Assembly: GCA_035701185.1 (NCBI GenBank) | Contig: DASSNX010000169.1 | Span: 1,138 to 65,137 of the forward strand | Reading direction: 5' to 3' | Length of the DNA: 64,000 nucleotides | From: Candidatus Limnocylindria bacterium | Lineage (GTDB): Bacteria; Chloroflexota; Limnocylindria; QHBO01 | Shown: positions 1 through 64,000 of the stretch, one piece after another | Numbering within the stretch: the stretch's first letter is position 1 | How the letters are laid out: every line of letters begins with the position of its first letter | Program-made: the position numbers and the translations under genes | Notes under the pieces: generated by a model | The model's input: the letters and a program-made list of their open reading frames with translations, nothing else | Databases searched by the model: none | Told to the model about the DNA's origin: nothing

Positions 1-292
1 ACGTGTCGGGGATCAGCGGCCGCGTGCCGTCGATGTCGCCCGCATTCAGCGCCGCGCTCCAGGCGTGGTCGACCACGTCGACCAGCGCCGGGTCGTGGAC
101 GGCGAGGATCGGCCCGTCACCGAACGGATCAGGCTCCACGAACGCGAAGCCGTCGTCAGCGGCGAGCGCCCGCTCGATCTCGACGGCGCGCTCCGGCATC
201 TCGAAGCACGGGACCGGCACGCCGCCCATCAGCTCCACCAGCCCGGTGTGGGCAAGATGGGCGTCGCTGCGCACGACCGGCGTCGGCTGCAT
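1..292 (-). CDS. Histone deacetylase / acetoin-utilization (AcuC-like) family protein, N-terminal part; gene continues beyond window start
   Basis: Reverse-strand translation from ATG at 292 gives MQPTPVVRSDAHLAHTGLVELMGGVPVPCFEMPERAVEIERALAADDGF..., resembling the HDAC-family N-terminus; not in the ORF track because it has no stop in the window. Confidence 0.45.
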   Translation of the reverse strand, partial: MQPTPVVRSDAHLAHTGLVELMGGVPVPCFEMPERAVEIERALAADDGFAFVEPDPFGDGPILAVHDPALVDVVDHAWSAALNAGDIDGTRPLIPDT

Positions 293-368
293 CGGCTGGC
301 TCAAGGGGCGGCAGTGTAGCGGTGCGGGCGTGGAACCGGACCGTGGTGCAGGTACACTGCGCCTGCCC

Positions 369-1070
369 ATGAGCGCACTCGACGAGAGCACCGCGATCAA
401 CGCCCTGCGCGGCTGTCCGCTCTTCGCGCCCTGCCCGCAGGGGGTGCTGGCGGACGTCGGGCGTCGGCTGCGTCACCGGCACTTCCGCCGCAACGAGGTC
501 ATCTTCCACCAGGGCGATCCCGGGGACGCGCTCCACGTCATCACCTCGGGCGCGGTGAAGATCCTGCTCCCCTCACCGGAGGGCGAGGAGGCCATCATCG
601 CCACGCTGCGCGAGCGGGACTTCTTCGGCGAGCTGTCGCTGCTCGACGGCGAGCCGCGTTCCGCCACGGCGACCGCCGTCGAGCCGACGGAGACGCTGTC
701 CCTGCCGCGCGACGTCTTCCGCGAGCTGGTCGACAAGCACCCCGAGCTGCGCGACGCCCTGTTCGCCGCCCTGGCCACGCTGCTGCGCCGCATCACCAAG
801 CACGTCGAGGAGCTGCACTTCCTGGACCTGGCCGGACGGCTGGCGGCACGGATCGCGCAGCTGGCGCGGCAGGCGCAGCCGGGCGTGACCCGGCAGATCG
901 ACCTGGACTGGCCCTACACCCAGTCGGACCTGGCAGCGATGATCGGCGGCACGCGACAGAGCGTGAACCGGCTGCTGTCCGATCTCATCGACGACGGCAT
1001 CCTGCGCCTGGAGCACGAGCGCCTGGTCATCACCGACCTGGACGCCCTCGACCGCCGCGCCGAGCGCTGA
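369..1070 (+). CDS. Crp/Fnr family transcriptional regulator (cNMP-binding domain + C-terminal HTH)
   Basis: FFGELSLLDG cNMP-binding signature and C-terminal HTH (DLAAMIGGTRQSVNRLLS); start taken at the internal ATG (MSALDEST) because the upstream part of the long ORF is low-complexity. Confidence 0.85.
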   Translation: MSALDESTAINALRGCPLFAPCPQGVLADVGRRLRHRHFRRNEVIFHQGDPGDALHVITSGAVKILLPSPEGEEAIIATLRERDFFGELSLLDGEPRSATATAVEPTETLSLPRDVFRELVDKHPELRDALFAALATLLRRITKHVEELHFLDLAGRLAARIAQLARQAQPGVTRQIDLDWPYTQSDLAAMIGGTRQSVNRLLSDLIDDGILRLEHERLVITDLDALDRRAER

Positions 1071-1074
1071 CCGC

Positions 1075-1563
1075 TTACTGGACGGCGGCCCCGGCTCCCC
1101 AGCGGGCCACCTCCGCCTCGAGGTCCAGCGGCCCAACGGCCGCCTGATCGGCAGCCTCGCCCCACGCCTCGGCCGGCACCTGCCACATGATCTCGAACTC
1201 GTTGCCATCGGGATCACGCCCGTACAGCGACTTGCTCACCCCATGGTCTGATGCGCCGGTCAGCGCGCGCGCCTCGCGCAGCTCGGCGCGGGCAGCCACC
1301 AGGTCCTCGATGGTCGGCACCTGCCAGGCGAGGTGGTAGAGCCCGATCGACCCGCGCGGTGGCTTGACGGCTTCCGGACCGACCTCGAACAGGCCGAGGT
1401 CATGGTGGTTGCCACCCAGCGGTGAGCGCATGAACGCCGCGCGCATGCCGGGCGGCCGCTCCATCTCCTCGAAGCCGAAGACGTCGCGGTAGAACGCGGC
1501 GGCGCGGTCCAGGTCGCGCACGAACAGAACCGCGTGGTTCAGCCGGGTGATCGGGATCGGCAT
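1075..1563 (-). CDS. VOC (glyoxalase/bleomycin-resistance/dioxygenase) family protein
   Basis: ITRLNHAVLFVRDLDRAAAFYRDVFGFEE is typical of VOC proteins; GGAGG SD just before the internal ATG at 1563. Confidence 0.8.
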   Translation of the reverse strand: MPIPITRLNHAVLFVRDLDRAAAFYRDVFGFEEMERPPGMRAAFMRSPLGGNHHDLGLFEVGPEAVKPPRGSIGLYHLAWQVPTIEDLVAARAELREARALTGASDHGVSKSLYGRDPDGNEFEIMWQVPAEAWGEAADQAAVGPLDLEAEVARWGAGAAVQ

Positions 1564-1574
1564 CGACTCGCCTC

Positions 1575-2177
1575 CTAGCGGACCAGCTTCCAGGCGCTCT
1601 GCCACGGCCAGTTGTTGGCCATGTTCAGCGAGATATTGGTCCAGGCCATGCCTTCCAGGGCGCGCGCCATGCGCAGGTCACCGACGTCGAGCGGCTCCAG
1701 GCCGGCGTCACGCACGATCGTCGCCACGGTGGCCTTGGCCTCGGCATCATCGCCCGCGATGTAGCCATCCAGCGACCCGTCCTCGCGGGCCCTGGCCAGC
1801 TGCGACGCGAAGACCGTGTTGAAGGCCTTGACGACGTGGGCCTCGGGCAGCTGCTCCTGGATGGCTTCCGCGTTGCTGCGCCCCGACTCGATGACCGACT
1901 GCGAGTTCGTCACGTCGATCACCGGCTTGCCCTCGACCTCGTCGCGGATCTCCTCCGCCACCTCGCCGACGGCCGCATAGGGAATCGCCAGGACGACCGC
2001 ATCGGCCCCCTCGACCGCTTCACGCGGGCTCGGTGCCGGCTCGCAATCGAGCCCGGCGGCTGCCTGCTGCGCCTTCTCGGCGTTCGATGCGGCCACGACG
2101 ACGTCATGCCCGGCATCGGTGAGTGACGACGCGAGCGCGCCGCCGATGTTGCCTACTCCAATGACTGCCACGCGCAT
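1575..2177 (-). CDS. NADPH-dependent F420 reductase-like oxidoreductase (NAD(P)-binding)
   Basis: MRVAVIGVGNIGGALA Rossmann N-terminus and overall similarity to the F420H2:NADP oxidoreductase/pyrroline-5-carboxylate reductase-like fold; start at ATG 2177. Confidence 0.75.
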   Translation of the reverse strand: MRVAVIGVGNIGGALASSLTDAGHDVVVAASNAEKAQQAAAGLDCEPAPSPREAVEGADAVVLAIPYAAVGEVAEEIRDEVEGKPVIDVTNSQSVIESGRSNAEAIQEQLPEAHVVKAFNTVFASQLARAREDGSLDGYIAGDDAEAKATVATIVRDAGLEPLDVGDLRMARALEGMAWTNISLNMANNWPWQSAWKLVR

Positions 2178-2306
2178 GAGGAACCAGGACCTGCCTTTCG
2201 CTGCAAAAGTAGTTGCTGCCGCAACTATCTCATCATTTGCGCAATCGCGCAAGTACCCCAGCCGCACGGCGCGTGCCACCTGGTTCGCCGCCTAGAATTG
2301 GGGCCG

Positions 2307-3539
2307 ATGTTCTACGTCCAGCGCGGCCAGGTGCCGCACAAGCGGCACACCCAGTTCCGCCGCGAAGACGGGGCGTTGTACGCGGAGGAGCTGTTCGGCG
2401 TCGAGGGCTTCGCCGGCCGCTCGTCGCTGCTCTACCACCACACGCCGCCGACCCAGACGCACCAGATCGACGACCCGACCCCGATCAGGATCGACGCGGC
2501 CGACCCGGAGGGCCGCGCGGCGCATCGGCATCACCTGGTCAACACGAAGGACGTGGGGCCGTCGGGCGATGGCCTGTCCGGCCGCATCCCGCTCTTCTTC
2601 AACAACGACGTGACCTTCGGGGTCGTCCGCCCGGCGGAACCGATGACCGACTTCTACCGCAACGGCGTGGCGGACGAGATGTTCTACGTCCACGAGGGCA
2701 GCGGCACGCTGGAGACCATCTTCGGGCCGATCCCCTACGGGCCCGGCGACTACCTCGTCATCCCGATCGGCACCACCTATCGGCTGGTGCCGGACGCCTC
2801 GAGCGCACAGCGGATGCTGTGGCTCGAGTGCCCGTCGGAGATCGAGCCACCGAAGCGCTACCGCAACGACTACGGGCAGCTGCTCGAGCACGCGCCGTAC
2901 TACCACCGCGACATCCGCCCGCCGGACGAGATGGCCCCCACGGTGACCACCGAGCACGGCGACTTCGTCATCCGCGTGCGCAGCCGCGACCGGATCACGC
3001 CGTACCACTACCGTCACCACCCGTTCGACCTGGTGGGCTGGGACGGCTACCTGTGGCCGTTCGCCTTCAACATCGGCGACTTCGAGCCGATCACCGGGCG
3101 CGTCCACCAGCCACCGCCGGTGCACCTCACCTTCCAGCCGCGCAACTTCGTGATCTGCAGCTTCGTGCCACGCAAGTTCGACTACCACCCGCTGGCCATC
3201 CCGGCGCCGTACAACCACTCGAACATCAACAGCGACGAGGTCATCTACTACGTCGCCGGGAACTTCATGAGCCGCCGCGGCGTGGATATCTCCTCGTTCA
3301 CGGTGCACCCGGCCGGTATCCCGCACGGCCCGCATCCGGGGACGGTGGAGGCCAGCATCGGCAAGGAGGCGACCGAGGAGCTGGCGGTGATGATCGACAC
3401 GTTCCACCCGCTCCACCTGACGCGACAGGCAGCGGAGCTCGAGGACGACCGGTACCCGTACTCGTGGATCCCGTCCGAGGACCACGAGGAGCACACGCGC
3501 CAGCTCTCGGAACGCGGCCCGGAGGCCTTCCCCGACTGA
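2307..3539 (+). CDS. hmgA: Homogentisate 1,2-dioxygenase
   Basis: Roughly 410 aa with conserved HmgA blocks (FVPRKFDYHP, NSDEVIYYVAGNF, HPAGIPHGPHPG); ATG at 2307 preferred over the TTG at 2298. Confidence 0.9.
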   Translation: MFYVQRGQVPHKRHTQFRREDGALYAEELFGVEGFAGRSSLLYHHTPPTQTHQIDDPTPIRIDAADPEGRAAHRHHLVNTKDVGPSGDGLSGRIPLFFNNDVTFGVVRPAEPMTDFYRNGVADEMFYVHEGSGTLETIFGPIPYGPGDYLVIPIGTTYRLVPDASSAQRMLWLECPSEIEPPKRYRNDYGQLLEHAPYYHRDIRPPDEMAPTVTTEHGDFVIRVRSRDRITPYHYRHHPFDLVGWDGYLWPFAFNIGDFEPITGRVHQPPPVHLTFQPRNFVICSFVPRKFDYHPLAIPAPYNHSNINSDEVIYYVAGNFMSRRGVDISSFTVHPAGIPHGPHPGTVEASIGKEATEELAVMIDTFHPLHLTRQAAELEDDRYPYSWIPSEDHEEHTRQLSERGPEAFPD

Positions 3540-3595
3540 CGGATCGGATCCGGCGTTGCCGGCGGTAGCATCGGCCTTGCATGAGGAGTCGAAAC

Positions 3596-3994
3596 ATGAC
3601 CGACCCAACCGCCGTTCCCATCAACCTCTTCGAGAACGACAGCGAGCTGGTGCTCATCACGCCGATGCCCGGCGTGGCCGCGGAGGACATCAGCGTCGAC
3701 GTCATGGACGATGGACACCTGATCGTCCGCGCCCGCATGCACGGCGAGGGGCAGGAGCGCCGGCAGTACCTCGTCCGGGAGTGGAGCTACGGCCCCTTCG
3801 AGCGGACCGTGCAGCTGCCGGTTCCGGTGGATGCCAGCCGCGCCAACCTGAGCTTCGGCAACGGCGTGCTGGCGGTCGCGCTGCCCAAGGCCGACGTCAC
3901 GTCGCCGGCGGCGCTCGCCGTGCACCCAACCGGGCACGCCCGCGGCCTGACGGAGGGTCACTCGGGCGATCCACGCCGGACCGATCTCGCCTGA
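3596..3994 (+). CDS. Hsp20/alpha-crystallin family small heat shock protein
   Basis: Alpha-crystallin domain pattern (ELVLITPMPGVAAEDISVDVMDDGHLIVRAR...GVLAVALPKA); GGAG SD before ATG 3596. Confidence 0.8.
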   Translation: MTDPTAVPINLFENDSELVLITPMPGVAAEDISVDVMDDGHLIVRARMHGEGQERRQYLVREWSYGPFERTVQLPVPVDASRANLSFGNGVLAVALPKADVTSPAALAVHPTGHARGLTEGHSGDPRRTDLA

Positions 3995-4004
3995 CCCATC
4001 GGCG

Positions 4005-4484
4005 GTGATCCTCTACTTCCTGCGCCACGGCGACGCCGGCCAGGCCTGGGCGTCGAACGACGAGGCACGCCCGCTGAGCGCCGAGGGCGAGGCTGCCCTG
4101 CTCGGCGCGGCGGCCACCTGGCGGCGGCTGAAGCTCCGTCCCGAGGTGGTGATCACCTCCCCGCTGGTTCGTGCGCGGCAGACGGCCGAGCTGCTCTGCC
4201 AGGGGATCGGCTGCGCCGACGATCCGATCGTAGACGAGCGGCTGGCACCGGGCGCATCGTGGGGCGACCTGGCGCGCGCCATGGCGGACCATCCCGCTGC
4301 GGCCCGCGTCTGCTTCGTCGGGCACGAGCCGGACTTCTCGCAGATCGTGGCCCTGCTGACCGGCGCCGCCTCGGTCCGGATGCGCAAGGGCGGGCTGGCC
4401 TGCGTCGAGTTCTATGGCGTCCCCGAGCCGGGCGGTGGCGAGCTGGCCTGGCTGCTGGACCCCGACCTGTACGCCAGTGACTGA
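4005..4484 (+). CDS. sixA: Histidine phosphatase family protein (SixA-like phosphohistidine phosphatase)
   Basis: N-terminal LYFLRHGDA catalytic RHG motif and size typical of SixA; GTG start. Confidence 0.7.
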   Translation: MILYFLRHGDAGQAWASNDEARPLSAEGEAALLGAAATWRRLKLRPEVVITSPLVRARQTAELLCQGIGCADDPIVDERLAPGASWGDLARAMADHPAAARVCFVGHEPDFSQIVALLTGAASVRMRKGGLACVEFYGVPEPGGGELAWLLDPDLYASD

Positions 4485-4953
4485 GCCGCTGGCGACCGAA
4501 CCGGCGGCCGCCGAGCCGGCCCGGCGGGTGACGCGTATCGCTGCGTACGCGCTGTGCGTCGAGGACGGCCGCATCCTGCTGTGCCGGATCGCGCCGGGCT
4601 ACTGGTCCGGCGTCGGCGAGTGGACGCTGCCCGGCGGTGGGCTCGACTTCGGCGAATCGCCACGCGACGGGGCGATTCGCGAGCTTGCCGAGGAGACGGG
4701 GCTGGCCGGCGAGATCATCGGCCTGGCCGACGTGCTCTCGTGGTCGGGGCGCTGGATCCATCCGCGCGATGGCGTGGACGAGGCGTACCACGGCCTGCAG
4801 GTCGTGTATCGCGTTCGGATCCTCGGTGGCGAGCTGCGGAACGAGCAGGACGGCTCGACGGACCGGGCCGAGTGGATTGCGCTGGACGAGGCTGAATCGC
4901 TGCCGCTCGTCGACCTGGCGCGGGCCGGAGTCCGACTCGCCACGGTTCCGTAG
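4477..4953 (+). CDS. NUDIX hydrolase
   Basis: Nudix box GX5EX7REUXEEXGU seen as GGGLDFGESPRDGAIRELAEETGL; likely GTG start overlapping the sixA stop. Confidence 0.75.
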   Translation: MTEPLATEPAAAEPARRVTRIAAYALCVEDGRILLCRIAPGYWSGVGEWTLPGGGLDFGESPRDGAIRELAEETGLAGEIIGLADVLSWSGRWIHPRDGVDEAYHGLQVVYRVRILGGELRNEQDGSTDRAEWIALDEAESLPLVDLARAGVRLATVP

Positions 4954-5166
4954 CCAGGCTGACCCTACGACGGTCCCAACGGGTGGTCGTATCGGCGGAG
5001 GACGGAACGATTCGGCCAGTTCCTCGGTCGGATTCCCAGCCGGCGGGACGGCCGACGGCCGAGGCGTCGTTCCCCGGTCGGTAGGACCACCGGCTGGGAA
5101 TGGTGCGGTGAGACGGGGAAACCGCCCGCCGGAGGCGTCGGCCAACCCGACCTATACTCGAAGCCG

Positions 5167-5592
5167 ATGCCCGACCCCGCCGAACCGCGCCTCGAGCTCC
5201 ATAGCCTGCTGCTGTGCGACCACGCCATCACGGCCCAGGACGGGAAGGTCAGTGCCATCGGCCTCTTCAGCCAGATCAACGTCACGCGGCTGCCCACCGT
5301 CTACGGCCGGTTCTTCATCGTCGCCGTGCTCGAGGCCGATCCGGGGCTCCACCAGCTCACCTTCCAGGTCATCGGCCCGTCCGGCCAGCCGATGCTGGCC
5401 CGTCCGCCGCAGATGCGCCTCGAGGTGCCGCCCAAGGCCATCACCGCCAACATCGTGGCCGACCTCAAGGGCCTGCAGGTCCGCGAGCTCGGGAAGCATC
5501 GGCTCGAGCTGCGCGCCGCCGAACGCGTCCTGGGCAGCACGCCGTTCACCATCAACCTGCTCTGGCAGGAACGGCGCGCCGCCAACGCCTGA
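5167..5592 (+). CDS. Hypothetical protein
   Basis: 141-aa ORF with unbiased composition; TATACT -10 element about 8 nt upstream suggests a leaderless mRNA. Confidence 0.5.
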   Translation: MPDPAEPRLELHSLLLCDHAITAQDGKVSAIGLFSQINVTRLPTVYGRFFIVAVLEADPGLHQLTFQVIGPSGQPMLARPPQMRLEVPPKAITANIVADLKGLQVRELGKHRLELRAAERVLGSTPFTINLLWQERRAANA

Positions 5593-5630
5593 CCCGATCT
5601 CACGACCGCGGTTCCCGCGACGTTCAACGC

Positions 5631-6506
5631 ATGGAACCTGAACGACCGGAGAAGCCGATGGCCCTCGACCCCGACGACGTGCGTCCGCCTGCCACCGACG
5701 AGCGGCTGATCGCCGTCCGCACCACCAACGTCTTCTGCCGTCCCGGCTGCCCCGCGCCGGCACCGAAGCCCGGCAACGTCGAGCACTACCCGACGGCGCG
5801 GCAGGCGCTGTTCGCCGGCTACCGCCCGTGCCTCCGCTGCCGGCCACTGGTCGGTGCCCGCCCGGCGCCAACCGATGCCGAGCTGCGCCGCGCCGAGCGG
5901 CTGCGGCCGGTCCTGCGCGCCGCGCGCGAGACGCGCCGTGCCCGCCGCGGACGGGATGCCGTGGTGTTCCGGATGCTGGCCACGCCGCTGGGGCCGATGC
6001 TTGCCGGCGCCACCGACGACGGCATCTGCCTGCTCGAGTTCACCGACCGGCCGATGCTGCCGACCCAGCTCGCGGTCCTGTCGCGCCGGCTGCGGCGCCC
6101 CGCCGTTGCCGGCCGCCACCCGCTGCTCGACGTGCTGCAGGACCAGCTTTTCGCCTACTTCGCCGGGGAGCGGCTGACGTTCGACCTGCCGCTGGTCGCG
6201 CCCGGCAGCTCGTTCCAGGAGCGCACGTGGGCCGCGCTGCGCGGGATCGCGCCGGGATCAACCATCAGCTACGAGGAGCTCGCCATCGAGGCCGGACGGC
6301 CCGGTGCGCAGCGGGCAGCGGGGACGGCCAACGGGGCGAATCGGCTCGCGGTGCTGGTGCCATGCCACCGGGTCGTGCGCAAGGGCGGCGAGCTGGGCGG
6401 CTACGGCGGCGGCCTGTGGCGCAAGGCCTGGCTGCTCGACCACGAACGCCGGGTGGCGGCGCTGGCAGGACCATCGGGTACTGCGCCGGCGACGCCGTTG
6501 CCGTAG
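5631..6506 (+). CDS. Ada-like Zn-domain fused to methylated-DNA-protein-cysteine methyltransferase (Ogt/MGMT)
   Basis: N-terminal VRTTNVFCRPGCPA matches the Ada methylphosphotriester Cys-Zn domain; C-terminal PCHRVV is the MGMT active site; no AraC HTH between them. Confidence 0.8.
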   Translation: MEPERPEKPMALDPDDVRPPATDERLIAVRTTNVFCRPGCPAPAPKPGNVEHYPTARQALFAGYRPCLRCRPLVGARPAPTDAELRRAERLRPVLRAARETRRARRGRDAVVFRMLATPLGPMLAGATDDGICLLEFTDRPMLPTQLAVLSRRLRRPAVAGRHPLLDVLQDQLFAYFAGERLTFDLPLVAPGSSFQERTWAALRGIAPGSTISYEELAIEAGRPGAQRAAGTANGANRLAVLVPCHRVVRKGGELGGYGGGLWRKAWLLDHERRVAALAGPSGTAPATPLP

Positions 6507-6551
6507 AGTTCCGCCAGCAACCTTCACCCCGAGCTAGCCACGGAGGGGGGC

Positions 6552-7994
6552 GTGCCGATCCTTTCGGCGCTCCTGGCCATATTGCTGGGGCTGTCCGCAG
6601 TGACACCCACCGGCGATCCGGCTGACGAGCACTTCTACCCTTCCCGATCCTGGGGATCGGCCAACCAGACCTACGGCGCCGCGCTGGTCGACATCAACGG
6701 CGACGGGCGGCCGGACCCCCTGCTGGGCTGGCACAACGACCGGCCGGCCTCGCTGCTGGTCAACAAGGGCAACCTGACCTTTGCTCGAGCCGCGGTGCCC
6801 TGGAACTTCCCGATGGACCGCCACGCCTGCGCCTGGGGCGAGGCCAACGGGGATGGGCAGCCCGACCTGTTCTGCAGCCAGGGGGCGCGGAGCGGCACGG
6901 GCATCGGCCCGAAGGAGCTGTGGTCCAACGACCCCTGGCGCGACTGGGCCGAGGAGGCCGGCGTCGACAATCCCCTCGCCCGCGGGCGCTCGGTCAATTG
7001 GCTGGACTACGACCGTGACGGCGACCTGGACCTGTTCACCGGTGCCGTCAAGCGCGACCCGTATGGCGACCAGCTGTTCCGCAACGACCGCGGCCACTTC
7101 ACCAAGGTCAACGCCGGCATCAGCGCATTGCGCTGGACGCAGCTCTCCACCACCGCCGACTGGAACCGCGACGGCTGGCCGGACCTGCTCCTGATCCAGG
7201 GCATCGACAAGAACACCGTCCGCGCGTTCGTCAACCGCCATGGCACCTTCGACCTCGTCCGCCTGCCCCACACCCGCGGCTCGTGGAAGGCGGCCGCGTG
7301 GGGGGACTACGACGGTGACGGCTGGCCGGACCTCAACCTCGTCTCGCTGGGCCGGTCGATCATCCTGCACAACGACCACCGTGGTTCGTTCCACGTGGTC
7401 CACGACACCGTGATGGTCCGTGCCCGCGCCAGCGTGTGGCTGGACGTCAACAACGATGGGCTGCTTGACCTGTACGTGGTCCAGAGCGCTCCCGGCCCGT
7501 ACGCCGGGGCGGTCGGGGACGTCAGCGACCGCCTGATCCTCCAGTACCGGCCGGGCCACTTCAAGAAGGTTGTCCTGTCGGAGACCGCCGGCTGGGCGGG
7601 CGCGGGCCAGAGCGTGGCCGCCGGTGACGTGAACGGCGACCACCGCACCGACGTGCTGGTCAGCAACGGCCGCGAGCGCTGGTTCGGGCGACAGCACCTG
7701 CTGACGAACCGCGTCCGCGGCGGAGGAGGAGCAAGCGTCTACCTGCGCGGCACCCGCTGGAATCCACTCGGCTTCGGCGCGCGGGTCCGCATCACCGTCG
7801 GATCACGCGTCCGCTGGACCGAGCTCAACGACGGCGTGTCCGGGCTGAGCCAGAGCTCGGCCGTGGTGCACGTCAGCCTGGGGAGCGCCTCGTATGCCTG
7901 GGTGCGGGTCCTCTGGCCGAATGGGTCCTGCGACCAGATCCGGGTCGGGCGAGGAGCCACCCGGCGCGTAACGATCGGCTCGACGCAGTGCTGA
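6552..7994 (+). CDS. Secreted FG-GAP/VCBS-repeat protein with ASPIC/UnbV-like C-terminus (CRTAC1 family)
   Basis: Signal peptide followed by repeated DxDGDGxxD calcium-binding FG-GAP motifs (INGDGRPD, NGDGQPD, DRDGDLD, NRDGWPD, DGDGWPD, NNDGLLD, NGDHRTD); GTG start with GGAGG SD. Confidence 0.75.
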   Translation: MPILSALLAILLGLSAVTPTGDPADEHFYPSRSWGSANQTYGAALVDINGDGRPDPLLGWHNDRPASLLVNKGNLTFARAAVPWNFPMDRHACAWGEANGDGQPDLFCSQGARSGTGIGPKELWSNDPWRDWAEEAGVDNPLARGRSVNWLDYDRDGDLDLFTGAVKRDPYGDQLFRNDRGHFTKVNAGISALRWTQLSTTADWNRDGWPDLLLIQGIDKNTVRAFVNRHGTFDLVRLPHTRGSWKAAAWGDYDGDGWPDLNLVSLGRSIILHNDHRGSFHVVHDTVMVRARASVWLDVNNDGLLDLYVVQSAPGPYAGAVGDVSDRLILQYRPGHFKKVVLSETAGWAGAGQSVAAGDVNGDHRTDVLVSNGRERWFGRQHLLTNRVRGGGGASVYLRGTRWNPLGFGARVRITVGSRVRWTELNDGVSGLSQSSAVVHVSLGSASYAWVRVLWPNGSCDQIRVGRGATRRVTIGSTQC

Positions 7995-8016
7995 GCCGCC
8001 GGCCGACGTACAGCCG

Positions 8017-8676
8017 CTAGGGCCGGTCCGCCTTCCAGGCCACCAGCACGCCGACGTCCTCGTACTTCCACGCCACGTCGACCGCGGCAAAGCCGGCGGC
8101 CGTCAGCCAGGCCAGCTGGTCGGCCGTGGTGTCGAGATGGTCGTGCTCCCGCTCGTGGGCATCGGCTGGGCGCGGGTGGTCGTACAGCTCCAGCAGCCGG
8201 TCGGAGGCATGCCGGAAGGCATCGGCCACGATCATGATCCCGCCGGGGGTGAGGTGCTCCCACAGGCGCGAGAAGAGGTGGCGCTTCTCATCGGCCCACA
8301 GGTGGTGGACGGCGAGGACGCTGACGATGGCCTCGTACAGCCCGTCCAGCTGCGGATTGGCGATGTCGGCCTCGCGCAGCTCCACCCGGTCGCGGTGCGC
8401 GCGCAGCCGCTGTCGTGCGCGGCCGAGCATCTCGCGCGACACGTCCAGCCCCACCACCCGAGCGGCGGGGAGCGCCTCCAGGATGCGCAGCGCGGTGACG
8501 CCGGTGCCCACGCCCAGGTCGAGCACGCGATGCGGCGGGCGCAGCGACAGCAGGCTGATGACCGTGTCCTGGATCTCGTCGTAGCGGGGGACCTGCTGGC
8601 GGATCTCGGCGTCGTAGCGTGACGCCCATTCGTCGAAGTGCTCGCCGACGCTGCGCGGCGCGGTCTGTCGGCTCAC
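8017..8676 (-). CDS. Class I SAM-dependent methyltransferase
   Basis: LDLGVGTG motif I and downstream methyltransferase motifs; GTG start overlaps the fabI stop as GTGA. Confidence 0.75.
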   Translation of the reverse strand: MSRQTAPRSVGEHFDEWASRYDAEIRQQVPRYDEIQDTVISLLSLRPPHRVLDLGVGTGVTALRILEALPAARVVGLDVSREMLGRARQRLRAHRDRVELREADIANPQLDGLYEAIVSVLAVHHLWADEKRHLFSRLWEHLTPGGIMIVADAFRHASDRLLELYDHPRPADAHEREHDHLDTTADQLAWLTAAGFAAVDVAWKYEDVGVLVAWKADRP

Positions 8677-9455
8677 CGGGTGATGTCGGTCCCCATGGCG
8701 TGGTAGCCGCCGTCGACGTGGATCATCTCGCCCGAGGTCATGGCCGACCAATCGCTGAACAGGAAGCAGACCATCTGGCCCACCGGGGTCGCATCGGTCA
8801 TCGACCACGGGAGCGGCGCCCGCTTCTGCCAGTCGCCGGCAATCTGGTCGAAGCCGGGAATGCTCTTGCCGGCCATGGTCCGGATCGGCCCGGCGGAGAC
8901 CGTGTTCACCCGGATGCCATGCGCGCCGAGGTCGCGGGCGAGATAGCGGGTGGTGCCTTCGAGTCCTGCCTTGGCCACGCCCATCCAGTCGTAGATCGGC
9001 CAGGCGAAGCGTCCATCGAAGGTCAGGCTGACCAGGCTCGAATGCCCGGCCGCCTTCATCGGCTCCAGCAGGCCGACTGCCAGTGCCTTCAGCGAAAAGG
9101 CCGACGTCCGGAAGCCAATGGCCACGCTCTCCCAGGGAGTATTCAGGAAGTTGCCGCCCAGGGCGTCCTCCGGCATGAAGCCGATCGAGTGGAGCGCGCC
9201 GTCCAGCCGGCCCCAGCGCTTCGTGACCTCGGCGGCCACCGCCGCGATCTGCTCGTCGCTGTTGACGTCCATGTCCAGCACGTCCGGCACCGGGTCGAGC
9301 TTCTTCGCCACCCGCTGCGTGATCCTCACCGCGCGGCCGACGCTGGTCAGCAGCACCTCGGCGCCGGCCTCCTGCGCGACCTTCGCCACGGCGAAGGCCA
9401 TGGAGTCGTCGGTCAGGACGCCGGTGATCAGCAGCTTCTTTCCGTCGAGCAACAA
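8673..9455 (-). CDS. fabI: Enoyl-[acyl-carrier-protein] reductase [NADH] (FabI/InhA type)
   Basis: LLDGKKLLITGV...SIGFMP...YDWMGVAKAGLE (Tyr-x6-Lys) is typical of FabI/InhA. Confidence 0.9.
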   Translation of the reverse strand: MLLDGKKLLITGVLTDDSMAFAVAKVAQEAGAEVLLTSVGRAVRITQRVAKKLDPVPDVLDMDVNSDEQIAAVAAEVTKRWGRLDGALHSIGFMPEDALGGNFLNTPWESVAIGFRTSAFSLKALAVGLLEPMKAAGHSSLVSLTFDGRFAWPIYDWMGVAKAGLEGTTRYLARDLGAHGIRVNTVSAGPIRTMAGKSIPGFDQIAGDWQKRAPLPWSMTDATPVGQMVCFLFSDWSAMTSGEMIHVDGGYHAMGTDITR

Positions 9456-9537
9456 GGGCGGAGGCTCCTCTGCGGACTGGACCGATGCGGGGCCCGAATT
9501 GTAGCCGCACGCCCGGTCGGGCTACGCTGAGGCGGCC

Positions 9538-9999
9538 ATGATGGTCCACCTCTACGACTACGACGTGCCCGCCGCCGATCCCGCCGCCGGCGTGCCGAAC
9601 CTGCGCGAGGCGCTCGCCCCCCTGGCTGATGACGACCGCAAGACCCTGCTGGGTGGCCTCTTCAAGCTGGAGCGCATGCCCGGCACCATGGAGCGGCTGA
9701 CGACGCTGGTGACCGACCTGGACGCCAGCTTCGGCGACTTGCTGACCGTGCTCGACAATGCCGCGCGGCGCCGCCGCTTCGTGGCAGTCGACGAGGCGAA
9801 GGCCGTCCTGGACCGATACCTCCCACCCGCGGCGATTGCCGGCACCCACGACTGGGACGTCGCCCGGCTGCACGAGCCCTATGGCGACGGCTCGTACCAC
9901 GGCAAGCTGCTCAAGCGGGTACGGAAGCAGCTGCGCAGCGTGTCGAACCGCGAGGCGCTGCTCACCCCCTTCCTGCTCCGTCGCGAGTGGGGCCGATGA
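9538..9999 (+). CDS. Hypothetical protein
   Basis: 153-aa ORF with balanced composition. Confidence 0.55.
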   Translation: MMVHLYDYDVPAADPAAGVPNLREALAPLADDDRKTLLGGLFKLERMPGTMERLTTLVTDLDASFGDLLTVLDNAARRRRFVAVDEAKAVLDRYLPPAAIAGTHDWDVARLHEPYGDGSYHGKLLKRVRKQLRSVSNREALLTPFLLRREWGR

Positions 10000-10130
10000 C
10001 GCGCCGGCGCCGCGGCCGCCCCTACCAGCCCTATCCGACGCGCACGACGAACTGGGGCGCGCGGCTCGTGATCGTGCTGGTTGGCCTCGTCATGATCCTC
10101 GGCTTCGCAGTCCTGACCTTCACGCGCTGA
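9996..10130 (+). CDS. Small (44 aa) single-pass membrane protein, translationally coupled (ATGA) to the upstream gene
   Basis: MTRRRRGRPYQPYPTRTTNWGARLVIVLVGLVMILGFAVLTFTR: basic N-terminus plus one TM helix; below the ORF-track size cutoff. Confidence 0.35.
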   Translation: MTRRRRGRPYQPYPTRTTNWGARLVIVLVGLVMILGFAVLTFTR

Positions 10131-10133
10131 GTT

Positions 10134-11180
10134 TCAGGCGCTGACCTTCAGGCGCTGACCTTCGCGGTGCCGGTCGCCGGCTGGACGCTGATCGGGCTTC
10201 GAACCCCGGCATTCCACCTGCAGCCGCAGCCGGTAGAGGACGTTCCATTCGTCGATGTTCAGGTTCGCGCGGTCGATCCTGGCCTGGACCTCGTCGAGGC
10301 GGCGGCGGAGCGCAGCCGGACTGCCGCCGTGCTCGCCGGCTTGCATGATCGCGTCCTCCAGCCGCTGGCTGTCCTCGCTCCAGGTGAGGTGCGCGCCGCG
10401 GAACGGGAGCTCACGCTGGAGCGCCGAACGGGCAACGTGCACCTTCGGCATCGGCCCCAGCACCGCGACGTTGGTGGCGTAGGCGTAGAGCTCGAGCCCG
10501 TCGGCGGTCAGGTACATCGGCTCGCCGCGCACCACGGCGCCCAGGAGGTGACGCACGGCGAAGCCGACGGTCCGCATCGGCCAGCTCTCGATGCCCTGGG
10601 CCTCCCGTACCTGAAGCTGGTCGACGCCGATGGTCCGCAGCGCACCCGCCACCGCCTCTGTCAGCGCCTCGTCATCGGTGCCGGGCTTCATGGACAGCGC
10701 GACCTGGACGAGCGTGCGCTTGTGGCGGATGCGCTCGATCAGCACGAACGGCGTCAGGATCACCATCTGCAGCACCGCGATCCCGAGCGAGGCGGTGGCG
10801 GGATACGACACCGGCACCATCCGGACCCACTGCCCGACGCTGCGCTCCTCCTGGAACTCGACCCAGATCGTGAGCGCGGCGATGACCGGCGGCGTCAGCA
10901 GCAGGCCGGCCGCGATGCCCAGGACCACCAGCGGCGTCACGTGGAAGTTGTGCGGGATGACGCCGAACGCATCCAGCGCGGCGCCGAGGAGCAGCGGCAC
11001 GGCGAAGCCGGCCAGCAGGATGACCCACGCGGCGGCGAGCAGGCTGCTGACCGCCAGCACGCGGCCCTGCTTGCCCGGCACCTGGCCGAAGTACAGGGCA
11101 GTGGCCCAGCCGAGCGCGAACGAGGCCGATCGGCTGACGGCCTGCCAGGCGAGCAACAGCACGAAGGGCAGGAATGGCAT
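10134..11180 (-). CDS. Hypothetical integral membrane protein with a C-terminal cytoplasmic domain
   Basis: About 4 N-terminal TM helices followed by a soluble domain; high GC3. Confidence 0.55.
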   Translation of the reverse strand: MPFLPFVLLLAWQAVSRSASFALGWATALYFGQVPGKQGRVLAVSSLLAAAWVILLAGFAVPLLLGAALDAFGVIPHNFHVTPLVVLGIAAGLLLTPPVIAALTIWVEFQEERSVGQWVRMVPVSYPATASLGIAVLQMVILTPFVLIERIRHKRTLVQVALSMKPGTDDEALTEAVAGALRTIGVDQLQVREAQGIESWPMRTVGFAVRHLLGAVVRGEPMYLTADGLELYAYATNVAVLGPMPKVHVARSALQRELPFRGAHLTWSEDSQRLEDAIMQAGEHGGSPAALRRRLDEVQARIDRANLNIDEWNVLYRLRLQVECRGSKPDQRPAGDRHREGQRLKVSA

Positions 11181-11246
11181 GCCGGTACGGACGAAGCACG
11201 ACGCGTGCCGCCCGCTCTCCGGGCCGGCGAGCGAAGGCCGCCGTGA

Positions 11247-11930
11247 TCAGTCGAGGTGGACGGTGACCCGGATGACGCCGGCGCTGGTATCGGCGTCCGA
11301 GATGGCGGCCCAGGCCTCCGGCGAGAGGTCGGCGACCTTTTGGTCAGCCGTGCCCCACAGGCAGCCGCAGTAGTCGGCCACCGGCAGGGTGGCGCAGCGG
11401 TCGGCGCAGATCGTCACGCTGCGCGCCGCGGGTGGCGCGTCGTAGTGCCCGCCGAGCGCGCCTGGCAGTGCCACCACCGCCTCACCGGTCCACCCGGCCG
11501 AGCAGCAGTACCAGGTTGCCAGGCCACTGACGCTGTTGCCCGACACCGGCGTGGCCGGCGGCGGTGGAGGGGGTGCAGTTGCCACGGCCGGTGCCGGCTC
11601 GGGCGGGACTGGCGTTGGAAGCGGCGTCGCCGCGCTGACGAGCATCGGCTGCATCTGGACCGATGCCGGGGTCGGCAGCGCGCGCGCTGCATGGGTGAGC
11701 GACTCGGCGCCGATGGGTCGCTGCTGGTCGAGGAGCGTCAGGGCTGCCAGCCGTTCGCGGCCGTCGGACCCTCGGTCGAGGGCGCTGACCGCCGCACCGG
11801 CGTCGAGCAGCGAGTCGCGCGTGTCGCCACGGGGAAGCGGCGCCGACTCGACGGCGAGCGGCGCGAGGAGGGCAATGCCCAGGGCGCTGACGAGGGTCAG
11901 TGCGGCGACGCGCCGCAGCAGATCCGGCAA
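11247..11930 (-). CDS. Secreted RlpA-like double-psi beta-barrel (DPBB) domain protein
   Basis: C-terminal GLATWY...G...AAH..LP.G..V.V RlpA/DPBB-like block; Pro-rich linker; probable TTG start at 11930 giving the signal peptide MPDLLRRVAALTLVSALGIALLAPLAVESA (the ORF-track ATG at 12017 adds low-complexity N-terminus). Confidence 0.55.
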   Translation of the reverse strand: MPDLLRRVAALTLVSALGIALLAPLAVESAPLPRGDTRDSLLDAGAAVSALDRGSDGRERLAALTLLDQQRPIGAESLTHAARALPTPASVQMQPMLVSAATPLPTPVPPEPAPAVATAPPPPPPATPVSGNSVSGLATWYCCSAGWTGEAVVALPGALGGHYDAPPAARSVTICADRCATLPVADYCGCLWGTADQKVADLSPEAWAAISDADTSAGVIRVTVHLD

Positions 11931-12084
11931 TAGGTTCCCCTGGCGTTGAGCGGGGCACGCGCCAAAGAGCGCACCATGGAATCGGTCCCCGCAGGACCGG
12001 GGCCACCCTACCATCACGCCCTGGGGCTGTCGACTCGCACCAGCCGATCTGCACTACCCTCCACCCAACCAGCAGGGAGCAGCC

Positions 12085-12933
12085 ATGCCGCGCAGGAAGA
12101 AGGAGCCGGAGCGCCGACGGGGCGCGGTGGTGGTCCGGGGCAAGGCTGATTCGCGGCGGCGCACGGAGGACCAGGAGCTGCTGCGCTCGGCGCCGGCGGC
12201 GGCCTTTGAGTTCCGCGAGACCGACACCTGGCGGACGCTTCGGATCATGGGCGAGTTCGTGGAGGGCTTCGACGCCCTGGCCGAGATCGGCCCCGCGGTC
12301 ACCGTCTTCGGGTCGGCCCGGGTCGGCCGGCGCAACCGCTACTACGGCGCCGCGCGACGCGTGGCCGCCGCCCTCGCCAAGAACGGCTTCGCGATCATCA
12401 CCGGCGGCGGTCCGGGGATCATGGAGGCCGCCAACCGGGGAGCCAAGGAGGGCGGCAGCCTCTCCATCGGCTGCAACATCGAGCTCCCGTTCGAGCAGGG
12501 GCTGAACGAGTACGTCGACCTGGGCATGGAGTTCCGCTACTTCTTCGTGCGCAAGACGATGTTCGTCAAGTACGCGGAGGGCTTCGTCATCTTCCCCGGG
12601 GGGTTCGGCACCCTGGACGAGCTGTTCGAATCACTCACCCTCATCCAGACCGGCAAGGTCGAGCATTTCCCGATCGTGCTCTACGGCAGGGAGTACTGGA
12701 ACGGGCTGCTCAAGTGGATCCGCGATCGGCCGCTGTACGAGGAGAAGATCAGCCCGGAGGACCTGGACCTGCTGACCGTCACGGATGACGTCGATACCGC
12801 CTGCAACGCGATCCTCGAGTCGCGCAAGAACCGCGAGGCGCGCGAAGCCCGGCGCGCGGACGAAAAGGCAAGCGTCCAGGCCACCGCGGAGGCCCGTCAG
12901 GAGGCAGCAGGCGGGTCTCGAAATGCGGATTGA
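12085..12933 (+). CDS. LOG family protein (cytokinin riboside 5'-monophosphate phosphoribohydrolase-like, TIGR00730)
   Basis: VFGSARV...GGGPGIMEA...PGGFGTLDE motifs; AGGGAG SD. Confidence 0.85.
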   Translation: MPRRKKEPERRRGAVVVRGKADSRRRTEDQELLRSAPAAAFEFRETDTWRTLRIMGEFVEGFDALAEIGPAVTVFGSARVGRRNRYYGAARRVAAALAKNGFAIITGGGPGIMEAANRGAKEGGSLSIGCNIELPFEQGLNEYVDLGMEFRYFFVRKTMFVKYAEGFVIFPGGFGTLDELFESLTLIQTGKVEHFPIVLYGREYWNGLLKWIRDRPLYEEKISPEDLDLLTVTDDVDTACNAILESRKNREAREARRADEKASVQATAEARQEAAGGSRNAD

Positions 12934-12976
12934 ATCGGCGTGCAGGAATCCGATACTTTGCTAACCACCTGCTGCT

Positions 12977-13007
12977 AGGATGCCCGCGTCGGCGACGCGC
13001 CGACATC
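12977..13007 (+). terminator. GC-rich hairpin downstream of the LOG gene (possible terminator without a U-tract)
   Basis: GGATG-cccgc-GTCGGCG-acg-CGCCGAC-ATCC inverted repeat. Confidence 0.3.
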
Positions 13008-13377
13008 CGCTCAGAGCAAACCCGTCGCGAGGCGGGGACGCAACGCCACGGACCTCTTCCGGGCAATCGGGGGTAGGCCGCCGGGCTGCCGGATCTTCGA
13101 TCCAGGCGATGGGACGGCCACGTTGCCCACACCGACCATCGGTTTGAGTTGACCCTCCCAGTCGCATGACGCGCACCCATTGGTGCTGGGCGCCAATGGG
13201 CACAAAAGGCGATCGGACGCGCCGCTAGGAGGGAGGTGGCCCGAACAACTGTCCGAGCACGTCACTTCCTGCAGCACGTCCGATCGTGCGACGCGTGACC
13301 GTACTTGGGAGTCCGTCCACGACGTCGATCGCATCGTACTGCAGGCTCCTGTTGCCCATTCCATCGGAGCTTGAGCA

Positions 13378-13905
13378 GTGCCACGCACCCGGCTGTGCTC
13401 GCGACCACGCACCCTGTGGTCGCGTCTTCTGACCGTCCTGCTCCTCGGAGCAGGGTTCGCGGTCCTGGCCCTTGCGTTCGCCGTGCGGCTCGCGGGATTG
13501 CATTTCCAGACCGTCCTGACGAATTCGATGCGGCCGACCTTCTCGGCCGGCGACGTCGTCGTGACGCGACCCGTGAGCATCGGCTCCGTCCAGGTGGGCG
13601 ATGTCATCGCGTTCCAGCCGCCCAACGGCTCGGAACCGGTCATTCACCGGGTCACGTCGGAGAAGGACGGCGTGATCAGGACGCGGGGTGACGCAAACCC
13701 GGTCAACGACCCATGGAAGGTCAGGCTGGAGGGCTCGACGGCGTATCGCCTGATCGCGGTCCTGCCTGGCCTCGGCTGGTTGGCGACCCTGCAGCGTCCC
13801 CTGCTCCTGCTGGCCGCGCTCCTCGCGATGCTCGCCATCGCGCTCGAGCTGCGAAACGTGGTGCAAGCCCGAACCAAGCGGGCCGTGCCCGAGCCACGAC
13901 CCTGA
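13378..13905 (+). CDS. Signal peptidase I, SipW/Sec11 type (S26B)
   Basis: N-terminal TM, catalytic Ser (TNSMRPTFSAGD), His (VIHRV) and RGDAN motifs typical of archaeal/eukaryal-type SPase (SipW-like); C-terminal TM anchor; GTG start with GGAG. Confidence 0.8.
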   Translation: MPRTRLCSRPRTLWSRLLTVLLLGAGFAVLALAFAVRLAGLHFQTVLTNSMRPTFSAGDVVVTRPVSIGSVQVGDVIAFQPPNGSEPVIHRVTSEKDGVIRTRGDANPVNDPWKVRLEGSTAYRLIAVLPGLGWLATLQRPLLLLAALLAMLAIALELRNVVQARTKRAVPEPRP

Positions 13906-13960
13906 CCGGACGGTCCTGCCGGGCCGATCGGGGCGTTCCAATTCAGGGAGGACTCATTTC

Positions 13961-15148
13961 GTGACGCTACGCAAGACCGCCGCTGCGCTGGCAGTGGCTG
14001 GCCTGATCGTCGGACTCATCGGGTCCGGGATCGGCGCCAGCTTCGTGTCGACGCTGACGGCCACCGAAAACATCCAGGTCGGCGGATTCGCCTGCCGGAT
14101 CATCGAGCCGAGTGACGGCACGGTTGCCGGTGACGGGAAGTCGGTAACCTATGACGCGCCGACCATCACCAGCTCGGCGGCCGGCAATGCCCCGTTCTCG
14201 TTCACCGTCGAGAACAACGGCGACATCGACCAGCTGCTGACGGTCTCGAAGACCGGCCAGAGCGGAAACCTGTCGGGGAAGTTCTCTGACATGCCGGCCT
14301 CGCCGTCACCCGTCACGCTGCCGGCCGGCGGCTCCGTGGAGATCACCACCGGCATCCAGTGGACCGAGCTCGACAACGACGATCTGGGCCGGTTCGGCTC
14401 CATGGTCTGGACGATCAACTGCGGCGAGGCCAGTGTCGGCTTCGACAACGCCCCGAACGTGCTGCCAGGAAACCTGCCGAGCTACGGCCCCGAGGCCTAC
14501 TCGTTCGACGAGTGGGGCGGCCAGGTCGCGCTGGCGGGGACTGCCCGGGATCTTTCGGCGGCCACCGTCACCCTGAGCAGCTGGGCCTGCGAGAGCGGCA
14601 CTTGGAACGGGAACGACTGCGCGACCACCCCGGGCGCGACCTTCAACGTGCCGATCACGTTCAACGTCTACAACGTCGGCCCCAGCAACGCAGTCGGCTC
14701 GCTCATCACGAGCAAGACCCAGACGTTCGCGGTTCCGTTCCGGCCCAGCGCCGACGCGGTCAACTGCACCGGACCCGACGCCGGGAAGTGGTTCAACGGC
14801 ACGACCTGCTTCAACGGCAAGGCCGTGAACGTCACGTTCAGCTTCGCCGGCGAGACGTTGCCGGACAACGTGATCTTCGGGATCACCTTCAACACGAGCA
14901 ACTACGGCTATGCGCCGCTCGGGGCTGGCACACACCCGACCGACTCGCTCAACATCGCGACCTACCCCGGCAATGGCGTGTCCACGCCGGCCGAGGTCGG
15001 GAGCTGGGTGCCGGACGACGTGTCCGCGTACGTGGCGAACGGTGCGGCGAACACGCCGTTCGCGGGGCCGGTCACGAACCTCCCGACCGGCCCGGGCGAC
15101 AACTTCGTCGGCTACATGCCGGCGGTCCAGATCTTCACGGCCCCGTAG
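13961..15148 (+). CDS. Secreted protein with TasA/camelysin-like SipW-cognate N-terminal signal
   Basis: Signal/TM helix then GASFVSTLTATENIQVGGF, resembling the SipW-cognate consensus (A.F.D.E...N.F.AG) of TasA/CalY; flanked by two sipW-type genes; Gly/Thr/Asn-rich beta-type composition; GTG start with AGGGAGG SD. Confidence 0.65.
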   Translation: MTLRKTAAALAVAGLIVGLIGSGIGASFVSTLTATENIQVGGFACRIIEPSDGTVAGDGKSVTYDAPTITSSAAGNAPFSFTVENNGDIDQLLTVSKTGQSGNLSGKFSDMPASPSPVTLPAGGSVEITTGIQWTELDNDDLGRFGSMVWTINCGEASVGFDNAPNVLPGNLPSYGPEAYSFDEWGGQVALAGTARDLSAATVTLSSWACESGTWNGNDCATTPGATFNVPITFNVYNVGPSNAVGSLITSKTQTFAVPFRPSADAVNCTGPDAGKWFNGTTCFNGKAVNVTFSFAGETLPDNVIFGITFNTSNYGYAPLGAGTHPTDSLNIATYPGNGVSTPAEVGSWVPDDVSAYVANGAANTPFAGPVTNLPTGPGDNFVGYMPAVQIFTAP

Positions 15149-15171
15149 CGGCGGAGGACTGGTAACCCGAA

Positions 15172-16392
15172 ATGGCCGGCAGGCAGGCGCTGATCTCCCG
15201 CCACGGTGGCGGGCGCCTGCCTGCTGCGACGCAGCTGATTCCCGGACCCGGCCATGCGCTGCATGGTCGGGTCCCCCACCTCTCGCCGAGGGCGCTGCTC
15301 GGTGCGGCGCTCGAAGCCCTGCTGGTGGCGGCCATCGCGCTGGCGGCCTTCATCGCGCTCGGCCTGGTCGGCAATCCCTGGTACCGCGTCATCGGCATCG
15401 ACGGTGGGTCCATGCAGCCGACCCTGTCTCAGGGCGACCTGATCGTGGTCCGTCCCACACCCTCGATCATCGAGCCCGGCATGATCCTGGTCATGACGGT
15501 GGGCGACGAGACCGTCACGCACCGCGTCGTCGCCGTTGGCCCCAATGGAACCTTCACGACCCGCGGCGACGCGAACGCGGCAGATGACCACTGGGATGCG
15601 CGGGACGTCCGCGTCCGGGGGCTCTACGTCGCGACCATCCCCTGGCTGGGACGGGTCCTGCCGGTCCCCGACACGTCCGAAGCCCTGTTCACCGACGAGG
15701 TGACCGCGACGATGCAGCTCACGGTCGGTCCGTTCACGACGCCGAATCCGCCGCCCACGCCAGCCGAGTGTGGCGACATGAAGTTCGCCGAGGTCCTGGT
15801 CGGCACGTCCGGCGACGATGTATTCCACGCCGCCAACGGTGGTGCCCTCATCTTCGGCCTCGGCGGCAACGACACGATTTACGGCGGGAACGCCAAGGAC
15901 TGCCTCGTCGGGGGCGACGGCAACGACCTGCTGGTCGGCGGCAACGGCAAGGACGTCCTCCTCGGCGAGGACGGCAACGATGTCCTGGTCGGCGGTGCCG
16001 ACAACGACGTGGCCGAGGGCGGCAACGGCAAGGACCGCCTGGACGGCGGCGACGGGACCGATGCGTGCATCGGCACCAGGAAGGACACGTACGTCGACTG
16101 CGAGTCGGTCAGCAACGGCTCCAGCAGCCCGACTACCGATGGACCCCGCCGGTTGAGTACGCCTGAACCGACACCGGTCAGCCAGCCGCCGGATCCCGCG
16201 GGTGCGACGCCGTCATCGGCCGAGACACCGTCACCGGATCCAACGCCCAGCCCATCGGCTGAGCCGACGGCCGCACCCGAGACGCCAACGCCGACGCCGG
16301 ACCCCACGCCGACCGTGCCCGGAGGGCAGGCGCAAAGAGGGTGGGAGATCGGTCACGAGTGGCGGGCCCGACCGGATTCGAACCGGCGCTAG
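15172..16392 (+). CDS. Signal peptidase I (SipW/S26B type) fused to RTX calcium-binding repeats and a Pro/Thr-rich tail
   Basis: GGSMQPTLSQGDLIVV (Ser), VTHRVV (His) and TTRGDAN motifs, then about 8 GGxGxDxxx nonapeptide repeats (GGNDTIYGGNAKDCLVGGDGNDLLVGGNGKDVLLGEDGNDVLVGGADNDVAEGGNGKDRLDGGDGTD) and a PT-rich linker. Confidence 0.7.
   Translation: MAGRQALISRHGGGRLPAATQLIPGPGHALHGRVPHLSPRALLGAALEALLVAAIALAAFIALGLVGNPWYRVIGIDGGSMQPTLSQGDLIVVRPTPSIIEPGMILVMTVGDETVTHRVVAVGPNGTFTTRGDANAADDHWDARDVRVRGLYVATIPWLGRVLPVPDTSEALFTDEVTATMQLTVGPFTTPNPPPTPAECGDMKFAEVLVGTSGDDVFHAANGGALIFGLGGNDTIYGGNAKDCLVGGDGNDLLVGGNGKDVLLGEDGNDVLVGGADNDVAEGGNGKDRLDGGDGTDACIGTRKDTYVDCESVSNGSSSPTTDGPRRLSTPEPTPVSQPPDPAGATPSSAETPSPDPTPSPSAEPTAAPETPTPTPDPTPTVPGGQAQRGWEIGHEWRARPDSNRR
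16360..16388. repeat. attL: 29-bp direct repeat identical to the 3' end of tRNA-Asp
   Basis: tggcgggcccgaccggattcgaaccggcg at 16360-16388 is identical to 20950-20978. Confidence 0.75.
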
Positions 16393-16585
16393 CAGCACCC
16401 ACGATCCGTATTCCGATCATCCGCAGGTCAGAGTGGCTGCTAGCTGCCGGTTGTCGGCCTAATAATCAGGAAGCGCTGCCACGCACGGTCGGTTCGTCCA
16501 GGAAGGCTGGCGAGCGATAATCCGCTCATCTGGTGACGCGGCTTCTAGTCACGACAGGCTAGATGTCACAATGAGAACATACGTT

Positions 16586-17308
16586 CTATGCTAGATCGCG
16601 GATGGCCGTTGTACCTTCGCGCCGCCGAGATATCTGATTTTCGGGCCAATCGGCTGCTGCGATACGAAGTTCGGGATGTCCGCGATCGTACCGAGAAGCG
16701 GCTCTATCTCTATGCCCACCGAGAGACAGCGAGGCATGTGCAGTTGGGTCTCCGAAGCCTGGGCTGCGATCCGCTGACGATGACAGATGAGCAGCGTCGG
16801 GACTGGACCCACCGGTACAGCCTCGACGGTCCCCTCGATGAGGAATCGGAGTCTTTCTTGGAGTTGATGAAGGAGGTCCTGACCTTGAATGTCCCGTCCG
16901 AAATCGACGCGGCGCTCGCGCTGGACTTCCATTAGGATCCCGAGTCGCATGAAGACCGGATGCAGTGGAAGAACACCGAGGTCTGACCCACTCAATGGGT
17001 GTAGGCAGCTTCGAAGGGTTCTGCCAGTAACACTCCTGGGCCAGCGAGTAGCCCAGTTCCTCAACGGCCCGGATCACAAACTTCCACTGCACCAGCGTCC
17101 GGGCAGGCTCTCCGCGGCGGTAGGCGGGGCCAATATCGATGACGAACGACCCGGTGTCCGCCAGCTTCGGCTTCAGCTCACGTGCGAAGCTCAGCAGCCA
17201 ATCGAGGTACTCATCTTCGACCGTGTTGCCGTATGCCTTCGGCCGGAGCAGAGCGAATGGGGGTGACGTGATGGCCAGGTCCACAGACTGATTGGCCAGT
17301 GTCGGCAA
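16586..17308 (-). pseudogene. DNA N6-adenine/N4-cytosine methyltransferase remnant (beta-class, motif IV SPPF), apparently frameshifted or truncated
   Basis: N-terminal ~108 aa (VDLAITSPPF...IIW-like IEWV) look like a DNA MTase; the rest of the ORF is low-complexity and no motif I (FxGxG) is present in any frame. Confidence 0.45.
16588..16935 (+). CDS. Hypothetical protein (island cargo)
   Basis: 115-aa ORF with protein-like composition in the low-GC region; antisense to the degenerate part of the methyltransferase ORF. Confidence 0.35.
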   Translation: MLDRGWPLYLRAAEISDFRANRLLRYEVRDVRDRTEKRLYLYAHRETARHVQLGLRSLGCDPLTMTDEQRRDWTHRYSLDGPLDEESESFLELMKEVLTLNVPSEIDAALALDFH

Positions 17309-17559
17309 CCATTCCAGGCTACACCTGAAACTGCGGTGCCGAGCTGAGTCTGGTAGGCCGACCGAATCGTCACGGATGCACTCTAGCGGTCCAGCGGTTT
17401 CCTGTGCCCGACCTCATCGCCAGCCGGTGCGGCCATCTTCTCATCCCCGCAGAGAACGACATGCAGTTCTCGGGGCCTAATGCTTGATTTCCGTCGTGGA
17501 GTTAGCCGATACTGCATCCAATCGGCTGCCGACTCGGATGCCGAGCAGGGAGGGATGCT

Positions 17560-19698
17560 GTGAATGGGCCCTGGGTGCGCCTAGCCGCGGCCACGTTCGC
17601 CGTTGCCATCGTCGGAAATGCCAGCGCGGCGCCAATGTCGTCGGATGCCGAAGAGGCTGCGAGGGCGCTCGCGCTCGACCGAGCGGCGCAGACCCTCGAC
17701 GTTGCCGCAGATGAGGTTACGAGCACATCAGAGGGTGTCATTCAGCCGTGGGGGGTTGATCGATTCTTCGTCGGGACTTACGAGACCGCTAGCGGGAATA
17801 CAACCGCCGTTTGGGTCGACTTGGCGACTTTGGCGGTTTACGACCGTAACGAATTCTGGGCGGCCACCGAAGAAGCGCGCAAAAATTTGGGCAAATACAC
17901 CCCGGATGTTCGGGCGACGCTCGATAACCTTGCCGACGGCGACAAAGCCACAGTCGCCATCACCTACTTGTCGGATTGGCGGCAGGCTGCGCTCGCGTCT
18001 TTTCGGCTTGCCGCGCCTAACGTAAAGCTTTCTGAAGACGGCAGACCAGATACCGGGGACGACAAGTTAAACCAGGAGATCGCGCAGGAGTTGCGAGACC
18101 TCCGCAAAGCCGCACTTGTGCTGGACCGCGAGCCAATCCTCGGACTGCTGAAAGAGCAGGCTTTGACGGTTGAATATGCCGCCGAATTGGTTCCGATGAT
18201 CTGGATCACAGGCAGCAAATCCCAAATCGAAGCGGTGACTGCGTCGCCTCTGGTGGTGAATACGCTTGGGTCGTACAAGACCGAATTGGCTTCGTGGAGT
18301 GAGGCTTATGACAACATCCAAGCAGGTGACGCCTATTCATCGAACTTCAGGGGCCAGGGTACGACTGTCGCTGTAGTCGAATACAACAACGTCAAATGGG
18401 ACATTCCAACCTTGAGCAGCATCCCGTCGAGCGACTACGACAATTTCGTACAAGGTAATGTACCTCCCCATGTAGATGGCCATCCAACCTGGGTGATGGC
18501 AGCGATTGCAAGCCGCACGTCAGGCCGCAGAGGCGTGGCGCCGAATGCACACTTTCTTAGTTCGTCCACAGTCGACGGGCATACGGATCCCAACTGTGAG
18601 ACGTGTGACTTCAACATAATCGCCGCGGTAGAGAAGACCTTCACAAACCCACAGAAACCAGACCCTGATGTCATCAACCTAAGTATCGTTGCTGACTCGG
18701 GACAGAACGGACATACCGGCGATGGTGCCGAATCGATGAAGGTTTATCTCGATAACCTGGTCGCAACCGAAAACATCCATGTTGCCGCGGCCGGCGGTGA
18801 CGACTTCACGGGCTTCAGGCAGTGCAGCAATGCAAATTCGCCCAAGCGCGTTCAGGAACCCGGCGGTGCTTGGAATGTCGTGGCGGCCGGCCTCACGAAA
18901 ATCAACGGATCTGGATGGGCGGACGATCAGATCTTCTTCGAAGCGCCGAGCGACGGCGATCCGGCTTTCTGTTGGGGCAACAACCCAGGCAATCCTGGGG
19001 ACCCGGTTACCCGTGTAAAGCCTGAGCTCGCAGCGCCGGGACAAGGCGTGACGTTCCCAGACTCCTACCTCTTCGGATATGAATCTGGCACGAGTATCAC
19101 TTCACCTCAAATCGCAGGCACTATGTCCGTCCTAATCGGCGAAGACCCGACAAACCTTCGATCGTACCCGGAGGTAGTGCGCGCAGTAATCGTCGCCTCG
19201 TCCGACGTTCATCAGACCGAGCCCTCCCACAATGAGGACGATTACGAGGGGTGGGGAACTCTGAGTGTTAAGTGGGCCACGGAGCTCGTCAAAAGGAATG
19301 CTGGCCGCGGAGACTTTGGACGGCGCAATTTTGCAGCAACGGGACAGGCTCCTCACTATGGTGCGCCGGGAAGCCTGTACCAGAACCTCAGGGCGGATTA
19401 CAACCGTGCTCGGTTCGTGATCTCGTGGAATAGTCACGGGATTTACGACCAGGGAGGCTGTGATGACACATCGACTTGTTCTGACGAGCGAATGACAGAT
19501 TTCGATATCCACGTAACTAATGCGGCGACCGGCGCCTTTGTGAAGGACTGCCTGAAGCCCGCGAGTAATTACGAGGTCTGTAGTTGGGCCTCAACCCCGG
19601 GGACCACGTATCACATCGTGATGGACCCGGTTGAGTGGAATCGATTGCAGCCCGCTGAGACTGTCGGGTGGGCATTCATGAGTCACAACGACCAATGA
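17560..19698 (+). CDS. Secreted S8 family (subtilisin-like) serine peptidase with a long N-terminal pro-region
   Basis: Signal peptide; His motif VDGHPTWVMAAIAS; Ser motif GTSITSPQIAGT; Asp-motif region reads VAVVEYNN (Glu where the catalytic Asp usually sits); GTG start with AGGGAGG SD. Confidence 0.8.
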   Translation: MNGPWVRLAAATFAVAIVGNASAAPMSSDAEEAARALALDRAAQTLDVAADEVTSTSEGVIQPWGVDRFFVGTYETASGNTTAVWVDLATLAVYDRNEFWAATEEARKNLGKYTPDVRATLDNLADGDKATVAITYLSDWRQAALASFRLAAPNVKLSEDGRPDTGDDKLNQEIAQELRDLRKAALVLDREPILGLLKEQALTVEYAAELVPMIWITGSKSQIEAVTASPLVVNTLGSYKTELASWSEAYDNIQAGDAYSSNFRGQGTTVAVVEYNNVKWDIPTLSSIPSSDYDNFVQGNVPPHVDGHPTWVMAAIASRTSGRRGVAPNAHFLSSSTVDGHTDPNCETCDFNIIAAVEKTFTNPQKPDPDVINLSIVADSGQNGHTGDGAESMKVYLDNLVATENIHVAAAGGDDFTGFRQCSNANSPKRVQEPGGAWNVVAAGLTKINGSGWADDQIFFEAPSDGDPAFCWGNNPGNPGDPVTRVKPELAAPGQGVTFPDSYLFGYESGTSITSPQIAGTMSVLIGEDPTNLRSYPEVVRAVIVASSDVHQTEPSHNEDDYEGWGTLSVKWATELVKRNAGRGDFGRRNFAATGQAPHYGAPGSLYQNLRADYNRARFVISWNSHGIYDQGGCDDTSTCSDERMTDFDIHVTNAATGAFVKDCLKPASNYEVCSWASTPGTTYHIVMDPVEWNRLQPAETVGWAFMSHNDQ

Positions 19699-20210
19699 TC
19701 CGTTTGGTCGGAATCTTCCTGGTCCTGGGTCTGCTATGCGTTGCTCCCGCAGGTACTTACGCAACCGTGGGTGGCCAGTTGTCGGTAAAAATCAGCTTCC
19801 GGGGACCGTGCGAGGCCCAGGGATACCTTCAGGTCGACAACAAGTCTGGGGACTTTGTCGTCCTCGACAAGGCGTTCGAGTGGTCAGCAACACAGCCTAT
19901 CCGCCAAGTTATTGGCGCAACTCCGATTGCCGACCCAGGTGACAGGCTACTGCTCCGACTGTTTGCCGCTGATCACTCCACAGTTCTTTTCAAGTCGGAT
20001 TCGTTCAGTCACAGCGGCGATGAGAGTGGGTACTTTTCCAACTTCACGGCATTGCTGGATTGTTCGACCACTCCGTACCAGGCAGTTGTCAGCGATACGG
20101 CGATGTCCGACCCTGGTCGTGATTGGCTAACGCCGGTGGGAATTGCCCTGTCGGTTGCGGCCGTGGGGATGGCCCTGCTACTTCTGCCGCTGAAGAAGCG
20201 AGCCGATTAG
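19695..20210 (+). CDS. Hypothetical secreted/membrane-anchored protein coupled (ATGA) to the S8 peptidase gene
   Basis: N-terminal signal peptide MIRLVGIFLVLGLLCVAPAGTYA and a C-terminal TM helix followed by KKRAD. Confidence 0.55.
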   Translation: MIRLVGIFLVLGLLCVAPAGTYATVGGQLSVKISFRGPCEAQGYLQVDNKSGDFVVLDKAFEWSATQPIRQVIGATPIADPGDRLLLRLFAADHSTVLFKSDSFSHSGDESGYFSNFTALLDCSTTPYQAVVSDTAMSDPGRDWLTPVGIALSVAAVGMALLLLPLKKRAD

Positions 20211-20370
20211 GTCCTTCCAACCCAACCCTTGAGAGCGGCTTTACCAGCGCTTCGGCAGACGGCTCCGTACGCTGCGGAAGAAATCGGTCGCAGGCGGGGT
20301 CGACCAACGCCAGCGATGACCGTTGTGAAGGCAGCGTGTTTCTAGGCGCGCCAGCAGGGGACTCGTGTCG

Positions 20371-20772
20371 TCAGGAAGGTGATTGAGACTTCAGAATCTG
20401 AAATACCGTCATCGGGTACCAGCGGCCACCCTTCGCGGTCGGAATGCCTTCCGTGTTGAACATGTCCGCGATGGCGGCGTATGTGAGCCCCTTCATGCGC
20501 ATGAAGTTGATGCGCTTTCGAATTTCCAGTGGGTAGCTGCGCGGTGCCCCAAAGCGGTGCCCGGCCGCCATCTTGGCTCTCATCGCATCTCTGGTCCGTT
20601 GCGCTATCAGGTTGCGTTCAAATTCGGCGAACACGGACAGGACACCAGCCATCATCTGGCCCTGGGGCGTGCTCATGTCGAGGCCTAGATCAAGGATCGC
20701 CAACGACCAGCGCTCTCGTTGGGCATCACGCACGATCCGGGCGAAGTCGAATTGCGAACGGGATAGCCTCAT
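20371..20772 (-). pseudogene. Serine recombinase (resolvase/invertase) fragment lacking the N-terminal catalytic Ser region
   Basis: ORF begins at the LDRLSRS-like motif and continues through the resolvase dimerisation region and C-terminal HTH (GLTYAAIADMFN); there is a stop codon and no catalytic-domain sequence upstream. Confidence 0.6.
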
Positions 20773-20949
20773 GGTCGCTCGCGAGTGAGAAAGCGAAAGC
20801 TGATCTGCTCCACGCGATCATCGGACGGGTGCTGGTACAAGGGTCGGAATTCGTAGGCGTGGAACTCACGCCGCATGCCGAGGCGCACGGATTAGCGCTC
20901 TGCCTACCTGAGCACGTCCGTTCGGAAAGGAGCCGCTCTGGTGCTGCTA

Positions 20950-20978
20950 TGGCGGGCCCGACCGGATTCGAACCGGCG
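20950..20978. repeat. attR: 29-bp direct repeat (3' end of the intact tRNA-Asp)
   Basis: Identical to 16360-16388. Confidence 0.75.
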
Positions 20979-21026
20979 ATCTCCAGCGTGACAGGCTGGC
21001 ATGTTGGGCCGCTACACCACGGGCCC
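20950..21026 (-). tRNA. tRNA-Asp (anticodon GTC)
   Basis: Cloverleaf GGGCCCG-TG-D arm-CCAGC CTGTCAC GCTGG-T arm (GGTTCGAATCC)-CGGGCCC-G-CCA; anticodon loop CUGUCAC. Confidence 0.9.
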
Positions 21027-21070
21027 GCAGGAGCGACGGGGGCGGAGTATAGCAGGCGCCTCCGGGACCT

Positions 21071-21520
21071 TCAGATCGGCGCCCCAGGCCGTTCGCGGGA
21101 CCTGACGAGGCTGCGCGCCGTCCAACCGTAGCCGATGGCCACCAGCGCCAGGCCGATCCCCGCCGGCACCATCGTGACGGCCGGTCCCGATCCCGAAGCC
21201 GCGCTCACGACGGCTGCCACACCCCAGCCGATGCACAGCACCAGCATGGCGGCCGCCAGGACCGCCGCCGCCGACAGCGCCTCCCGGATCCCCCGCCACA
21301 GCAGCGCCGCGCCAAGGAGGTGAAGCACCGCCAGCGCAAGGAGCGCGGCACCGCTGGCCGTAGCCGCCCCGCCCACGGCGGCGGCGTCGATGATCACCGG
21401 CGGCAGCAGGCCGTAAAGCCACGCCGAGAAGAAGCCGCCGACCACGATGCCGCCGATCCCTCCGGCGGCGAGGACGAGCCCTGTGCCCAGCAGCCAGGCG
21501 ACAGCGAAGCGTGGCGCCAT
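21071..21520 (-). CDS. Hypothetical integral membrane protein
   Basis: 149-aa highly hydrophobic ORF (4 TM) inside a long composite reverse-strand ORF; ATG at 21520. Confidence 0.4.
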   Translation of the reverse strand: MAPRFAVAWLLGTGLVLAAGGIGGIVVGGFFSAWLYGLLPPVIIDAAAVGGAATASGAALLALAVLHLLGAALLWRGIREALSAAAVLAAAMLVLCIGWGVAAVVSAASGSGPAVTMVPAGIGLALVAIGYGWTARSLVRSRERPGAPI

Positions 21521-21534
21521 CACGCCGCGCGGCC

Positions 21535-21909
21535 TTACCGCGCGCGACGGGCCAGGATGAACGCGGCCGCCGCGAGGACGAGGGCGCCGACCGCCAGTGC
21601 GCCGGCCAGGATCGGATCGCCGGAGGCCAGCGTCGTCACGCGCCAGACGCCGATGGCGGCCAGCACAGCGGCCAGCGCGGCGATGCCAGTGGCGATGACG
21701 CGGCTGCGCCGCAGGTCGGCGAGCACGGCCAGCGCGGCGCCCAGCAGCGCCACGCCGAGCACCGCCACCGCGATGCCGCCAATCACCTGTCCCTGCCCCA
21801 GCGCGTCGGCGTTCGGCGGCGGCGTCGACCCGTAGCGGGCCGCGGTGGTCATGCCGAACACCACCATGGCAATCCCGCCGATGAAGACGGCGAGGCCCAC
21901 GATCGACAT
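21535..21909 (-). CDS. Hypothetical integral membrane protein (start uncertain; the ORF extends to 22263 with a basic low-complexity N-terminus)
   Basis: Hydrophobic segments MSIVGLAVFIGGIAMVVFG...; would overlap the divergent hydrolase gene if started at 22263. Confidence 0.35.
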   Translation of the reverse strand: MSIVGLAVFIGGIAMVVFGMTTAARYGSTPPPNADALGQGQVIGGIAVAVLGVALLGAALAVLADLRRSRVIATGIAALAAVLAAIGVWRVTTLASGDPILAGALAVGALVLAAAAFILARRAR

Positions 21910-22180
21910 GGCCAGCACCGCCGCGCTGCCGACCTCGCCCAGGTGCTCCGGGGCGAGCGAGTGGCCGCGGTTGCGAGCCGCCGCGCGAGCGGCCGCTGCA
22001 GCTTCCCGGCTGCGGGCCGAGCGGTTGCGGGCGCCACTGCGCTCGGTGCCGCTCGCCTTCTTGGTGCTGACCACGTGCCGATGGGCCTCCTGACGCAATG
22101 CGACGCGCCGTCGGGCGCGTCGATCGGGTCTGAGATTGTAGGGGACGGGTGCCCGATTCGCGACCGTATACTCGGCGCCG

Positions 22181-23227
22181 ATGCCGTTCGAGCCCCCCGA
22201 GGATCCCCGGGCCGCACGTCGGAGCGCCATCACCCGCTGGGTCTCGTTCGCGCTGGTCCTCATCCTGGTGGCCCTGGTCGGCTATTTGGGGGTGGTGGGC
22301 TTCATCGGCTCCGACCAGCTGGCCAACCCGCCCGAACACAGCACTGACTGCCGTACGCCGGCGAGGGCCGAGGGCTGGGTCTACGAGGCCGTGAACTACG
22401 ACGTGGCCAGCGACGGCCGCCTGGCGGACGTGGCTGACCCGCTCCACTGCCCGCCGAACGAGGCCAAGGCCGGCGCGAAGATCGAGACCGCCGACGGCGT
22501 CCGGATCGCGGCGTGGTACATCCCGGCCGGCGACGGCGGCGCGGCGAACGGCCCCACCGTCGTCCTGGCGCACGGCTACGGCCAGAACAAGAGCACCATG
22601 CTGCCCTGGGCGGAGCTGCTGCACGACCACTACAACCTCGTCCTCTTCGACTTCCGCAACCACGGCCAGTCGACCGGCAGCCAGACCACCCAGGGCGTGC
22701 TGGAGGCGAGCGACCTGCGGGCGGTGATCGACTGGCTGGAGAAGGCCAAGAAGCCGCGCCAGCTGGCCGTGCTGGGCGTCTCGATGGGCGGTGCCAGCGC
22801 GCTGCACGAGGCCGTCGGCGACACTCGCGTCGATGCCGTGGTCCTCGACTCCACCCACGCCACCCTCGCCGACGCTGTCCAGGCGCGCCTGGCCCGCCAG
22901 GGTTACCCGCTGGCCCTGCCGGCGGCGTGGGGCATCCTGCTCGGTGGGCTGATCCGGACCGGGCAGGACATGAGCACAGTGGACCCGGTCGGCGAGATCA
23001 CGCGCCTCCATCGGCCGGTGCTCATCATCGTCGGCGGTCGCGACGACGCCATCGGCGCGCATGACGGGCAGGACCTGCTCGACGCCGCGCGCGCCGACCA
23101 GGACGGGGGCAGCTCGTCCGGCCTCGACACCTGCCCGCGCGCCGGCCACGCGGAGTCGGTCGATCGCTGCCGGAGCGACTACCGAGGCTGGGTGCTAGGC
23201 TTCCTCGAGCGCAACCTGGCGCCGTAA
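22181..23227 (+). CDS. Alpha/beta hydrolase (membrane-anchored)
   Basis: N-terminal TM; GVSMGG nucleophile elbow; HGYGQNK oxyanion region; conserved Asp and His downstream. Confidence 0.8.
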   Translation: MPFEPPEDPRAARRSAITRWVSFALVLILVALVGYLGVVGFIGSDQLANPPEHSTDCRTPARAEGWVYEAVNYDVASDGRLADVADPLHCPPNEAKAGAKIETADGVRIAAWYIPAGDGGAANGPTVVLAHGYGQNKSTMLPWAELLHDHYNLVLFDFRNHGQSTGSQTTQGVLEASDLRAVIDWLEKAKKPRQLAVLGVSMGGASALHEAVGDTRVDAVVLDSTHATLADAVQARLARQGYPLALPAAWGILLGGLIRTGQDMSTVDPVGEITRLHRPVLIIVGGRDDAIGAHDGQDLLDAARADQDGGSSSGLDTCPRAGHAESVDRCRSDYRGWVLGFLERNLAP

Positions 23228-23313
23228 CGCGCGGCCGGTCGCGGCCGGTCCCGACCCGTTCGCCGCGCAACCCGGCTCGCGCTCGCTCCGAGCACCACTC
23301 TCTGAGGAGATCC

Positions 23314-24960
23314 ATGCCCGTTCTGTCCGATGCCGATGCGCGCTTCGACCGCGTCGTGGAACGCTGGTTCCGCTCGCTGCTGGCGCTCGACCCCGAGGAG
23401 GCCACCTACGTCGGCATCCACGACCACGATCATCGGCTGGCCCCCGGGACCCGCGAGCATGTCGAGGACCAGGTTGCCTTCCACCGAGCCGCCGTGGATG
23501 AGATGGAGCGCTTCCCGAGCGACGACCTGAGCGCCGATCGAGCGCTGGATCGCGAGCTGGTCATCCACGAGAGCCGATTGGCGCTATACCAGCTGACCGA
23601 GCGGCGGCAGTGGGCCGGTGCGACCCGCGCCGCCGACCACATCGGCAGCGCCCTGTTCCCGATTTTCACCCGCGACTACGCGCCGCTGGCCGAGCGGCTC
23701 GAGTCCATTGCGGCGCGGCTCGAGGCGGCGCCGGCCTACCTGGCCGAGACGCGAACCCGGGTCGACGCCCCGGTCAGGCTGTGGGTCGAGATCGACATCG
23801 AGAGCTGTGAGTCGCTGCCGGAGTTCCTGGACTCCATCGTCTCGGTGGCGCGTTCCGAGGCAGTGGACGCGGCCACCGTGCGACGGGTCGAGACTGCGGT
23901 CGACGGCGTCCGCGCCGCACTCGACGAGCACGTCGCCTGGCTGCGCGACGACCTGCTGCCCCGCGCCGACGGCTCGTGGCAGGCGGGCCCGGATGGCTTC
24001 GAGCAGCTCGTGGCGCTCCGCCGGCTGGAGGCCACTGCCGACGAGATCCTGGCCGTCGGGGAGCAGATGCTGGCCGACGAATCGGCTGCCCGCGACGCGA
24101 TCTGCGCCGAGATCGACCCGACCCTCTCGCCGGCAGAGGTGGGCGACCTGATCAAGAACGACCATCCCGCCACATTCCCGGAGGCGATCGACGAGTACCG
24201 CAACGCCATGGACCGGGCCCGCGCCTTCATCGTGGAGCATGACCTGGCCACGATGCCGCGCCAGGATCGGCTCAAGGTGATCGAGACGCCGCCGTACGAG
24301 CGCCATCTCATCCCGTTCGCGGCCTACTACCAGCCGCCGCGCTTCGATCCGGACCCGGCCGGCACCTACATCGTCACGCCGCCGGGCTCGCCGGACATGT
24401 GGCGCGAGCACAACTACGCCTCCATCAGCAACACCAGCGTCCACGAGGCCTACCCCGGCCACCACATGCAGCTGGCCGGCGCCATGGAGAATCCGAGCCT
24501 GGTGCGTGCCCTCGCGCTGAGCGCCGCCGAGTTCGACGAGGGCTGGGCCTTCTACTGCGAGCGGATGATGAAGGACGCCGGCTTCGACGACACGCCACGC
24601 CATCGGTGGGTGATGCACACCGACGCGATCTGGCGCTCGGTCCGGATCATCCTGGACGTCAAGCTGCACCGCGGCGAGATCGGCTTCGACGAGGCCGTCG
24701 ACTACATGATCGACAAGACCAGCTTCGAGCGACCCGCGGCGCTGGCCGAGGTGAAGCGCTACACCAGCACCCCGACCTATCAGCTCAGCTACCTCTACGG
24801 GCGGCATATGATCGAGCGGCTGCGCGACCGGGTGCAGGCGCGCATGGGCCCGGCCTTCAACCTGAAGTTCTTCCACGACACGCTGGTCTACGGCGGGACG
24901 ATGCCCGTCTCCTTCGCCGGCCGGCTGTTCGACGCCCAGCTCGGCGGGCTGGACCGATGA
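23314..24960 (+). CDS. DUF885 family protein (putative metallopeptidase-like)
   Basis: About 550 aa with the HEAYPGHHMQ (HExxGHH) motif characteristic of DUF885. Confidence 0.75.
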   Translation: MPVLSDADARFDRVVERWFRSLLALDPEEATYVGIHDHDHRLAPGTREHVEDQVAFHRAAVDEMERFPSDDLSADRALDRELVIHESRLALYQLTERRQWAGATRAADHIGSALFPIFTRDYAPLAERLESIAARLEAAPAYLAETRTRVDAPVRLWVEIDIESCESLPEFLDSIVSVARSEAVDAATVRRVETAVDGVRAALDEHVAWLRDDLLPRADGSWQAGPDGFEQLVALRRLEATADEILAVGEQMLADESAARDAICAEIDPTLSPAEVGDLIKNDHPATFPEAIDEYRNAMDRARAFIVEHDLATMPRQDRLKVIETPPYERHLIPFAAYYQPPRFDPDPAGTYIVTPPGSPDMWREHNYASISNTSVHEAYPGHHMQLAGAMENPSLVRALALSAAEFDEGWAFYCERMMKDAGFDDTPRHRWVMHTDAIWRSVRIILDVKLHRGEIGFDEAVDYMIDKTSFERPAALAEVKRYTSTPTYQLSYLYGRHMIERLRDRVQARMGPAFNLKFFHDTLVYGGTMPVSFAGRLFDAQLGGLDR

Positions 24961-25643
24961 CGTCGCGGCTCGCCCACCGCGCCGCCGCACTCGGCGGGGT
25001 GATCCTGCTCACGGCCTGCGGCGCACCGGCCGCCACGCCGCCGCCCTGCCCGACCGCTGCTCCCACCGCGGACCAGGCGAACGACATCCTGGCCGATGCC
25101 AGCGCGATCGACGTCAAGACCAACAAGGGCAGCTTCACCATTGAGCTGCAGCCCGACTCGGCTCCGATCGCGACCGCCAACTTCGTGGCGCTGGCACGCT
25201 GCGGCTTCTACACCAACGTCAGCTTCCACCGGGTGATCGCCGGCTTCGTGGCCCAGGCCGGCGACCCGCAGACACGCGACAACCACGCCGACTTCGCCGG
25301 CGTGGGCACGGGCGGCCCCGGCTACCACTTCAAGGTCGAGCTGCCACCGGACGGCACCACCTACCGCAAGTACGCGGTGGCGATGGCCAACGCGATGCAG
25401 TACGACCCGCAGACCGGCGAGATCCAGGGTGGGACCGATACGAACGGCAGCCAGTTCTTCGTCATGCTGGCCGACTTCCCGCGGCTGCCGCCCTACTACA
25501 GCGTGCTCGGCAGCGTGACCAGCGGCACGGAGAACATCGACGCCATCGGCCAGCTCCCGACCACCGGGGATCCGACCAACGTGCCGGTGGATCCGGCCAT
25601 CATCGAGTCGATGACGGTGCAGGGGGCGCCGGCGCCGAGCTGA
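24957..25643 (+). CDS. Peptidyl-prolyl cis-trans isomerase, cyclophilin type, lipoprotein
   Basis: Lipobox LLTACG; cyclophilin core (FHRVIAGFVAQAGDP...GSQFFV); ATGA overlap with the upstream gene. Confidence 0.85.
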   Translation: MTSRLAHRAAALGGVILLTACGAPAATPPPCPTAAPTADQANDILADASAIDVKTNKGSFTIELQPDSAPIATANFVALARCGFYTNVSFHRVIAGFVAQAGDPQTRDNHADFAGVGTGGPGYHFKVELPPDGTTYRKYAVAMANAMQYDPQTGEIQGGTDTNGSQFFVMLADFPRLPPYYSVLGSVTSGTENIDAIGQLPTTGDPTNVPVDPAIIESMTVQGAPAPS

Positions 25644-25683
25644 TTTCCGCTTTGAAATGTGAAGGATTCTTAGTCCCGAACCC

Positions 25684-25713
25684 TTGACCTTTTGGGGCCC
25701 GATTGGGTACTCT
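25684..25713 (+). promoter_or_regulatory. Sigma-70-like promoter (TTGACC-18-TACTCT) for the sRNA candidate
   Basis: -35 and -10 hexamers with 18-nt spacing in an otherwise noncoding, lower-GC stretch. Confidence 0.4.
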
Positions 25714-25719
25714 GTGTTC

Positions 25720-25867
25720 GCTGTTCGTACAGCGATTCACCACTGATCGCAAGGTCATGGGTAGGTTTGGGTAAGGGTAGTGCGGGAAACCGCGCGTGAA
25801 AGATGCCCTTGCGGTTAGCGAATCCGGCAGCACCTGAAGGCCCCTCCTCGGAGGGGCCTTCTGCTAT
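25720..25867 (+). ncRNA. Candidate small RNA (~150 nt) bounded by promoter and intrinsic-terminator-like hairpin
   Basis: No ORF; ends in the hairpin GAAGGCCCCTCC-tcg-GAGGGGCCTTC followed by TGCTAT; lies between the PPIase gene and tRNA-Arg. Confidence 0.4.
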
Positions 25868-26040
25868 CCGGCGGACCGCCGCGACTACAGCTGGAGGTGC
25901 GGTACGCGCACCAGGGAAGCGTTGCGGACCTTTGGGTCGGACGTGCCACGCTCCCGCGCTCGCATCCACCCTCAACGCGGAGCTGTCAGAGGCCGGCAGG
26001 AACTCACGGACCGACTTAACGCTGTGGCCATGCGCATCCG

Positions 26041-26085
26041 GTGCTTCCCGGCAAGAACCGGGGTGCTTCCGGGCAAGAACGGGGG
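26041..26085. repeat. Two tandem ~22-bp repeats, each a small hairpin (CCCGG-caagaa-CCGGG)
   Basis: gtgcttcccggcaagaaccgggg / gtgcttccgggcaagaacggggg. Confidence 0.4.
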
Positions 26086-26095
26086 CCGCGGGGCA

Positions 26096-26125
26096 AAGAA
26101 AAAGGGCCCCTCGCGAGAGGGGCCC
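26096..26125 (-). terminator. Rho-independent terminator of the small peptide gene
   Basis: On the minus strand GGGCCCCTC-tcgc-GAGGGGCCC followed by TTTTTCTT. Confidence 0.55.
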
Positions 26126-26150
26126 CGGTACGTTGCCTTGCTGACTGCTC

Positions 26151-26225
26151 CTACAGGTTGCCCGTCAGCAGCAGGATCAGCAGGATCAGCAGGATCAGTC
26201 CAATGATCCCTCCACCCCAGTACAT
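26151..26225 (-). CDS. 24-aa hydrophobic peptide (type I toxin-like/small membrane peptide)
   Basis: MYWGGGIIGLILLILLILLLTGNL preceded by GAGGAGG 6 nt upstream of ATG and followed by a terminator; 9-bp x3 tandem repeat encodes the LIL repeats. Confidence 0.5.
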   Translation of the reverse strand: MYWGGGIIGLILLILLILLLTGNL

Positions 26226-26381
26226 GACGTTCCTCCTCGTTAGAGCGTTCTGCCCCGGGTAGATGCACCTCGCGTGCCAACCCGCGTCATCAGCGCCATC
26301 GGCCTCGTCTGGAAATTCCGCCGCCGCGAGCACCCGCGACTGAGCGACGATGCCAAGGGTCGGGTACGCTAGGGCTCCCGC

Positions 26382-26457
26382 GCGCCGGTAGCTCAGTGGA
26401 TAGAGCGTCGGCCTCCGGAGCCGAAGGTCGCAGGTTCGAATCCTGTCCGGCGCGCCA
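26382..26457 (+). tRNA. tRNA-Arg (anticodon CCG)
   Basis: GCGCCGG-TA-GCTCAGTGGATAGAGC-G-TCGGC CTCCGGA GCCGA-AGGTC-GCAGGTTCGAATCCTGT-CCGGCGC-G-CCA. Confidence 0.9.
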
Positions 26458-26462
26458 GTTCC

Positions 26463-26846
26463 CTAGAAGTGCTCCTCGTCCGGATCGTGGCGCTCGTCGC
26501 CACCGAGGATCGTTTCCGCGCCTGCCGGTCGCTCCGCTGGCGGCACGGCCCGCTCCTCCATCCGGTACGCCGGGTCGTCTGCGCTGAGCCCGGTGCCCGA
26601 GCCGTAGCCACCCGACCGCGTCGACTGCGGCTTGTCGTCGCTGACCGGCTCCGGTCCGGCCGCTCCGGCGGGGCCGCCGACACCGTGCTCGGCCGCCTGC
26701 CGATGCAGCTCACCGGTCACCTGCCGCGCCCCGTCGGGATCGCTGATCTCTCGTGTCTCGGCCGGGACGAACTCGTCGCCCGGGTCCGAGGGAGTGAGGC
26801 TGCCGGTGGCCCCGGTCAGCCCACCCTGCTCTCGGTCTTCTCGCAT
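26463..26846 (-). CDS. Hypothetical acidic, predicted-disordered protein
   Basis: 127-aa ORF with a GGGAGG SD before ATG 26846; D/E/G-rich. Confidence 0.45.
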   Translation of the reverse strand: MREDREQGGLTGATGSLTPSDPGDEFVPAETREISDPDGARQVTGELHRQAAEHGVGGPAGAAGPEPVSDDKPQSTRSGGYGSGTGLSADDPAYRMEERAVPPAERPAGAETILGGDERHDPDEEHF

Positions 26847-26856
26847 GGTGCCTCCC

Positions 26857-27321
26857 TCAGCGCGCCGAGGGGCTCTCCACGTTCCCGCGCCACGCGCCGG
26901 TCGGCTCACCACGGCCGGTGATGTACTTGCTGAACCGATCGAGGTCCTCCTCGACCTGGCGATCGAGCACGCCCGCCCAGTCGCCCACGGTCTCGATCGG
27001 CCCTTCCGGCTCGACGTCGAGCTGCAGCGTGACCCGGGTGTGGTCGTCGTCCAGGCGATGGAAGGTCACCACGCCGGCGTTCGGGGCGCCGCTGGTGCTC
27101 TTCCAGGCCACCCGCTCGTCGGGATGCTGCTCGGTGATCTCGGCATCCCACTCCTTGGTGACGCCGGCGATCTCCGCCTTCCAGTGCAGGTGTGTGTCGT
27201 CGAGCTGGCGGACCTCCTTGACGCCCTCCATGAAGCGCGGGAACTCCTCGAACTGGGTCCACTGGTCGTACGCCGCCCGAATCGGCACGTTGACGTCCAC
27301 GGACTTGGTGACGGTGCTCAT
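26857..27321 (-). CDS. SRPBCC (polyketide cyclase/dehydrase, Bet v1-like) family protein
   Basis: VNVPIRAAYDQWTQFEEFPRFMEGVKEV START-domain-like N-terminus; GGGAGGAG SD before ATG 27321. Confidence 0.7.
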   Translation of the reverse strand: MSTVTKSVDVNVPIRAAYDQWTQFEEFPRFMEGVKEVRQLDDTHLHWKAEIAGVTKEWDAEITEQHPDERVAWKSTSGAPNAGVVTFHRLDDDHTRVTLQLDVEPEGPIETVGDWAGVLDRQVEEDLDRFSKYITGRGEPTGAWRGNVESPSAR

Positions 27322-27458
27322 CTGGATAGCTCCTCCCGGTCTCGGTAATTGATTTCCTTGTGCGCCGATGGCCGGGGTGCAAGCGGCGGGCCAGAAGAAG
27401 CGGCACGGCTGATGCATCGGCTCCGAGGCAGCAACCTCGCACGGGAGCACCACACACC

Positions 27459-27626
27459 ATGCCAGCCGGCAGCAGCAAGAAGCGAGAGCGCCAGTACGAG
27501 CACATCAAGGAGTCGTACAAGGATCGCGGCGTGAGCACCGATGAGGCCGAGGAGCGCGCCGCGCGCACCGTGAACAAGGAGCGCCGCGAGCACGGCGAGG
27601 CCAACGGATCGAAGAAGAAGTCCTGA
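27459..27626 (+). CDS. Small hydrophilic basic protein (55 aa), hypothetical
   Basis: MPAGSSKKRERQYEHIKESYKDRGVSTDEAEERAARTVNKERREHGEANGSKKKS; GGGAG upstream. Confidence 0.4.
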   Translation: MPAGSSKKRERQYEHIKESYKDRGVSTDEAEERAARTVNKERREHGEANGSKKKS

Positions 27627-27653
27627 CTGGCGCGCATCCGCCATCATCGGTGG

Positions 27654-28679
27654 ATGCAGCCTGCGCTCGTCCTGCGCGATCGCGCCGCCCGGGAGGCCGA
27701 TGAGGATCGGCTCAGTCCCGCCGCCATGCGGTCCGCGGCGTCGCGCGGCCGCGTCCGGCGGGAGGAGCCGGACGAGCTGCGGACCGCCTTCGAGCGGGAT
27801 CGCGACCGGATCATCCACGCCAAGGCCTTCCGCCGGCTGAAGCACAAGACCCAGGTCTTCGTGAATCCCGATGGCGACCATTACGTCACGCGCCTGACCC
27901 ACACCCTGCACGTCGCCCAGATCGCCCGGGCGCTGGCCGCCGGCCTCAGCCTCAACGAGCCGCTGGCCGAGGCGATCGCCCTCGGCCACGACGTCGGGCA
28001 CACGCCGTTCGGCCACACCGGCGAAGAGGCGCTGTCACCGTACTTCCCGCCTGAGGGCTGGCACCACGCCGCCCAGAGCGTTCGCATCTTCGAGGTGCTC
28101 GAGGACCTGAACCTGACGTGGGAGGTGCGGGACGGCATCCGCGCGCACTCCTGGAAGATCAGCCCGCCGCCGGCGACCCAGGAGGCGCTCTGCATCCGCT
28201 ATGCCGACCGCATCGCCTACCTGACCCACGACGCGCTGGACGCGATCCGGGCCGGCGTCCTGTCCACCGGCGCGTTTCCGGCGGCGGTGAGGCAGCGCTT
28301 CGGCGAGCCGGGCCGGGCGTGGATCGGTGAGATGATCGACGCCGTGATCTCCCGCTCCGTGCAGGTGGGCGAGGTTCAGATGGATGCCGAGACCCTGGGC
28401 GTCATGAACGAGCTGCGCGACTTCATGTTCGAGCGCGTCTACCTGGCGACCGACCAGATGGCGCACCAGCAGCGTGCAATCGCCGTGCTCCAAGCCCTGA
28501 TGGAGCATCACCTCGCCCACCCCGACGAGATCCCGCCCAGCTATCGCCAGGATGCCGCGCCACTCGTCATGCAGGCCGCCGACTACGTGGCAGGCATGAC
28601 CGACCGCTACGCGCTGGCCACCTACGCGCGCGTCTTCGGAGCCGATGCCGCCGCCGCCACGGGGCTGCCGGGCGCCTGA
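27654..28679 (+). CDS. dGTP triphosphohydrolase-like HD-domain protein
   Basis: FERDRDRIIHAKAFRRLKHKTQVF and HD motif (GHDVGHTPFGH) typical of Dgt-like proteins. Confidence 0.85.
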   Translation: MQPALVLRDRAAREADEDRLSPAAMRSAASRGRVRREEPDELRTAFERDRDRIIHAKAFRRLKHKTQVFVNPDGDHYVTRLTHTLHVAQIARALAAGLSLNEPLAEAIALGHDVGHTPFGHTGEEALSPYFPPEGWHHAAQSVRIFEVLEDLNLTWEVRDGIRAHSWKISPPPATQEALCIRYADRIAYLTHDALDAIRAGVLSTGAFPAAVRQRFGEPGRAWIGEMIDAVISRSVQVGEVQMDAETLGVMNELRDFMFERVYLATDQMAHQQRAIAVLQALMEHHLAHPDEIPPSYRQDAAPLVMQAADYVAGMTDRYALATYARVFGADAAAATGLPGA

Positions 28680-29623
28680 CCGGGTGGCGCGAAGATCCGC
28701 AGGGCAGCCGGCTGGACGGCGAACACCACTGGAGTGATGCCGATGGGCTCGCCGTCGGCGTGGGCCGGCAGCGCGCGACGGCGGCCGACGACCGTTACCC
28801 GCCTGGCGGAGAGGCGCTTGACGCGCGGCTCGCGCCGCGGCCGGTTGCGCGCCACCGCCAGGTAGTGACGCAGGACGTCCAGGGTCGTCATCCCGGAGAA
28901 GACGACGAGGTCGAGCTCGCCGTCGGCGGGATCGGCCTCCGGCGCCAGGGCGAAGCCGAACCCGTAGTACGGCCCGTTGCAGGCGGTGACCGCCGGCGCG
29001 CCGGTCCGCAGCCGCCGCCCGTCGACCGTCAACAGCATCCCGGTTCGGCGCCGGCGCAATGCTCGCCACGCCGCCCGCACCGCGCGCCACGCGCCATAGC
29101 GGTCGCCGACGGCCACGGCGCCGAAGCCGGCCGCATCCAGGCCCACGCCGGCGGCCTCGAAGAAGGCGGCCGCGTTCGCGGGCGGCCGCTCGTCGTCATC
29201 CGCGCCGGAGGCGTGCCACGCCACGCCCGCGTCGACCAACCGCGGGGCGCCGGTGGCGATGATCCGCAGGGCGTCCGGCTCCTCGCGGGGCAGGCCCCAG
29301 CCGGTGGCGATGTTGTTCCACGACCCGCGCGGCACGACGCCGAGCGTCGCGTCGCTGCCCACCAGCGCCGCGGCCACGGGCCGGACGGTGCCGTCCCCAC
29401 CGGCCACTGCCACGTCCCACTCCTTGGCGATGGCCTCGGCGGCCAGGGCAGCGGCGTCGTCGTCCTCGGCCAGGACGTGGAGCTGGACGCGCAGGCCGTG
29501 GCCCGTCAGCTGCTGCTGCATCTCCTCCGGCTCGAGCGGCGGATGGTCGGTTGCCGGCGAGGCGGGCTTGCCGCCGGAGACCGGGTTCACGAGCAGCAGC
29601 AGGGGCCGCCGGCCGTCACTCAT
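28622..29623 (-). CDS. Diacylglycerol kinase catalytic-domain family lipid kinase (YegS/BmrU-like)
   Basis: LLLLVNPVSGG...VAVAGGDGTV motif; ATG at 29623 overlaps the upstream gene's stop (ATGAGTGA). Confidence 0.75.
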   Translation of the reverse strand: MSDGRRPLLLLVNPVSGGKPASPATDHPPLEPEEMQQQLTGHGLRVQLHVLAEDDDAAALAAEAIAKEWDVAVAGGDGTVRPVAAALVGSDATLGVVPRGSWNNIATGWGLPREEPDALRIIATGAPRLVDAGVAWHASGADDDERPPANAAAFFEAAGVGLDAAGFGAVAVGDRYGAWRAVRAAWRALRRRRTGMLLTVDGRRLRTGAPAVTACNGPYYGFGFALAPEADPADGELDLVVFSGMTTLDVLRHYLAVARNRPRREPRVKRLSARRVTVVGRRRALPAHADGEPIGITPVVFAVQPAALRIFAPPGQAPGSPVAAAASAPKTRA

Positions 29624-29993
29624 CGGTCGCCGACGGCAGCGGGGTCCGCGTGACGCCGTCCCAGGCAAAGGTCTGGAAGGTGCCGTCGTTGCAGTCCATG
29701 GCGACGGTGCGCGGCCGGTCCGCGGCCGCGCTCGAGCGCGCGCTGCCCGGCGGTCCGTACACGGTGCGGGTGGTCAGGCCGATGAAGGTCGACCCGATGT
29801 TCACCGCCGGTCCGCCGACCTCGAAGGCCGGCGATGGTGCCGGGGTGCCATCGGCCAGGTAGAGGCGATCGGCCCATTGCAGGTTGGCCGGACAGCCGGC
29901 CTGGTCGCGGAAGGCGACATTCATGCCGATCAGGCCGATGACCAGGAAGCCGCCGAAGATCGCGCCCAGGCAGCCAATGGCGCGCCAGTTCAC
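29616..29993 (-). CDS. Small membrane-anchored hypothetical protein, co-transcribed with the lipid kinase
   Basis: N-terminal TM (AIGCLGAIFGGFLVIGLIGM); stop overlaps the dagK-like start. Confidence 0.45.
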   Translation of the reverse strand: MNWRAIGCLGAIFGGFLVIGLIGMNVAFRDQAGCPANLQWADRLYLADGTPAPSPAFEVGGPAVNIGSTFIGLTTRTVYGPPGSARSSAAADRPRTVAMDCNDGTFQTFAWDGVTRTPLPSATDE

Positions 29994-30000
29994 GAGCGCC

Positions 30001-30294
30001 TCACTGGCGGTTGATCTGGAAGCGGTGGAACTCGCCGGACGCCGGCTCCCGCCGCGCCTGGACGTCGTCGACCTGGGCCGCGCTCGGCCCGCGCCACAGC
30101 AGCTGCTGCAGCTCGTCCAGGTCGTCGGGCAGGCCCTCCGCCACCACCAGGAGGCCGCGCTCGTCGTCGTCGTTCATGACCCAGCCGGTCAGCCCCAGGT
30201 CGTCGGCCCGGGAACGGACCCACCAGCGGAAGCCGACGCCCTGGACGCGGCCGGTCACCCGGGCCGTCAGCCGCTGGTGGTCGGTCACGGCCAC
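30001..30294 (-). CDS. acyP: Acylphosphatase
   Basis: VTGRVQGVGFR...GLTGWVMNDDDERGLLVVAEG acylphosphatase signatures; GTG start overlaps the holB stop. Confidence 0.8.
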   Translation of the reverse strand: MAVTDHQRLTARVTGRVQGVGFRWWVRSRADDLGLTGWVMNDDDERGLLVVAEGLPDDLDELQQLLWRGPSAAQVDDVQARREPASGEFHRFQINRQ

Positions 30295-31382
30295 GCCAGC
30301 ATGGCGCGCTCGAGCGCCAGGCGCGGGGCCGCGTTGGCCCGCAGCCCCTCGGCGATTCGCTCCAGCAGGTTGATGAACGCCACCAGCGCCTCGTCGTCCA
30401 CGGTTTGCGCGGCCTCGCTGAGCTCGACCGCGTGGCTGGCGCCGGCAACGTCCGGGCGCCCGGCGCGCACCATCAGCAGGTCGCGGGCCAGCGCCCGCCA
30501 CGCCTCGACGATGAGCATTGCTGCCGCGCGCTGCGCGGCGCCGGCCAGCCGCACCGGTTCCTCGTCGGCGACCGCCTCGACCGGCTCGGCCGGAGGAGCG
30601 CCCAAGGCCGCGGCCGCGTCCAGCAGCTCGCGCGCAGAGGCGAAACGATCCGCCCGGCCGCGACCCACCAGATGCAGCAGCTCCGCCTGGGTGCGGCGCC
30701 GCCACTCGAGCAGTGACGGGTTGCGGGCGTAACCGATGGCCCGACCGGTGAGGCCATCCGAGATCCGGGCGAGAGCCTCGGCCTGGTCGGCCGGCAGCCG
30801 CTCACGATCCATCAGCAGCTCACGCAGCTGGGCGACGCCGATCGGGCCGACCCGCAGCGGCGTGGCGCGCGAGCGGATGGTGGGCAGCAGGCTGGCCACC
30901 TCCTGGGCAACGAGGATGAACATCTGCCGTGGCGCCGGCTCCTCGAGCGCCTTGAGCATGGCGTTCTGAATCCCCTCGTTCGCGTGGTCGGCAGCCTCGA
31001 TCAGGACGACCCGCACCTCGCCGGCGACGGGCGAGGTGGCGGTGGCCAGCAGCCAGCGTCGCGCGGAGGCCACGATGCTCTCACCGGTGCCGCGGGACTC
31101 GCGCCAGGCCGTCGGCGAACCGATCAGCAGGTCTGGGTGAGTCCGCGCCCGCGCATCGCGGCAGCCACGACAGGCGTTGCATGGCCGGTGCGCTGCGTCC
31201 GGGGCCTGGCAGAAGAGGAGCGCCAACAGGTCGTCCACGAAGGCGCCCTTGCCCGCGCCGGCCGGCCCGTGGACGAGGATCGTGCGCTGCAGCCTGCCCG
31301 CCCTCGCCGCGCGTTGGGCGATGGTCCGCGCGACATGCTGGCCGACGGAGAGGAAGCCGGGTTCGGGGGCGGCGATCGCCAT
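30285..31382 (-). CDS. holB: DNA polymerase III subunit delta'
   Basis: ILVHGPAGAGKGAFV Walker A-like and the CNACRGCR zinc module typical of delta'; start at internal ATG 31382. Confidence 0.75.
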   Translation of the reverse strand: MAIAAPEPGFLSVGQHVARTIAQRAARAGRLQRTILVHGPAGAGKGAFVDDLLALLFCQAPDAAHRPCNACRGCRDARARTHPDLLIGSPTAWRESRGTGESIVASARRWLLATATSPVAGEVRVVLIEAADHANEGIQNAMLKALEEPAPRQMFILVAQEVASLLPTIRSRATPLRVGPIGVAQLRELLMDRERLPADQAEALARISDGLTGRAIGYARNPSLLEWRRRTQAELLHLVGRGRADRFASARELLDAAAALGAPPAEPVEAVADEEPVRLAGAAQRAAAMLIVEAWRALARDLLMVRAGRPDVAGASHAVELSEAAQTVDDEALVAFINLLERIAEGLRANAAPRLALERAMLAWP

Positions 31383-31617
31383 CCGCCGGAGTGTATCGGA
31401 GCCCACTGCGGCCGTCCGGTAAGCCGCCGGTAACGGCCCGATGAGGCGTCGGCCTGATGCTGCGTGGACGATGCCCGGCGGGTCGCTGCAGGGCACGCCG
31501 CGCTGGCGGCCGGCTGGCAACCGGATCCGCCCGTCAAGGAGGCGACCCGCACGGGCGCCATGCCCCGGTGGCATACTTCGTGCACCGATTTCTGCCCGAC
31601 TCAACGAGGAGGACGAC

Positions 31618-32283
31618 ATGGCCGATGAGGTGCCGACTCGGGTCCGCTCGATGGTCGAGAGGGTGCTCGAGGCAGACGTGACGGACCAGATTGCGAAGCG
31701 TGGCCAGGAGCTGGCCAGAGCCGTCGGCCAGGCGACCGAATCGGTCTCTCAGCGTGCCGAAGAGGCGTGGCAGGACTCCGCGCCGCAGCGCCGTGAGGCG
31801 GAGAAGGCGGCACGCCGCGCGAGCCGCGACGCGATCAAGTGGGGCCGCCGCACCTGGCAGCGTGACCTGCGACCGAACCTCCGCGACCTGTGGAGCCGAC
31901 GCGCGACGGCGCTGGCAGCGGCCGGTGCCGCGGTGCCGGCCGGCCGCGAGCTGGTGGACGACGCCGCGGTGCGACTGGGCATCCGCAAGCGCCGCGAGCA
32001 GCGCCACTGGATGGCCTTCTTCATCGGTCTCCTGATCGGCGCCGCGGTCGGTGCGGTGGTGGCGATCCTGACCACGCCGAAGCCCGGCCGCGAGATGCGC
32101 GACGAGCTGGCCGGTCGCGCCCGCGACGCCGCGGACAAGGCCCGTGAAGCGGCCGGTGCCAGCGACTGGGTGCCGCTCTTCCAGCGCCCCGACGGCAACG
32201 GCGCGGCCGAGGGCATGCCCGAGGGCGAGCCGAGCAGCGCCGCCGATACCGCTGCCCCGGATGAGGCCGAGCAGCCGAACTGA
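31618..32283 (+). CDS. YtxH-like membrane-anchored protein
   Basis: WMAFFIGLLIGAAVGAVVAILTTPKPGREMRDEL matches the YtxH motif; GAGGAGG SD before ATG 31618. Confidence 0.55.
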   Translation: MADEVPTRVRSMVERVLEADVTDQIAKRGQELARAVGQATESVSQRAEEAWQDSAPQRREAEKAARRASRDAIKWGRRTWQRDLRPNLRDLWSRRATALAAAGAAVPAGRELVDDAAVRLGIRKRREQRHWMAFFIGLLIGAAVGAVVAILTTPKPGREMRDELAGRARDAADKAREAAGASDWVPLFQRPDGNGAAEGMPEGEPSSAADTAAPDEAEQPN

Positions 32284-32376
32284 CCTGGCAGCCCCGCGGT
32301 TAGCACGAACGCCGGCCCCATGCGGGGCCGGCGTTCTTCATCTCGAGGATCGGGCGCGGTGTCGGCGCCCGCGGTG

Positions 32377-33792
32377 CTAGCTCGTCGTGCCGCCGCCGCG
32401 CGCCGAGCGGAACCGCTGCCAGATGCCCTGGCTCTCCCCCTCTTCACCGCCCTCGGCCGGCTGCTCCTCGGCCTTCTTCGGGCGCGAGCGGCGCGCCGGC
32501 TTGGCATCCCCGTCCTTGGCTGCCTTGGTCGCGCCGGCCGACTTGGCCGTCGCGCCTGCGGCCCGCGTCCGGCGGGCCCGCGGCTTGGCCTGATCGGCGT
32601 CGTCGCCGTCGGTCGACGCCGTCTTTGCGGCCTTGGTGGACTGTGAGCGGCGCGCCGGCTTGGCGGGGGTCTCTTCGTCGACAGGCGCGGCCACGGCGTC
32701 TGCCTTGCGCGCCCGGGACCGACGCCTTGGCGCTGGCTTCTCGGCGGCTGCCGGCGCCTCTGCCACGTCGGACGATTCGGCGGAGACCGCAGCAGCGTCG
32801 CCGTCCAGGATGCCGAGCTCCGCCAGGGTGGCCTCATCGGCCTCCTCGAAGGTGTACTCGCGCTCCTCGCCGGTCTCGTCGGTCAGCGGGCCGACGTTGC
32901 CGAGTTCGTCGATCTGCGAGATGTCGTCGACCTCGGTCCAGCCGATCTCGCTGGCGGGCTCCACCGGCGTCGCCTCGGCCTCCGTCCGGTGGCTGCCGCG
33001 ACCACGACCGCGGCCGCCGCGTCGACGGCGCCGGCGCCGGCCCTCCTCGCCCTCGGCGTGCTCGCCATTGGTCGGAGCGGTGGTGACGGCGGCGGGCTGC
33101 GACGCCGACTCGCCCTTGGGCTCGGCAGCTGCCCGGCCGCGTCCGCGGCCCGAGCGGCCGCCAGCGGCCGGCTTGCCTTCGCGGATCGCCGCCAGCGCAG
33201 CGGCGGCGACGGAGGGCGAGGCCTCACGGAAGCCGAACTCGGGCACGACCTCCTTGGCCGGCATCTCCGGCGCGCTCATGCCCTTGTCGCGACTGGCCGC
33301 AGCGTCCTTCTTGCCGCGGCCGATGCTGGCGATCTTCATGATGTCGATGAACTCATCGGCCACGGCGATGAGGTCGGACGAGGTGTTCGGGCGGAAGCTG
33401 ATCACCTCGCAGCGCACGCCCTCGTCCTGCAGGGCGCGGATGGCGGCGGCGAAGTCGCCGTCGCCCGACACGACCACGGCGATGTCCATCCGCTTCGCGA
33501 GGCGGAACATGTCGACCACCAGCTCGATGTCCAGGTTCGCCTTGACCCGGCCATCGCCGAACTTGCGGATGTCCTTGTGCACGACCTTGTAGCCGTTCTT
33601 GTTCAGGAAGTCGATGAACTTGCGCTGGTTCTCGTTCTCGGGGTCGAGGCCCGAGTAGGCATAGGCACGAATCAGGTCGCGCCCCTTGGTGGCGGCCTTG
33701 AGCAGGGCGACGTAATCGACGTCGACCTCCTGCCCACGAGCCGAGTAGTAGAGGTTGGCCACGTCTACGAAGACGGCCACGTTCTTGCTCAC
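32377..33792 (-). CDS. NYN (LabA-like PIN) domain protein with a long disordered Lys/Arg/Glu-rich C-terminal tail
   Basis: N-terminal VAVFVDVANLYYSARG...VVVSGDGDFAAAI NYN domain; GTG start with AGGAGAAG SD. Confidence 0.7.
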   Translation of the reverse strand: MSKNVAVFVDVANLYYSARGQEVDVDYVALLKAATKGRDLIRAYAYSGLDPENENQRKFIDFLNKNGYKVVHKDIRKFGDGRVKANLDIELVVDMFRLAKRMDIAVVVSGDGDFAAAIRALQDEGVRCEVISFRPNTSSDLIAVADEFIDIMKIASIGRGKKDAAASRDKGMSAPEMPAKEVVPEFGFREASPSVAAAALAAIREGKPAAGGRSGRGRGRAAAEPKGESASQPAAVTTAPTNGEHAEGEEGRRRRRRRGGRGRGRGSHRTEAEATPVEPASEIGWTEVDDISQIDELGNVGPLTDETGEEREYTFEEADEATLAELGILDGDAAAVSAESSDVAEAPAAAEKPAPRRRSRARKADAVAAPVDEETPAKPARRSQSTKAAKTASTDGDDADQAKPRARRTRAAGATAKSAGATKAAKDGDAKPARRSRPKKAEEQPAEGGEEGESQGIWQRFRSARGGGTTS

Positions 33793-33878
33793 GGTTTGAG
33801 CTCTTCTCCTGTGGTGTGTAGTACTGCGGCTGGCGTCAGCGGGATCCCGGCCCGGCGCGCCGATCGGCGATCAGATGA

Positions 33879-34346
33879 TCAACCGATGGCGCGGCTCAGC
33901 AGCACCCCATGTCGCTCGAATCCGACTCCCTTGAGGAGCGTTGACTCGGCAGTCGCCAGGGGATCGGTGATCTCCACGCGCGCACAGCCCTTGTTCCTGG
34001 CCGATGAGATGAGCTGCTCGAGGATCGAGCGACCGACCTCTGATCGACCGGAGGCGCTCGCCGCCGTCGCTCGCGTCGCCCGTTCCGGTGGTCCCTCCAG
34101 GCCCAGCTCGTCGATCACGCCGACGAAGGCACCGGTACGAACCGTGGGACGGATCGAGAGAACTCCGACCCCGATCACCCGTCGATCTGCCTCGGCAACC
34201 ACGACGGTTGCGGCTGGCAGATAGAGCAGGCTTCGGAGCCGATCGGCGTCGCCGCGCTGCTCGCCCGGTGCATCGCCATCGCGCATCAGAAGACGCATTG
34301 CGGTGTCGATGTCGGTGAGGCGGGCGCTGCGGACGTGAAACTCCAC
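33879..34346 (-). CDS. GNAT family N-acetyltransferase
   Basis: Acetyl-CoA-binding-like region RVIGVGVL...GVIDELG and overall GNAT layout. Confidence 0.65.
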   Translation of the reverse strand: MEFHVRSARLTDIDTAMRLLMRDGDAPGEQRGDADRLRSLLYLPAATVVVAEADRRVIGVGVLSIRPTVRTGAFVGVIDELGLEGPPERATRATAASASGRSEVGRSILEQLISSARNKGCARVEITDPLATAESTLLKGVGFERHGVLLSRAIG

Positions 34347-34559
34347 GGAGGCCTCTCGGGAGCGATGCGCAGCGCGATGGCTGCGAGACGTACCCGCAAC
34401 AGTCTATCACGCATCAGGGCCACCGGCCCGACACGGCGGCGCGAGGGTGGACCCAATCCATCAAGAACCTTGCGCACGCCGCAAGGCCGCCACTATGATG
34501 CGCCCCACCTTTCATGGGCAGCGTGCTTGCGCGCCCCCGAGCATCTGGAGGAGTACCGC

Positions 34560-35837
34560 ATGCAGAAGCACTTGCGATGGATTGCCATCCTCGCGGTCAC
34601 GCTGCTCGCCGTTGCCGCCTGCACCCCCACCGGGAGCAGCACGACTTCGGCTGGCGCGAGCGCGAGCTCTGGCGCAAGCGGCGGCGGCGCCGCGGCTGCG
34701 TGTGCAGCCGACAAGTTCGGCTGTGTCACCGTCGAAGCCGGCGCGCCGATCACCATCGGCACCGCGCTCGTCATCTCCGGCGCGAACAGCTCCCTCGGCC
34801 TCGACAGCCAGTACGGCGCCCAGGTTGCCGTCGACCTCCGCGGCCAGGTCCTTGGCCACGACGTCGAGCTCGACAACCAGGACGATGGCTGCAGCGCCGA
34901 TGGCGGCACCGCCTCGGCCAACCTGCTCAAGAGCAAGCCGGAGATCGTGGCGGTCCTCGGCACCAGCTGCTCGAGCGCTGGTGAGCCCGCGGCGCAGATT
35001 CTGAGCGAGGCCGGGATCCTGATCGTCTCCCCGTCCAACACGGCACCGTCCCTGACGGACCCGGCGACGCATCAGCCGTTCTACGCGCGCACCGCGCACA
35101 ACGACAAGATCCAGGGCGCCGCGATGGCGCAGTTCGCCTGCGAAGTGCTGAAGGTCAAGAGCGCGGCCACCATCCACGATGGCAGCCCGTACGCCCAGCA
35201 GCTGCAGCAGGTCTTCGCCGACAACTTCAAGTCGCAGTGCGACGGCGCGATCACCGACCAGGAAGCCATCACCGTCGGGCAGACCGACTTCGCCAGCGTC
35301 CTGGCCAAGATCGCGACCAGCAACAACGGCAAGGCGCCTGACTTCCTGTACTACCCGATCTTCATCGCCGAGGGTGCCCTGATCACCCAGCAGGCGGCCC
35401 AGAACTCCGACCTGGACAACACGATTCGGGCCGGTGCCGACGGCATCTTCAGCCCCGACTTCGTCAAGGCGGCAGGTGACGGCGCCGAGGGGATGTACTT
35501 CTCGGGTCCGGACCTTGCCTTCTCGGGCAACTTCTACGAGGACACGTTCCTGCCCAAGTACCGCGAGGTCTCGGGCGAGGACGAGCCCACCGCTCCGTTC
35601 CACGCGCACTCGTACGATGCGATCAACATGATCCTGGACGCGGTCCAGAAGGTCGCCATCGACGAGAACGGCACGCTCTCGATCCCGCGCACCGCGCTGC
35701 GTGACGCCTTCTTCGCGACCTCCGGGTACAAGGGCATCACCGGCACGCTGACGTGCGACGAGAACGGTGACTGCGCCGACGCGAAGATCTCCGTCTCGCA
35801 GCTCAAGAACGGCAAGTACGTCCGGATCTGGCCGTAG
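34560..35837 (+). CDS. livK: Branched-chain amino acid ABC transporter substrate-binding lipoprotein (LivK/LivJ family)
   Basis: Lipobox LLAVAACT; periplasmic binding protein type I fold; GGAGGAG SD. Confidence 0.85.
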   Translation: MQKHLRWIAILAVTLLAVAACTPTGSSTTSAGASASSGASGGGAAAACAADKFGCVTVEAGAPITIGTALVISGANSSLGLDSQYGAQVAVDLRGQVLGHDVELDNQDDGCSADGGTASANLLKSKPEIVAVLGTSCSSAGEPAAQILSEAGILIVSPSNTAPSLTDPATHQPFYARTAHNDKIQGAAMAQFACEVLKVKSAATIHDGSPYAQQLQQVFADNFKSQCDGAITDQEAITVGQTDFASVLAKIATSNNGKAPDFLYYPIFIAEGALITQQAAQNSDLDNTIRAGADGIFSPDFVKAAGDGAEGMYFSGPDLAFSGNFYEDTFLPKYREVSGEDEPTAPFHAHSYDAINMILDAVQKVAIDENGTLSIPRTALRDAFFATSGYKGITGTLTCDENGDCADAKISVSQLKNGKYVRIWP

Positions 35838-35864
35838 CCTGATCCGACCCGACCGATAGAACCC

Positions 35865-35946
35865 GGTGCGGGTGGGCCACCACGGCTCACCCGCATCGTC
35901 TATCACCCGCATCGTTAATCACCCGCATCGCTTATCCCCCGCATCC
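35865..35946. repeat. Hairpin plus four tandem ~16-bp repeats (TCACCCGCATCG core) between livK and livH
   Basis: GGTGCGGGTG...CACCCGCATCG hairpin followed by copies at 35887, 35903, 35919 and a degenerate copy at 35935. Confidence 0.5.
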
Positions 35947-35973
35947 TCAGACCCCACAACTTGAGGACCGAGC

Positions 35974-37031
35974 ATGGGGCCGTCAGTCAGATCACGACCG
36001 CGGATCAAGTTCAGCACCGTCCTGCTGACCCTGCTGGCCCTCGCGGTCGGCGCGATCGTGATCATCGGCGCCGGGCTCACCATCACCAAGGGCCGCTACT
36101 CCCTCGATGTGTGGGAGGGCTTCATCATCTCCGGCCTCGCCCTCGGTGCCGTCTACGCCCTGATCGCCATCGGCTATACGCTGGTCTACGGCATCCTGTT
36201 CATGATCAACTTCGCCCACGGCGAGGTGTTCATGGCCGGTGCCTTCACTGCCGTCTTCGCCGCCCAGGCGCTGGCTGACGAGGGCCTCGTCGCCAGCAAC
36301 CCGGTTCTGGCCTTCTCCATCGTCCTCGTCATCTCGATGGTCACCTCGATGATCGTGGCCGTCCTGCTCGAGCGGCTCGCCTATCGGCGGCTGCGCAACG
36401 CGCCACGCCTCGTGCCGCTGATCACCGCCATCGGCGCGTCGCTGGTGTTGCAGTACACCTTCCGCGGGCTGTACGGGGCGGGGGTGAAGGCCTACCCCAC
36501 CTTCCCGATCTTCGCCGGGACCTTCGACATCCTGGGCGTCAAGATCGCGGTCGCGCGGGCGGTGGTCATGGTCGCGTCGGTGGTCCTGATGCTGGCGCTC
36601 TACCTTTTCGTCGAGCGCACCCGGACCGGCCGTGCCATGCGGGCGGTGAGCGAGAGCAAGGACGTCGCCGCCATGATGGGCATCGACGTTGACCGGGTGA
36701 TCGTCTTCACCTTCGCGATCGGTGGGCTGCTGGCCGGCGCGGCCGGCATCCTCTACACGCTGATCTTCAACCAGGTCAGCTACTCGATGGGCTTCTTCCC
36801 TGGCATCAAGGCCTTCACCGCGGCGGTGCTGGGCGGCATCGGCAACATCGTCGGCGCCATGCTCGGCGGCCTGGCGCTGGGCCTGCTCGAGGCCGTCGCG
36901 CCGTATCTCGTCCTGGACGGCTACGGCATCCCGTCCGCCAACCAGCTGAAGGACGTCATCGCCTTCAGCGTGCTGGTGCTCGTCCTGATCTACCGCCCGA
37001 CCGGCTTCCTGGGCCGCAAGGAAAACACGTG

Positions 37032-37032
<1 letters not shown>
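35974..37032 (+). CDS. livH: Branched-chain amino acid ABC transporter permease LivH
   Basis: Typical LivH topology and conserved motifs. Confidence 0.9.
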
Positions 37033-39609
<2,577 letters not shown>

Positions 39610-39613
<4 letters not shown>

Positions 39614-40344
39614 CCACGCCGGCCGCGACCGAGGAGCGGGTCCTCGACCTCGAAGGGCTGCAGGTCTTCTACGGCAACATCGAGGCGCTGAAGGGCGTGT
39701 CGATGCACGTGCGGCGCGGCGAGATCGTGACGCTCATCGGCTCCAACGGCGCCGGCAAGAGCACGACCCTGCGGACGATCTCCGGCGTCCTGAGGCCGCG
39801 TTCCGGCACGGTCAGGCTCAACGGCCAGGAGATCCAGCAGACCCCTCCCCACATGATCGTGAAGATGGGGATCGCCCACTCCCCGGAGGGCCGCCGTGTC
39901 TTCGCGCGCATGAGCGTGCACGAGAACCTGCAGATGGGTGCCTTCGCGCGCGTGGGCGAGAAGATCGACGACGACATGGCGCGGGTCTATGACCTCTTCC
40001 CGCGGCTGCGGGAACGGCGATCGCAGAAGGCCGGGACGCTGTCGGGCGGCGAGCAGCAGATGCTGGCCATGGGCCGCGCGCTGATGGCCCGGCCCAAGGT
40101 GCTGCTCCTGGACGAGCCGTCGATGGGGCTCTCTCCCATCCTGACCGAGCAGATCTTCGCGATCATCACCGAGATCAACGGGCAGGGCACGACCGTGCTG
40201 CTGGTCGAGCAGAACGCGCTGATGGCGTTGAACGTCGCCCACCGCGGCTACGTGCTGCAGACCGGCCGCATCCTGCTCCACGACACCGCCGCCAACCTGG
40301 CGGCCAACCCGCAGGTCCGCCAGGCCTACCTGGGCGAGATCTAG
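39610..40344 (+). CDS. livF: Branched-chain amino acid ABC transporter ATP-binding protein LivF
   Basis: Walker A GSNGAGKST, signature LSGGEQQ; ATGA overlap with livG. Confidence 0.9.
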
Positions 40345-40369
40345 CGGCGCTGCGCCTCGCCGCGCACGG

Positions 40370-40714
40370 CTAGCGGCAGGGAACCGTGCCGCTCCAGACC
40401 GGCTCTTCCGTGTCGCGCTCGATGAACCAGGCCACCGTGCATTCGTTGCCGAACCCGAACAGCGAGCGGTCGAACGTCACCCGGCGCAGGTCCTTGCGCT
40501 CGAAGGTCAGCGTGGCCGGGTCATCGGCGAGGATCTGATCGCCCCATTCCCCGCAGGTGGCTGCCGAGACGCCGGTCGCCGCGGCACACTGGACCGTGAC
40601 CCGCGTGTTCACCGTCGAGCTCGCGCTGACCGGGGATCGAAGCACGAGCCAGCCGAAGGCGGCCGCGGCGGCCACAATCACCACCATTGCCCCTATGAGG
40701 ATCATCCGCGTCAT
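40370..40714 (-). CDS. Hypothetical small secreted/membrane-anchored protein
   Basis: N-terminal TM/signal MTRMILIGAMVVIVAAAAAFGWLVL and a Cys-containing soluble part. Confidence 0.45.
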   Translation of the reverse strand: MTRMILIGAMVVIVAAAAAFGWLVLRSPVSASSTVNTRVTVQCAAATGVSAATCGEWGDQILADDPATLTFERKDLRRVTFDRSLFGFGNECTVAWFIERDTEEPVWSGTVPCR

Positions 40715-41558
40715 GGCACAGGAGGGTACAGGCAACCGGCCTCATGGCGGGCTCCGCGACCTGCCCCGTGCCGAGCTGGCGGTGCTCGGGCTCGGGCTCG
40801 GCGTCCTGGCCCTGTCGATCGTGCCGGGCTGGCTGCTGCACAACCGGGTCGTGGGTGGCGAGGGGTATCGGAGCCTGGCTCTCGCGCTGAACGCGTGGCA
40901 GCTGAAGTCGGTCCCGGTGCTGAGCATCGCCGCCGTGGCCGCGGGTGCCGCGGGCCTGACGGTGCTCGTCCCGCCCGCGCGGCCGTGGTTGGTGGCGCTG
41001 GCCGCGCTGGCACTGGGCCTGATGGTGGCCGGGCTGGTGCCGCTCAGCCACGAGGCGCACGTCACGAGCGTCGAGGTGACTCCGGGTTGGGCACTGTTCG
41101 TTGCCCTGGCGGCCGTCGTCGCCATGATCGTGTTGGCGGTCCGCGCGACTCGGCCGCCGCGTGCGGTGCTGGCCGCGGCGGTGGCGGTCATGCTGGTGGC
41201 GAGCGTGGGCGGCGGCGTCGGCCGGATCGTGCAGCTGGCGGAGGCCGAAGCCGTGTCCTCGCACTGGTCACCGGGCACGTACCAGCGCCAGGGCGGATCG
41301 GCGACGCTGACGTTGACCGAGACGAGCTACGCCTCCGGCCGCTGGAGCGGCGCGCTCGAGACGGCGGGCACCAGCATCATCCTGACCGCCGACCCAACCT
41401 GTCCGGATGCCCGCGGCTACTACCACGTGCGTGCCGCCGAGGGCGACGCCATCCTGGTCGAGAAGGTGATCGACATCTGCGACGATGGCGACCGCAGCAC
41501 CGCGCTGGAAGGTATCTGGACGCCGGAGGGCCGGTCCGGGCCGGCTGGCACGCCGTGA
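40713..41558 (+). CDS. Hypothetical integral membrane protein with a C-terminal soluble domain
   Basis: Four predicted TM helices then a Cys-containing C-terminal domain; start at the internal ATG (MAQEG...). Confidence 0.5.
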   Translation: MAQEGTGNRPHGGLRDLPRAELAVLGLGLGVLALSIVPGWLLHNRVVGGEGYRSLALALNAWQLKSVPVLSIAAVAAGAAGLTVLVPPARPWLVALAALALGLMVAGLVPLSHEAHVTSVEVTPGWALFVALAAVVAMIVLAVRATRPPRAVLAAAVAVMLVASVGGGVGRIVQLAEAEAVSSHWSPGTYQRQGGSATLTLTETSYASGRWSGALETAGTSIILTADPTCPDARGYYHVRAAEGDAILVEKVIDICDDGDRSTALEGIWTPEGRSGPAGTP

Positions 41559-41682
41559 GCCGGCGTCCGCCATCGGCCTACAAGCCGGACCTGCGCCCCA
41601 TCCTGATCCTGGTCGGGCTGCTGTTGGCGGTAATCATCGGCTGGATCCTGCTCAGCCCGGTCATCCTGCCGCCGGCGGTGCG

Positions 41683-42114
41683 CTAGGTCGGGCGGCGCAC
41701 CCCGAAGCCGGTGCCCGCGCCGTAGAGCAGCAGCGCGACCCCCACGGCGGCCGCCGCGATGCCTGGAGAGCGCTGTGGCAGCGGCAGATAGCCCAGCGAC
41801 CACAGCTCCCAGATCCGGTAGCCCAGCGCCCCACCGGCCGCAACGCCGAGCAGCAGGTAGGCCCACGGCGAATCGAGCACGAAGCCCCAGCGGCCGCGGA
41901 TGTAGCCCACGTCCAGCAGGACCAGGGCGATCACCGCCGCCCCGAAGATGACGAGCCCGGGTCCCTCCAGGCCGATCCCCGACGCGGCGGGCACCGAGAT
42001 GCCGTCGACCACGTCCCCGCCGGCGCGCCACCACGGCAGGAAGCCAGCGGCGATCATCAGCAGGCTGCCGAGCAGGATCGGCAGCCGGAACCGGCGCGGC
42101 GCGCCGTCGGCCAC
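41683..42114 (-). CDS. Hypothetical integral membrane protein
   Basis: 143-aa hydrophobic ORF immediately downstream of hpt. Confidence 0.5.
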   Translation of the reverse strand: MADGAPRRFRLPILLGSLLMIAAGFLPWWRAGGDVVDGISVPAASGIGLEGPGLVIFGAAVIALVLLDVGYIRGRWGFVLDSPWAYLLLGVAAGGALGYRIWELWSLGYLPLPQRSPGIAAAAVGVALLLYGAGTGFGVRRPT

Positions 42115-42120
42115 CCCGAA

Positions 42121-42675
42121 TCAGCCCTCGGGCGAGGCGCCGCCGTAGACCGACGGCCGCAGCACGCCGATGTACGGCAGGTTGCGGTAGCGCTCGTCGA
42201 AGTCCAGGCCGTAGCCGATCACGAACCGGTCCGGGATGGTGAAGCCGCGATAGTCGATCTGGATCTCGGCCAGGCGTCGGGCCGGCTTGTCGAGCAGGCA
42301 GCACACGGTCATGGACGAGGGGTTGCGGTCGCGCAGGTAGTGGAGCAGGTAGTTGAGCGTCAGGCCGGTATCGATGATGTCCTCGACCACGATGACATCG
42401 CGTCCACTAATCGGCCCGGACAGGTCCTTCAGGATCCGGACCTGGCCGCTAGACTCGGTCGACGCGCCATAGCTGGACAGCTCCATCAGGTCAACGCTGA
42501 GCGGCACCGGCATGGAGCGGACGAGGTCGGCCAGGAAGATGATCGAGCCCTTCAGGACGCTGACCAGCACCGGGAAGCGGCCCACGTAGTCGGCGGCCAG
42601 CTGCTGGCCGAGCTCCGCGACGCGCTCACGGATCTGCGCCTCGGTGAGGAGGATCTCCTCGACGTCGTCATGCAT
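42121..42675 (-). CDS. hpt: Hypoxanthine-guanine phosphoribosyltransferase
   Basis: PRPP-binding motif VIVVEDIIDTGLTL and overall Hpt similarity; start at the internal ATG MHDDVEE. Confidence 0.9.
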   Translation of the reverse strand: MHDDVEEILLTEAQIRERVAELGQQLAADYVGRFPVLVSVLKGSIIFLADLVRSMPVPLSVDLMELSSYGASTESSGQVRILKDLSGPISGRDVIVVEDIIDTGLTLNYLLHYLRDRNPSSMTVCCLLDKPARRLAEIQIDYRGFTIPDRFVIGYGLDFDERYRNLPYIGVLRPSVYGGASPEG

Positions 42676-42736
42676 GGTCGGCAGGGTCAGGGTCGGGGTC
42701 TGGGAAGCGGGATGCTGGCGGTCCATGGGATGGTGA

Positions 42737-43144
42737 TCAGTCCTCTCCGCCGTCGGCGTTCAGCGGTCCGTTGCCGTTCATGGCGGCGACATCGGCCAGG
42801 AAGTCCAGGCGTCCGTACTTCACCATCAGCGCCTTGAAATCACGAGCGTAGAACAGCTTCACCCTCACGTCCGGGTACAGCTGGCGCAGCCAGCGCAGCT
42901 TGCGGTTCTTCTTGCGGACCAGCGACTGCTTGAGCGTCGTCAGCTCCACGTAGAGATCGACCTCGGGCAAATAGAAGTCCGGCGAGAACGACTCGACGAC
43001 CGCGCCGGCGGCGTTCCAGGAGATGGGGAAGGTGTCGGGTTCGTAGCGCCATTCGACGTTGTAGAAGTCGAGGATCCTCGCCAACTCGGCCTCGCTCTGG
43101 TGAGCGAAGCGCGGTGGCGAGCCGCTCAGCACGGTCGCCGCCAC
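42737..43144 (-). CDS. Hypothetical protein
   Basis: 135-aa ORF with balanced composition, co-oriented with hpt. Confidence 0.5.
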   Translation of the reverse strand: MAATVLSGSPPRFAHQSEAELARILDFYNVEWRYEPDTFPISWNAAGAVVESFSPDFYLPEVDLYVELTTLKQSLVRKKNRKLRWLRQLYPDVRVKLFYARDFKALMVKYGRLDFLADVAAMNGNGPLNADGGED

Positions 43145-43209
43145 TGTCCCTCGATGCTAGCCGTCGGCGAAGGGTCGGGCGCCATCGGCTTCGAGTATAT
43201 CCGGCTGAC

Positions 43210-43266
43210 TTATCCACAATCTGTGGATCGGCGCGCGGAATGGTGGATAAGCCGCTTGTTGTCCAC
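43210..43266. promoter_or_regulatory. Cluster of four DnaA-box-like 9-mers in alternating orientation upstream of rsmG
   Basis: TTATCCACA (perfect), cgATCCACA (reverse strand), TTATCCACC (reverse strand), TTGTCCACC within 57 bp. Confidence 0.45.
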
Positions 43267-43410
43267 CGACCGCGGCTGCTATGGTCGCGGTCCTGCTTCC
43301 CCGGCGGCCGAGTACGGTAACCGGGCGGGCGCGGGGCCGATGCGAAAGCCGGCCATCCAGACCGCACCCGACCGGGAAGACCGAAACGCCACCGGAGGAG
43401 GCATTTTCAT

Positions 43411-44166
43411 TTGTCGGAGGCCGATGGAGCCGCTGCCGCGGCGCTCGCCGCACGCCACCACCTCGAGGCCCTGCTCGACTCCGCCGCGCTGCCGGCACTG
43501 CCGCCCGGCTACGCCGATGCGGCCCAGCGCTACGTGGCGCTCCTGCTGGAGGCCAACGCGCGGCTCAACCTGACCCGCGTGGTCGAGCCCGAGGCCGTGG
43601 CGCGCCTCCACCTGCTCGATGCGCTGGCCGCGCTGCCGCTGCTGGATACGCTGGCTCCGGCTTCCGCGGCGGACCTCGGCTCGGGCGGTGGCGTACCGGG
43701 CATCCCGTTGGCCATGGCCCGGGCCGACGTGCAGTGGACGCTGGTGGACTCGGTGGCAAAGAAGGCGGACGTCCTGCGCGGCTTCGTCGCGGCGCTCGGC
43801 CTGCGCAACGTGGAGGTCGTGGCGGAACGGGCCGAGACCCTCGGCCGGTCGCCGGCGCACCGTGAGCAGTACGGCCTGGTGGCGGCGCGTGCCTGCGCCG
43901 CGCTGCCAGTCCTCGCCGAGCTGGCGTTGCCGCTGCTCGCGGTCGGCGGCTGCCTGCTGGCCTGGAAGGGGCCGCTCACGGACGCCGATGACGAGGTGCG
44001 CCGCGGGCGGGCGGCCGCCGGCCAGCTGGGCGGTGGCGCCTTTCAGATCCACCCCTCGCTGCCGGCGCTCGGCGGGCACACATTCGTGGTGGTGGCCAAG
44101 GAGGGCGAGACGCCGGCGCGCTATCCGCGGCGGCCCGGCGAGCCCGCCCGGCGCCCGCTGGCCTAG
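43411..44166 (+). CDS. rsmG: 16S rRNA (guanine527-N7)-methyltransferase RsmG (GidB)
   Basis: GidB fold with DLGSGGGVPGIPLA SAM motif; TTG start with GGAGGAGG SD. Confidence 0.85.
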   Translation: MSEADGAAAAALAARHHLEALLDSAALPALPPGYADAAQRYVALLLEANARLNLTRVVEPEAVARLHLLDALAALPLLDTLAPASAADLGSGGGVPGIPLAMARADVQWTLVDSVAKKADVLRGFVAALGLRNVEVVAERAETLGRSPAHREQYGLVAARACAALPVLAELALPLLAVGGCLLAWKGPLTDADDEVRRGRAAAGQLGGGAFQIHPSLPALGGHTFVVVAKEGETPARYPRRPGEPARRPLA

Positions 44167-44389
44167 GCGTGGCCCGGCCTGTGCGCCATAACTGCTGCTT
44201 GTCTAACGACCCCGGGAAGCGACGGTTCACAAGCCCGGCCGTGTAGGAATGCGCAGTCGGCGCTCGGCGCACAAGCCCTGCTTGTGCGCGGTATCTGGTG
44301 CGCGCGCTGCACGAGGGCTGGTTGTGGCGCAGGCGTCGGAGCCGGCGACGGGAGCGCCACGCCAACGCCATCGGTACACTCGCAAGCCC

Positions 44390-45112
44390 ATGCGCCTCGC
44401 CGTCCTGTCGGACATCCACGCCAATCTCGCTGCGCTCGACGCGGTGCGCGACGACCTTCCCGCGCTGGACGAGGTCTGGGTGCTGGGCGATATCGTGGGG
44501 TACGGGCCGCAGCCCAACGAGGTCATCGCCAGGCTCCAGGAGATGGGGGCGCGCAGCGTGATGGGCAATCACGACGGCGCGGCCATCGGGCAGGTGGACA
44601 TCGGCTGGTTCAATCCCGATGCCGCCCGGGCCATCCGCTGGACCGCCGAGGTGGTGGACGACAACGCGCGTGCCTACCTGGCGGCGTTGCCCGAGGTGCG
44701 CCGCGAGGGGGAGCTCACCGCCGTCCATGGCTCGCCACGCGATCCGACCTGGGAATACGTGACCGACAGCGAGGTGGCCGGCGCGAACCTGGCCTCGTTC
44801 GACACCCGGCTGTGCCTGAACGGCCACACCCACGTGCCGGTGATCTTCCATGCCGACGACGGGCGGGTGCGGGCCGTGCCAGCGACCCCGGGTGCCCCGA
44901 TCTCGGTGGGCGTCGGCCGCGCGCTGGTCAACCCGGGGAGCGTCGGACAGCCGCGCGACGGCAATCCGGCGGCGTCGTACCTGGTGATCGACACGGAGGC
45001 GCAGACGGCCGAATTTCGCCGGGTGAGCTACGACGTCGCCGCCACCCAGCGCGCGATGCGGGAGGTCGATCTGCCCCCACGCCTCGCCGAGCGACTGCGC
45101 TACGGACGCTGA
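44390..45112 (+). CDS. Metallophosphoesterase (calcineurin-like, YfcE/MJ0936 family)
   Basis: MRLAVLSDIHAN...GDIVGYGP...GNHD...GHTH motifs. Confidence 0.8.
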   Translation: MRLAVLSDIHANLAALDAVRDDLPALDEVWVLGDIVGYGPQPNEVIARLQEMGARSVMGNHDGAAIGQVDIGWFNPDAARAIRWTAEVVDDNARAYLAALPEVRREGELTAVHGSPRDPTWEYVTDSEVAGANLASFDTRLCLNGHTHVPVIFHADDGRVRAVPATPGAPISVGVGRALVNPGSVGQPRDGNPAASYLVIDTEAQTAEFRRVSYDVAATQRAMREVDLPPRLAERLRYGR

Positions 45113-45134
45113 GGGGCCGTAGGATAACGACCAC

Positions 45135-45620
45135 ATGATCTTCGGACGCCGCAGCGAGAAGCGCTCGCCGCTGCTGACCTACGAGCGAATCCTGGTCCCG
45201 CTGGCCGGCACCGAAGCCGATGAGTCGCCGCTGCGCCTCGCCACCGTGCTGCTGGCCGGCACCGAGGGCCAGGTCTCGCTGCTGCACGTCATCGAGGTGC
45301 CGTTCGAGCGGCAGCTGGACGCCGAGGACCCGAACGCCATCGCCTTCGCCGATGAGGTGATCGAGCGGGCCGAGGCGTTCCTCACCGAGCGCGAGGTGCG
45401 CGTGCGCACCGGGATCGCGCAGGCACGGGCGGCGGGCGCCGCGATCGTGGACGACGCGGTCGAGCAGAACGCCGACCTGATCATCATGGGGCTACGCTAT
45501 AAGAAGCGCTTCGGCGGGGGCTGGGACGCCGGACGGACCGTGCCCTACGTCATGCGCAACTCCACCGCGCCGGTCTGGTGCCTGCGCGTCGAAACGGAGG
45601 ATCTGGCACACACGCCATGA
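45135..45620 (+). CDS. Universal stress protein (UspA family)
   Basis: ILVPLAGTE... and the C-terminal ATP-binding-like G-x2-G-x9-G(S/T) region. Confidence 0.7.
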   Translation: MIFGRRSEKRSPLLTYERILVPLAGTEADESPLRLATVLLAGTEGQVSLLHVIEVPFERQLDAEDPNAIAFADEVIERAEAFLTEREVRVRTGIAQARAAGAAIVDDAVEQNADLIIMGLRYKKRFGGGWDAGRTVPYVMRNSTAPVWCLRVETEDLAHTP

Positions 45621-46153
45621 GGATCATCATCGTGGGCTGCGGGCGCGTCGGCGCCCGAACGGCCGCCGAGCTCGACCAGCGGGGTGAGCACGTCACCGTG
45701 ATCGACACCGATCAGCGCGCCTTCAACCGGCTGCCGTCGACCTTCGGCGGCGTGACCGTGCGCGGCAGCGGCGGCGACGAGGACACGCAGCGTTCGGCGG
45801 GCGCCGAGATGTGCGACGTGCTGATGGCGCTGACCGAGGGCGACAACCGCAACGCCATGGCCGCGCAGCTGGGCAAGCACGTCTTCGGCATCCCCCGCGT
45901 CATCGCCAAGATCAACGACCCGGTTCGGGCCGAGGCCTATCGCTCGCTGGGCCTGGAGACGATCTGCCGCACCGTCATCCTGGCCGATGCGCTCGTGCGC
46001 GCCACGACGGACGGCGCCGAGGCGACGGAGGGCCAGGTGCAGCCGCCGACCGCGGAGCCGCTGCGCGGCGCTCCCGTCGCCGGCTCGAAGGCCGCGCAGC
46101 AGGCCGAGGACGAGATCGCCGAAGGGGCGTCGACCGCGCCGGAGGAGGCCTGA
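45617..46153 (+). CDS. TrkA-N domain potassium-transport regulatory protein
   Basis: MRIIIVGCGRVGARTAAEL NAD-binding Rossmann fold; ATGA overlap with the usp stop. Confidence 0.75.
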   Translation: MRIIIVGCGRVGARTAAELDQRGEHVTVIDTDQRAFNRLPSTFGGVTVRGSGGDEDTQRSAGAEMCDVLMALTEGDNRNAMAAQLGKHVFGIPRVIAKINDPVRAEAYRSLGLETICRTVILADALVRATTDGAEATEGQVQPPTAEPLRGAPVAGSKAAQQAEDEIAEGASTAPEEA

Positions 46154-46154
46154 C

Positions 46155-46814
46155 ATGTACGTGGTGGTCATCGGCGGCGGCAACGTCGGCTACTACCTGA
46201 CTCGCGAGCTGCTGGCCGCGGGTCATGAGGTGGTAATGATCGAGAAGGACCCGGCCCGGGCGCGGCTCATCGCCGAAGAGGTCGGCAGCATCGTGGTGCC
46301 GAATGACGGGTGCGAGGGCCGCTACCAGGCCGAGGCCGGCATGGGGCGCGCCGACGTGATGGCGGCGGTCACCGGCGACGACGAGGACAACCTGGTGGCC
46401 TGCCAGGTGGCGAAGATGAAGTTCAACGTGCCGCGCGCGATCGCCCGCGTCAATAACCCGAAGAACGAGCATCTCTTCCGGCAGCTGGCGATCGACGAGA
46501 CCGTGAGCCCCACCCGCTCGATCCTGGGCGTGATCGAGCACGAGATCCCGATCCATGACCTTCTCCACCTCGCCGAGCTGGAGCGCGGCGAGCTCCAGAT
46601 CGTGGAGGCGCAGCTGGACGCGAGCTCCCCGGTGGTCGGCAAGACGCTGCGCGACCTGTCGCTGCCGGAGGACAGCCACGTGCTCGTGGTGGTGCGGGGC
46701 GACAAGGCCCTGCCGATCCGCCAGGAGACCCGGCTGGTCAACGGGGACCGACTGCTGGCCGTCACCTCATCGGAGCACGAGGCGGAGCTGCGCACCCTCC
46801 TCATCGGCGAGTGA
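46155..46814 (+). CDS. trkA: TrkA family potassium uptake protein (TrkA-N + TrkA-C/RCK_C)
   Basis: MYVVVIGGGNVGYYL Rossmann N-terminus plus the C-terminal RCK_C fold; GAGGAGG SD. Confidence 0.85.
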   Translation: MYVVVIGGGNVGYYLTRELLAAGHEVVMIEKDPARARLIAEEVGSIVVPNDGCEGRYQAEAGMGRADVMAAVTGDDEDNLVACQVAKMKFNVPRAIARVNNPKNEHLFRQLAIDETVSPTRSILGVIEHEIPIHDLLHLAELERGELQIVEAQLDASSPVVGKTLRDLSLPEDSHVLVVVRGDKALPIRQETRLVNGDRLLAVTSSEHEAELRTLLIGE

Positions 46815-47605
46815 GCAGCGCGGCGCCCAGCCGCGTGCTGCGCCTTTCATTGCTGGCGTGGGGGCTCGGCGAGCTGGCCATGGGCCGGCGCTACGCCGGC
46901 AGCACCTGGTTGCTGGCCGAGGCCTTGAGCCTGGCGCTCGTCGGCCTCATCAGCTGGCTCCTGCTGGACACGACCTGGTATCTGCTGCCCTTCCTGCTCG
47001 GCATGGCGTTCATCGGCGTCTGGGCTGTGCAGGCCCTGCTGAGCTACCGACGCGCCCAGCGCGTCGCCGGGCAGGCAACGCCACCGGTGCCCCGCCGCTC
47101 ACCGGCTGCCGCTGCCGCCTGGCTGACTCTGCCGCTCCTGGCCTGGGGCACCGGGTTCTGGCTGGTGGCGGCCGACCAGGCATCACCCGCGGCCGTGGTC
47201 GACCGTTTCCTCTCAGGCTGGGCCGATGTCGCCGCCGGTCGCCAAATCGCCTGGCAGGACACCGACCCCACCGATCGTGCACTGCTCTCATCGGCGGCGA
47301 CCGCCGGGACCGCCCGGCTGCGCGCGCTCTGCGCGAACGGCACGTTGCCTTCGGACTGCGACGAGGATCCGGGCAGCGTCCTGCGCGACGTCCGCTTCCG
47401 GATCGAGGTGCCCGGAGACGGCACCGCGGTGGGCGTGGCCGAGGTCGTGCGCTTCGAGCGCCGCTCCACCACGTTCCTGGGCATCTTTGGCGCCAGCGAG
47501 CTGGTGCCGGTTGCGCTGCAGGAGATACTGCGTCTGGACCTGGCGGCCAGGCCGGCGGCCCTCGGCTCGCAGCGCTGGACCGTGGTGGCCGCCTCCGTAC
47601 CCTGA
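46811..47605 (+). CDS. Hypothetical integral membrane protein
   Basis: Several TM helices followed by a soluble C-terminal domain; GTG start overlaps the trkA stop. Confidence 0.5.
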   Translation: MSSAAPSRVLRLSLLAWGLGELAMGRRYAGSTWLLAEALSLALVGLISWLLLDTTWYLLPFLLGMAFIGVWAVQALLSYRRAQRVAGQATPPVPRRSPAAAAAWLTLPLLAWGTGFWLVAADQASPAAVVDRFLSGWADVAAGRQIAWQDTDPTDRALLSSAATAGTARLRALCANGTLPSDCDEDPGSVLRDVRFRIEVPGDGTAVGVAEVVRFERRSTTFLGIFGASELVPVALQEILRLDLAARPAALGSQRWTVVAASVP

Positions 47606-47620
47606 CGAGTACCTGTCTAC

Positions 47621-48640
47621 GTGACTGATCCGCCCGCCGCCGCCCCTGCCACCACCGTCGCACCGCCGGCACGCCGCGCGGACGAGCAGCGTGGCGCGCG
47701 CTTCCTGGCAGAGTTGGAGGGCGCGGTTTCGCACGCGGTGGTCGGCGGGGAGGTTCCGCTGCGGCTGCTGGCCACCGCGCTGCTGGCCGGGGGCCACGCG
47801 CTGGTCGAGGACGTGCCTGGCGTCGGCAAGACGCTGCTCGCCCGCGCCTTCGCCCGCGCGCTGGGCCTGAGCTTCGGACGGATCCAGGGCACGCCGGACC
47901 TCCTGCCCAGCGACGTCACCGGGTCGAGCATCCTGGAGGGCGGGGCGTTCCGCTTCGTCCCCGGCCCGGTCTTCGCCAACGTGGTGCTGGTTGACGAGAT
48001 CAACCGCGCCACGCCGCGCACCCAGTCGGCACTGCTCGAGGCGATGCAGGAGCGCCAGGTCAGCGCCGAGGGCCAGACGCGCCCGCTGCCGGAGCCCTTC
48101 CTGGTGCTGGCCACCCAGAATCCGGTGGAGCTGGAGGGCACCTTCGCCCTGCCGGAGGCGCAGCTCGACCGCTTCGTGCTGCGCATCGCCATGGGCTACC
48201 CGGACGAGGCCGCCGAGCGACGGATCGCGCGGCGCCACCAGGCGTCGCCGGAGCCGCTGGACGACGTCCCGACCGCCATCGCCGGGGAGCGCGTGGTGGA
48301 GCTGGCGGCAGCCGCCCGGACGGTCCACGTCTCCGAGGACGCGGAGCGCTACGGGGTGGCGCTCGTGCGGGCCACCCGGGAGCACGCCGACGTGCGCCTT
48401 GGCGCGTCGCCGCGGGCCAGCGTGGCGCTCTACCGCGTCGCCCAGGCCTGGGCGCTCCTCGACGGGCGCGGCTTCGTGCTGCCGGACGACCTGCGCGACG
48501 TGGCGCACGCGGTGCTCGATCATCGGCTCCTGCTGGAGGTCGACCGCGAGCTGCGCGGGGCCACCACGGCGGCCGTGGTCCAGGAGGTGCTGGACGCGGT
48601 GCCGGTGCCGATGGCCGGCGATTCGCCGCCGGACGGCTGA
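47621..48640 (+). CDS. MoxR-like AAA+ ATPase
   Basis: Walker A EDVPGVGKT, Walker B VVLVDEINRA, sensor motifs. Confidence 0.85.
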   Translation: MTDPPAAAPATTVAPPARRADEQRGARFLAELEGAVSHAVVGGEVPLRLLATALLAGGHALVEDVPGVGKTLLARAFARALGLSFGRIQGTPDLLPSDVTGSSILEGGAFRFVPGPVFANVVLVDEINRATPRTQSALLEAMQERQVSAEGQTRPLPEPFLVLATQNPVELEGTFALPEAQLDRFVLRIAMGYPDEAAERRIARRHQASPEPLDDVPTAIAGERVVELAAAARTVHVSEDAERYGVALVRATREHADVRLGASPRASVALYRVAQAWALLDGRGFVLPDDLRDVAHAVLDHRLLLEVDRELRGATTAAVVQEVLDAVPVPMAGDSPPDG

Positions 48641-48645
48641 CGCCA

Positions 48646-49881
48646 ATGGCCGGGTGGATCGCGCTCGCCGTCGGCCTGGTCCTGGTGGGGATGGTGGCCG
48701 GCGCGCCGGGCGTGATACTGGTGGCGGTCCTCACCCTCGGCTACGCCTCGCTGACCGCGGTCTGGACGCGCTACGGCACCGCGCGCCTCGAGTACGGCCG
48801 CCGGCTGTCGACGCCCCGCGCGGTGGCGGGTGATGACGTCGGTCTGGACGTCACGATCTGGAACCGCAAGGCGCTGCCACTGCCCTGGGTGACCGGAGCG
48901 GACCGCGTGCCGGAACGGCTCACCATCCGCGAGCGCGACGAGATGCCGCGCGACGAGGCCTGGGCGGGGTCGCTGCTGCTGCGCAACGACTGGGCCCTGG
49001 GCTGGTACGAGCGCGTCGTGCGCCATTTCCACCTGGACGGTGTCCGGCGCGGGAGCTACCACTTCGGGCCGGCCAGCCTGGGCATTCGCGACGTCGTCGG
49101 ACGGCTGGCGCGCGAGGACGAGGTGGAGGGGCAGGACACCCTGGTCGTGGCGCCGGCGATGGCGCCGCTGCGCCACGCTGATCGGGCGTCGTCGCCGCTC
49201 GGCGAACGCCGCGCGCGGCAGTCGCTGACCGTCGACCCGGCGCTCTACGCCGGGGTCAGGCCGTTTCAGCCGGGCGATTCGCTGCGCCTCGTCCACTGGC
49301 GCGCCACGGCCCGGCTCGGCAGCCCGGTCAGCCGCCGCCTGGAACCGGCGCAGGGCCGCGAGGCGATCCTCATCGTCGACGTGCAGACGGTCGACGGCCC
49401 GTACTGGCTCACCTGGGACGAGGACGTCTTCGAGAGCCTGTGCATCATTGCTGCTTCCGTCGCCCGGCGCCTGCTCGACGACGGCGGCTCGGTCGGCATC
49501 GCGGCCGCCAACTTCGCCGGCTCGCCGCAGCGCTTCGCCTGGCTGCCACCCCGCGCCTCGCTGGCGCAGCTGCCGCGCATCGGCGAGGTGCTGGCCCGCA
49601 TCGGCCCCGTGCCGTCGGCCCCGCTGGGAACGCTGCTCGGCTGGCTGGCCACCAACGCGCCGTCGGGTAGCCGCCTGATGCTGATCAGCGCCCGCGATCC
49701 GTCGCCGTTCGTCGCAGCCCTGCGGCGGGCCGGGCGCAGCGGGTTTGGAGTGGAGCTCATCGCCGCCGGTCCCGACGCCATCGGTCATGCGCGCGTCGCC
49801 CGCCTGGTCCGCGTGCCCGCCCAGGCGGCGACGGTCGAGCCGAGCTGGGAGGTGCCACGTGCCGTCGGCCTGGCCGGGTAG
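48646..49881 (+). CDS. DUF58 domain protein (MoxR partner, vWA-like)
   Basis: N-terminal TM pair and a DUF58-like core; conserved position after moxR. Confidence 0.75.
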   Translation: MAGWIALAVGLVLVGMVAGAPGVILVAVLTLGYASLTAVWTRYGTARLEYGRRLSTPRAVAGDDVGLDVTIWNRKALPLPWVTGADRVPERLTIRERDEMPRDEAWAGSLLLRNDWALGWYERVVRHFHLDGVRRGSYHFGPASLGIRDVVGRLAREDEVEGQDTLVVAPAMAPLRHADRASSPLGERRARQSLTVDPALYAGVRPFQPGDSLRLVHWRATARLGSPVSRRLEPAQGREAILIVDVQTVDGPYWLTWDEDVFESLCIIAASVARRLLDDGGSVGIAAANFAGSPQRFAWLPPRASLAQLPRIGEVLARIGPVPSAPLGTLLGWLATNAPSGSRLMLISARDPSPFVAALRRAGRSGFGVELIAAGPDAIGHARVARLVRVPAQAATVEPSWEVPRAVGLAG

Positions 49882-51214
49882 CCGGCTCATCCCGGCGACC
49901 CGGGCGCTGGCCGAGGGCAGCCTCATTGCCGTCGCCTACGCCGCGGTGCAGGCGGCCGGCGGTCACTGGCCCTTCCTCGGCCCGCTGGAGCTCGGCATCC
50001 TGGTGCTGCTCGGCACGGCCTGGGCCCGCCGCGGCCGCTGGCAGTCACCCGCCGCCGATTCGTTCGGCTTCGTCGCGCTGGTGATCGTGGCCGGCGCCTT
50101 CGGCTGGCTGACTGACCTCGAGGTACGCGGCGCCCTGCTCAGCGGCGACGCCCTGCGCGCGCTGGGGCTGCACCTGGCGGGCTGGCTGGCCGCCGGCGGC
50201 GCCTTCGCCCGCGGCGCCATGCACCGGGTCCGCGAGGACGACAGCCTGATCGACGAGCGGATGATGCGCTGGGTGGTCCCGGGCCTGGCCGTCCCGTGGC
50301 TGCTCGGCTACGCGGTCTCCAGCGGCGAGATCGAGGCGCGCTTCGCCGCGGCAGCCTACATCGGCACCCTGTTCTTCGTCGGCGCCGGCCTGGCGACCAT
50401 CGGCCTCGCCCGGCTGGATGCGCTCCGGCGCTCAACGGTCGGCTACTGGCGCCACGACCGCACCTGGCTGCTGATGGTGGTGGGCATCGCCGTGGGCCTG
50501 ACGGTCCTCAGCATTCCGGTCGCCGCGCTGCTCGGCATCCCGTCCGAGGGCCTCCTGCGCGCCCTCGCCATCCCGGTCCAGACCTTCATCCTGCTGGTGG
50601 CGCTCATCAGCGCCCCGGCATTCCTGCTGGCGGCCTGGGTCGTCGGCCTGCTGCGGCCGCTGCTCGCCAACAGCCCGCTGCGCGACTTCAAGCTGCCGCG
50701 CTTCGACCTCACCGGAGCCGGCCCCGGCTCCGACCTGCCGGTCATCATCCTCAGCATCATCGTGGGCGCGATCTTCCTGTTCGAGTTCCTCCTGGCGGTG
50801 GTCGTGCTGTGGATGGTCATCCGCGACCGCACGCGGCGCCACGACCTGGTGGACCCCGGCTTCGAGGAGCGATCGGTGGTCGTGCCCGAGCCCGACCCGG
50901 AGCCGATGGCTGCGGCGCAGCCGTCATCGGCGGCAGCTGGGCCAGACCTGGACGGCCCGGCTGGCGCGTACCTGGCCGCCCTCGCCGCCCTGGCCGATGA
51001 CGGCCGCTGGCCGCGGCACACGGAGGAGACGCCGGCGGCTCATTTGGCGCGGGTCGACGACGAAGGCATGCGCAGCGGCGCCTTCCATCGGCTGGCGACG
51101 GCCTACCAGCTGGCGCGCTATGGTCCCCGTCCCGTATCGGCGCGTGAGTCACGCCGCGCCCGGGGCCGCTTGGAGACCTTCCGGACGTGGTTGCGAGGCG
51201 GCCAAAACTCTTGA
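49859..51214 (+). CDS. Multi-pass membrane protein with a C-terminal DUF4129-like domain (MoxR-operon third gene)
   Basis: Many TM helices and a cytoplasmic C-terminal domain; GTG start with GGGAGG SD, overlapping the DUF58 gene end. Confidence 0.55.
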   Translation: MPSAWPGSRLIPATRALAEGSLIAVAYAAVQAAGGHWPFLGPLELGILVLLGTAWARRGRWQSPAADSFGFVALVIVAGAFGWLTDLEVRGALLSGDALRALGLHLAGWLAAGGAFARGAMHRVREDDSLIDERMMRWVVPGLAVPWLLGYAVSSGEIEARFAAAAYIGTLFFVGAGLATIGLARLDALRRSTVGYWRHDRTWLLMVVGIAVGLTVLSIPVAALLGIPSEGLLRALAIPVQTFILLVALISAPAFLLAAWVVGLLRPLLANSPLRDFKLPRFDLTGAGPGSDLPVIILSIIVGAIFLFEFLLAVVVLWMVIRDRTRRHDLVDPGFEERSVVVPEPDPEPMAAAQPSSAAAGPDLDGPAGAYLAALAALADDGRWPRHTEETPAAHLARVDDEGMRSGAFHRLATAYQLARYGPRPVSARESRRARGRLETFRTWLRGGQNS

Positions 51215-51239
51215 CAACGGCATTGTCAGAGGTTAGGGT
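51211..51239 (+). promoter_or_regulatory. Heat-shock promoter TTGACA-17-TAGGGT overlapping a HAIR-like inverted repeat (TTGACAA-cggca-TTGTCAg)
   Basis: Inverted repeat resembling the HspR operator (CTTGAGT-N7-ACTCAAG), sitting on the -35 hexamer upstream of hsp20-hspR-lon. Confidence 0.4.
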
Positions 51240-51289
51240 AACGCCACATCCACTAAACCCACTTCGTGACGGAGGTCCGAAGAAGCATC

Positions 51290-51781
51290 ATGGCTAACCT
51301 GACCCGATTCGATCCGTTGAGCGAGATGGTCACTCTGCGGCAGGCGATGGACCGTCTCTTCGAGGATTCGTTCGTCAGCCCGCTGACCCTGCGGGCCTAC
51401 AACGGTGAGGCGCCCGCGCCGGCACTCGACGTGCATGAGACCGGCGACGAGATCGTCGTCACCGCGGCGCTCCCCGGCCTGAAGCCCGAGGACGTCGACA
51501 TCACCATCACCGGTCAGACCCTTTCGATCCGTGGCGAGTTCAAGGCCGACGAGAAGGTCGAGCGCGACCAGTACCTCTACCGTGAGCGTCGCTACGGCTC
51601 GTTCCACCGTCAGCTCCAGCTGCCGGTCCGCGTCCAGGGCGACGCCGCCACCGCGACCTTCGAGGACGGCGTCCTGCGGCTGAGCATCCCGAAGGCGGAG
51701 GAGGTCAAGCCGCGGCAGATCGCCATCAAGCCGGCACCGAAGCAGGTCGAGTCATCGGCCGATGGCAACGCGAAGGCGTGA
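51290..51781 (+). CDS. Hsp20/alpha-crystallin family small heat shock protein
   Basis: Alpha-crystallin domain (DVHETGDEIVVTAALPGLKPEDVDITITGQTLSIRGE...GVLRLSIPK). Confidence 0.85.
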   Translation: MANLTRFDPLSEMVTLRQAMDRLFEDSFVSPLTLRAYNGEAPAPALDVHETGDEIVVTAALPGLKPEDVDITITGQTLSIRGEFKADEKVERDQYLYRERRYGSFHRQLQLPVRVQGDAATATFEDGVLRLSIPKAEEVKPRQIAIKPAPKQVESSADGNAKA

Positions 51782-51815
51782 CCTGCCGAACGCTCGGCAG
51801 TCGGCGGAGCGGGCG

Positions 51816-52162
51816 GTGAGCTCGCTCCGCGATCCCACTCGGCCGCGGTACTTCATCAGCATCGCGGCCGAGCTGGCCAGCGTCCATCCCCGCACGCTCC
51901 GGATCTACGAGGAAGAAGGCCTCGTCTGCCCGCAGCGGCGCAACAACCTCCGGCTCTATTCGGAGGCCGATATCCAGCGGGTGCGTATCATCCGCTTTCT
52001 CACCCGACGCCAGGGGGTGAACCTGGCGGGCGTCAAGGTCATCCTGCAGCTCGAGGCACTGGGCAAGATCCGCGTCTACGACCTGTTCGATGCAGCTGAT
52101 GTCGAGCGTTTCGTCGAGGAAGGCGAGGAGCCAATCTCGGCCGAAGGGACAGTAACGAACAC

Positions 52163-52166
<4 letters not shown>
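51816..52166 (+). CDS. hspR: MerR family heat-shock transcriptional repressor HspR
   Basis: [30 protein letters not shown]...[12 protein letters not shown] matches HspR; GTG start chosen (the ATG at 51762 would add 18 residues overlapping hsp20). Confidence 0.65.
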
Positions 52167-54712
<2,546 letters not shown>

Positions 54713-54874
54713 CGGGCCGCAGTCCGCGACCCGGGGGGCGGGGGCAGCCGGCTCGGCGAAGGCCCGTGTCACCGGCGGCAATTGAACCGGTCGCGGGCCT
54801 GACCCGGGCCCCGGCCGTCAGCGAGATCCGCGCGGGCTGGCAATTGGCCCGAAGGAAGCAGCAAGAACGAATCG

Positions 54875-55915
54875 ATGGAGTACAAGGACTACTACGCAAC
54901 CCTTGGCGTGCCGAAGACGGCGACCCAGGCCGAGATCAAGAAGGCCTATCGCCGGCTGGCGCGTGAGCTCCATCCCGACCGCAATCCGGGCGACAAGGAT
55001 GCCGAGCGGCGCTTTAAGGAGGCGAACGAGGCGCATGCCGTCCTCTCCGACCCGGAGAAGCGGAAGCGTTACGACGAGCTTGGCGCCAACTGGCAGGCCT
55101 ATGAGCAGGCCGGGTTTGGCGACGGCGCCACCGACTGGGCCGGGTTCGGCGGCGCTCCGGGCGGCACCCGCTGGGAGTACCGGCGCGTGAGCCCGGAGGA
55201 CCTCGGCGGCTTCAGCGACTTCTTCCAGTCCTTCTTCGGCGGAGCCGGTGGCTTCAGCGCCGGGCCGATGGGTGCCGGCAGCTCGTCGCGCGGCAGCACC
55301 GGCGGATTCGAGCAGATCTTCGACTTCGGCGACCTCGGCACCGGCACCGGCGCCGGCGCCGGCACGCGACGAACCGCGATCCGCCAGCCGACGGCGACGG
55401 CCGTCGCCGAGGTGACGCTCGAAGAGGTCGCCCGCGGCGCCGAGCGGATGGTCGACGTCGACGGACGGCGGCTGCAGGTCAAGATCCCCGCCGGCGTGAC
55501 CGATGGGCAGAAGATCAAGCTGCGCGGGGGCGGGCTGCGGGGCGGCGAGGCGGGCACCGCGGGTGACCTGGTGATCACCGTCCGCGTGAAGCCGGATCCG
55601 CGCTTCGAGCGCCGTGGTGCCGACCTCCTGACCGAGCTGCCACTCACCCTGGCCGAGGCCCTGCTGGGCGCAGAGGTGCCGGTCCCCACGCCGACCGGCT
55701 CGGCCCGGCTCCGCATCCGACCGAACACGCAGAACGGCCAGCGGATCCATCTGCGTGGCCGCGGCCTGCCGAAGCGCGGCGGCGGGAAGGGCGACCTGAT
55801 CGTCACGACCCGGGTCGTCCTGCCGCAGCTCGACGACGAGTCGCGGCAGCAGCTCGCCGCGCTGCTCGCCAAGCATCCGCAGCCCGACCCGCGGCGCGAG
55901 GGGAAGGTGCACTGA
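54875..55915 (+). CDS. DnaJ-class co-chaperone lacking the zinc-finger domain (CbpA-like)
   Basis: J domain with HPD (DYYATLGV...[13 protein letters not shown]), a G/F-rich region and C-terminal substrate-binding domains with no CxxCxGxG repeats. Confidence 0.85.
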
Positions 55916-58575
55916 TGCGCACCGAGCGGTTCACCGCCAAGACCCAGGAGGCGATCCTGGCGGCCCAGCAGATGGCGGAGGGCGAGGGCCATCCGGAGTT
56001 GACCGCCACCCACCTGCTGCTCAGCCTGATCGACCAGCCGGACGGGGTGGTGCCGGCCGTCCTGGAGCGCTCCGGCGTGGACGTGCCAGCCTTGGCGACG
56101 GCAGCCCGGGAGGTTCTCGGCCGGCTGCCACGGGTCTCGGGCGACACGCAGCTCAGCCTCTCGAACGAGGCGAGGCGCGTGCTGACCGAGGCGCACGCCA
56201 TCGCCGAGCGGATGCACGACGAGTACGTCTCGACGGAGCACCTGCTGCTTGCCATCATCGAGGACACCACCGGCAGCGAGGCACGGCGTCTGCTTGCCGA
56301 TCACGGTGTTGACAGCGCGTCCGTCATGGGGGCGCTCAGCGGCATCCGAGGGAGCCAGCGCGTGACCAGCGAGAATCCCGAAGCAACCTACCAGGCCCTG
56401 GAGAAGTACGGCCGCGACCTGACCGAGGCGGCCCGCCGCGGGCTGCTGGACCCGGTCATCGGCCGCGACGAGGAGATCCGGCGCGTGATCCAGGTCCTCA
56501 GCCGCCGCACGAAGAACAACCCGGTGCTCATCGGCGAGCCGGGCGTCGGCAAGACGGCCATCGTCGAGGGGCTGGCGCAGCGGATCGTGCGCGGGGACGT
56601 CCCAGAGGGCCTGCGCGACAAGCGGGTGGTGGCGCTCGACCTGGGCGCTCTGGTGGCCGGGGCCAAGTACCGCGGCGAGTTCGAGGAGCGCCTGAAGGCG
56701 GTCCTCAAGGAGGTCACCGACTCCGCCGGTCAGATCATCCTGTTCATCGACGAGCTGCACACGGTGGTCGGCGCCGGCGCGGCCGAGGGCGCCATGGACG
56801 CCTCGAACCTCCTGAAGCCGATGCTCGCCCGCGGCGAGCTGCACTGCATCGGCGCCACCACGCTGGACGAGTACCGGAAGCACATCGAGAAGGACGCGGC
56901 ACTGGAGCGGCGCTTCCAGCCGGTGGTCGTCGACCAGCCGGACGTGGAGGACACCATCTCCATCCTGCGCGGCCTGCGTGAGCGCTACGAGGTGCACCAC
57001 GGGGTGCGTATCACCGACGGCGCGCTGGTCGCCGCCGCGGTGCTTAGCAACCGCTACATCACCGAGCGCTTCCTGCCCGACAAGGCCATCGACCTGGTCG
57101 ACGAGGCGGCCAGCCGGCTGCGCATGGAGATGGATTCCATGCCGGTGGAGCTCGACGAGGTCGAGCGGCGCCGGATGCAGCTCGAGATCGAGCGCGAGGC
57201 GCTGCGCAAGGAGAAGGATGCGGCTTCGAAGGCTCGGCTTGAGGCGCTCGAGAAGGAGCTGGCCGATCTGCGGGAGCGCGGCGACGCGATGAAGGCCGCC
57301 TGGGAACGCGAGAAGGAGGTCGTGGCCCAGATCCGCGCGACCCGCGAGGAGCAGGAGCGGCTGGGCCCCGAGATCGAGGCGGCCACCCGTGCGCAGGACT
57401 ACCAGCGCGCCAGCGAGCTGCAGTACGGACGGGCGCGCGAGCTGGAGCAGAAGCTCGCCGAGCTGCAAGAACGGCTGGCGGAGCTGAAGGCCGCGGGCTC
57501 CCTCCTGCTGAAGGAGGAAGTGGACGCAGACGACATTGCCGCCGTGGTCGCGCGCTGGACCGGCATCCCGGTCGCGCGCCTGATGGAGGGCGAGTCGGAG
57601 AAGCTGCTCCTGATGGAGGATCGGCTGCACGCCAGGCTCATCGGCCAGGAGGAGGCGGTCCAGGCGGTCAGCGACGCCATTCGGCGGGCGCGGGCCGGGC
57701 TGAAGGACCCAAAGCGGCCCATCGGCTCATTCATCTTCCTGGGACCCACCGGCGTGGGGAAGACGGAGCTGGCCAGGGCGCTGGCCGAGTTCCTGTTCGA
57801 CGACGAGAACGCCCTGGTCCGGATCGACATGAGCGCGTACATGGAGAAGTTCGCCACCAGCCGGCTGGTGGGCGCGCCCCCCGGCTACGTCGGTTACGAG
57901 GAGGGCGGGCAGCTCACCGAAGCCGTGCGCCGGCGCCCGTACCAGGTCGTGCTCTTCGACGAGATCGAGAAGGCACACCCGGACGTCTTCAACGTCCTGC
58001 TCCAGCTCCTGGACGATGGGCGCCTGACGGACTCGCAGGGGCGCACGGTCGACTTCAAGAACACCGTCATCATCATGACCAGCAACCTGGGCTCCAGCAC
58101 GCTGATCGAAGCGGCAGAGGGTGGAGCCGATGCCTTCGAGCGCGCGGCGGAGTCCGTCCGCGCGCAGCTGCGCGACCATTTCCGGCCTGAGTTCCTGAAC
58201 CGCGTCGACGAGATCATCGTCTTCAAGCCGCTGTCCGAGGCGCAGCTGTCGGAGATCGTGCGGCTGCTGCTGGCCGGCGTGGAGCGACGCCTCGCCGAAG
58301 CCGACATCACGCTGAAGGTGACCGATGCCGCCCGCGCGCTCGTGGCGCGGCAGGGGTACGACCCGGTCTACGGTGCGCGGCCGCTGCGCCGGGCCATCCA
58401 GCGCAGCATCGAGAACCCGCTGGCCAGGAGGATCCTGGCCGGTGAGTTCCCGCCCGGCTCAACCGTCGAGGTGGACGCCACCCCGGACGGCGCGCTGACC
58501 TTCAACGGCTCGGTCGAGCCGGCGTCGCCGCCGCGCGTCATGTCTGCGCCCGGCGGGTCCACGACCGTCAACTAG
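55915..58575 (+). CDS. clpB: Chaperone ClpB
   Basis: Two AAA+ modules ([18 protein letters not shown]), a long coiled-coil middle domain and the Clp N domain. Confidence 0.95.
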
Positions 58576-59003
58576 ACAGAGGCCAGCAGGTCCAGCGGGA
58601 ACGGCGGCAGCGCCAGCGGCCGAACGGCCAGGCGCAGCAGCAGCAGGGGCGAGTCGTCGCCGGCGGCGCGGTTCGACTTGAGGTCGCCACACCCGGTGCA
58701 GCGGTGGATGATCACCCATTCCCCCTTGCCCCGGACGCTGATCGCAATCGGCTCCATGGCCGAACCGCAGTCCTCGCGCATGGCGCGGTCACCGGGCCGC
58801 GCGTCGACGTGACGCGACCAGAGGCAGCTTGGACAGTGGTTCCGATGCCGGGTCCCGGGGGCGTCGCTGGGCACGTCGATCCGGCAGTGCGCGCAGCGAA
58901 ACGAACGCGAAGCTTTCAAGCAGTGACTCCCATCGAGCGTTGGTGACGGACGAGGCCGATGGCATCGCGCCCGGCTTCCGTGTCGTTGCCCGTGGGCCAA
59001 CAA
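58572..59003 (-). CDS. RNHCP domain zinc-ribbon protein
   Basis: [15 protein letters not shown]...[28 protein letters not shown] matches the RNHCP signature; start codon uncertain. Confidence 0.55.
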
Positions 59004-59192
59004 GAAAGCCGTCCCGGACGGGACGGCTGCGGCTCAGCTGCGAAGGCGGCTGGGGCCTAGCGTCCACTCCGGAGGCGCGATGCACGGACCGTCCAGACGG
59101 TGCTTGACATCGAACTTGGCCTCCCAGCGGAACTCTGGCGCCGAAGATAGACCCCGGCCGCCGCGCACGTCAAGGCCGTGCGGCCGCTGTCG

Positions 59193-59606
59193 TCAGCGGT
59201 GGCGGCGGCGGCGTCCGGCGGGCGTGGGCCGCGCGCGTTCCCGCTCGACGCGGCGTGGCGGTGGGACGAAGCGCTGGCGTCGGATCTCGTCGTTCATGGC
59301 CGCGATCTCGCGCGGGAACTTGAAGAAGGTCGCCCAGGCGGCGATGCCCATGCCCGGAAGGACGATCAGCAGCAGGAGCGCGAGCGGCACATGGATGACC
59401 ACCAGCAGCGGGACGAGGCCCCAGGTCACCAGGATCGACCAGAAGACCCACTCGTGCAGCGCCAGGATGGCGGGATAGCGCCGGTAGCGCCGCTGGGCGG
59501 CGGTATAGACGAAGATGGAGCCGATCACGATCAGCAGCGCGCCGGCCCACATCATCGTGAACAGGTCTCGGAAGCCGATGGGCGTGAAGGCGTCGAAGAT
59601 GCGCAT
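59193..59606 (-). CDS. Hypothetical integral membrane protein
   Basis: Three predicted TM helices and a basic C-terminus. Confidence 0.45.
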   Translation of the reverse strand: MRIFDAFTPIGFRDLFTMMWAGALLIVIGSIFVYTAAQRRYRRYPAILALHEWVFWSILVTWGLVPLLVVIHVPLALLLLIVLPGMGIAAWATFFKFPREIAAMNDEIRRQRFVPPPRRVERERARPTPAGRRRRHR

Positions 59607-59643
59607 CGGCGCGCGAGTCTAGCAGAGGGAGGCCATCGGCCCG

Positions 59644-60494
59644 TGCAGCAGCAGATCGATCAGCTGTGGGACTGGGACAACCCGGGCGACAGCGAGACTC
59701 GCTTCCGCGAAGCGGCCGAGACGGCACCGTCCGAGCCGGCGCGAGCCATTCTGCTGACGCAGGTTGCGCGGGCGCTCGGCCTCCAGGGGCGATGGGCCGA
59801 AGCCCTCGCCATGCTGGACGCGCTGCCGGGCGGCGATCCGGAACTCGAGGCGCGCGCCACCCTGGAGCGCGGGCGCGTGCTCAACTCGCGCGGCGACCCC
59901 GCAGCAGCGAGGCCGCTCTTCGAGCAGGCACTGGCGCGCGCCGAGGTGGCGGGGCTCGAGCACCTGGCGGTGGACGCCGTCCACATGCTGGCCATCGTGG
60001 CGCCACCCGACGAGCAGGTCGCGCTCAATGAGCGGGCCATTGGAATGGCACAGGCTGCGCAGGATCCTCGGGCGCGGCAGTGGCTGGCCAGCCTCTACAA
60101 CAACCTGGGCTGGAGCCGTTTCGAGGCTGGTGATCACGCCGAGGCGCTGCGGCTCTTCGAGCTGGCGCTGGTCGAGCGGCAGCGGCGCGACGAGCCGCGC
60201 GAGACGGGCATCGCCCGCTGGACGGTGGCCCGCACGCTGCGGGCAGTCGGCCGGGTCGACGAGGCGCTGGCCGCGCAGCAGCAGCTGGCCGCCGACAACG
60301 CCGCGGCCGGCGTGGACGATCCGTACGTGGACGAGGAGCTTGGCGAGTGCCTCCTGGCGCTCGGCCGCCACGATGAGGCACGTCCCCATTTCGCCACGGC
60401 CGCGGCGGGACTCGCCGGTGACCCGTGGCTGGCCGAGCACGAGCCGGCACGCATCGCGCGCCTGCGGGAGCTGGCGGGCGAGGCCGAAGCCTAG
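59644..60494 (+). CDS. TPR-repeat protein
   Basis: Repeated A/L-rich TPR-like helices; GTG start with AGGGAGG SD (the longer ORF-track N-terminus is low-complexity). Confidence 0.55.
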
Positions 60495-61429
60495 GCGCTT
60501 GCCGGGGTCGCGAGCGGAACCGCCACCGGACGCTTCAGCGCCGCCGGCGCGTGCCCGCGCATGACCAGCACCGAGCAGTGCGAGTGCAGCAGGACGTCGT
60601 GCGCCACGCTGCCGGCGAGCAGCCGCCGAACGTCGCCCAGGCCGCGTGAGCCGGTGACGATCAGATCGCAGCCCAGCTCTCGCGCGCCCGCCACGATCTC
60701 CCCGGCCGGGTCGCCAACCCGGACCACGGGCCTCGCGTCCCAGCCCGCCGACTCGAGCGTCTGGGCCATGTCCTCCGCGAACTCGTGGTGCCGCTGGGTG
60801 ACCTCGTCCACCACGTGGGGGCGGTCGCTCTCCGGCGACGCCCACGGCGTGATCATCAGCTCGGTGTCCGTCCCGCCGCCGGGTGCCACGCTCAGCACCT
60901 CGATTGGCAGGCCGCGGAACGCGTGCCACGCCGCCAGGATGCTTGGGATCGCCCGGGCGCTGGCCGAGCCGTCGGTGGCGACCAGGACTCGGGACGCCTC
61001 CGGCTGGCGGACGACGAGTACCGGGCAGCTGGCGTGGTCGACCAGGCCGGCCGAAACCGAGCCGAGCAGGGCGCTGGCGGCCGGGCCGCGGCCACGACTG
61101 CCGACCACGATCAGATCCGCGGCGAACTCGGTTGCCGCCTGGGCGAGGACGTGGGCGGCCGCTCCCTCCTCGGCGCGCACCTCAACCCGGTGGCCGAGGC
61201 GCCGCAGCGGTTCAGCCATGCCGTAGAGCATGGTCAGGGTCTCGCGGGGGGACGAGGTCGCCGGGTCACGGAACCATTCATGGCCGGGGATGGCCTCGGT
61301 CCAGCGCCCGCTCTCGTCGCAGGCACACAGGAACAGGAACTCGCTCTGGGCCGGCCATGTCATCGCGCAGATGAACTCGTGCGCGACCTCGGACGAGCGT
61401 GAGCCGTCGAATCCGACCACGATCCTCAT
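60491..61429 (-). CDS. Tandem-domain universal stress protein (UspA x2)
   Basis: Two Usp domains, each with a G-x2-G-x9-G(S) ATP-binding motif (VVGSRGRGPAASALLGSVS; IVTGSRGLGDVRRLLAGSVA). Confidence 0.8.
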   Translation of the reverse strand: MRIVVGFDGSRSSEVAHEFICAMTWPAQSEFLFLCACDESGRWTEAIPGHEWFRDPATSSPRETLTMLYGMAEPLRRLGHRVEVRAEEGAAAHVLAQAATEFAADLIVVGSRGRGPAASALLGSVSAGLVDHASCPVLVVRQPEASRVLVATDGSASARAIPSILAAWHAFRGLPIEVLSVAPGGGTDTELMITPWASPESDRPHVVDEVTQRHHEFAEDMAQTLESAGWDARPVVRVGDPAGEIVAGARELGCDLIVTGSRGLGDVRRLLAGSVAHDVLLHSHCSVLVMRGHAPAALKRPVAVPLATPASA

Positions 61430-62004
61430 GACAGGTTGCCTCCACGCTCATTGCTCGCGCCGGCGGGATCGAGCTCGATCGACGTCACGCCGGCGTCCGT
61501 CGTCTGCCGCCGCACGCCTCCGCCCGCGCTGAGGAACAGCCTCCGCATCGGCTGATTGCCGGCGAACATGGCGGCCACCAGCTTCGGCACGCCTCGGGCG
61601 CGCGCCGCCTGCATCGCCGCGGCCATCAGCTGTGTGCCGACTCCGCGATGGCGGAACTCGTCGGCAACCGCCACGGCAACTTCTTCCGCACCACTCGGCA
61701 TCGGCTCCATGCAGAGGTGGCCGACGACGCGGCCGTCTCGGCGGCCCGCCTCGCGCAGGATGGCGACGTACCCATCGGCTCCGCGCTCGCGTGCCGCTGC
61801 GAAGCGGCGAGCCGCGCGATCGTCGATGCCCGGCGACATCCCCAGGAACCGGGTGTAGCGGGCCTGCTGCGAAAGCCCGCGATAGAAATCGAAGAGGCCT
61901 TCCCAGTCACTCGATTCGATCGGTCGGATCGTGACCCACATCGCGAGACCGGCAGGAATCGGCCCGATCCGCGCTGGTCTCCGTTCCAGGGCCGTGCTGC
62001 TCAT
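61426..62004 (-). CDS. GNAT family N-acetyltransferase
   Basis: Acetyl-CoA-binding motif RHRGVGTQLM and GNAT fold; ATGA overlap with the usp start. Confidence 0.7.
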   Translation of the reverse strand: MSSTALERRPARIGPIPAGLAMWVTIRPIESSDWEGLFDFYRGLSQQARYTRFLGMSPGIDDRAARRFAAARERGADGYVAILREAGRRDGRVVGHLCMEPMPSGAEEVAVAVADEFRHRGVGTQLMAAAMQAARARGVPKLVAAMFAGNQPMRRLFLSAGGGVRRQTTDAGVTSIELDPAGASNERGGNLS

Positions 62005-62106
62005 GTCCGGGATGACCTCCTCGTTGCCGGCATGGTCGAGCCAGCGAGGTAGCCGGACGAGGGCCGTTGGTCATCAGGCGCGCGGTGCGGATGGCACACA
62101 ACGAAC

Positions 62107-62131
62107 GACGGCCGCCTCGCCGGCGGCCGTC
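62107..62131 (-). terminator. Perfect 10-bp GC hairpin downstream of the glsB-family gene
   Basis: GACGGCCGCC-tcgcc-GGCGGCCGTC, followed on the minus strand by a T/G-rich stretch. Confidence 0.4.
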
Positions 62132-62155
62132 GTCGCTCAGACCGAGGTTACGAGG

Positions 62156-62479
62156 TCAGATCGGCCTCGGCGCCAGGTACGTCCCGCCAGTCCCGTACCG
62201 CAGGAACGCGTCGACCACGACACCCAGGATCACGGCACCGATCAGCGCCGGCACGAGGTACAGCCCCTCCATGACCGGGCCCCAGGTGCTGAGTGATCCG
62301 AAGGCCTCGCTGCCGAGCCAGCCACCAACGAGGGCCGCGACGCCGGTGAAGATCCACTCGGTGCCGAACCCGGTGCGGCCAATGACCTGCAAGATGGCGG
62401 CGATGACGAGCGCGCCGGCGATCAGCACGATGGCCTCGCCCCAGTTCATGCCGACTTCCCATCCAAACAGGTTGAGCAT
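62156..62479 (-). CDS. GlsB/YeaQ/YmgE family (transglycosylase-associated) small membrane protein
   Basis: Two-to-three TM helices with Gly-rich motifs typical of PF04226; GGAGGTG SD before ATG 62479. Confidence 0.75.
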   Translation of the reverse strand: MLNLFGWEVGMNWGEAIVLIAGALVIAAILQVIGRTGFGTEWIFTGVAALVGGWLGSEAFGSLSTWGPVMEGLYLVPALIGAVILGVVVDAFLRYGTGGTYLAPRPI

Positions 62480-62620
62480 TGCTGCCCACCTCCTTCGTGC
62501 TTGTCAGCCCACGATCAGCCTGTTACCTGGCGCGTCGGGGTCACAAGGGCTATCGGTCCCTTGAGGCCGTGACATCCAGCCCATCCGACCCCGGACGCGG
62601 CGCGCCTAGACTCGATCCCG

Positions 62621-63898
62621 ATGCACATCGTCCAGGCCGATGAGGCCGTCGCCGGCATCCGCTCCGGCGACCAGGTCTTCCTGCACGGGGGCGCTGCCGT
62701 CCCGTCCCTGCTGCTCGATGCCCTGGTCGCGCGCGCCCGCGATCTCCGCGACGTGGGGCTCATTCACTTCCACGCCAACGGGCCCGGGCCGCACCTGGCA
62801 CCCGAGATGGCGGGGCATTTCCGGCATCGCGCGCTGTTCATCGGGCCCAACGCTCGCGAGGCGGTGAACGATGGACGCGCCGACTACGTTCCGGTCTTCC
62901 TGTCGGACGTCCCCGAGCTGTTCCTGACCGGGGTCCTGCCGCTGGACGTGGCCCTCATCAACGTGACGCGGCCGGACGCGCACGGCTTCTGCTCGCTCGG
63001 CACGTCGGTGGACGCGGCGCTCTCCGCCATCCGCTCGGCGAAGACGGTGGTCGCCCAGCTGAACGCGGCGGTGCCGCGGACGCTTGGCGACAGCTTCGTG
63101 CATGTCTCCGACATCGACCTCGCCGTGGAGGTGGACCAGCCGCCGTACGAGCACGACGACCCGCCCATCGGCGACGTGGAGCGGCGGATCGGCGAGTACG
63201 TGGCCGAGCTGGTGCCGGACGAGGCGACCATCCAGATGGGCATCGGCTCCATCCCGGCCGCCGTCGGCCTGGCGCTGCGCGACAAGCGTGACCTCGGCGC
63301 GCACACCGAGATGTTCACCGACGTCGTGCTCGACCTGGTGGAAGCCGGCGCCCTGACCGGAGCGGCCAAGGAGATCAACCGCGGCAAGATCGTCTCGACC
63401 TTCATGATGGGCAGCCGGCGGCTGTACGACTTCGTGAACGACAACCCCATGGTCGAGATGCGGCCGGTCGATTACACCAACGACACCGCCGTGATCCGCC
63501 GCTTCCGGCGGATGACCGCCATCAACTCGGCCCTCTCGGTGGACCTCACCGGCCAGGTGTCGGCCGACTCGATCGGCACCCGGTTCTACTCAGGGGTCGG
63601 CGGGCAGATGGACTTCATGCGCGGCGCGGCGCTGGCGCCGGAGGGGCGCGCGATCATCGCGCTGCCCTCGACCGCCGCCGGCGGCAGCGTCTCCCGCATC
63701 TGCGGTGTGCTGCCCGAGGGCGCCGGGGTGGTCACCAGCCGCGCGCACGTGCGCACCGTCGTGACCGAGTACGGCGTCGCCGAGCTGTTCGGCCGGAGCG
63801 TGCGCGAGCGGGCGCACGCCCTCATCGGCATCGCACACCCGGACTTCCGCGACGAGCTGCTGCACCAGGCCCGCACCCGCTACCACCTCGACGCCTGA
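62621..63898 (+). CDS. Acetyl-CoA hydrolase/transferase family protein (4-hydroxybutyrate/succinyl-CoA:acetate CoA-transferase-like)
   Basis: About 425 aa with the conserved C-terminal GGQMDF CoA-transferase signature. Confidence 0.85.
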   Translation: MHIVQADEAVAGIRSGDQVFLHGGAAVPSLLLDALVARARDLRDVGLIHFHANGPGPHLAPEMAGHFRHRALFIGPNAREAVNDGRADYVPVFLSDVPELFLTGVLPLDVALINVTRPDAHGFCSLGTSVDAALSAIRSAKTVVAQLNAAVPRTLGDSFVHVSDIDLAVEVDQPPYEHDDPPIGDVERRIGEYVAELVPDEATIQMGIGSIPAAVGLALRDKRDLGAHTEMFTDVVLDLVEAGALTGAAKEINRGKIVSTFMMGSRRLYDFVNDNPMVEMRPVDYTNDTAVIRRFRRMTAINSALSVDLTGQVSADSIGTRFYSGVGGQMDFMRGAALAPEGRAIIALPSTAAGGSVSRICGVLPEGAGVVTSRAHVRTVVTEYGVAELFGRSVRERAHALIGIAHPDFRDELLHQARTRYHLDA

Positions 63899-64000
63899 GC
63901 CGATGACGCCGCCGCTCACGGCGGTCCGGATGGCCCGCCAGCTCGGTGCCAACGGCACCTGTTGGGCGCCACAACCGAACCTACGATCCAGTCATGAGCT

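Follow-up and report, generated by a model that had tools for sequence, protein, structure and literature searches.

The stretch of DNA analyzed here (64 kb, referred to as the window) originates from a soil Chloroflexota (Limnocylindria) and contains a three-gene operon behind a c-di-GMP-I riboswitch. The three open reading frames lie on the plus strand and encode a first signal peptidase (SP1; 13378-13905, 175 aa), a middle protein (MID; 13961-15148, 395 aa) and a second signal peptidase (SP2; 15172-16392, 406 aa). They are separated by 55 bp (SP1/MID) and 23 bp (MID/SP2), exactly as given in the sequence-only reading that preceded this work. The third-position GC of all three frames amounts to 0.85-0.92, indicating that they are native genes. 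A search of the leader and the operon for an intrinsic terminator gave no result. Due to the common strand, the short gaps and the lack of a convincing terminator, a single transcription unit comprising SP1, MID and SP2, with a promoter and the riboswitch leader in front, is the best explanation for this arrangement. A candidate extended -10 element (TGCTAGGAT) was detected at 12973-12981 of the plus strand, and the leader alignment revealed that it is retained in the related locus L009 as TGCTAGCAT. Since a scan of the locus for consensus sigma-70 sequences found no promoter, this low-confidence element is proposed from reading the sequence only.

The riboswitch leader

The aptamer is located at 13004-13095 of the plus strand, with the Rfam match covering 13005-13093, and is composed of a P1 stem (AUCCG/CGGAU), the junction CAGAGCAAACC, a P1b hairpin with a GCGA tetraloop and a long P2 hairpin. 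Like the Vibrio cholerae Vc2 GEMM-I aptamer and the Geobacter A20 GEMM-Ib variants recognizing cGAMP, it passes the gathering score of the RF01051 covariance model (51.6 versus 35 bits; Rfam, clan CL00126) and possesses P1, the CAGRGCAAACC junction, a GNRA-capped P1b, the GACGCAA segment and P2, and it is similarly placed in the 5′ leader of surface or matrix genes. It differs from them by the unusual length of its P2 and by 280 nt of conserved leader following the aptamer. The variant model RF03167 also matched the window aptamer (49 bits, E 1e-9), while the aptamers upstream of the first peptidase in relatives scored 59.4 (L009), 56.8 (L085) and 55.2 bits (L084), that of L009 exceeding the cutoff of 59. 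Altogether, the riboswitch upstream of SP1 is conserved in four related loci (L009, L084, L085 and L002), and our own model R1 recovered only these copies from 0.95 Mb of related loci. It is confined to one subclade; more distant loci do not contain it and some of them adjoin two-component genes instead. Genes for c-di-GMP enzymes were not found within the 64-kb window, and the literature search did not reveal any paper linking a GEMM-I riboswitch to a sipW-type operon.

One position of the aptamer deserves attention. In the cmscan alignment, the unpaired G of the model immediately 5′ of the G21-C46 pair, corresponding to G20 of Vc2, which reads one guanine of c-di-GMP, is an A in the window (position 13015, plus strand), whereas the close relatives L084, L085 and L009 have a G. 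According to the alignments, the equivalents of A47 and C92 (Vc2 numbering) are present. G20A mutants and natural A20 variants have been reported to bind cGAMP or both ligands (PMC6140456), and the A20 of the window aptamer accordingly predicts cGAMP or dual specificity.

The remainder of the leader (13096-13377, plus strand) is a conserved and structured candidate expression platform. It ends in a predicted hairpin at approximately 13340-13378, in which, according to the consensus fold, GCUCC pairs with the GGAG Shine-Dalgarno sequence at 13366-13369. The mean identity of the leader over four loci is 84% and includes an invariant block of 40 nt, its conservation exceeding that of the encoded proteins, and the MFE z-score is -2.75. 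As the lengths of its indels are not multiples of three, the leader is non-coding. It had been described from the sequence as a low-GC leader of 445 bp. A leader of 444 bp does exist, but its GC content is only modestly lower than that of the window (0.646 versus 0.697), and its real content is the riboswitch.

The two peptidases and the RTX passenger

SP1 contains an N-terminal and a C-terminal membrane segment and matches the archaeal/eukaryal-type signal peptidase model TIGR02228 with 71.5 bits (cutoff 51.85) as well as PF10502. In the alignment with human SEC11A/C, the Ser (NSMRP), His (IHRV) and Asp (GDANPVND) boxes are conserved and follow the pattern SM-x-P, (I/V)HRV and GD(A/N)N..D, i.e., with a catalytic His and not a Lys. 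SP2 comprises in its residues 1-168 (15172-15675) an N-terminal anchor (approximately residues 42-66) and a SipW-type catalytic domain, for which a C-terminal membrane segment is missing. Its catalytic boxes (GSMQP, THRV, GDANAADD) are conserved in 35 family members. SP2 itself scored 50.8 bits against TIGR02228, just below the cutoff, while its orthologue in L001 reached 66.1 bits; the match to PF00717 was 27.1 bits. SP1 and SP2 are 42% identical over 69 aa. Judged by these scores and boxes, both peptidases belong to the Sec11/SipW type (S26B, Ser-His-Asp), in agreement with the earlier assignment. Against NF046067, the equivalog model of Bacillus SipW (cutoff 190 bits), SP1 and SP2 attained only 38.4 and 35.4 bits, so that by profile they share the enzyme type of SipW without being its orthologues.

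Directly after the SP2 catalytic domain, residues 169-188 (15676-15735) contain an internal SipW-cognate site, SEA followed by LFTDEVTATMQLTVGPF, which is a predicted cleavage site with a putative TapA-like strand and repeats the motif found at the mature MID N-terminus. A motif HMM was built from residues 26-46 of the MID family and searched against the SP2 family and 12,200 shuffled decoys. Nine SP2-family proteins scored 9.1-20.6 at this position and thus above the best decoy (7.5), whereas the copy in the window gave a value of 6.3, which is within the decoy range, so that only the family-level signal is significant. Ser at position -3 and Ala at -1 are present in 35 of 35 members. Further downstream, residues 204-309 (15781-16098) form an RTX beta-roll passenger, consisting of calcium-binding GGxGxD nonapeptide repeats that match PF00353 in three stretches (E 3.3e-15; 56.1 bits, cutoff 23). 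The tail (16099-16392), as judged from the sequence and from a repeat and excision check, is made up of a Cys-containing linker and a Pro/Thr-rich stalk. The last 11 codons of SP2 run into a tRNA-Asp-derived repeat.

In L005, an orthologous RTX protein with an ordinary signal peptide (...AEA, then LFAD) is encoded as a stand-alone gene (7284-7955) directly downstream of a MID homologue. Other stand-alone RTX proteins with signal peptides are P0168, P0184, P0176, P0161, P0197 and P0152, whereas in P0183 a complete SipW is joined to a complete preprotein. Together with the motif HMM and the invariant S-x-A, these proteins identify SP2 as a peptidase fused to its own RTX substrate, and cleavage at S-x-A appears probable from the sequence. 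The locus had been regarded as two peptidases around one substrate; the actual order is a peptidase, a first substrate and a peptidase fused to a second substrate. Unlike classical RTX toxins, SP2 has no type I secretion genes in its vicinity and its export would use Sec and SipW. The SipW protein of B. subtilis, reportedly described by Terra et al. in 2012 as bifunctional, is said to possess a C-terminal tail with a second role. SP2 likewise would be a SipW-type peptidase whose C-terminal part adds another function, but this part is an extracellular passenger of approximately 235 aa behind a cleavage-type motif and not a short regulatory tail.

The middle protein

Four parts of MID can be distinguished. 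Conservation and TIGR04088 suggest that residues 1-26 (13961-14038) are a signal peptide of the SipW-cognate type, in which K5, G21, G23 and A26 show no or almost no variation within the family and which is probably cleaved after GIGA, by analogy with this class. Residues 27-44 (14039-14092) constitute the conserved mature N-terminal segment SFVSTLTATENIQVGGFA, a candidate donor strand. The family consensus is xFTDxVTAxENIxVGTF with I38, V40, G41 and F43 being invariant, and its start has the form of TasA AFNDI and TapA AFHDI, though in the window MID (SFVSTL) the FxD motif has lost its Asp. The segment was modeled with pLDDT values below 50 in the full-length protein and of 51-64 in the N-domain. 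It is followed by an Ig-like/PapD-like beta-sandwich (residues 45-163, 14093-14449) with the invariant residues Cys45 and Cys154 and by a jelly-roll, lectin-like "payload" domain (residues 165-395, 14453-15148) for which there is no Pfam model. Many members of the family are bare subunits of approximately 155 aa that consist of signal, strand and Ig domain, while the C-domain is widespread without SipW nearby.

The N-terminus had been compared to the SipW-cognate signal class and the protein called TasA/camelysin-like. The former holds at the family level, since 19 of the 61 full-length homologues matched TIGR04088, with a best E of 1.8e-4, and among the 105 relatives of the N-domain, 34 matched it (best E 2.3e-7) and three matched TIGR04089. 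The window MID did not match TIGR04088 even at E<=10 and is below detection for both models. Beyond the N-terminal strand, the TasA likeness is not supported by profiles: searches with PF12389 (Peptidase_M73) and NF046066 gave no match for the window MID. PF12389 matches occurred in 18 of 105 relatives, some of which clear the threshold (31.7 and 23.4 bits, cutoff 22.5), but the matched span covers only profile positions of approximately 4-51 (in one case to 76) of 196, corresponding to the signal and the N-terminal strand and not to the globular body. A profile of the N-domain did not match any PDB sequence, including TasA, CalY and AbpA. In fold searches, the sandwich was similar to pilins and pilus chaperones and, to a weak degree, to the TasA fibre, the matches being generically Ig-like and not singling out TasA. 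The proteins of Firmicutes and Actinobacteria recognized by TIGR04088/TIGR04089 share with the MID family a signal followed by F-x-D...G-T-(L/F) and the proximity to a gene for a SipW-like peptidase. What sets the MID family apart from them is an Ig-like domain of its own, together with C-terminal payloads that vary.

A putative export and assembly module

Among nine species-level related Limnocylindria loci, eight possess SP1 directly upstream of a MID homologue within unrelated flanks. A SipW-type peptidase adjoining a MID-type gene was also seen at L086 and L088, and the triad recurs with different payloads and passengers at L009, L010, L085, L086, L087 and L088. SP1 and MID are thus supported as a conserved, portable pair. 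The sequence-only reading had stated that it would fail if MID lacked any SipW-cognate or TasA-like profile hit and if the peptidases clustered with housekeeping enzymes beside unrelated genes. The window MID indeed has no such hit, but the pairing persists in the eight loci.

Although the arrangement had been thought to match no known operon, it re-implements the logic of the biofilm-fibre operons tapA-sipW-tasA of B. subtilis and sipW-tasA-calY of B. cereus, and PF12389 homologues have already been reported in Chloroflexota (PMC9245690). Here as in Bacillus, a Sec11/SipW-type peptidase dedicated to its substrates has its gene next to theirs, both substrates begin with the same (A/S/L)F-x-D strand once cleaved (predicted here: xFTDxV and LFTDEV), and one substrate has an Ig-like body whereas the other is an accessory protein unable to accept the strand. 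The differences concern the host, the build of MID, which combines an Ig-like sandwich of approximately 115 aa with a lectin-like jelly-roll in place of a Peptidase_M73 body, the accessory protein, which is an RTX beta-roll fused to the second peptidase and not a TapA Ig domain, the failure of SP1 and SP2 in the SipW equivalog model, and the regulation by a riboswitch instead of SinR/RemA-type regulators. Archaeal TasA-like filaments (the bundling pili of AbpA, the cannulae of CanA, AbpX) are chaperone-free polymers assembled through an N-terminal donor strand; some of them depend on calcium and in this respect recall the RTX partner. However, no match in sequence or specific fold was found between them and MID, calcium would here be bound by a separate RTX protein, and AbpA is processed by a generic peptidase (PMC9245690).

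Taken together, the riboswitch leader, SP1, MID and SP2 probably constitute a second-messenger-controlled module for export and assembly, analogous to tapA-sipW-tasA. The leader would sense a cyclic dinucleotide, c-di-GMP in three relatives and possibly c-di-GMP and/or 3′,3′-cGAMP in the window copy (A20); the aptamer itself is evident, whereas what it binds, and whether it turns the operon up or down, is deduced. Ligand binding would likely remodel the long leader with its terminal hairpin covering the ribosome binding site, and thereby change expression of the operon. SP1, a membrane Ser-His peptidase, would then cut the MID signal peptide after ...GIGA and expose the strand SFVSTLTATENIQVGGF ahead of the sandwich and the jelly-roll, as suggested by family membership and the conserved adjacency. 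In SP2, the C-terminal membrane segment is replaced by a substrate, the anchor and the catalytic domain standing in for a signal peptide, and cleavage in cis or by SP1 may release an RTX protein starting with LFTDEVTATMQLTVGPF. In Bacillus, the N-terminus AF(N/H)DI is common to TasA and TapA, the latter donating its strand to start TasA filaments (PMC10151520). By analogy, the RTX protein might nucleate or anchor a donor-strand polymerisation of MID, resulting in a surface fibre or an adhesin layer, stabilised by calcium, with the lectin-like domain on display. The analogy draws on the conserved N-terminal segment, which is unstructured in the models, the Ig-like body, the TasA/TapA precedent and the relatives passing PF12389. 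Polymerisation of MID remains a matter of analogy because MID has no TasA or TIGR04088 match of its own, the PF12389 matches of its relatives are limited to the signal and the strand and the folds are unspecific. The confinement of the riboswitch to one subclade, the lack of c-di-GMP enzyme genes in the window, the lost Asp of the window MID and the decoy-range score of the window SP2 motif likewise speak against the module.

It is conceivable that the peptidases and the xFxD...VGxF segment serve recognition and processing only, without any fibre. MID would then be a monomeric lectin-like protein, secreted or associated with the wall, that acts as an adhesin or an enzyme, and the RTX protein would be an independent calcium-binding exoprotein. 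The missing TasA match, the generic Ig-like fold and the frequent occurrence of the C-domain without SipW nearby, which points to an autonomous binding module, are consistent with this, as are TIGR04088-class signals on proteins of possibly non-fibrous function. We nevertheless consider it a minor possibility, since conservation extends approximately 18 residues beyond the cleavage site (I38, V40, G41, F43), far exceeding the needs of signal peptidase I, the partner protein carries a second copy of the strand, which parallels TasA/TapA, and the many bare members are typical of polymerising subunits. SP2 might also stay uncleaved, as an active membrane-anchored peptidase with a permanent RTX ectodomain and Pro/Thr stalk, in which the motif is a structural or docking element; the ectodomain might then tether the fibre or determine where SP2 sits in the wall. 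The conservation of the catalytic boxes across the family and the absence of a membrane segment between catalytic domain and motif would agree with that, but it is unlikely in view of Ser -3 and Ala -1, which fit the signal peptidase I rule in all members, and of the passenger being encoded on its own, behind a normal signal peptide, in L005 and elsewhere.

That the two enzymes are housekeeping signal peptidases located by chance beside unrelated genes is extremely improbable. Public records list both plainly as "signal peptidase I", and the 64-kb window showed no peptidase of the LepB type, but the neighbourhood data contradict this assumption, as adjacency is kept despite differing flanks; moreover, the substrates bear a SipW-cognate signal, the unit has a riboswitch leader of its own and one peptidase is fused to its cognate substrate. 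A dedicated peptidase acting on its substrate is instead supported by the TIGR02228 and SEC11 similarities, the adjacency and the TIGR04088 matches in the family. As to the leader, the window copy could respond to 3′,3′-cGAMP instead of c-di-GMP, or its aptamer could be decaying. The A at 13015 is a signature of GEMM-Ib cGAMP or bispecific aptamers, and the RF03167 score is lower than those of the relatives (49 versus 55-59 bits). On the other hand, the G is kept in three close relatives, Vc2 with the G20A mutation retains c-di-GMP binding at 53 nM (PMC6140456), the remaining aptamer and the leader are intact, and the single substitution may represent a strain polymorphism or a sequencing error. 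We therefore regard either outcome as improbable.

A bolder version of the preferred export and assembly module, which we put forward only tentatively, is that the anchor and catalytic domain of SP2 act as a self-removing leader, exporting an RTX protein with a TapA-like strand and then severing it at S-x-A, that this strand nucleates chaperone-free, calcium-stabilised, lectin-tipped MID fibres, and that the whole is a cyclic-dinucleotide-switched kit, possibly retuned toward cGAMP by G20A. The description of the locus as an uncharacterised matrix-fibre or surface-protein maturation module is in line with the c-di-GMP riboswitch, which fits a matrix or surface function, while fibre formation is what we infer by analogy. 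In outline, this Chloroflexota locus resembles a kit for a biofilm fibre or an adhesin that follows the tapA-sipW-tasA principle of Bacillus.

Conserved gene unit and type of the peptidases

The unit consists of three consecutive open reading frames on the plus strand, the first peptidase gene SP1 (13378-13905, 175 aa), the gene of the middle protein MID (13961-15148, 395 aa) and the second peptidase gene SP2 (15172-16392, 406 aa). They are separated by gaps of 55 and 23 bp and show a third-position GC of 0.85-0.92, resembling that of the neighbouring genes. The sequence-only reading had placed them correctly and was also right in assigning the peptidases to the Sec11/SipW type. SP1 matched the archaeal/eukaryal-type signal peptidase model TIGR02228 with 71.5 bits (cutoff 51.85); SP2 reached 50.8 bits, marginally below this cutoff, and an orthologue of SP2 from a related genome reached 66.1. 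The Ser, His and Asp boxes, kept in SP1 aligned to human SEC11A/C, are also present in SP2, and across the catalytic core the two proteins are 42% identical. Since both scored far under the Bacillus SipW equivalog cutoff, they are, judged by their sequences, of the enzyme type of SipW and not orthologues of it.

Full-length MID homologues were detected only in Chloroflexota metagenome-assembled genomes labelled Candidatus Limnocylindrales or 'uncultured Chloroflexia'. A SipW-type peptidase is encoded directly 5' of the homologue in eight of the nine species-level loci, whose outer flanks are unrelated. An SP2-type gene follows the MID homologue in the related loci L009, L010, L007, L013 and L085, and MID paralogues take its place in other loci. 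Moreover, the triad of peptidase, protein with the MID N-domain (signal, N-terminal strand and Ig-like sandwich) and SP2-type gene occurs again in L086, L087 and L088, where C-terminal payloads and passengers differ. The pairing of peptidase and substrate proposed for the window is thus kept in its relatives, and this conservation amid unrelated flanks, together with the recurring triad, excludes that the peptidases are housekeeping enzymes lying beside unrelated genes.

The distant module copies in L086 (426-2215) and L088 (674-2536) are situated just 3' of genes for a histidine kinase (HisKA_3) and a response regulator of the GerE/LuxR type, and a search for a riboswitch in these copies yielded none. 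These neighbours suggest another regulatory input to the same module. On the 5' side of the window's unit, a LOG/TIGR00730-family (cytokinin riboside 5'-monophosphate phosphoribohydrolase-like) gene is located at 12085-12933 (plus strand). Its synteny extends to L084 but not to L009, which places it outside the module. Further upstream, two ORFs with high third-position GC and without a confident family (11247-12017 and 10134-11180, both on the minus strand) are also syntenic in L084. The former contains a Pro/Ala-rich linker and a C-terminus weakly resembling DPBB (lytic transglycosylase-like), the latter encodes a multi-pass membrane protein.

The middle protein and the peptidase-substrate fusion

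MID itself, for which a SipW-cognate, TasA-like profile (TIGR04088, Peptidase_M73) had been anticipated, matched no model of Pfam or NCBIfam. The SipW-dependent signal model TIGR04088 matched 19 of the 61 homologues that are full-length and 34 of the 105 relatives that share the N-domain, so that the idea of a SipW-cognate N-terminus is upheld by the relatives but not by MID. In the family consensus GxGVGA/xFTDxVTAxENIxVGTFxC, residues I38, V40, G41, F43 and C45 are invariant. PF12389 (TasA/camelysin) matched 18 of the 105 relatives, with two passing the gathering score, and these matches were confined to profile positions ~4-51, which comprise the signal and the N-terminal strand. The matches to both models argue that MID has the module for export and the N-terminal strand in common with TasA-like proteins. 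AlphaFold, with a pLDDT of 83.8 (full protein) and of 85.4 (N-domain), predicted residues 1-41 to be unstructured, residues 45-163 to form an Ig-like sandwich and residues 165-395 to form a confident beta-rich domain. Regarding the suggested TasA-like jelly-roll, the predicted N-domain is an Ig-like sandwich, and fold searches did not single out TasA.

The N-domain was found in 241 clusters by an exhaustive phmmer search; a good number of these are free-standing proteins of ~155 aa, and this family is without a Pfam model. Comparison of its profile with PDB sequences gave nothing. A metagenome scan with a single protein revealed no N-domain relatives, and for a scan with the N-domain alignment, the alignment was too variable. 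The C-domain (14453-15148, residues 165-395, jelly-roll) likewise has no Pfam or NCBIfam model. In loci L014-L083, its invariant residues include R196, R261 and P262, while W208, S263, C210 and C220 are near-invariant. This domain occurs widely, among others in Actinomycetota, Acidobacteriota (Pyrinomonadaceae) and Dormibacterota. In many cases it forms fusions with beta-helix, PKD or Calx-beta domains, and there is no SipW gene in its neighbourhood.

SP2 starts with a membrane anchor, which is followed by the catalytic domain. At the position of the C-terminal membrane segment of SP1 it contains PVPDTSEA/LFTDEVTATMQLTVGPF, and thereafter RTX calcium-binding repeats (PF00353, 56.1 bits) and a terminal Pro/Thr-rich tail. 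The segment matches the mature N-terminus of the MID family (F at +2, D at +4, VGxF at +14 to +17), and an HMM of MID residues 26-46 matched SP2-family proteins at that same site. Nine of these proteins scored 9.1-20.6, compared to 7.5 for the top scorer among 12,200 shuffled decoys; the SP2 copy of the window, with a score of 6.3, lies below this decoy. In all 35 peptidase-bearing members of the family (35/35) the motif is preceded by S-x-A, a pattern that fits the -3/-1 rule of signal peptidase I. Hence, the picture of two peptidases around one substrate had to be given up: SP2 itself is a peptidase fused to a second cognate substrate, with an invariant S-x-A site. The passenger also exists separately. 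In L005, the same RTX domain recurs in a protein of 223 aa, encoded immediately 3' of the MID homologue, whose signal peptide (...IVTAEA/LFADSVDSQMSVTVGPW) is of the ordinary kind, and other stand-alone versions possess signals of the type ...G(T/S)xGA/YFTD. The related protein P0183 joins a complete SipW, including the C-terminal membrane segment, to a complete preprotein, and elsewhere in the SP2 family the same motif is followed by PKD or other Ig-like passengers.

Directly 3' of SP2, there is a 4.56-kb island (16389-20949) with a GC of 0.585 vs ~0.70. It is bounded by perfect 29-nt direct repeats at 16360-16388 and 20950-20978, which reproduce the 3' terminus of tRNA-Asp (20950-21026, minus strand). 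The island encodes a truncated N6/N4 DNA methylase (16586-17308) and a truncated serine recombinase (20371-20772), both on the minus strand, and contains a 712-aa S8-like protease ORF (17560-19698, plus strand) with only a weak match of the subtilisin/mycosin type (TIGR03921, E 1.3e-9), far below the cutoff, and no Pfam match. A 180-aa ORF follows at 19668-20210; its N-terminus is signal-like, and a membrane segment lies at its C-terminus. The island represents a decayed integrated element. In L085 it is absent and SP2 is followed by an additional small membrane ORF (134 aa) and then the tRNA, which places the island outside the module. The last 11 codons of SP2 (16360-16392) lie inside the tRNA-derived repeat, with the stop codon one base beyond; excision of the island would lengthen the ORF by only three codons. 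The tail ...GGQAQRGWEIGHEWRARPDSNRR is probably not native.

The riboswitch aptamer of the leader and its predicted ligand-reading base

The leader 5' of SP1 contains a c-di-GMP-I (GEMM-I) aptamer at 13005-13093 (plus strand), which matched RF01051 of Rfam with 51.6 bits (gathering score 35) and the variant model RF03167 with 49 bits (E 1e-9). It comprises the P1 helix AUCCG/CGGAU, the junction CAGRGCAAACC, a P1b hairpin capped by a GCGA tetraloop, the segment GGGACGCAA and a long P2 hairpin. The aptamer is also present 5' of SP1 in L009 (59.4 bits), L085 (56.8) and L084 (55.2), and none was found in more distant loci. Weak matches of our own model in L075, L069, L082, L008 and L059 were discarded as Rfam gave no confirmation.

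The low GC attributed to the 444-bp leader proved to be real but modest (0.646 vs 0.697 for the window). The entire leader is 84% identical across the four loci and thus better conserved than the proteins, MID being 69% identical in L009. A small ORF in the leader was ruled out, since indels among relatives are not multiples of three and the leader is hence non-coding. It is predicted to be strongly structured (z = -2.75), with a hairpin at its 3' end in which GCUCC pairs with the GGAG ribosome-binding site. About 280 nt 3' of the aptamer (13096-13377) are conserved equally with it, and a block of 40 nt at ~13308-13350 is invariant. Alternative helices are suggested by three segments of the GCGAUCG/CGAUCGC type in this part, which are complementary to one another. 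Scans revealed neither a sigma-70 consensus promoter nor a terminator, except for one chance-level candidate inside SP1, and a covariation test of aptamer and leader detected only two compensatory pairs in the four copies, which are too similar. No GGDEF motif came up when the window was screened by regex for genes of the GGDEF and EAL types.

At position 13015, in the ligand pocket, the window has an A, where L084, L085 and L009 have a G. This unpaired base 5' of the G21-C46 pair is the equivalent of G20 in Vc2 numbering, which reads one guanine of c-di-GMP. At this site, aptamers for c-di-GMP differ from those that are bispecific or read cGAMP; binding of cGAMP, or of both ligands, is on record for aptamers with A20, whether natural or made by the G20A mutation (PMC6140456).

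Export model and significance

The nearest known systems are the Bacillus operons tapA-sipW-tasA and sipW-tasA-calY, loci with TIGR04088 and TIGR04089, GEMM-I and GEMM-Ib riboswitches and archaeal TasA-like filaments. A SipW-type system outside the Firmicutes is not new, since PF12389 homologues were known earlier from Chloroflexota (PMC9245690). Within the searched scope, novel features are the riboswitch control of a SipW-type operon, the peptidase-substrate fusion, the N-domain family with swappable payloads and the RTX accessory protein; the literature search retrieved no paper linking a c-di-GMP riboswitch with a sipW-type operon.

In the model we propose, a cyclic dinucleotide would control expression of the operon and SP1 would cut MID after A26. 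The anchor and catalytic domain of SP2 would act as a removable leader, cleavage of which may release the RTX protein from L172. Riboswitch-controlled, SipW-dependent export of these two cognate proteins is probable, and the model of export and assembly as a whole is somewhat favoured. In B. subtilis, TasA starts with AFNDI and TapA with AFHDI, and strand donation by TapA starts TasA filaments (PMC10151520). By the same logic, the RTX protein might nucleate or anchor donor-strand polymerisation of MID, though fibre formation, drawn from this analogy, is a tentative suggestion and somewhat less likely than not.

The fusion with its invariant -3/-1 site may reveal how enzymes of the SipW type pick out their special substrates, and the G20/A20 difference that occurs naturally between leaders otherwise almost identical offers a ready test system for riboswitch ligand specificity. 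The MID N-domain family would extend the TasA/TapA rule, a common strand on major and accessory proteins, to another body. Limnocylindria are abundant Chloroflexota of soil and freshwater. To our knowledge, they have no cultured representative and their surface or biofilm building is undescribed. In this group, the locus provides a compact, testable module that would couple second-messenger sensing directly to SipW-dependent export.

Follow-up and report, generated by a model that had tools for sequence, protein, structure and literature searches.

Signal peptidases are regarded as stand-alone housekeeping enzymes or as enzymes dedicated to a particular operon. In the B. subtilis tapA-sipW-tasA operon, a dedicated ER-type (Ser-His) signal peptidase is encoded together with its substrates, one of them major and one accessory, and these substrates share a conserved stretch that starts at the cleavage site (A|xFxD...) (PMC9674648, PMC10151520). 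In TasA, the residues directly behind the SipW cut form a donor strand; a similar strand is found at the N-terminus of TapA (PMC9674648). An association of TapA with SipW is hinted at by the overlap of the two genes and the similarly low abundance of their products, and TapA has been reported to colocalise with the membrane (PMC10151520). Here we analyze a locus of Candidatus Limnocylindria (Chloroflexota), contained in a stretch of 64,000 nucleotides that we refer to as the window, which resembles the B. subtilis operon in all three features: the type of peptidase encoded with its substrates, the shared stretch at the cleavage site, and the pairing of one major with one accessory substrate. 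It differs in that what we read as the accessory substrate is covalently attached behind a peptidase, that this peptidase lacks the second transmembrane helix (TM2), that the accessory module is an RTX beta-roll and not the Ig fold of TapA, and that the major partner has no detectable TasA/camelysin homology. We call the joined protein the fusion.

Other described systems resemble single parts of the fusion. In both sequence and fold, the N-terminal domain has its best relatives in eukaryotic/archaeal Sec11 (S26B; human SEC11A/C, PDB 7p2p/7p2q), with the GSMxP, HR and GDxN...D boxes common to both, a single N-terminal transmembrane helix and a lumenal/extracytoplasmic catalytic domain; Sec11 differs in having no passenger or intrinsic cleavage motif and in working in a multi-subunit complex. 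The S24 peptidases LexA, UmuD and lambda cI (clan SF) have the same fold, are the top Foldseek matches, and offer a precedent for clan SF peptidases that cut a site within themselves, LexA doing so in cis and UmuD in trans. They are Ser-Lys, cytoplasmic enzymes with an Ala-Gly site N-terminal to the catalytic domain, whereas the fusion is Ser-His, predicted to be extracytoplasmic, and has its candidate site C-terminal to the domain. The repeats resemble the RTX modules of type I secretion (T1SS) substrates (CyaA block V, serralysins, PML lipase) in their GGxGxDxUx nonapeptides and predicted parallel beta-roll, but the fusion has an N-terminal Sec-type anchor/signal in place of a C-terminal T1SS signal, four invariant cysteines with compact N- and C-caps, and as host lineage an uncultured class of Chloroflexota. 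The SipA protein of S. pyogenes is a chaperone devoid of the catalytic residues, all of which the fusion keeps. SipA/LepA (PDB 4n31) is needed for pilus polymerization, and offers a parallel for a signal-peptidase fold dedicated to surface-polymer assembly.

The fusion is encoded by an unbroken 406-aa ORF (15172-16392, + strand) with a coding-type GC3 of 0.86 along its length. It is a single uninterrupted gene, as observed in a first-pass annotation of this DNA that had placed a signal peptidase and RTX repeats in one polypeptide, and both parts prove to be real domains of the S26B and RTX beta-roll types. From N- to C-terminus the protein consists of a cytoplasmic tail, one transmembrane helix, the S26B domain, the RTX nonapeptides and a Pro/Thr/Ser tail (Table 1). 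The start MAGRQALI is kept in the relatives P0001 and P0003, and an identical protein is present in NCBI (HET7583175.1). We found no frameshift or assembly error: the same architecture occurs in the five members of the 90% cluster, which come from JGI, ENA and NCBI, and in about 25 more distant protein clusters. The fusion is not a one-off, and recurs also in about 10 species-level Limnocylindria loci. The claim that the architecture is new agrees with the literature we found, which contains no description of it; databases label such proteins only "signal peptidase I" or "S24 family peptidase".

Table 1. Features of the fusion gene and its surroundings, with positions in the window.
Feature	Position	Strand	Basis
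sipW1, stand-alone SipW/Sec11-type signal peptidase I, 175 aa, two TM helices	13378..13905	+	NCBI HET7583173.1 'signal peptidase I'
395-aa secreted protein with SipW-type signal peptide (predicted)	13961..15148	+	JGI homolog naming, AF2
Fusion: cytoplasmic N-terminal tail (predicted), residues 1-38	15172..15285	+	5 Arg/Lys, no Asp/Glu
Fusion: single TM helix, residues 39-65	15286..15366	+	AF2 helix; Kyte-Doolittle peak 2.68
Fusion: S26B catalytic domain, residues 66-160	15367..15651	+	SEC11A alignment, AF2, Foldseek
Fusion: 11-residue spacer RVLPVPDTSEA with invariant S169-x-A171 at its end	15652..15684	+	conservation
Fusion: strand motif LFTDEVTATMQLTVGPF, residues 172-188	15685..15735	+	reciprocal HMM searches
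Fusion: short Pro-rich linker, residues 189-198	15736..15765	+	alignment A1, columns about 255-305
Fusion: RTX module, residues 199-311	15766..16104	+	Pfam PF00353, AF2, repeat registers
Fusion: Pro/Thr/Ser-rich disordered tail, residues 312-383	16105..16320	+	composition, AF2
Read-through extension of 21 codons + TAG stop	16321..16392	+	L085 comparison
29-nt exact copy of tRNA-Asp 3' end (att repeat, repeat family D1)	16360..16388	.	repeat search

The catalytic residues of the fusion are predicted to be S80 (nt 15409-15411, in GGSMQPT), H117 (THRV), D133 (GDAN) and D139, located in boxes that align with GSMEPA, VHRV and GDNNAVDD of human SEC11A. All four are invariant in two alignments of relatives (A4 and A5), and the predicted general base is His (H117 in VTHRV), not Lys. 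The domain was modeled with a pLDDT of 80-92 by AF2, and Foldseek matched it to LexA/UmuD, SEC11A (7p2p_A), SipA (4n31) and SpsB. The Pfam model Peptidase_S24 scored 27.1 bits (cut-off 23.3), Peptidase_S26 scored 17.1 bits, under its cut-off of 22.9, and the NCBIfam model TIGR02228 (archaeal/SipW-type signal peptidase I) scored 50.8 bits, slightly under its cut-off of 51.85; the family profile matched human SEC11C (E 3e-12) and SEC11A (E 2e-11). The catalytic domain terminates in ATIPWLG without a second transmembrane helix after it. The C-terminal helix that follows the IPxxG box in the bacterial/archaeal SipW subtype, present at residues 134-163 of sipW1, is absent from the fusion and from all close relatives. 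TM2-less peptidase domains form one clade, in that all domains with 45% or more identity to that of the window are without TM2, and none of the TM2-bearing ones exceeds 42%. The C-terminal region of B. subtilis SipW follows a second transmembrane helix; an analogy drawn earlier between that separable region and the RTX block is unsupported, this helix being absent in the fusion. The one helix present is predicted to be a signal-anchor of N-in/C-out orientation, with five positively and no negatively charged residues ahead of it and no other Kyte-Doolittle segment above 1.44 (the maximum after residue 70), a prediction that agrees with an extracytoplasmic C-terminus.

The RTX module is made up of an N-cap (E-C200), ten nonapeptides (residues 210-299, nt 15799-16068) and a C-cap ending in C310-E311. 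The first-pass annotation had counted about eight tandem repeats; those listed are the eight canonical ones, and the total number of registers is ten. HemolysinCabind (PF00353) matched in three stretches with an E of 3.3e-15 and 56.1 bits (gathering cut-off 23), and AF2 predicted a parallel beta-roll of 13 short strands with a period of nine residues and a pLDDT of 92-95, so that the profile scan and structural model that had been suggested as checks both bear out the RTX assignment. Foldseek matched the repeat region to the beta-rolls of PML lipase and CyaA block V (2z8x, 5cxl, 9p0c), and the family profile matched CyaA at E 1e-47. Four cysteines (200, 244, 299 and 310) are invariant in alignment A4. 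Residues 317-385 consist of 32% P, 19% T and 14% S, and the pLDDT is mostly below 50 from about residue 317. This Pro/Thr stretch, previously described as a linker, is a terminal tail that joins nothing further in the fusion protein.

A candidate cleavage site is found between the peptidase and the RTX module. The junction reads S169-E-A171|L-F173-T-D175...TVGPF, which fits the small -3/-1 residues, the x-F-x-D and the subsequent strand of SipW substrates, and would place the scissile bond at A171|L172 (nt 15684|15685). Conservation is complete at S169 and A171 and at least 90% at F173, relatives with non-RTX passengers included. Of 65 extended TM2-less peptidases from a broader sample of representatives, 58 show the -3/-1/+2 pattern; shuffling gives 24.9 +/- 4, and of the downstream windows 3 of 39 have it. 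Note that the profile used to collect representatives (A5) kept the RTX columns and drew giant RTX proteins into the list, of which only the non-giant matches were classified; its 411 matches at E up to 1e-30 are not a family size. The 11-residue spacing from the catalytic domain is exact in 45 of 45 close relatives, but we downgraded it as proof of cis geometry since the wider family varies, mostly from 10 to 17. The n- and h-regions of a signal peptide are absent before the site; the peptidase domain stands in their place, with only IPWLGRVLPVP preceding.

The strand motif LFTDEVTATMQLTVGPF that follows the site matches the mature N-terminus of SipW-type substrates, the 395-aa protein of the same operon among them. 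Searched with a junction HMM, the 395-aa family gave matches at residues 25-43 with E values as low as 1.7e-7, the best background ORF among 1296 sequences reaching only E 5.9, and the reverse HMM, made from the 395-aa family, matched the junction of the fused proteins with E down to 5e-5. The window's own junction gave only E 0.3 against the partner-family HMM, the significance lying at the level of the family. Pfam and NCBIfam scans (E up to 10 for NCBIfam) of the junction and the partner N-terminus as short peptides gave no relevant match, the short TIGR04088 model being possibly absent from the NCBIfam library; it is the reciprocal HMMs that link the two motifs. In the AF2 models the junction (residues 167-188) and the corresponding partner residues 18-39 are both disordered, with a pLDDT below 50, as would suit a cleavage region; the junction, not docked into the active site at this confidence, says nothing for or against cleavage in cis. 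The strand motif stays with the peptidase when passengers are swapped, and the Pro-rich linker behind it differs in length between relatives.

The fusion gene is third in an operon opened by sipW1, for which TIGR02228 gave 71.5 bits (cut-off 51.85) and Pfam S26 gave 34.1 bits, and which has transmembrane segments at 12-43 and 134-163 by hydropathy. In the 395-aa protein, predicted cleavage at GIGA26|SF would expose the strand motif SFVSTLTATENIQVGGF at the mature N-terminus, ahead of an Ig-like N-domain (45-163) and a conserved C-domain (165-395); the mean pLDDT is 86.6. The protein has no Pfam or NCBIfam match, its C-domain likewise having none in Pfam, and JGI names its homologs P0161 and P0170 'predicted ribosomally synthesized peptide with SipW-like signal peptide' (the TIGR04088 name). 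Foldseek against the PDB gave only weak PapD/ASH/MSP-like Ig matches and no TasA. We considered and rejected an identity as TasA/camelysin (PF12389), for which Pfam, a PDB sequence profile and Foldseek against the PDB were all negative. A scan of the operon for promoters and terminators was uninformative. In locus L003 no stand-alone SipW lies within 8 kb, so the fused enzyme probably serves the upstream substrate there.

A genome scan of relatives, based on alignment A4, allowed comparison of fused and unfused states. Within the mapped loci the fusion is confined to Chloroflexota MAGs of the Limnocylindria type, and the wider TM2-less SipW-like clade carries interchangeable passengers (Ig-like domain, HYR/Big, LysM, PKD, CBM96 and ASH-Ig). 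One relative, P0068, lies on a contig of 995 bp and may be cut by the contig end. In about 28 related Limnocylindria loci (L014-L044) the RTX module is a separate gene beside a SipW gene; this SipW has TM2 and an RRRR loop, and the RTX gene after it encodes its own SipW-type signal peptide ending in ...GSxA|YFSD. Free-standing RTX modules of the same kind (P0029, P0032, P0035, P0041, P0048, P0056, P0064) have N-terminal Sec-type signal peptides. In L025 and L018 the operon runs sipW1, 395-aa homolog, unfused RTX protein, the last with ...VTAEA|LFADSVDSQMSVTVGPW...PPEC; the unfused counterpart EA|LFADSVDSQMSVTVGPW of L025 stands behind a real signal peptide. At one locus the separate RTX gene occupies the same third operon position as the fusion. 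In a single example, P0063, one ORF spans peptidase and RTX module with TM2, the loop and a complete signal peptide still lying between the two, but the near-identical L023 is in two frames and P0063 may be an indel artefact. The separate-gene loci are unlikely to be frameshift errors of fused genes, because TM2 and complete signal peptides are present. The comparison suggests that the fused clade lost the TM2 of the peptidase and the hydrophobic core of the substrate and kept the S-x-A|x-F site.

We consider it probable, with some reservation, that the ORF is a natural enzyme-substrate fusion in which a TM2-less SipW/Sec11-type peptidase and a mature RTX beta-roll substrate are joined in frame. 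Direct support comes from the domain identities, the topology prediction, a junction homologous to the cleavage regions of substrates, the unfused relatives and the conservation of the operon; from these we infer that the module is exported and cut off, and what it does once released. It makes better sense to regard the RTX block as the fused substrate of the peptidase than as the regulatory or second-function appendage suggested earlier, since a separate module with a SipW signal peptide lies beside SipW in about 28 loci and the cleavage motif persists at the junction. Probably the enzyme exports its own cargo and afterwards releases it by cleavage. The N-terminal helix would act as export signal for the whole C-terminal part, placing the catalytic domain (S80/H117/D133) on the outer face of the membrane, where the retained site S169-E-A171|L-F173 could be cut by the same molecule in cis, by another copy of it, or by the stand-alone SipW1; as mechanism we favor cleavage at A171|L172, whether this happens in cis or in trans. 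Such a cut would free a protein of about 21 kDa comprising the strand LFTDEVTATMQLTVGPF, a putatively Ca2+-folded beta-roll, probably braced by two disulfides, and the Pro/Thr tail. The peptidase would remain in the membrane and may also process the 395-aa partner, which has the same strand motif at its mature N-terminus. More speculatively, by analogy with TapA and TasA, the shared strand may make the RTX protein a minor or accessory partner of the 395-aa protein; this donor-strand analogy is one of motif position, the partner having no detectable TasA/camelysin relationship. Counting against cleavage, no membrane-embedded hydrophobic core precedes the site, unlike in typical signal peptidase substrates.

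That missing core is one reason to consider a protein that stays uncleaved, the helix permanently holding the strand, the RTX roll and the tail at the surface as a tether, nucleator or anchor. A strand traveling with the peptidase would fit a role while still tethered, and the motif indeed always accompanies the peptidase while passengers vary, with P0050, P0054 and P0068 appearing to carry only the strand and a Pro/Thr tail. TapA is moreover reported to be at the membrane and as scarce as SipW (PMC10151520), and the signal-peptidase homologue SipA (4n31), among the Foldseek matches, is a pilus-assembly factor in S. pyogenes. One form of this alternative has the strand complementing the groove of the first 395-aa subunit once the same enzyme has trimmed it, which would merge the roles of SipW and a TapA-like protein; in another the RTX roll is a Ca2+-dependent surface or adhesion module, which comes nearest to the first-pass annotation. 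We nevertheless think a permanent tether rather unlikely. It needs no small residues at -3/-1, whereas S169 and A171 do not vary among proteins down to about 35% identity, as fits recognition by an active site; the catalytic residues are all retained; and unfused relatives have a bona fide signal-peptide cleavage site at the homologous position.

The two remaining explanations are both highly improbable. A deletion, frameshift or assembly error could have joined two neighbors into an artefact or decaying gene with no function of its own, and it is true that separate SipW and RTX genes are the commoner state, that the fused type is broken across frames in the MAG loci L011, L013, L017 and L035, and that the copy in the window carries a read-through stop mutation. 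We reject this origin, already largely refuted by the same in-frame layout in about 25 clusters, which are 45-90% identical and come from independent samples and independent assemblers, by the precise absence of TM2 and the hydrophobic core while catalytic residues, site and cysteines are invariant, by the GC3 of 0.86 along the ORF, and by the separate clade formed by the TM2-less peptidases. Less probable still is a classical T1SS substrate (toxin, adhesin or S-layer protein) that merely has a peptidase-like N-terminal domain. The strong RTX profile matches would suit such a protein, but the C-terminus is a Pro/Thr tail with no identifiable T1SS signal, the N-terminus carries a transmembrane anchor, and the 406 residues include no pore-forming or acylation region. 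The operon neighbors are a signal peptidase and a secreted protein, and no T1SS ABC, MFP or OMP gene is among the ten largest ORFs of the window; together with the N-terminal signal peptides of the free-standing modules, this led us to reject the T1SS reading.

A conserved clade of enzyme-substrate fusions that retains the cleavage site would be unusual. If the enzyme-substrate reading is true, the fusion would represent natural cis or near-cis processing by a signal peptidase without a membrane-embedded signal peptide core, which bears on substrate recognition by S26B enzymes, and would give genomic "Rosetta-stone" support to the suspected coupling of SipW to an accessory or nucleating component of TasA-like matrix systems (PMC10151520). 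It would also constitute a compact, swappable export-and-release cassette, with peptidase, site and strand constant and passengers varying. As a tentative extension, possible but short of an even chance in our judgment, the clade may consist of self-processing signal peptidases, each a one-polypeptide secretion device whose transmembrane helix exports and whose own active site frees the passenger (RTX, Ig-like, CBM96, LysM and others), or, in a variant, whose strand stays tethered and, at the membrane, primes the major protein of the operon for donor-strand assembly. Self-processing would make the fusion a monoderm analogue of an autotransporter; the tethered-strand variant would mean that SipW and TapA functions are merged, and would be Rosetta-stone evidence for a physical SipW-TapA partnership. 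The sequences further suggest that RTX beta-rolls are routinely exported by the Sec/SipW route, and not by type I secretion only, in this abundant uncultured soil lineage.

The 3' end of the gene in the window differs from that of its relatives. The native C-terminus is ...TPTVP at nt 16320; homologs P0001, P0002 and P0004 end at TVP, and the other members of the 90% cluster are all 383-385 aa long. The last 21 codons are read-through into intergenic DNA and a tRNA-Asp fragment, since the GGA at 16321-16323 stands in place of a TGA stop found in L085, a close relative, and the extension is probably non-functional. The att repeat within it marks the left edge of a 4.6-kb insertion of low GC (16389-20978; 56-63% versus about 70%), and the tRNA-Asp gene lies at 20950-21026 on the minus strand. 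In L085 and L084 the tRNA follows the fusion gene directly or almost directly.

The fusion ORF comes third in a tightly packed operon whose genes are separated by gaps of 55 and 23 nt. It is an unbroken frame with a GC3 of 0.86, in a window of 69.7% GC, and corresponds to HET7583175.1 (NCBI), named "S24 family peptidase", on a 65-kb contig of a Candidatus Limnocylindria (Chloroflexota) MAG. Its N-terminal domain is a Sec11/SipW-type peptidase based on family profile matches to SEC11C (E 3e-12) and SEC11A (E 2e-11), although scores against curated cut-offs are borderline (50.8 versus 51.85 for TIGR02228, 27.1 versus 23.3 for S24, and 17.1 versus 22.9 for S26). In a pairwise alignment, S80, H117, and D133/D139 fall on the SEC11A boxes GSMEP, VHRV, and GDNNAVDD; these residues are invariant among relatives, and the S26B catalytic set is intact. 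The protein has one TM helix (residues 39–65), with five basic residues and no acidic ones ahead of it, and in contrast to the stand-alone peptidase sipW1 no second hydrophobic segment was found, so all of the protein past residue 66, including the C-terminus, is predicted to lie outside the cell.

Features of the fusion operon, the adjoining insertion, and a tRNA call
Feature	Position	Strand	Remarks
sipW1, stand-alone signal peptidase	13378–13905	+	two TM helices; TIGR02228 71.5 bits
395-aa secreted protein (partner)	13961–15148	+	no Pfam or NCBIfam family
Partner C-terminal domain (residues 165–395)	14453–15148		motifs IYDS.P.PLPGN.PS.G.EA... and SSWAC..G.W...C.TTPGAT; no Pfam family
Fusion ORF	15172–16392	+	peptidase, RTX repeats, Pro/Thr/Ser tail
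Insertion	16360–20978		GC 56–63%
29-nt exact direct repeat	16360–16388 and 20950–20978		bounds the insertion
Truncated N6/N4 DNA methylase	16586–17308	-	in insertion
712-aa protein	17560–19698	+	in insertion; weak mycosin/S8-like match alone
Large serine recombinase, fragment	20371–20772	-	in insertion
tRNA-Asp	20950–21026	-	insertion at its 3' end
ORF with coding-type GC3	28622–29668	-	
tRNA-Gly (CCC), 88 nt	29327–29414	-	ARAGORN call within preceding ORF

The haemolysin-type repeats pass the Pfam HemolysinCabind threshold (56.1 bits, cut-off 23; E 3e-15). Residues 210–299 comprise ten nonapeptide registers, for which AF2 with a 47-sequence alignment predicts a regular beta-roll (pLDDT 92–95). 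Foldseek matched the roll to PML lipase and to the CyaA block V rolls, and the family profile matched CyaA at E 1e-47. From approximately residue 317 the Pro/Thr/Ser tail is predicted to be disordered (pLDDT mostly <50). The first-pass annotation had reported an S26B peptidase joined in one ORF to an RTX beta-roll and a Pro/Thr linker, and this observation is confirmed because the repeats, peptidase domain, topology, and tail all check out.

Further fusions of this type were found in approximately 25 protein clusters (JGI, ENA, Logan, NCBI) of 45–90% identity, some with added PKD domains. In one-genome-per-species data, both halves were matched solely in Chloroflexota MAGs (Limnocylindria, Limnocylindrales, and "uncultured Chloroflexia"); in other phyla the RTX part was matched and the peptidase half was not. 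The frameshift between peptidase and repeats that the first-pass annotation had considered was looked for and not borne out: the recurrent clusters and the invariant residues led us to reject such an artefact as the origin of the fusion. Fused-type genes at four MAG loci (L011, L013, L017, and L035) are broken across frames at or near the junction between catalytic domain and passenger. These splits may be assembly indel errors rather than biology, and call for caution in automated annotation of the family.

Two states emerged when domain HMMs were mapped on the window and on the first 46 loci retrieved. In approximately 10 loci including the window, the RTX module and peptidase share one ORF, which always comes immediately after one or two genes encoding a partner-type N-domain, with sipW1 usually upstream of these. 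In approximately 28 loci they are separate, adjoining genes; the peptidase then has a second TM helix (TM2) followed by an RRRR loop, and the RTX protein has a normal signal peptide ending ...G-[ST]-x-A before [YF]-F-[ST]-D. Many same-type RTX modules that stand alone (PPEC...F..VIVGT.GDD; P0029, P0032, P0035, P0041, P0048, P0056, P0064) are likewise preceded by such signal peptides. Loci L025 and L018 have the window's operon, but their third gene is unfused and encodes ...FVPIVTAEA before the predicted cut and LFADSVDSQMSVTVGPW...PPEC after it; the window's counterpart reads ...PVPDTSEA and then LFTDEVTATMQLTVGPF...PAEC. In the metagenome protein P0063, one chain links peptidase and RTX through TM2, a basic RRRR loop, and an entire signal peptide; this protein is a possible unreduced fusion intermediate. 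It is taken with caution, since the near-identical L023 (5827–7471) has the two halves in different frames and either sequence may contain an indel error.

The junction itself resembles a signal-peptide cleavage site. The catalytic domain of every fused relative ends in ATIPWLG, followed by 11 residues ending in S-x-A (spacing kept in 45/45), then x-F-x-D...M-x-I-T-V-G-x-[FW], a Pro-rich linker of variable length, and the passenger. S169 and A171 do not vary, and conservation of F173 is 90% or higher, even with other-passenger proteins in the alignment. A 20-residue junction HMM matched the 395-aa family exactly at residues 25–43, its predicted signal-peptide cut and mature N-terminus, with E down to 1.7e-7 (1296 sequences); no six-frame background ORF fell below E 5.9 in this search. 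The reverse HMM, built on the partner N-terminus, matched the junction of fused proteins with a best E of 5e-5; the window's own copy reached only 0.3. Two partner homologs are named "peptide with SipW-like signal peptide" by JGI. AF2 predicts the junction stretch to be disordered in both the fusion (167–188) and the partner (18–39).

Peptidases lacking TM2 form a larger, undescribed family, of which the RTX fusion is one branch. None of the peptidase domains with 45% or more identity to the window's has TM2, and those with TM2 are all at most 42% identical. Passengers in the close clade are an RTX roll, an "ATVRIVPQTI...CYxGAC" domain, HYR/Big, LysM, or little beyond a Pro/Thr tail. When 1.84 billion representative proteins were searched with a profile and the non-giant top matches classified, TM2 was present in 1 of 65 evaluable extended peptidases. 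Small residues at -3 and -1 with an aromatic at +2, within 34 residues of IPxxG, were found in 58 of the 65, compared to 24.9 ± 4.0 (maximum 37) in shuffles and 3/39 downstream windows. Spacing in this wider set is variable, mostly 10–17, and its passengers include CBM96 and five ASH/PapD-like Ig domains. TM2-less SipW-like peptidases with non-RTX passengers are numerous among metagenome proteins; P0317, P0388, and further profile matches have an S/T-G-A↓W-F type site before such passengers.

We interpret the locus as a SipW-dedicated secretion operon with enzyme and substrate joined in one protein. From the candidate cleavage site on, the C-terminal part is homologous to proteins exported by a dedicated SipW. 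The TM helix would serve as export signal, and the cut between A171 and L172 would be made either in cis or by another copy or sipW1. It would set free the strand, RTX roll, and tail; the peptidase would stay in the membrane and process the 395-aa partner. LexA and UmuD (clan SF), the top fold matches, provide a precedent for self-cleavage.

We consider cleavage at this candidate site somewhat probable, the main argument being that the -3/-1 residues are strictly conserved, for which only an active-site rule accounts. This conservation weighs against an uncleaved anchor or nucleator whose tethered strand complements the first partner subunit, an arrangement we regard as rather unlikely; the chief points against cutting are the absence of a hydrophobic core before the site and retention of the strand with the peptidase when passengers change. 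Such a tether would parallel TapA of the TasA system. The N-terminal strand of TapA is similar to the donor strand of TasA (PMC9674648), and the overlap of tapA with sipW and the comparably low abundance of their products suggest that TapA associates with SipW (PMC10151520). The donor-strand idea itself has a weak basis; the partner's N-domain is Ig-like only in a general way (PapD/ASH/MSP), and neither a TasA nor an AbpA signal was found. Export as a T1SS RTX toxin was rejected given the N-terminal anchor, the Pro/Thr C-terminus, and the N-terminal signal peptides of the free-standing modules; no T1SS genes were present among the operon neighbours or the window's ten largest ORFs.

The partner's C-terminal domain seems to be an uncharacterised extracellular domain of wide occurrence. 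Many architectures carry it after an ordinary signal peptide (P0205–P0240), some of them in combination with parallel beta-helix, Calx-beta, TSP3, and CarboxypepD_reg domains.

No description of peptidase-RTX or SipW-substrate fusions was found in the full-text literature searched. For TasA-superfamily loci, a 2026 preprint describes unusual peptidases with 10 TM helices as well as tip or minor components, and no fusion. Databases name such fused proteins "signal peptidase I" or "S24 family peptidase".

The native protein ends in the Pro/Thr tail: the relative L085 (protein 89% identical) has TGA right after ...TPTVP and an intact tRNA-Asp 37 nt on, on the opposite strand, and the remaining 90%-cluster members are all 383–385 aa. 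The window has GGA at 16321–16323 where L085 stops, either a real mutation or a MAG base error, and reading continues for 21 codons into an exact copy of the tRNA-Asp 3' end. With this copy as its left att repeat, a 4.6-kb insertion follows; neither of the relatives L085 and L084 has it, and it looks like a decayed integrative element. Elsewhere in the window, the tRNA-Gly call exceeds the expected length of approximately 74–76 nt, and is possibly a false call or a tRNA carrying an insertion.

Follow-up and report, generated by a model that had tools for sequence, protein, structure and literature searches.

What brought about 4.6 kb of foreign DNA to the end of a tRNA-Asp gene in the genome of a soil Chloroflexota (a Limnocylindria MAG), and which enzyme put it there? 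An earlier note, made from the sequence letters, had taken the locus for a tRNA-targeted integrative element that can no longer move by itself. We analysed the island within the 64-kb stretch of DNA that contains it (the window) and compared it with related loci.

A foreign insertion at tRNA-Asp

The integration target is an intact tRNA-Asp(GTC) gene on the minus strand (20950-21026; ARAGORN; 64 bits with the Rfam tRNA model). The 3'-terminal 29 nt of this tRNA (positions 48-76, CCA included) form the proximal att copy at 20950-20978, and an exact duplicate in direct orientation forms the distal att copy at 16360-16388, so that TGGCGGGCCCGACCGGATTCGAACCGGCG reads identically at both places. 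In the distal copy, the chromosomal left arm and the core are joined to the P' arm of the element, which makes it a hybrid site. When up to 3 mismatches were permitted, the 64 kb held these two copies only, while none was expected (100 shuffles). The same sequence is single-copy in each of four related loci, and it is therefore not a dispersed repeat. The earlier note had been right about the exact direct duplication.

GC makes up 58.5% of the 4,561 bp between the repeats (16389-20949), whereas the left flank has 70.8% and the right flank 70.9%. The values of 47-57% given previously for the interval were too low and the drop is milder: values in 200-nt windows lie between 51% and 67.5%, and a single 100-nt window goes down to 47%. 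A profile of GC and codon usage, which had been proposed as a check, showed a foreign composition, as two cargo genes have a GC3 of 0.62-0.64 versus 0.91-0.94 for core genes. Scanning the island for promoters and terminators gave nothing informative.

We then looked for the empty site that the earlier note had proposed to seek in related genomes, and it is present in the closest relative, another Limnocylindria MAG (L002, DATBJR010000029; ~86% nucleotide identity). There the sequence left of 16360 runs directly into the tRNA-Asp 3' end with no island between, and the flanks are collinear with those of the window; the island is therefore a genuine insertion. It is absent also from three more distant relatives (L003, L004 and L005). 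The 3' half of tRNA-Asp is identical in L002-L005 and in L019, one of the recombinase loci described below.

Could the segment instead be ancestral, and lost from the relatives by recombination between the repeats, or be an artefact of assembly? The source is a metagenome-assembled genome and L002 is the only close relative that covers the site, but we consider this highly improbable. The island is missing from all four relatives, three of them more distant, and its GC3 of 0.64 sets it apart from the core genes; loss by recombination between att repeats would, moreover, itself imply an integrated element. As for an artefact, the flanks are collinear with L002, and the 29-bp repeat is far shorter than the k of 141 that related MAGs show in how their contigs are named (k141_...). 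The empty site, the non-dispersed repeat, the foreign composition and the lack of an intact recombinase (see below) together uphold the reading of the island as a tRNA-targeted integrative element that is no longer self-mobile.

Recombinase and methylase relics

No intact recombinase is left in the island, where both recombinase genes are truncated. The first is a small serine recombinase on the minus strand (20371-20772) whose first ~97 residues, and with them the catalytic Ser motif, are missing; it matches PF00239 over profile positions 74-144 of 145. Its full-length homologs have 212-232 aa, and one of them, P0004, aligns through residues 99-228 to window positions 20769-20386 with 76% identity. 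The earlier note had recognized this gene and the loss of its catalytic N-terminus, and that part of the claim holds. The gene is not the probable integrase, however, and a second relic, overlooked in the earlier note, separates it from the tRNA.

This second relic consists of the last ~78 codons of a gene for a large serine recombinase (LSR), an enzyme type seldom associated with tRNA targets; it lies on the plus strand (20745-20949) and reads on into the att site and the tRNA. Residues 436-513 of the LSR P0013 align to window positions 20745-20975 with 61.5% identity (E 1.7e-18), and the relic is 62-67% identical to the C-termini of the LSRs at loci L010 and L011. What remains is the C-terminal ~15% of the gene, lying between the truncated small recombinase and tRNA-Asp and directly abutting the latter. 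Its orientation and place are canonical for the integrase gene of its family.

The island's integrase was most likely this LSR, judging from the sequence comparisons, and neither the small recombinase nor a classic tyrosine integrase. A role for the small recombinase is very unlikely, although it lies only 177 nt from the tRNA and PHROGs places its homolog P0004 in an 'integrase' family. There is also a precedent in phage phiRSM, cited in PMC7192596 and PMC3429521 as having a small serine recombinase that integrates at a tRNA site. However, at its homolog loci L006-L009 neither a tRNA nor a tRNA-like segment lies within 10 kb, and the small recombinase occurs together with an LSR in only 2 of ~109 LSR loci, at 1.2-2.7 kb from the att site; in the island, the LSR relic stands between it and the tRNA. 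The system resembles phiRSM in its serine-recombinase chemistry and its tRNA 3'-end target, and differs from it in that the integrase of the family is an LSR of ~500 aa, with the small recombinase as an accessory that elsewhere occurs without tRNAs.

The DNA methyltransferase fragment of the earlier note was recovered as the N-terminal part of an N6/N4 enzyme on the minus strand (16994-17308). It matches only profile positions 1-90 of 221 of PF01555 (E 1.3e-10), and only about the first 105 aa of the mechanical ORF (16586-17308) are methylase. Over 25 aa it overlaps the methylase carried by the LSR element L012, with 60% of the residues identical. The island's accessory genes recur in LSR elements: both L010 and L012 have the small recombinase, and L012 has a methylase as well.

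As both att sites are intact, mobilisation in trans may still occur, though no helper LSR for the island was found within the 64-kb window. The Streptococcus elements ICESt1 and ICESt3 have made known so-called CIMEs, which are cis-mobilisable leftovers of decayed integrative elements. The island is like them in having two intact att sites around cargo and no working recombinase of its own; it is unlike them in that its att sites are of the serine-integrase type and no helper accompanies it in the window.

A family of LSRs and its tRNA sites

Starting from the relic, we confirmed 263 LSR relatives by tblastn in one metagenome scan, and fetched about 110 loci with 10-kb flanks (1.03 Mb in total). 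Counting was limited to the 66 loci that have a complete LSR C-terminus and at least 80 nt beyond it. At 35 of these a convergent tRNA lies at the end of the LSR gene (Arg-CCG in 20, Pro-CGG in 8, other Arg anticodons in 6 and Asp-GTC in 1), while the whole 1.03 Mb contains only 61 tRNAs. Among the 31 loci without a convergent tRNA, 26 have instead a mimic of a tRNA 3' end that begins at the CCA end, and on phage contigs the LSR gene runs up to an attP whose sequence repeats the final 14-17 nt of a tRNA. The locus L104 belongs to a genuine phage, in which the LSR and attP are followed by genes for endolysin, terminase, portal and capsid. The L070 element, 2.9 kb long, is complete and has a direct repeat of 17 bp. 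Exact and mismatched searches for a far att copy in the other LSR loci succeeded within the 10-kb flanks only at L038 and L070, so most elements exceed the fetched flanks. That the LSR reading frame runs through the tRNA end might have been a conserved functional feature, but this was rejected, as in L019 the tRNA-Asp end, although identical, is read in a different frame.

Among 50,697 GenBank phage records the family had no relative above 28% identity, and a sequence search of the PDB gave no match for a single member. Integrases of the LSR class join a Resolvase catalytic domain to a recombinase domain, a zinc ribbon and a coiled coil, and the relatives agree with this plan by the following matches. 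Pfam Resolvase (PF00239) is present in 12 of 12 members, and Recombinase (PF07508) exceeds the cutoff in the L010 protein and in only 3 of the 12. In a structure comparison, the predicted model of P0013 (pLDDT 78.5) matched the full-length SPbeta integrase in Foldseek (E 6e-17) and also those of PhiC31, Bxb1 and LI (E 6e-17 to 4e-10). These matches confirm the LSR fold of the family, whose model has the same domain order as PhiC31, Bxb1, Listeria A118/LI and SPbeta SprA.

Characterised LSRs have their int gene beside an attP of ~50 bp, which forms an imperfect dyad around a non-palindromic central dinucleotide. The family is like LSR prophages in this respect, its int gene adjoining an attP of about 50 bp with an imperfect dyad around a central dinucleotide. 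Dyad symmetry at the GG of attP averages 12.3/26 (background 7.5 +/- 2.4), and GG is the best dyad centre within +/-200 nt in 8 loci; at L038 a tandem relic diverges directly after it. One subgroup, 'CGTAAG-TGGTCGGGG' (L060, L071, L074, L079, L084, L089 and L111), which makes up about a third of the family sites without a full tRNA, shows no dyad symmetry at the proposed centre.

In the island, immediately inward of the direct repeats, we found a pair of inverted repeats, perfect over 10 bp and overlooked in the earlier note: TAGCAGCACC at 16390-16399, the outer part of the element's P' arm, and GGTGCTGCTA at 20940-20949, the outer part of its P arm. Elsewhere in the window there is no copy of the 10-mer or of its complement (expected 0.05), and motifs like GGTGCTGCTA (GCTGCTA/GCTGTTA/GGTTA) precede the tRNA mimic in relatives. 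The 50-bp attP rebuilt from the island reads GGTGCTGCTA-TGGCGGGCCCGACC-GG-ATTCGAACCGGCGC-TAGCAGCACC; its dyad score is 17/26, with the outer 10-bp repeats centred on the GG of the family. Because the inverted-repeat centre, the end of tRNA identity in family attP sites and their dyad centre fall there, we infer that this GG is the crossover dinucleotide, at 16374-16375 in the distal copy and 20964-20965 in the proximal one. It would correspond to tRNA positions 61-62 (C61-C62) on the 3' strand of the T-stem.

These features suggest how the element would have integrated. The LSR gene of the family ends at attP, whose left arm repeats the final 14-16 nt of the tRNA (the CCA end, the acceptor 3' strand and part of the T-stem). 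Since the arm mimics the tRNA end and strands would be exchanged at GG, integration would rebuild a complete tRNA, and the original end would come to lie beyond the element, on its far side. In the island, 13 more bases of the attP right arm match the tRNA and give the 29-bp direct repeat. Later deletions and an inversion would then have altered the element, removing ~435 LSR codons, the first ~97 codons of the accessory small recombinase and most of the DNA methylase, and leaving two intact att sites and a two-gene cargo. On this comparative evidence, 16389-20949 is quite probably a gutted mobile element, originally phage-like or a small integrative element, that its own LSR inserted into the 3' part of tRNA-Asp.

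The length of the repeat counts against an LSR origin, as 29 bp of identity is typically the mark of a tyrosine integrase and a long stretch for a serine one. Duplication of a tRNA 3' end from the T-stem onwards is indeed the textbook footprint of tyrosine integrases, and according to PMC7192596 t(m)RNA genes are the targets of 44.5% of mapped tyrosine-integrase elements versus 4.9% of serine-integrase ones. A classical tyrosine integrase could thus have crossed over in the T-loop region and its gene been deleted later without trace, the LSR relic being a passenger. We regard this as unlikely. No match to PF00589 (Phage_integrase, the tyrosine integrases) was found in the 19 ORFs covering the island, and a search of all island ORFs of at least 80 aa for a tyrosine integrase or any other family match found none. 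The LSR relic, in contrast, occupies the exact place of the family's integrase and reads into the tRNA end, and the island's 10-bp inverted repeats are centred on the GG of that family. A tyrosine recombinase is also present in some loci of the LSR family (L009 and L014-L016), and in L014-L016 a distance of ~5 kb separates it from the tRNA, so that it is not at the att site. The island shares with Islander/P4-type tyrosine islands a duplicated and restored tRNA 3' end, low-GC cargo and an empty site in relatives; it differs from them in having no tyrosine recombinase gene or relic and in its LSR relic and symmetric, LSR-type attP.

The family does differ from PhiC31-type LSRs. Its target is a tRNA gene that the left arm of attP would rebuild, and where PhiC31-type cores span a few bp, the identity between attP and attB extends over 29 bp in the window and ends after 14-17 nt in 21 of the 26 relatives with a tRNA mimic. 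The identity is long because the tRNA must be rebuilt. This arrangement of the site would account for a serine integrase being able to use an essential RNA gene as its target and still leave the gene whole.

Serine recombinases have been placed at tRNA genes before, by genome mining. Mageeney et al., 2020 list 14 of 297 S-Int islands at tRNA genes, Bordeleau et al., 2012, describe AICEs in mycobacterial tRNA-Leu, and among 937 tycheposon-like elements 27 are given as having a serine recombinase at a tRNA site; PMC7192596 terms the use of tRNA genes by serine integrases unreported and in need of experimental proof. Our case is like these in its serine recombinase at a tRNA site, where elements pile up and decay. 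It is unlike them, as far as those accounts describe their cases (other phyla and other tRNAs, flagged as unproven), in presenting a coherent clade with a defined attP and Arg, Pro and Asp targets. We lean towards the view that the family is a large, uncharacterised, metagenome-only clade of LSRs specialised on tRNA genes (Arg, Pro, Asp), with an attP that lies at or inside the int 3' end, duplicates the terminal 14-16 nt of the tRNA and has its probable crossover at C61-C62.

As a genomic island the locus is routine, and the apparent tRNA-targeting clade is its interesting part: through one relic, more than 100 relatives came to light that share a consistent site design. If the proposal is correct, serine integrases use tRNA targets systematically, a use that the literature calls unproven. 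Serine integrases are valued as tools because short att sites suffice and no host factors are needed. The natural attB sites of this family would be short and extremely conserved, and might offer ready-made landing sites.

Cargo and neighbourhood of the island

The larger cargo gene (17560-19698, plus strand) encodes a secreted subtilase-like protein of 712 aa with a Glu-His-Ser triad. It had been called a secreted S8 peptidase, which is correct only in the sense of a remote likeness (NCBIfam mycosin, E 1.3e-9, partial; PDB 7y6m, E 6.6e-5): Pfam gave no match, with no PF00082 at E<=10. Searching 1.84 billion cluster representatives returned 163 relatives, and in 25 of 25 that were aligned Glu replaces the Asp of S8, with the motifs of His, Asn and Ser conserved. 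By its sequence, then, the protein belongs to a small, divergent Glu-His-Ser family of subtilase-like proteins and is not a standard S8 member.

The second cargo gene (19695-20210, plus strand) encodes a protein of 171 aa that begins with a signal-like segment, ends in a membrane anchor and matches no family. The gene overlaps the peptidase gene by ATGA (19695-19698), in agreement with the translational coupling proposed earlier. Both genes recur in a different context at locus L001, where the peptidase is 70% and its membrane-protein partner 55% identical, between an ammonium-transporter-like gene and an FAD oxidoreductase. We considered whether the cassette travels with LSR/tRNA signals and rejected this, as the L001 copy has no tRNA, flanking repeats or LSR. 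The island shows a recent horizontal gain of a secreted protease-like gene pair in Limnocylindria, a poorly known soil lineage. A further putative gene of 115 aa (16588-16935, plus strand) had been noted as an orphan ORF and is still one, with no match in Pfam or NCBIfam and no tblastn match in any fetched locus.

Beyond the island, an older insert has a boundary at 12934, where a search for a decayed att copy gave no convincing match, and the extra DNA that follows tRNA-Arg in L004 carries no LSR footprint. The tRNA next to the island has gathered variable DNA more than once.

Insertions at the tRNA-Asp gene

The tRNA-Asp(GTC) gene lies on the minus strand at 20950-21026, on which ARAGORN and Rfam agree, and its 3'-terminal 29 nt, including the CCA, are copied exactly and in direct orientation at 16360-16388. 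The earlier note had reported this duplication, and it holds: with up to 3 mismatches allowed, 16360-16388 and 20950-20978 are the only two copies of the 29-mer in the 64 kb, where none is expected by chance, and identity ends at the very next base (C at 16389 versus A at 20979). The island between the repeats (16389-20949; 4,561 bp) has 58.5% GC versus 70.8% and 70.9% in its flanks, and GC3 is 0.62-0.64 in its two intact genes versus 0.91-0.94 in neighbouring core genes. The low GC claimed previously is thus real, but the quoted range of 47-57% exaggerates the drop, as 200-nt windows within the island span 51%-67.5%.

Using the hydrolase gene just past tRNA-Asp (22181-23227), we retrieved four loci from related Limnocylindria MAGs (L002-L005). 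The same tRNA-Asp is present in all four, and the 29-mer is single-copy in each. In the closest relative, L002 (~86% nucleotide identity across 4.9 kb), window positions 16189-16388 and the sequence from 20950 on form one unbroken stretch, so that what borders the distal repeat on its left corresponds to the DNA directly downstream of tRNA-Asp in L002. Comparison with related genomes for an empty tRNA-Asp site had been proposed, and by this alignment L002 is such an unoccupied site and the island an insertion.

In the more distant L003, L004 and L005, a LOG-family gene, which ends at window position 12933, itself adjoins tRNA-Asp; window 12934-16359 is therefore a further stretch of lineage-specific DNA at this tRNA end. 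This block is common to the window and L002, absent from the other three loci, and host-like in GC3. Judged from this distribution, it is an insert older than the island at the same tRNA-Asp end; its boundary at 12934 showed no att relic. The 3.4-kb block is headed by a c-di-GMP-I riboswitch (13005-13093, plus strand; Rfam RF01051, 51.6 bits, E 3e-7) and carries genes for a SipW-like signal peptidase (13378-13905), a 395-aa secreted protein (13961-15148) and a SipW-like signal peptidase with RTX repeats (15172-16392).

A large serine recombinase relic and its family

From its far end towards tRNA-Asp, the island contains a 115-aa orphan ORF with no match in any search, an N6/N4 DNA methylase reduced to its first ~105 residues (PF01555 positions 1-90 of 221), genes for a 712-aa secreted protein and a 171-aa membrane protein coupled by an ATGA overlap (17560-19698 and 19695-20210, plus strand), and a small serine recombinase (20371-20772) whose N-terminal ~97 residues, with the catalytic serine, are missing (homologs are 212-232 aa). 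Last comes a relic of a large serine recombinase (LSR; 20745-20949, plus strand), whose ~78 final codons read into the tRNA end and match residues 436-513 of P0013, a member of the same LSR family (61.5% identity, E 1.7e-18). The methylase fragment and the recombinase without its catalytic serine had been recognized before as mobility and restriction-modification remnants, while the LSR relic had been overlooked. No island ORF matched a tyrosine recombinase, and the window holds no second LSR, the sole other match being an antisense translation of a tRNA-Arg gene.

In two fuller relatives, L010 and L012, the small recombinase lies ~1.2-2.7 kb upstream of the LSR in the same orientation, an HTH_17 protein is present and the LSR adjoins a tRNA; L012 alone has, still further upstream, genes for an N6/N4 methylase and an Mrr-type nuclease. 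In the window, by contrast, the small recombinase and the LSR relic stand head to head, meeting at ~20745-20772, which implies deletion and inversion. Since the island's two att sites and two inverted repeats are all perfect, integration or decay was probably recent, and the island could conceivably still move with a helper enzyme. Relatives of the small recombinase fragment (~225 aa; L006-L009, L010 3799-4479, L012 8099-8827) combine a Resolvase domain with the start of a 'Recombinase' domain, which replaces the classic HTH, and occur both with and without an LSR.

The LSR family was reached through L010, which holds a small recombinase 68% identical to that of the island plus a 511-aa LSR, which at the edge of the contig continues into the 3' end of a tRNA. 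Homologs of this LSR are about 490-545 aa, and in the first loci inspected the 3' end of the gene overlaps a convergent tRNA. From a metagenome scan with 263 confirmed relatives we retained 80, and a scan of viral contigs added 21. Among the 66 LSR loci with a complete C-terminus and at least 80 nt past it, 35 have a convergent tRNA at the gene end (Arg-CCG 20, Pro-CGG 8, Arg-GCG 2, Arg-TCG 2, Arg-TCT 2, Asp-GTC 1), and the 1.03 Mb of retrieved loci contain only 61 tRNAs in total. Another 26 of the remaining 31, most IMG/VR contigs included, carry a mimic of a tRNA 3' end, starting from the CCA, directly after the LSR gene, and identity to the tRNA ends at 14-17 nt in 21 of these. One such locus, L104, is a genuine phage genome, in which the LSR and site are followed by endolysin, large terminase, portal and major head protein genes; this context argues that the mimic sites are attP.

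Pfam Resolvase was found in 12 of 12 family members; a Recombinase match came from 3 of these 12 and from the L010 protein. The family profile matches SPbeta SprA/YokA (profile positions 165-451), and an AlphaFold model of P0013 (pLDDT 78.5) retrieved the full-length SPbeta, PhiC31, Bxb1 and LI integrases in Foldseek (E 6e-17 to 4e-10). On these matches, the clade belongs to the LSR fold. No GenBank phage relative exceeded 28% identity. LSR ORFs were called through the att site and tRNA end (L010-L118; window 20529-21131, plus strand), giving tails such as AxA(R/C)P(T/R)G(F/L)EP(A/P)TF. In L019 the identical tRNA-Asp end is read in a different frame; as the frame is not universal, the overlap may be incidental in these GC-rich genomes.

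Attachment sites and a model of integration

LSR attP sites are ~50 bp long and symmetric, with outer and inner protein-binding motifs flanking a central dinucleotide. In the attP forms of the family, the best centre of dyad symmetry is repeatedly the GG after a 14-nt tRNA mimic (e.g. L099, L100, L101, L104, L106, L109 and L116). Symmetry at GG averages 12.3 of 26 across 27 sites (background 7.5 +/- 2.4, 99th percentile 13), and in 8 loci GG is the top centre within +/-200 nt. Both element ends are visible in L038, where an older LSR relic is followed by TGGCGCGCCCGACAGG and tRNA identity is lost exactly past GG, and in L070, a complete 2.9-kb element between 17-bp repeats. On the tRNA, GG corresponds to C61-C62 at the T-stem/T-loop junction (numbering derived from sequence).

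Joining the inner ends of the island rebuilds an attP, GGTGCTGCTA-TGGCGGGCCCGACC-GG-ATTCGAACCGGCGC-TAGCAGCACC, which scores 17 of 26 and is bounded by outer arms that form perfect 10-bp inverted repeats around the family's GG, in agreement with the general LSR layout. The arm 10-mer has no other copy in the window (0.05 expected).

In the model that we propose, the left arm of the element would replace the last 16 nt of the tRNA, and the tRNA gene would survive integration because this arm supplies its end. The displaced original end plus the element's right arm would make up the distal site, and here the right arm would match the tRNA for 13 further nt, hence the 29 bp of identity; L074 has the same 29-nt variant. 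We consider it likely that the island is a decayed integrative element targeted to tRNA-Asp with the LSR as its integrase; with less assurance, we lean towards GG (16374-16375 and 20964-20965) as the exact crossover position. The earlier note's tRNA-targeted, decayed element is supported by the empty site in L002, but the identity of its integrase needs correction, most likely to the LSR.

By itself, the island is an ordinary decayed integrative element. Serine-integrase elements at tRNAs are a kind already known, yet rare and unproven: in figures from Mageeney et al. (PMC7192596), such islands number 14 of 297 versus 44.5% for tyrosine integrases, and experimental proof is called for. Bordeleau et al., 2012 (PMC3429521) mention a mycobacterial tRNA-Leu used by actinomycete elements with eight related serine integrases, as well as a few examples from phages, phiRSM among them. 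The tycheposon preprint counts an LSR on 27 of 937 tRNA-island elements and has islands grow through repeated integration and decay beside tRNAs. Mycobacterial prophage surveys locate serine integrases away from tRNAs. A literature search of limited reach found no earlier description of this LSR clade or its att design. The moderately interesting part is the tRNA-specialised LSR family of the relic, with its concrete, testable site model.

Cargo genes and other tRNA loci

The 712-aa protein is identical to NCBI VFL75_10560 and has no Pfam match, even at E<=10. It aligns weakly with S8 proteases (NCBIfam mycosin, 1.3e-9, partial; PDB 7y6m, 6.6e-5). Its family is rare: 1.84 billion cluster representatives, searched exhaustively, contained only 163 relatives at the E<=1e-3 level and 19 at E<=1e-30. 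All 25 relatives that were aligned have Glu (motif VEY) where S8 proteases have their catalytic Asp, with the His, Asn and Ser motifs retained, which is suggestive of a subtilase-fold variant with a Glu-His-Ser triad. The sole close homolog of the 712-aa protein (L001 409-2538, 70% identity) has the same partner gene (2535-3053), and the pair is flanked by an ammonium-transporter-like gene and an FAD oxidoreductase, once more in a low-GC patch. No tRNA, LSR or flanking repeats surround the L001 cassette, so on at least one occasion the two genes were gained independently of the LSR element. At the C-terminus of the 171-aa protein (19695-20210 and L001 2535-3053), a conserved WLT motif is followed by a hydrophobic helix and a basic tail, an arrangement that looks like a sorting or anchor signal; speculatively, the co-encoded protease could act on this protein.

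ARAGORN also calls an 88-nt tRNA-Gly(CCC) at 29327-29414 (minus strand), which scores below the gathering threshold of the Rfam tRNA model and is a doubtful call or an unusual gene. tRNA-Arg(CCG), which the LSR family targets most often, is unoccupied in the window (26285-26358, 26457-26463), and its locus is likewise variable: L004 has ~1 kb directly past the tRNA 3' end (6506-7499), without a direct repeat, and L002 has ~3.9 kb of additional DNA upstream of the tRNA (6882-10805).

Follow-up and report, generated by a model that had tools for sequence, protein, structure and literature searches.

A conserved 24-codon gene for a DUF3309-type membrane peptide with a putative sigma-54-type promoter in Candidatus Limnocylindria

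A short ORF on the minus strand of a 64,000-nt stretch of Candidatus Limnocylindria DNA (hereafter called the window) is very probably a real gene, found in soil Chloroflexota, for a one-helix membrane peptide of the DUF3309 type, and the DNA upstream of this ORF and its relatives makes it likely that the gene is under sigma-54-type control. On balance, we favor the composite of the two, a real one-helix DUF3309-type membrane peptide gene under sigma-54-type control, and the best reading of its product is a conditionally expressed single-pass membrane microprotein. The first-pass annotation had described the ORF as an unannotated, type I toxin-like peptide gene. Its view of a small-membrane-peptide gene with its own Shine-Dalgarno (SD) sequence and terminator held up, in that the gene is conserved, stand-alone and looks translated, but the toxin-like title did not. 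The new items are the -24/-12 element upstream of the peptide gene and a conserved neighboring sRNA that is separable from it.

Anatomy and conservation of the peptide gene

The elements of the peptide gene are as follows.

26151..26225, minus strand: coding sequence of the 24-aa peptide MYWGGGIIGLILLILLILLLTGNL with its TAG stop (direct read)
26232..26238, minus strand: SD sequence GAGGAGG, 6 nt 5' of the ATG (direct read)
26264..26279, minus strand: -24/-12 element TGGCACGCGAGGTGCA, with GG and GC 10 nt apart, 54 nt 5' of the ATG
26093..26126, minus strand: predicted intrinsic terminator, hairpin GGGGCCCCTC-TCGC-GAGGGGCCC(T), then TTTTCTTTG

Direct reading of the minus strand placed the ATG at 26225-26223, followed by 24 codons and a TAG at 26153-26151, and the 6-nt spacer between GAGGAGG and the ATG reads AACGTC. 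The first-pass annotation was correct on these points and on the 9-bp repeat behind the LIL repeats of the peptide, for which we found 3.3 copies of the unit CAGCAGGAT at 26169-26198 (100% match), encoding (LIL)x3. The product is a single hydrophobic transmembrane helix with zero charged residues, in which an aromatic and Gly-rich N-terminus is followed by a helix of ~17 residues with I/L every three residues and by an invariant TGNL end. In this GC-rich window, an SD sequence before an ATG occurs at chance level (15 matches to GGAGG-N4-9-ATG observed in the 64 kb vs 15.7 expected from shuffles), and the motif by itself is no proof of a gene. The ORF is validated because the peptide is conserved across genomes, and not because of the SD-ATG motif.

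The first-pass annotation had proposed a search for similar peptides in related genomes, and these were readily found. Residues 5-24 were back-translated into a pattern, and a scan with it of one genome per GTDB species returned 67 loci. The one-helix gene (24-26 aa) is present at 27 species-level loci, 25 of which are labelled Chloroflexota or Ca. Limnocylindria; the remaining two (L034 and L061) carry the Limnocylindria-type sRNA and probably represent the same lineage or mis-binned sequence. Many metagenome contigs also contain the peptide. By this distribution, the gene is specific to Chloroflexota, and mainly to Ca. Limnocylindria.

DNA from 23 loci comprised nine alleles with 75-97% identity over the ORF, and the flanks of the same loci (45 nt upstream of the SD sequence and 60 nt downstream of the stop) were ~25% identical, which is random. 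When all loci were pooled, 37 distinct DNA alleles were obtained, 17 of them encoding exactly the window peptide, and the numbers of variable sites at codon positions 1, 2 and 3 were 12, 3 and 23. The pN/pS ratio of the 37 alleles was 0.17 in the peptide frame vs 0.35-3.5 in the other five frames. This ratio is biased low because some second positions are constrained by the patterns used for retrieval; the synonymous alleles and the sharp loss of similarity at both ends of the ORF stand independently of this bias. The non-Leu residues Y2, GGG and TGN were invariant, and one clade has a GTG start codon at the same position. An SD sequence (GGAGG, GAGGAG or AGGAG) was kept 5-9 nt 5' of the ATG or GTG in 27/27 species-level loci, in otherwise unrelated surroundings. 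These comparisons show that the ORF starting from the SD-preceded ATG is the unit under purifying selection. The first-pass annotation had held that the gene would have to be given up if the ORF were not conserved as a protein; since conservation at the protein level is clear, we regard the peptide gene as real.

The ORF also proved to be annotated already, contrary to the first-pass description. NCBI protein HET7583185.1, named 'DUF3309 family protein [Candidatus Limnocylindria bacterium]', is a 60-aa, GTG-start reading of it, and the exact 24-aa peptide is called as a protein on 18 JGI contigs. The comparative evidence indicates that the 60-aa version has an over-extended start. A protein database search with the 40 residues of the long ORF that end at the stop returned 81 small proteins of 24-70 aa, and when these were right-aligned, the last 24 residues were near-invariant, whereas the N-terminal extensions upstream of the Met were unrelated in sequence and length. 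The residues directly before the Met in the called proteins (RRNV, EEVA, KEDA, EGDR) are GGAGG translated in different frames, and the extensions repeatedly contain WHARCI, WHAGCI or LARQVH, which point to a conserved DNA word, the -24/-12 element. Among near-identical population variants, a 1-nt indel shifts the start of the long ORF (60 vs 68 aa) and leaves the ATG-start peptide untouched. We interpret the sequence 5' of the peptide Met as non-coding DNA that holds the promoter and the SD sequence.

On the 3' side, a GC hairpin with a T-tract had been placed ~25 nt downstream in the first-pass annotation, and it indeed begins 24 nt past the stop. The hairpin is GC-rich, has 10 bp (26126-26103) and runs directly into the T-tract. 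Only two terminator-like sites were found in 25500-26700, the second nested within this same hairpin. Compensatory changes keep the stem in a close relative, L001 (GGGGGCCCCT-CCCC-AGGGGCCCCC), and a hairpin of <= -20 kcal/mol lies within ~70 nt of the stop in 21 of the 27 species-level loci. Folding of the putative mRNA gave z = -2.7, a value that is dominated by the terminator and, with an arbitrary 5' end, is uninformative on sequestration of the SD sequence. Rfam matches at a permissive E-value in 25600-26480 were sub-threshold, fell on the two terminator hairpins only (including istR, 21.5 bits vs 45, and STnc100) and were discarded as noise.

The adjoining tRNA of the first-pass annotation is present as tRNA-Arg(CCG) at 26382-26457, on the opposite strand and divergent from the peptide gene; the spacer between the two is as short as 96 nt in some loci. 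The next gene downstream, which encodes a PPIase on the plus strand in the window, is convergent, as is the downstream gene in most other loci. Because the SD sequence is kept everywhere, the hairpin is kept in most loci and the downstream gene is usually convergent, the peptide gene appears to be a monocistronic unit. Three paralogues in one MAG, MGR_bin359 (L025, L046 and L056), and the presence or absence of the gene between the sRNA gene and tRNA-Arg show, as far as genome comparison can, that the gene relocates and is duplicated as a ~250-nt cassette.

The upstream -24/-12 element

The extended site TTGGCACGCGAGGTGCAT, at 26280-26263 on the minus strand, matches the sigma-54 consensus YTGGCACG-N4-TTGCW, and TGGCACGCGAGGTGCA is the sole exact match to TGGCAC-N6-TGCW in the 64-kb window. 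For the orthologues and paralogues, 33 of 43 distinct upstream regions have TGG[CT]A[CT]-N5-NTGC[AT] 52-75 nt 5' of the start codon, compared with a background rate of 0.004 per 110 nt; the strict motif is missing in ten, and three of these have one-off variants. In a logo built from 31 distinct sites, the positions left unconstrained by the motif also fit the consensus (Y before TGGCAC and G after it; W then T after TGC), and the information drops to noise on either side of the element. The two-helix relatives described below served as a negative control, with the element found within 150 nt in 0/37. In 11 tRNA-anchored spacers of 96-376 nt, no conserved block that might be an upstream activator site was found 5' of the element. 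A LexA-type reading of a conserved 'AGAACGC' box was also tried and dropped, as there was no conserved second half-site.

Another factor or DNA-binding protein could read the element instead of sigma-54, because no rpoN or enhancer-binding protein gene was found, sigma-54 is rare in monoderm phyla, and the element contains an inverted repeat, GCAC-N5-GTGC. The search for RpoN-box, GAFTGA or related signatures gave none in the window or the Limnocylindria loci searched, which make up a small part of a genome, and matches only in acidobacterial loci. Sigma-54 is present in some Chloroflexi (Francke et al. 2011, PMC3162934), and a literature search on Limnocylindria sigma factors and on sigma-54 with small membrane proteins gave nothing usable beyond that study.

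The only other strict -24/-12 match in the window lies at 31569-31584 on the plus strand and is followed by ~33 nt, GAGGAGG, 6 nt and an ATG, the same layout as that of the peptide gene. This match precedes the gene (31618-32283) for a 221-aa YtxH-domain membrane protein, whose orthologues in three other lineages (64-73% identity) keep TGGCATACTTC[GC]TGCA at -49.

Relationship to DUF3309 and proposed function

A Pfam scan of the window peptide matched DUF3309 (PF11752) with 21.6 bits, just short of the gathering cut-off (22.3), and only across profile positions 28-50. Close variants of the peptide scored 22.4 and 21.2 bits, an NCBIfam scan gave a noise match only, and NCBI names the 24-aa homologues 'DUF3309 family protein'. 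The species-level scan also returned 41 two-helix matches of 50-60 aa with the second helix ...GGGLLGLVLIILLILWLTGNL, from Acidobacteriota, Alphaproteobacteria, Salinibacter/Salinivenus, Phycisphaerales and Gemmatimonadaceae (for example, M..LILIIVLVLLLGGGGAYYGxRAGWGGPHYGGGLLGLVLIILLILWLTGNLGGGPMMR). These two-helix proteins are bona fide members of PF11752, with 36-76 bits over the whole profile.

In an alignment made by eye, MYIGGGIVGL...WLTGNLG pairs with HYGGGLLGL...WLTGNLG; BLASTP of the window peptide against a two-helix relative gave no alignment. The peptide carries the C-terminal helix motif of the family, G-x-x-G-L-[ILV]n-L-L-T/G-G-N/R-L/I, and shares 15/20 residues with helix two of the acidobacterial members across GGxxGL...LTGNL, and the members are likewise stand-alone small genes. 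Unlike the members, which have 50-60 aa and two helices, the peptide has 24-26 aa and one helix, lacks the first helix and the Tyr/Trp/Arg-rich loop, and scores at or just below the family cut-off. It also differs in being limited to Chloroflexota and in having the sigma-54-type promoter that all 37 two-helix relatives in the control set lack. We interpret the peptide as the second (C-terminal) helix of a two-helix DUF3309 protein, made as a separate product.

A literature search on DUF3309 function gave two incidental mentions only, and neighbor analysis, in which clustering is noisy in GC-rich loci, found no recurrent gene neighbor for the peptide or its two-helix relatives. In the mechanism that we propose, the gene would stay off until an enhancer-binding activator turns it on, and sigma-54-dependent transcription would then start near 26253, as inferred from general knowledge of sigma-54 promoters, with a 5' UTR of ~28 nt. 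This short, unstructured leader would allow efficient translation. On insertion, the peptide would have its MYWGGG end on the cytoplasmic side and TGNL facing outward, an orientation predicted by the positive-inside rule because an Arg-rich loop precedes the homologous helix in the two-helix relatives. It might then self-associate, two copies being equivalent to one DUF3309 unit, and act in the membrane within a conditional programme, probably of envelope or water stress, alongside, e.g., the YtxH-domain protein. Since the one further promoter of this type in the window belongs to the gene of that YtxH-domain membrane protein, we tentatively suggest a conditional membrane- or envelope-stress function as one possibility.

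Two known groups of small membrane proteins offer partial analogies. PspB, PspC, PspD and PspG of enterobacteria are small membrane proteins that belong to the phage-shock response and are controlled by sigma-54/PspF. Like these, the peptide is a small membrane protein under a -24/-12 promoter that would be produced only on activation, and it is apparently co-regulated, by promoter type, with a membrane stress-type protein (YtxH domain). Unlike these, it shows no sequence similarity to the Psp proteins, no PspA or PspF was identified, and the host is probably a monoderm member of the Chloroflexota in which sigma-54 is putative. The Pmp3/YqaE (UPF0057)-type proteolipids, which are stress-induced and have an ill-defined 'membrane modulation' role, resemble the peptide as very small, extremely hydrophobic, stand-alone and conserved membrane proteins; they differ in having two helices and in belonging to another family, to which the Pfam scan of the peptide found no homology. 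It is doubtful, though conceivable, that a probably monoderm class of soil Chloroflexota has a sigma-54-dependent membrane-stress regulon, functionally analogous to the enterobacterial phage-shock response, with the peptide and the YtxH-domain protein as effectors. In that case, the smallest member of the regulon would be an uncharged helix of 24 residues that arose when a DUF3309 protein was halved.

The main alternative for the function, which we consider rather unlikely, is that the peptide works like KdpF, AcrZ, MgtS or CydX, as an accessory subunit or regulator of one particular larger membrane protein to which it binds, such as a transporter, sensor kinase or respiratory complex, instead of acting alone. 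Most characterized bacterial single-pass microproteins act on a larger membrane protein, and the extreme conservation along the whole helix, including its GGG and TGNL ends, suggests a specific packing interface. However, self-association explains the same conservation, and the genomic context argues against a dedicated partner: the peptide gene never shares an operon with a candidate, its neighbors vary and are usually on the other strand, and the two-helix relatives likewise stand alone with no recurrent neighbor.

The neighboring sRNA, the toxin reading and implications

The sRNA near the peptide gene has the following elements.

25684-25689, plus strand: upstream box TTGACC, conserved
25708-25713, plus strand: TAnnAT box, conserved; the 18-nt spacer from TTGACC varies freely between species
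25836-25861, plus strand: terminal hairpin GAAGGCCCCTC-CUCG/UUCG-GAGGGGCCTTC, which ends ~150 nt of near-invariant sequence

This conservation pattern indicates a real, highly conserved sRNA gene, with a predicted RNA of ~150 nt at 25716-25869, that is separable from the peptide gene; no Rfam family was found for it. The two genes are convergent. In the window they lie ~290 nt apart, with a separate terminator for the peptide gene; many relatives have only 20-40 nt between the stop codon of the peptide and the sRNA hairpin. When metagenomes were scanned independently with the sRNA core, 44 loci were recovered, 37 of them with at least 300 nt of room. In 28 of these 37 the sRNA occurs without the peptide gene, which is present in the other nine (11 including two short loci), and in 16 of the 28 peptide-less loci the sRNA directly abuts tRNA-Arg(CCG). 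Conversely, paralogues of the peptide occur in unrelated contexts without the sRNA. The cassette appears, from these comparisons, to be an insertion/deletion polymorphism between two conserved RNA genes and not half of an RNA-peptide module.

These observations bear on the type I toxin reading, in which the peptide would be a membrane-damaging toxin that is checked by an antisense or partly complementary sRNA, either the convergent conserved sRNA or an undetected antisense RNA. We consider this reading highly improbable. The peptide does fit the Ibs/Ldr/Fst type in size (24 aa, <60) and hydrophobicity, with a single hydrophobic helix, and its gene resembles theirs in being intergenic, monocistronic and multicopy; as a small cassette, it is patchily distributed and present as several paralogues in a genome, and tight gating of the promoter would be fitting for a toxin. 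Moreover, in the relatives in which the stop codon lies close to the sRNA hairpin, the convergent sRNA shares its terminator with the peptide gene, a layout reminiscent of fst/RNAII or txpA/RatA.

Against these similarities, Pfam, which holds models for Ldr, Hok, Fst, TisB and Ibs, returned only DUF3309 and a noise match at E<=10, in keeping with the lack of any sequence relationship to these toxins. No dedicated RNA antitoxin is apparent: sRNA and peptide gene each occur without the other, and predicted duplexes between the sRNA and the peptide mRNA were no better than those of shuffled controls (z -2.6 to +1.4, whole-length pseudo-duplexes). In addition, the flanks share only promoter, SD sequence and hairpin, so that neither an antisense promoter nor any other antisense or neighboring element is conserved along with the ORF. 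The first-pass annotation had suggested a nearby sRNA candidate as a possible RNA partner and a check of adjacent sRNAs for complementarity to the SD region; the conserved sRNA was borne out, but its role as a partner was not. The tandem hairpin repeats at 26041-26085, put forward as a further partner, correspond to a 22-nt tandem repeat (x2.1, 26040-26085) that is missing from the close relatives L001 and L004, and hence is polymorphic and dispensable. The peptide itself has no charged or polar tail, its predicted leader is short, whereas type I toxin mRNAs have long, folded ones, and the peptide is the homologue of one half of a two-helix protein that is widespread and conserved vertically, which implies descent from a family that is not toxin-like.

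Finally, it is exceedingly improbable that the sequence is a chance ORF in GC-rich intergenic DNA or the Leu/Ile-rich leader peptide of a transcription attenuator: the SD-ATG motif is at chance frequency, the ORF is below the length that most gene callers accept and is extended arbitrarily by them, and a Leu/Ile-rich mini-ORF before a terminator bears a superficial resemblance to an attenuator, but its codon-level conservation across dozens of unrelated contexts, with the invariant residues noted above, argues against a non-gene, and the attenuator was dismissed, since the next gene is convergent in the window and in most other loci, which leaves nothing to attenuate.

Taken as a gene for a conditionally expressed membrane microprotein, the ORF represents a real and already catalogued member of an uncharacterized family rather than a new toxin system, a finding that is modest on its own. 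It provides a clean case of a 24-codon gene that is systematically mis-started by automatic callers, which read through its own promoter to give products of 24-70 aa, and the true product of which can be fixed by comparative analysis. It further indicates that DUF3309 exists in a one-helix form, which narrows the possible modes of action of the family, such that the conserved unit would be one GGG-helix-TGNL segment, presumably acting as an oligomer. The conserved -24/-12 elements before two genes for membrane proteins suggest that Limnocylindria, for which no such system has been described, has a regulon of the sigma-54 type. If the membrane-stress regulon is true, it would provide the first regulatory context for the orphan family DUF3309, together with a minimal model peptide.

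Conserved sRNA gene beside the peptide gene

Beside the 24-codon peptide gene we found a conserved gene for a small RNA (sRNA), for which Rfam contained no family. Its predicted parts, and the segment that follows it, are listed below.

25648-25869 (+): sRNA gene, whole, with conserved copies
25648-25678 (+): upstream box
25684-25689 (+): -35 element, TTGACC
25708-25713 (+): -10 element, TACTCT
about 25716-25869 (+): predicted transcript
25836-25861 (+): terminator hairpin
25870-26095: segment of about 225 nt, with the sRNA terminator on one side and the peptide-gene terminator on the other

When 56 distinct copies, taken from genomes of Limnocylindria and from soil metagenomes, were compared, about 135 nt of the sRNA proved to be near-invariant. 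This part contains the G-rich sequence GGGUAGGUUUGGGUAAGGGUAG; it also contains the hairpin GYRCGGGAAACCGYGC, in which one compensatory pair was observed. The promoter hexamers were also kept, and the 17-18-nt spacer between them varied freely. The variation among the copies is too small for a covariation analysis of the fold. The sRNA gene is usually followed at a short distance by tRNA-Arg(CCG). In most other species, 20-40 nt separate the peptide stop codon from the sRNA hairpin, and the segment of about 225 nt was present only in close relatives of the window. Within this segment lies a 22-nt tandem repeat (26040-26085), which is polymorphic and is missing from two of the retrieved loci, L001 and L004.

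Two further RNA calls lie in the window. A c-di-GMP-I riboswitch aptamer was detected at 13005-13093 (+), with 51.6 bits against an Rfam gathering score of 35. ARAGORN called an 88-nt tRNA-Gly(CCC) at 29327-29414 (-), which we rejected as a false positive because the region reads as diacylglycerol-kinase-type coding sequence (...GDGTVRPVAAALVGSDATLGVVPRGSWNNIATG) and yielded no Rfam match even at E<=1.

Start calls and relatives at other loci

The products called for the peptide gene range from 24 to 70 aa and have unrelated N-termini (window 26151-26333 (-); database proteins P0002-P0085), since the true ORF, at 75 nt, falls under the usual length limits of gene callers. The called N-terminal extensions pass through the Shine-Dalgarno sequence and the predicted -24/-12 promoter.

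Two contigs with other labels, L061 (DASRYM010000039.1, Candidatus Zixiibacteriota) and L034 ("uncultured bacterium"), each carry both a Limnocylindria-type peptide gene and the sRNA, together with a sigma-54-type element that is strict in L061 and a one-off variant in L034. The presence of all three suggests that both contigs come from Chloroflexota and were mis-binned or not classified. On metagenome contig Ga0210087_1003838 (L098:2968-3230), a longer ORF ending in ...VIGLQYGFTSMGFLLVGFLLILLILLLTGNL occupies the peptide-gene position, convergent to the sRNA, and may represent the same helix with a different N-terminal architecture. Several Acidobacteriota genomes were also observed to carry two-helix DUF3309 genes as tandem or nearby paralogues (L043:4917-5522; contigs PMZR01000063, CAVXSP010000001 and CAWDRS010000024).

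Second sigma-54-type element and neighbouring small proteins

The following features concern a second sigma-54-type element and two small proteins near the peptide gene.

31569-31584 (+): second sigma-54-type element, TGGCATACTTCGTGCA
31569-32283 (+): this element with a YtxH-domain gene (product, a 221-aa membrane protein)
26463-26846 (-): conserved 127-aa protein, acidic and of low complexity
27462-27626 (+): conserved 54-aa protein, Lys/Glu-rich

Downstream of the second element come GAGGAGG and, at 31618, the ATG of the YtxH-domain gene; orthologues that share 64-73% identity keep the element at position -49. JGI names these YtxH-domain proteins "gas vesicle protein", a label that looks like an annotation artefact. 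Neither the 127-aa nor the 54-aa protein matched a Pfam family, and an SRPBCC (polyketide-cyclase-fold) gene lies between their genes. With YtxH added, this set of genes may lend the region the character of a "small stress protein" locus.
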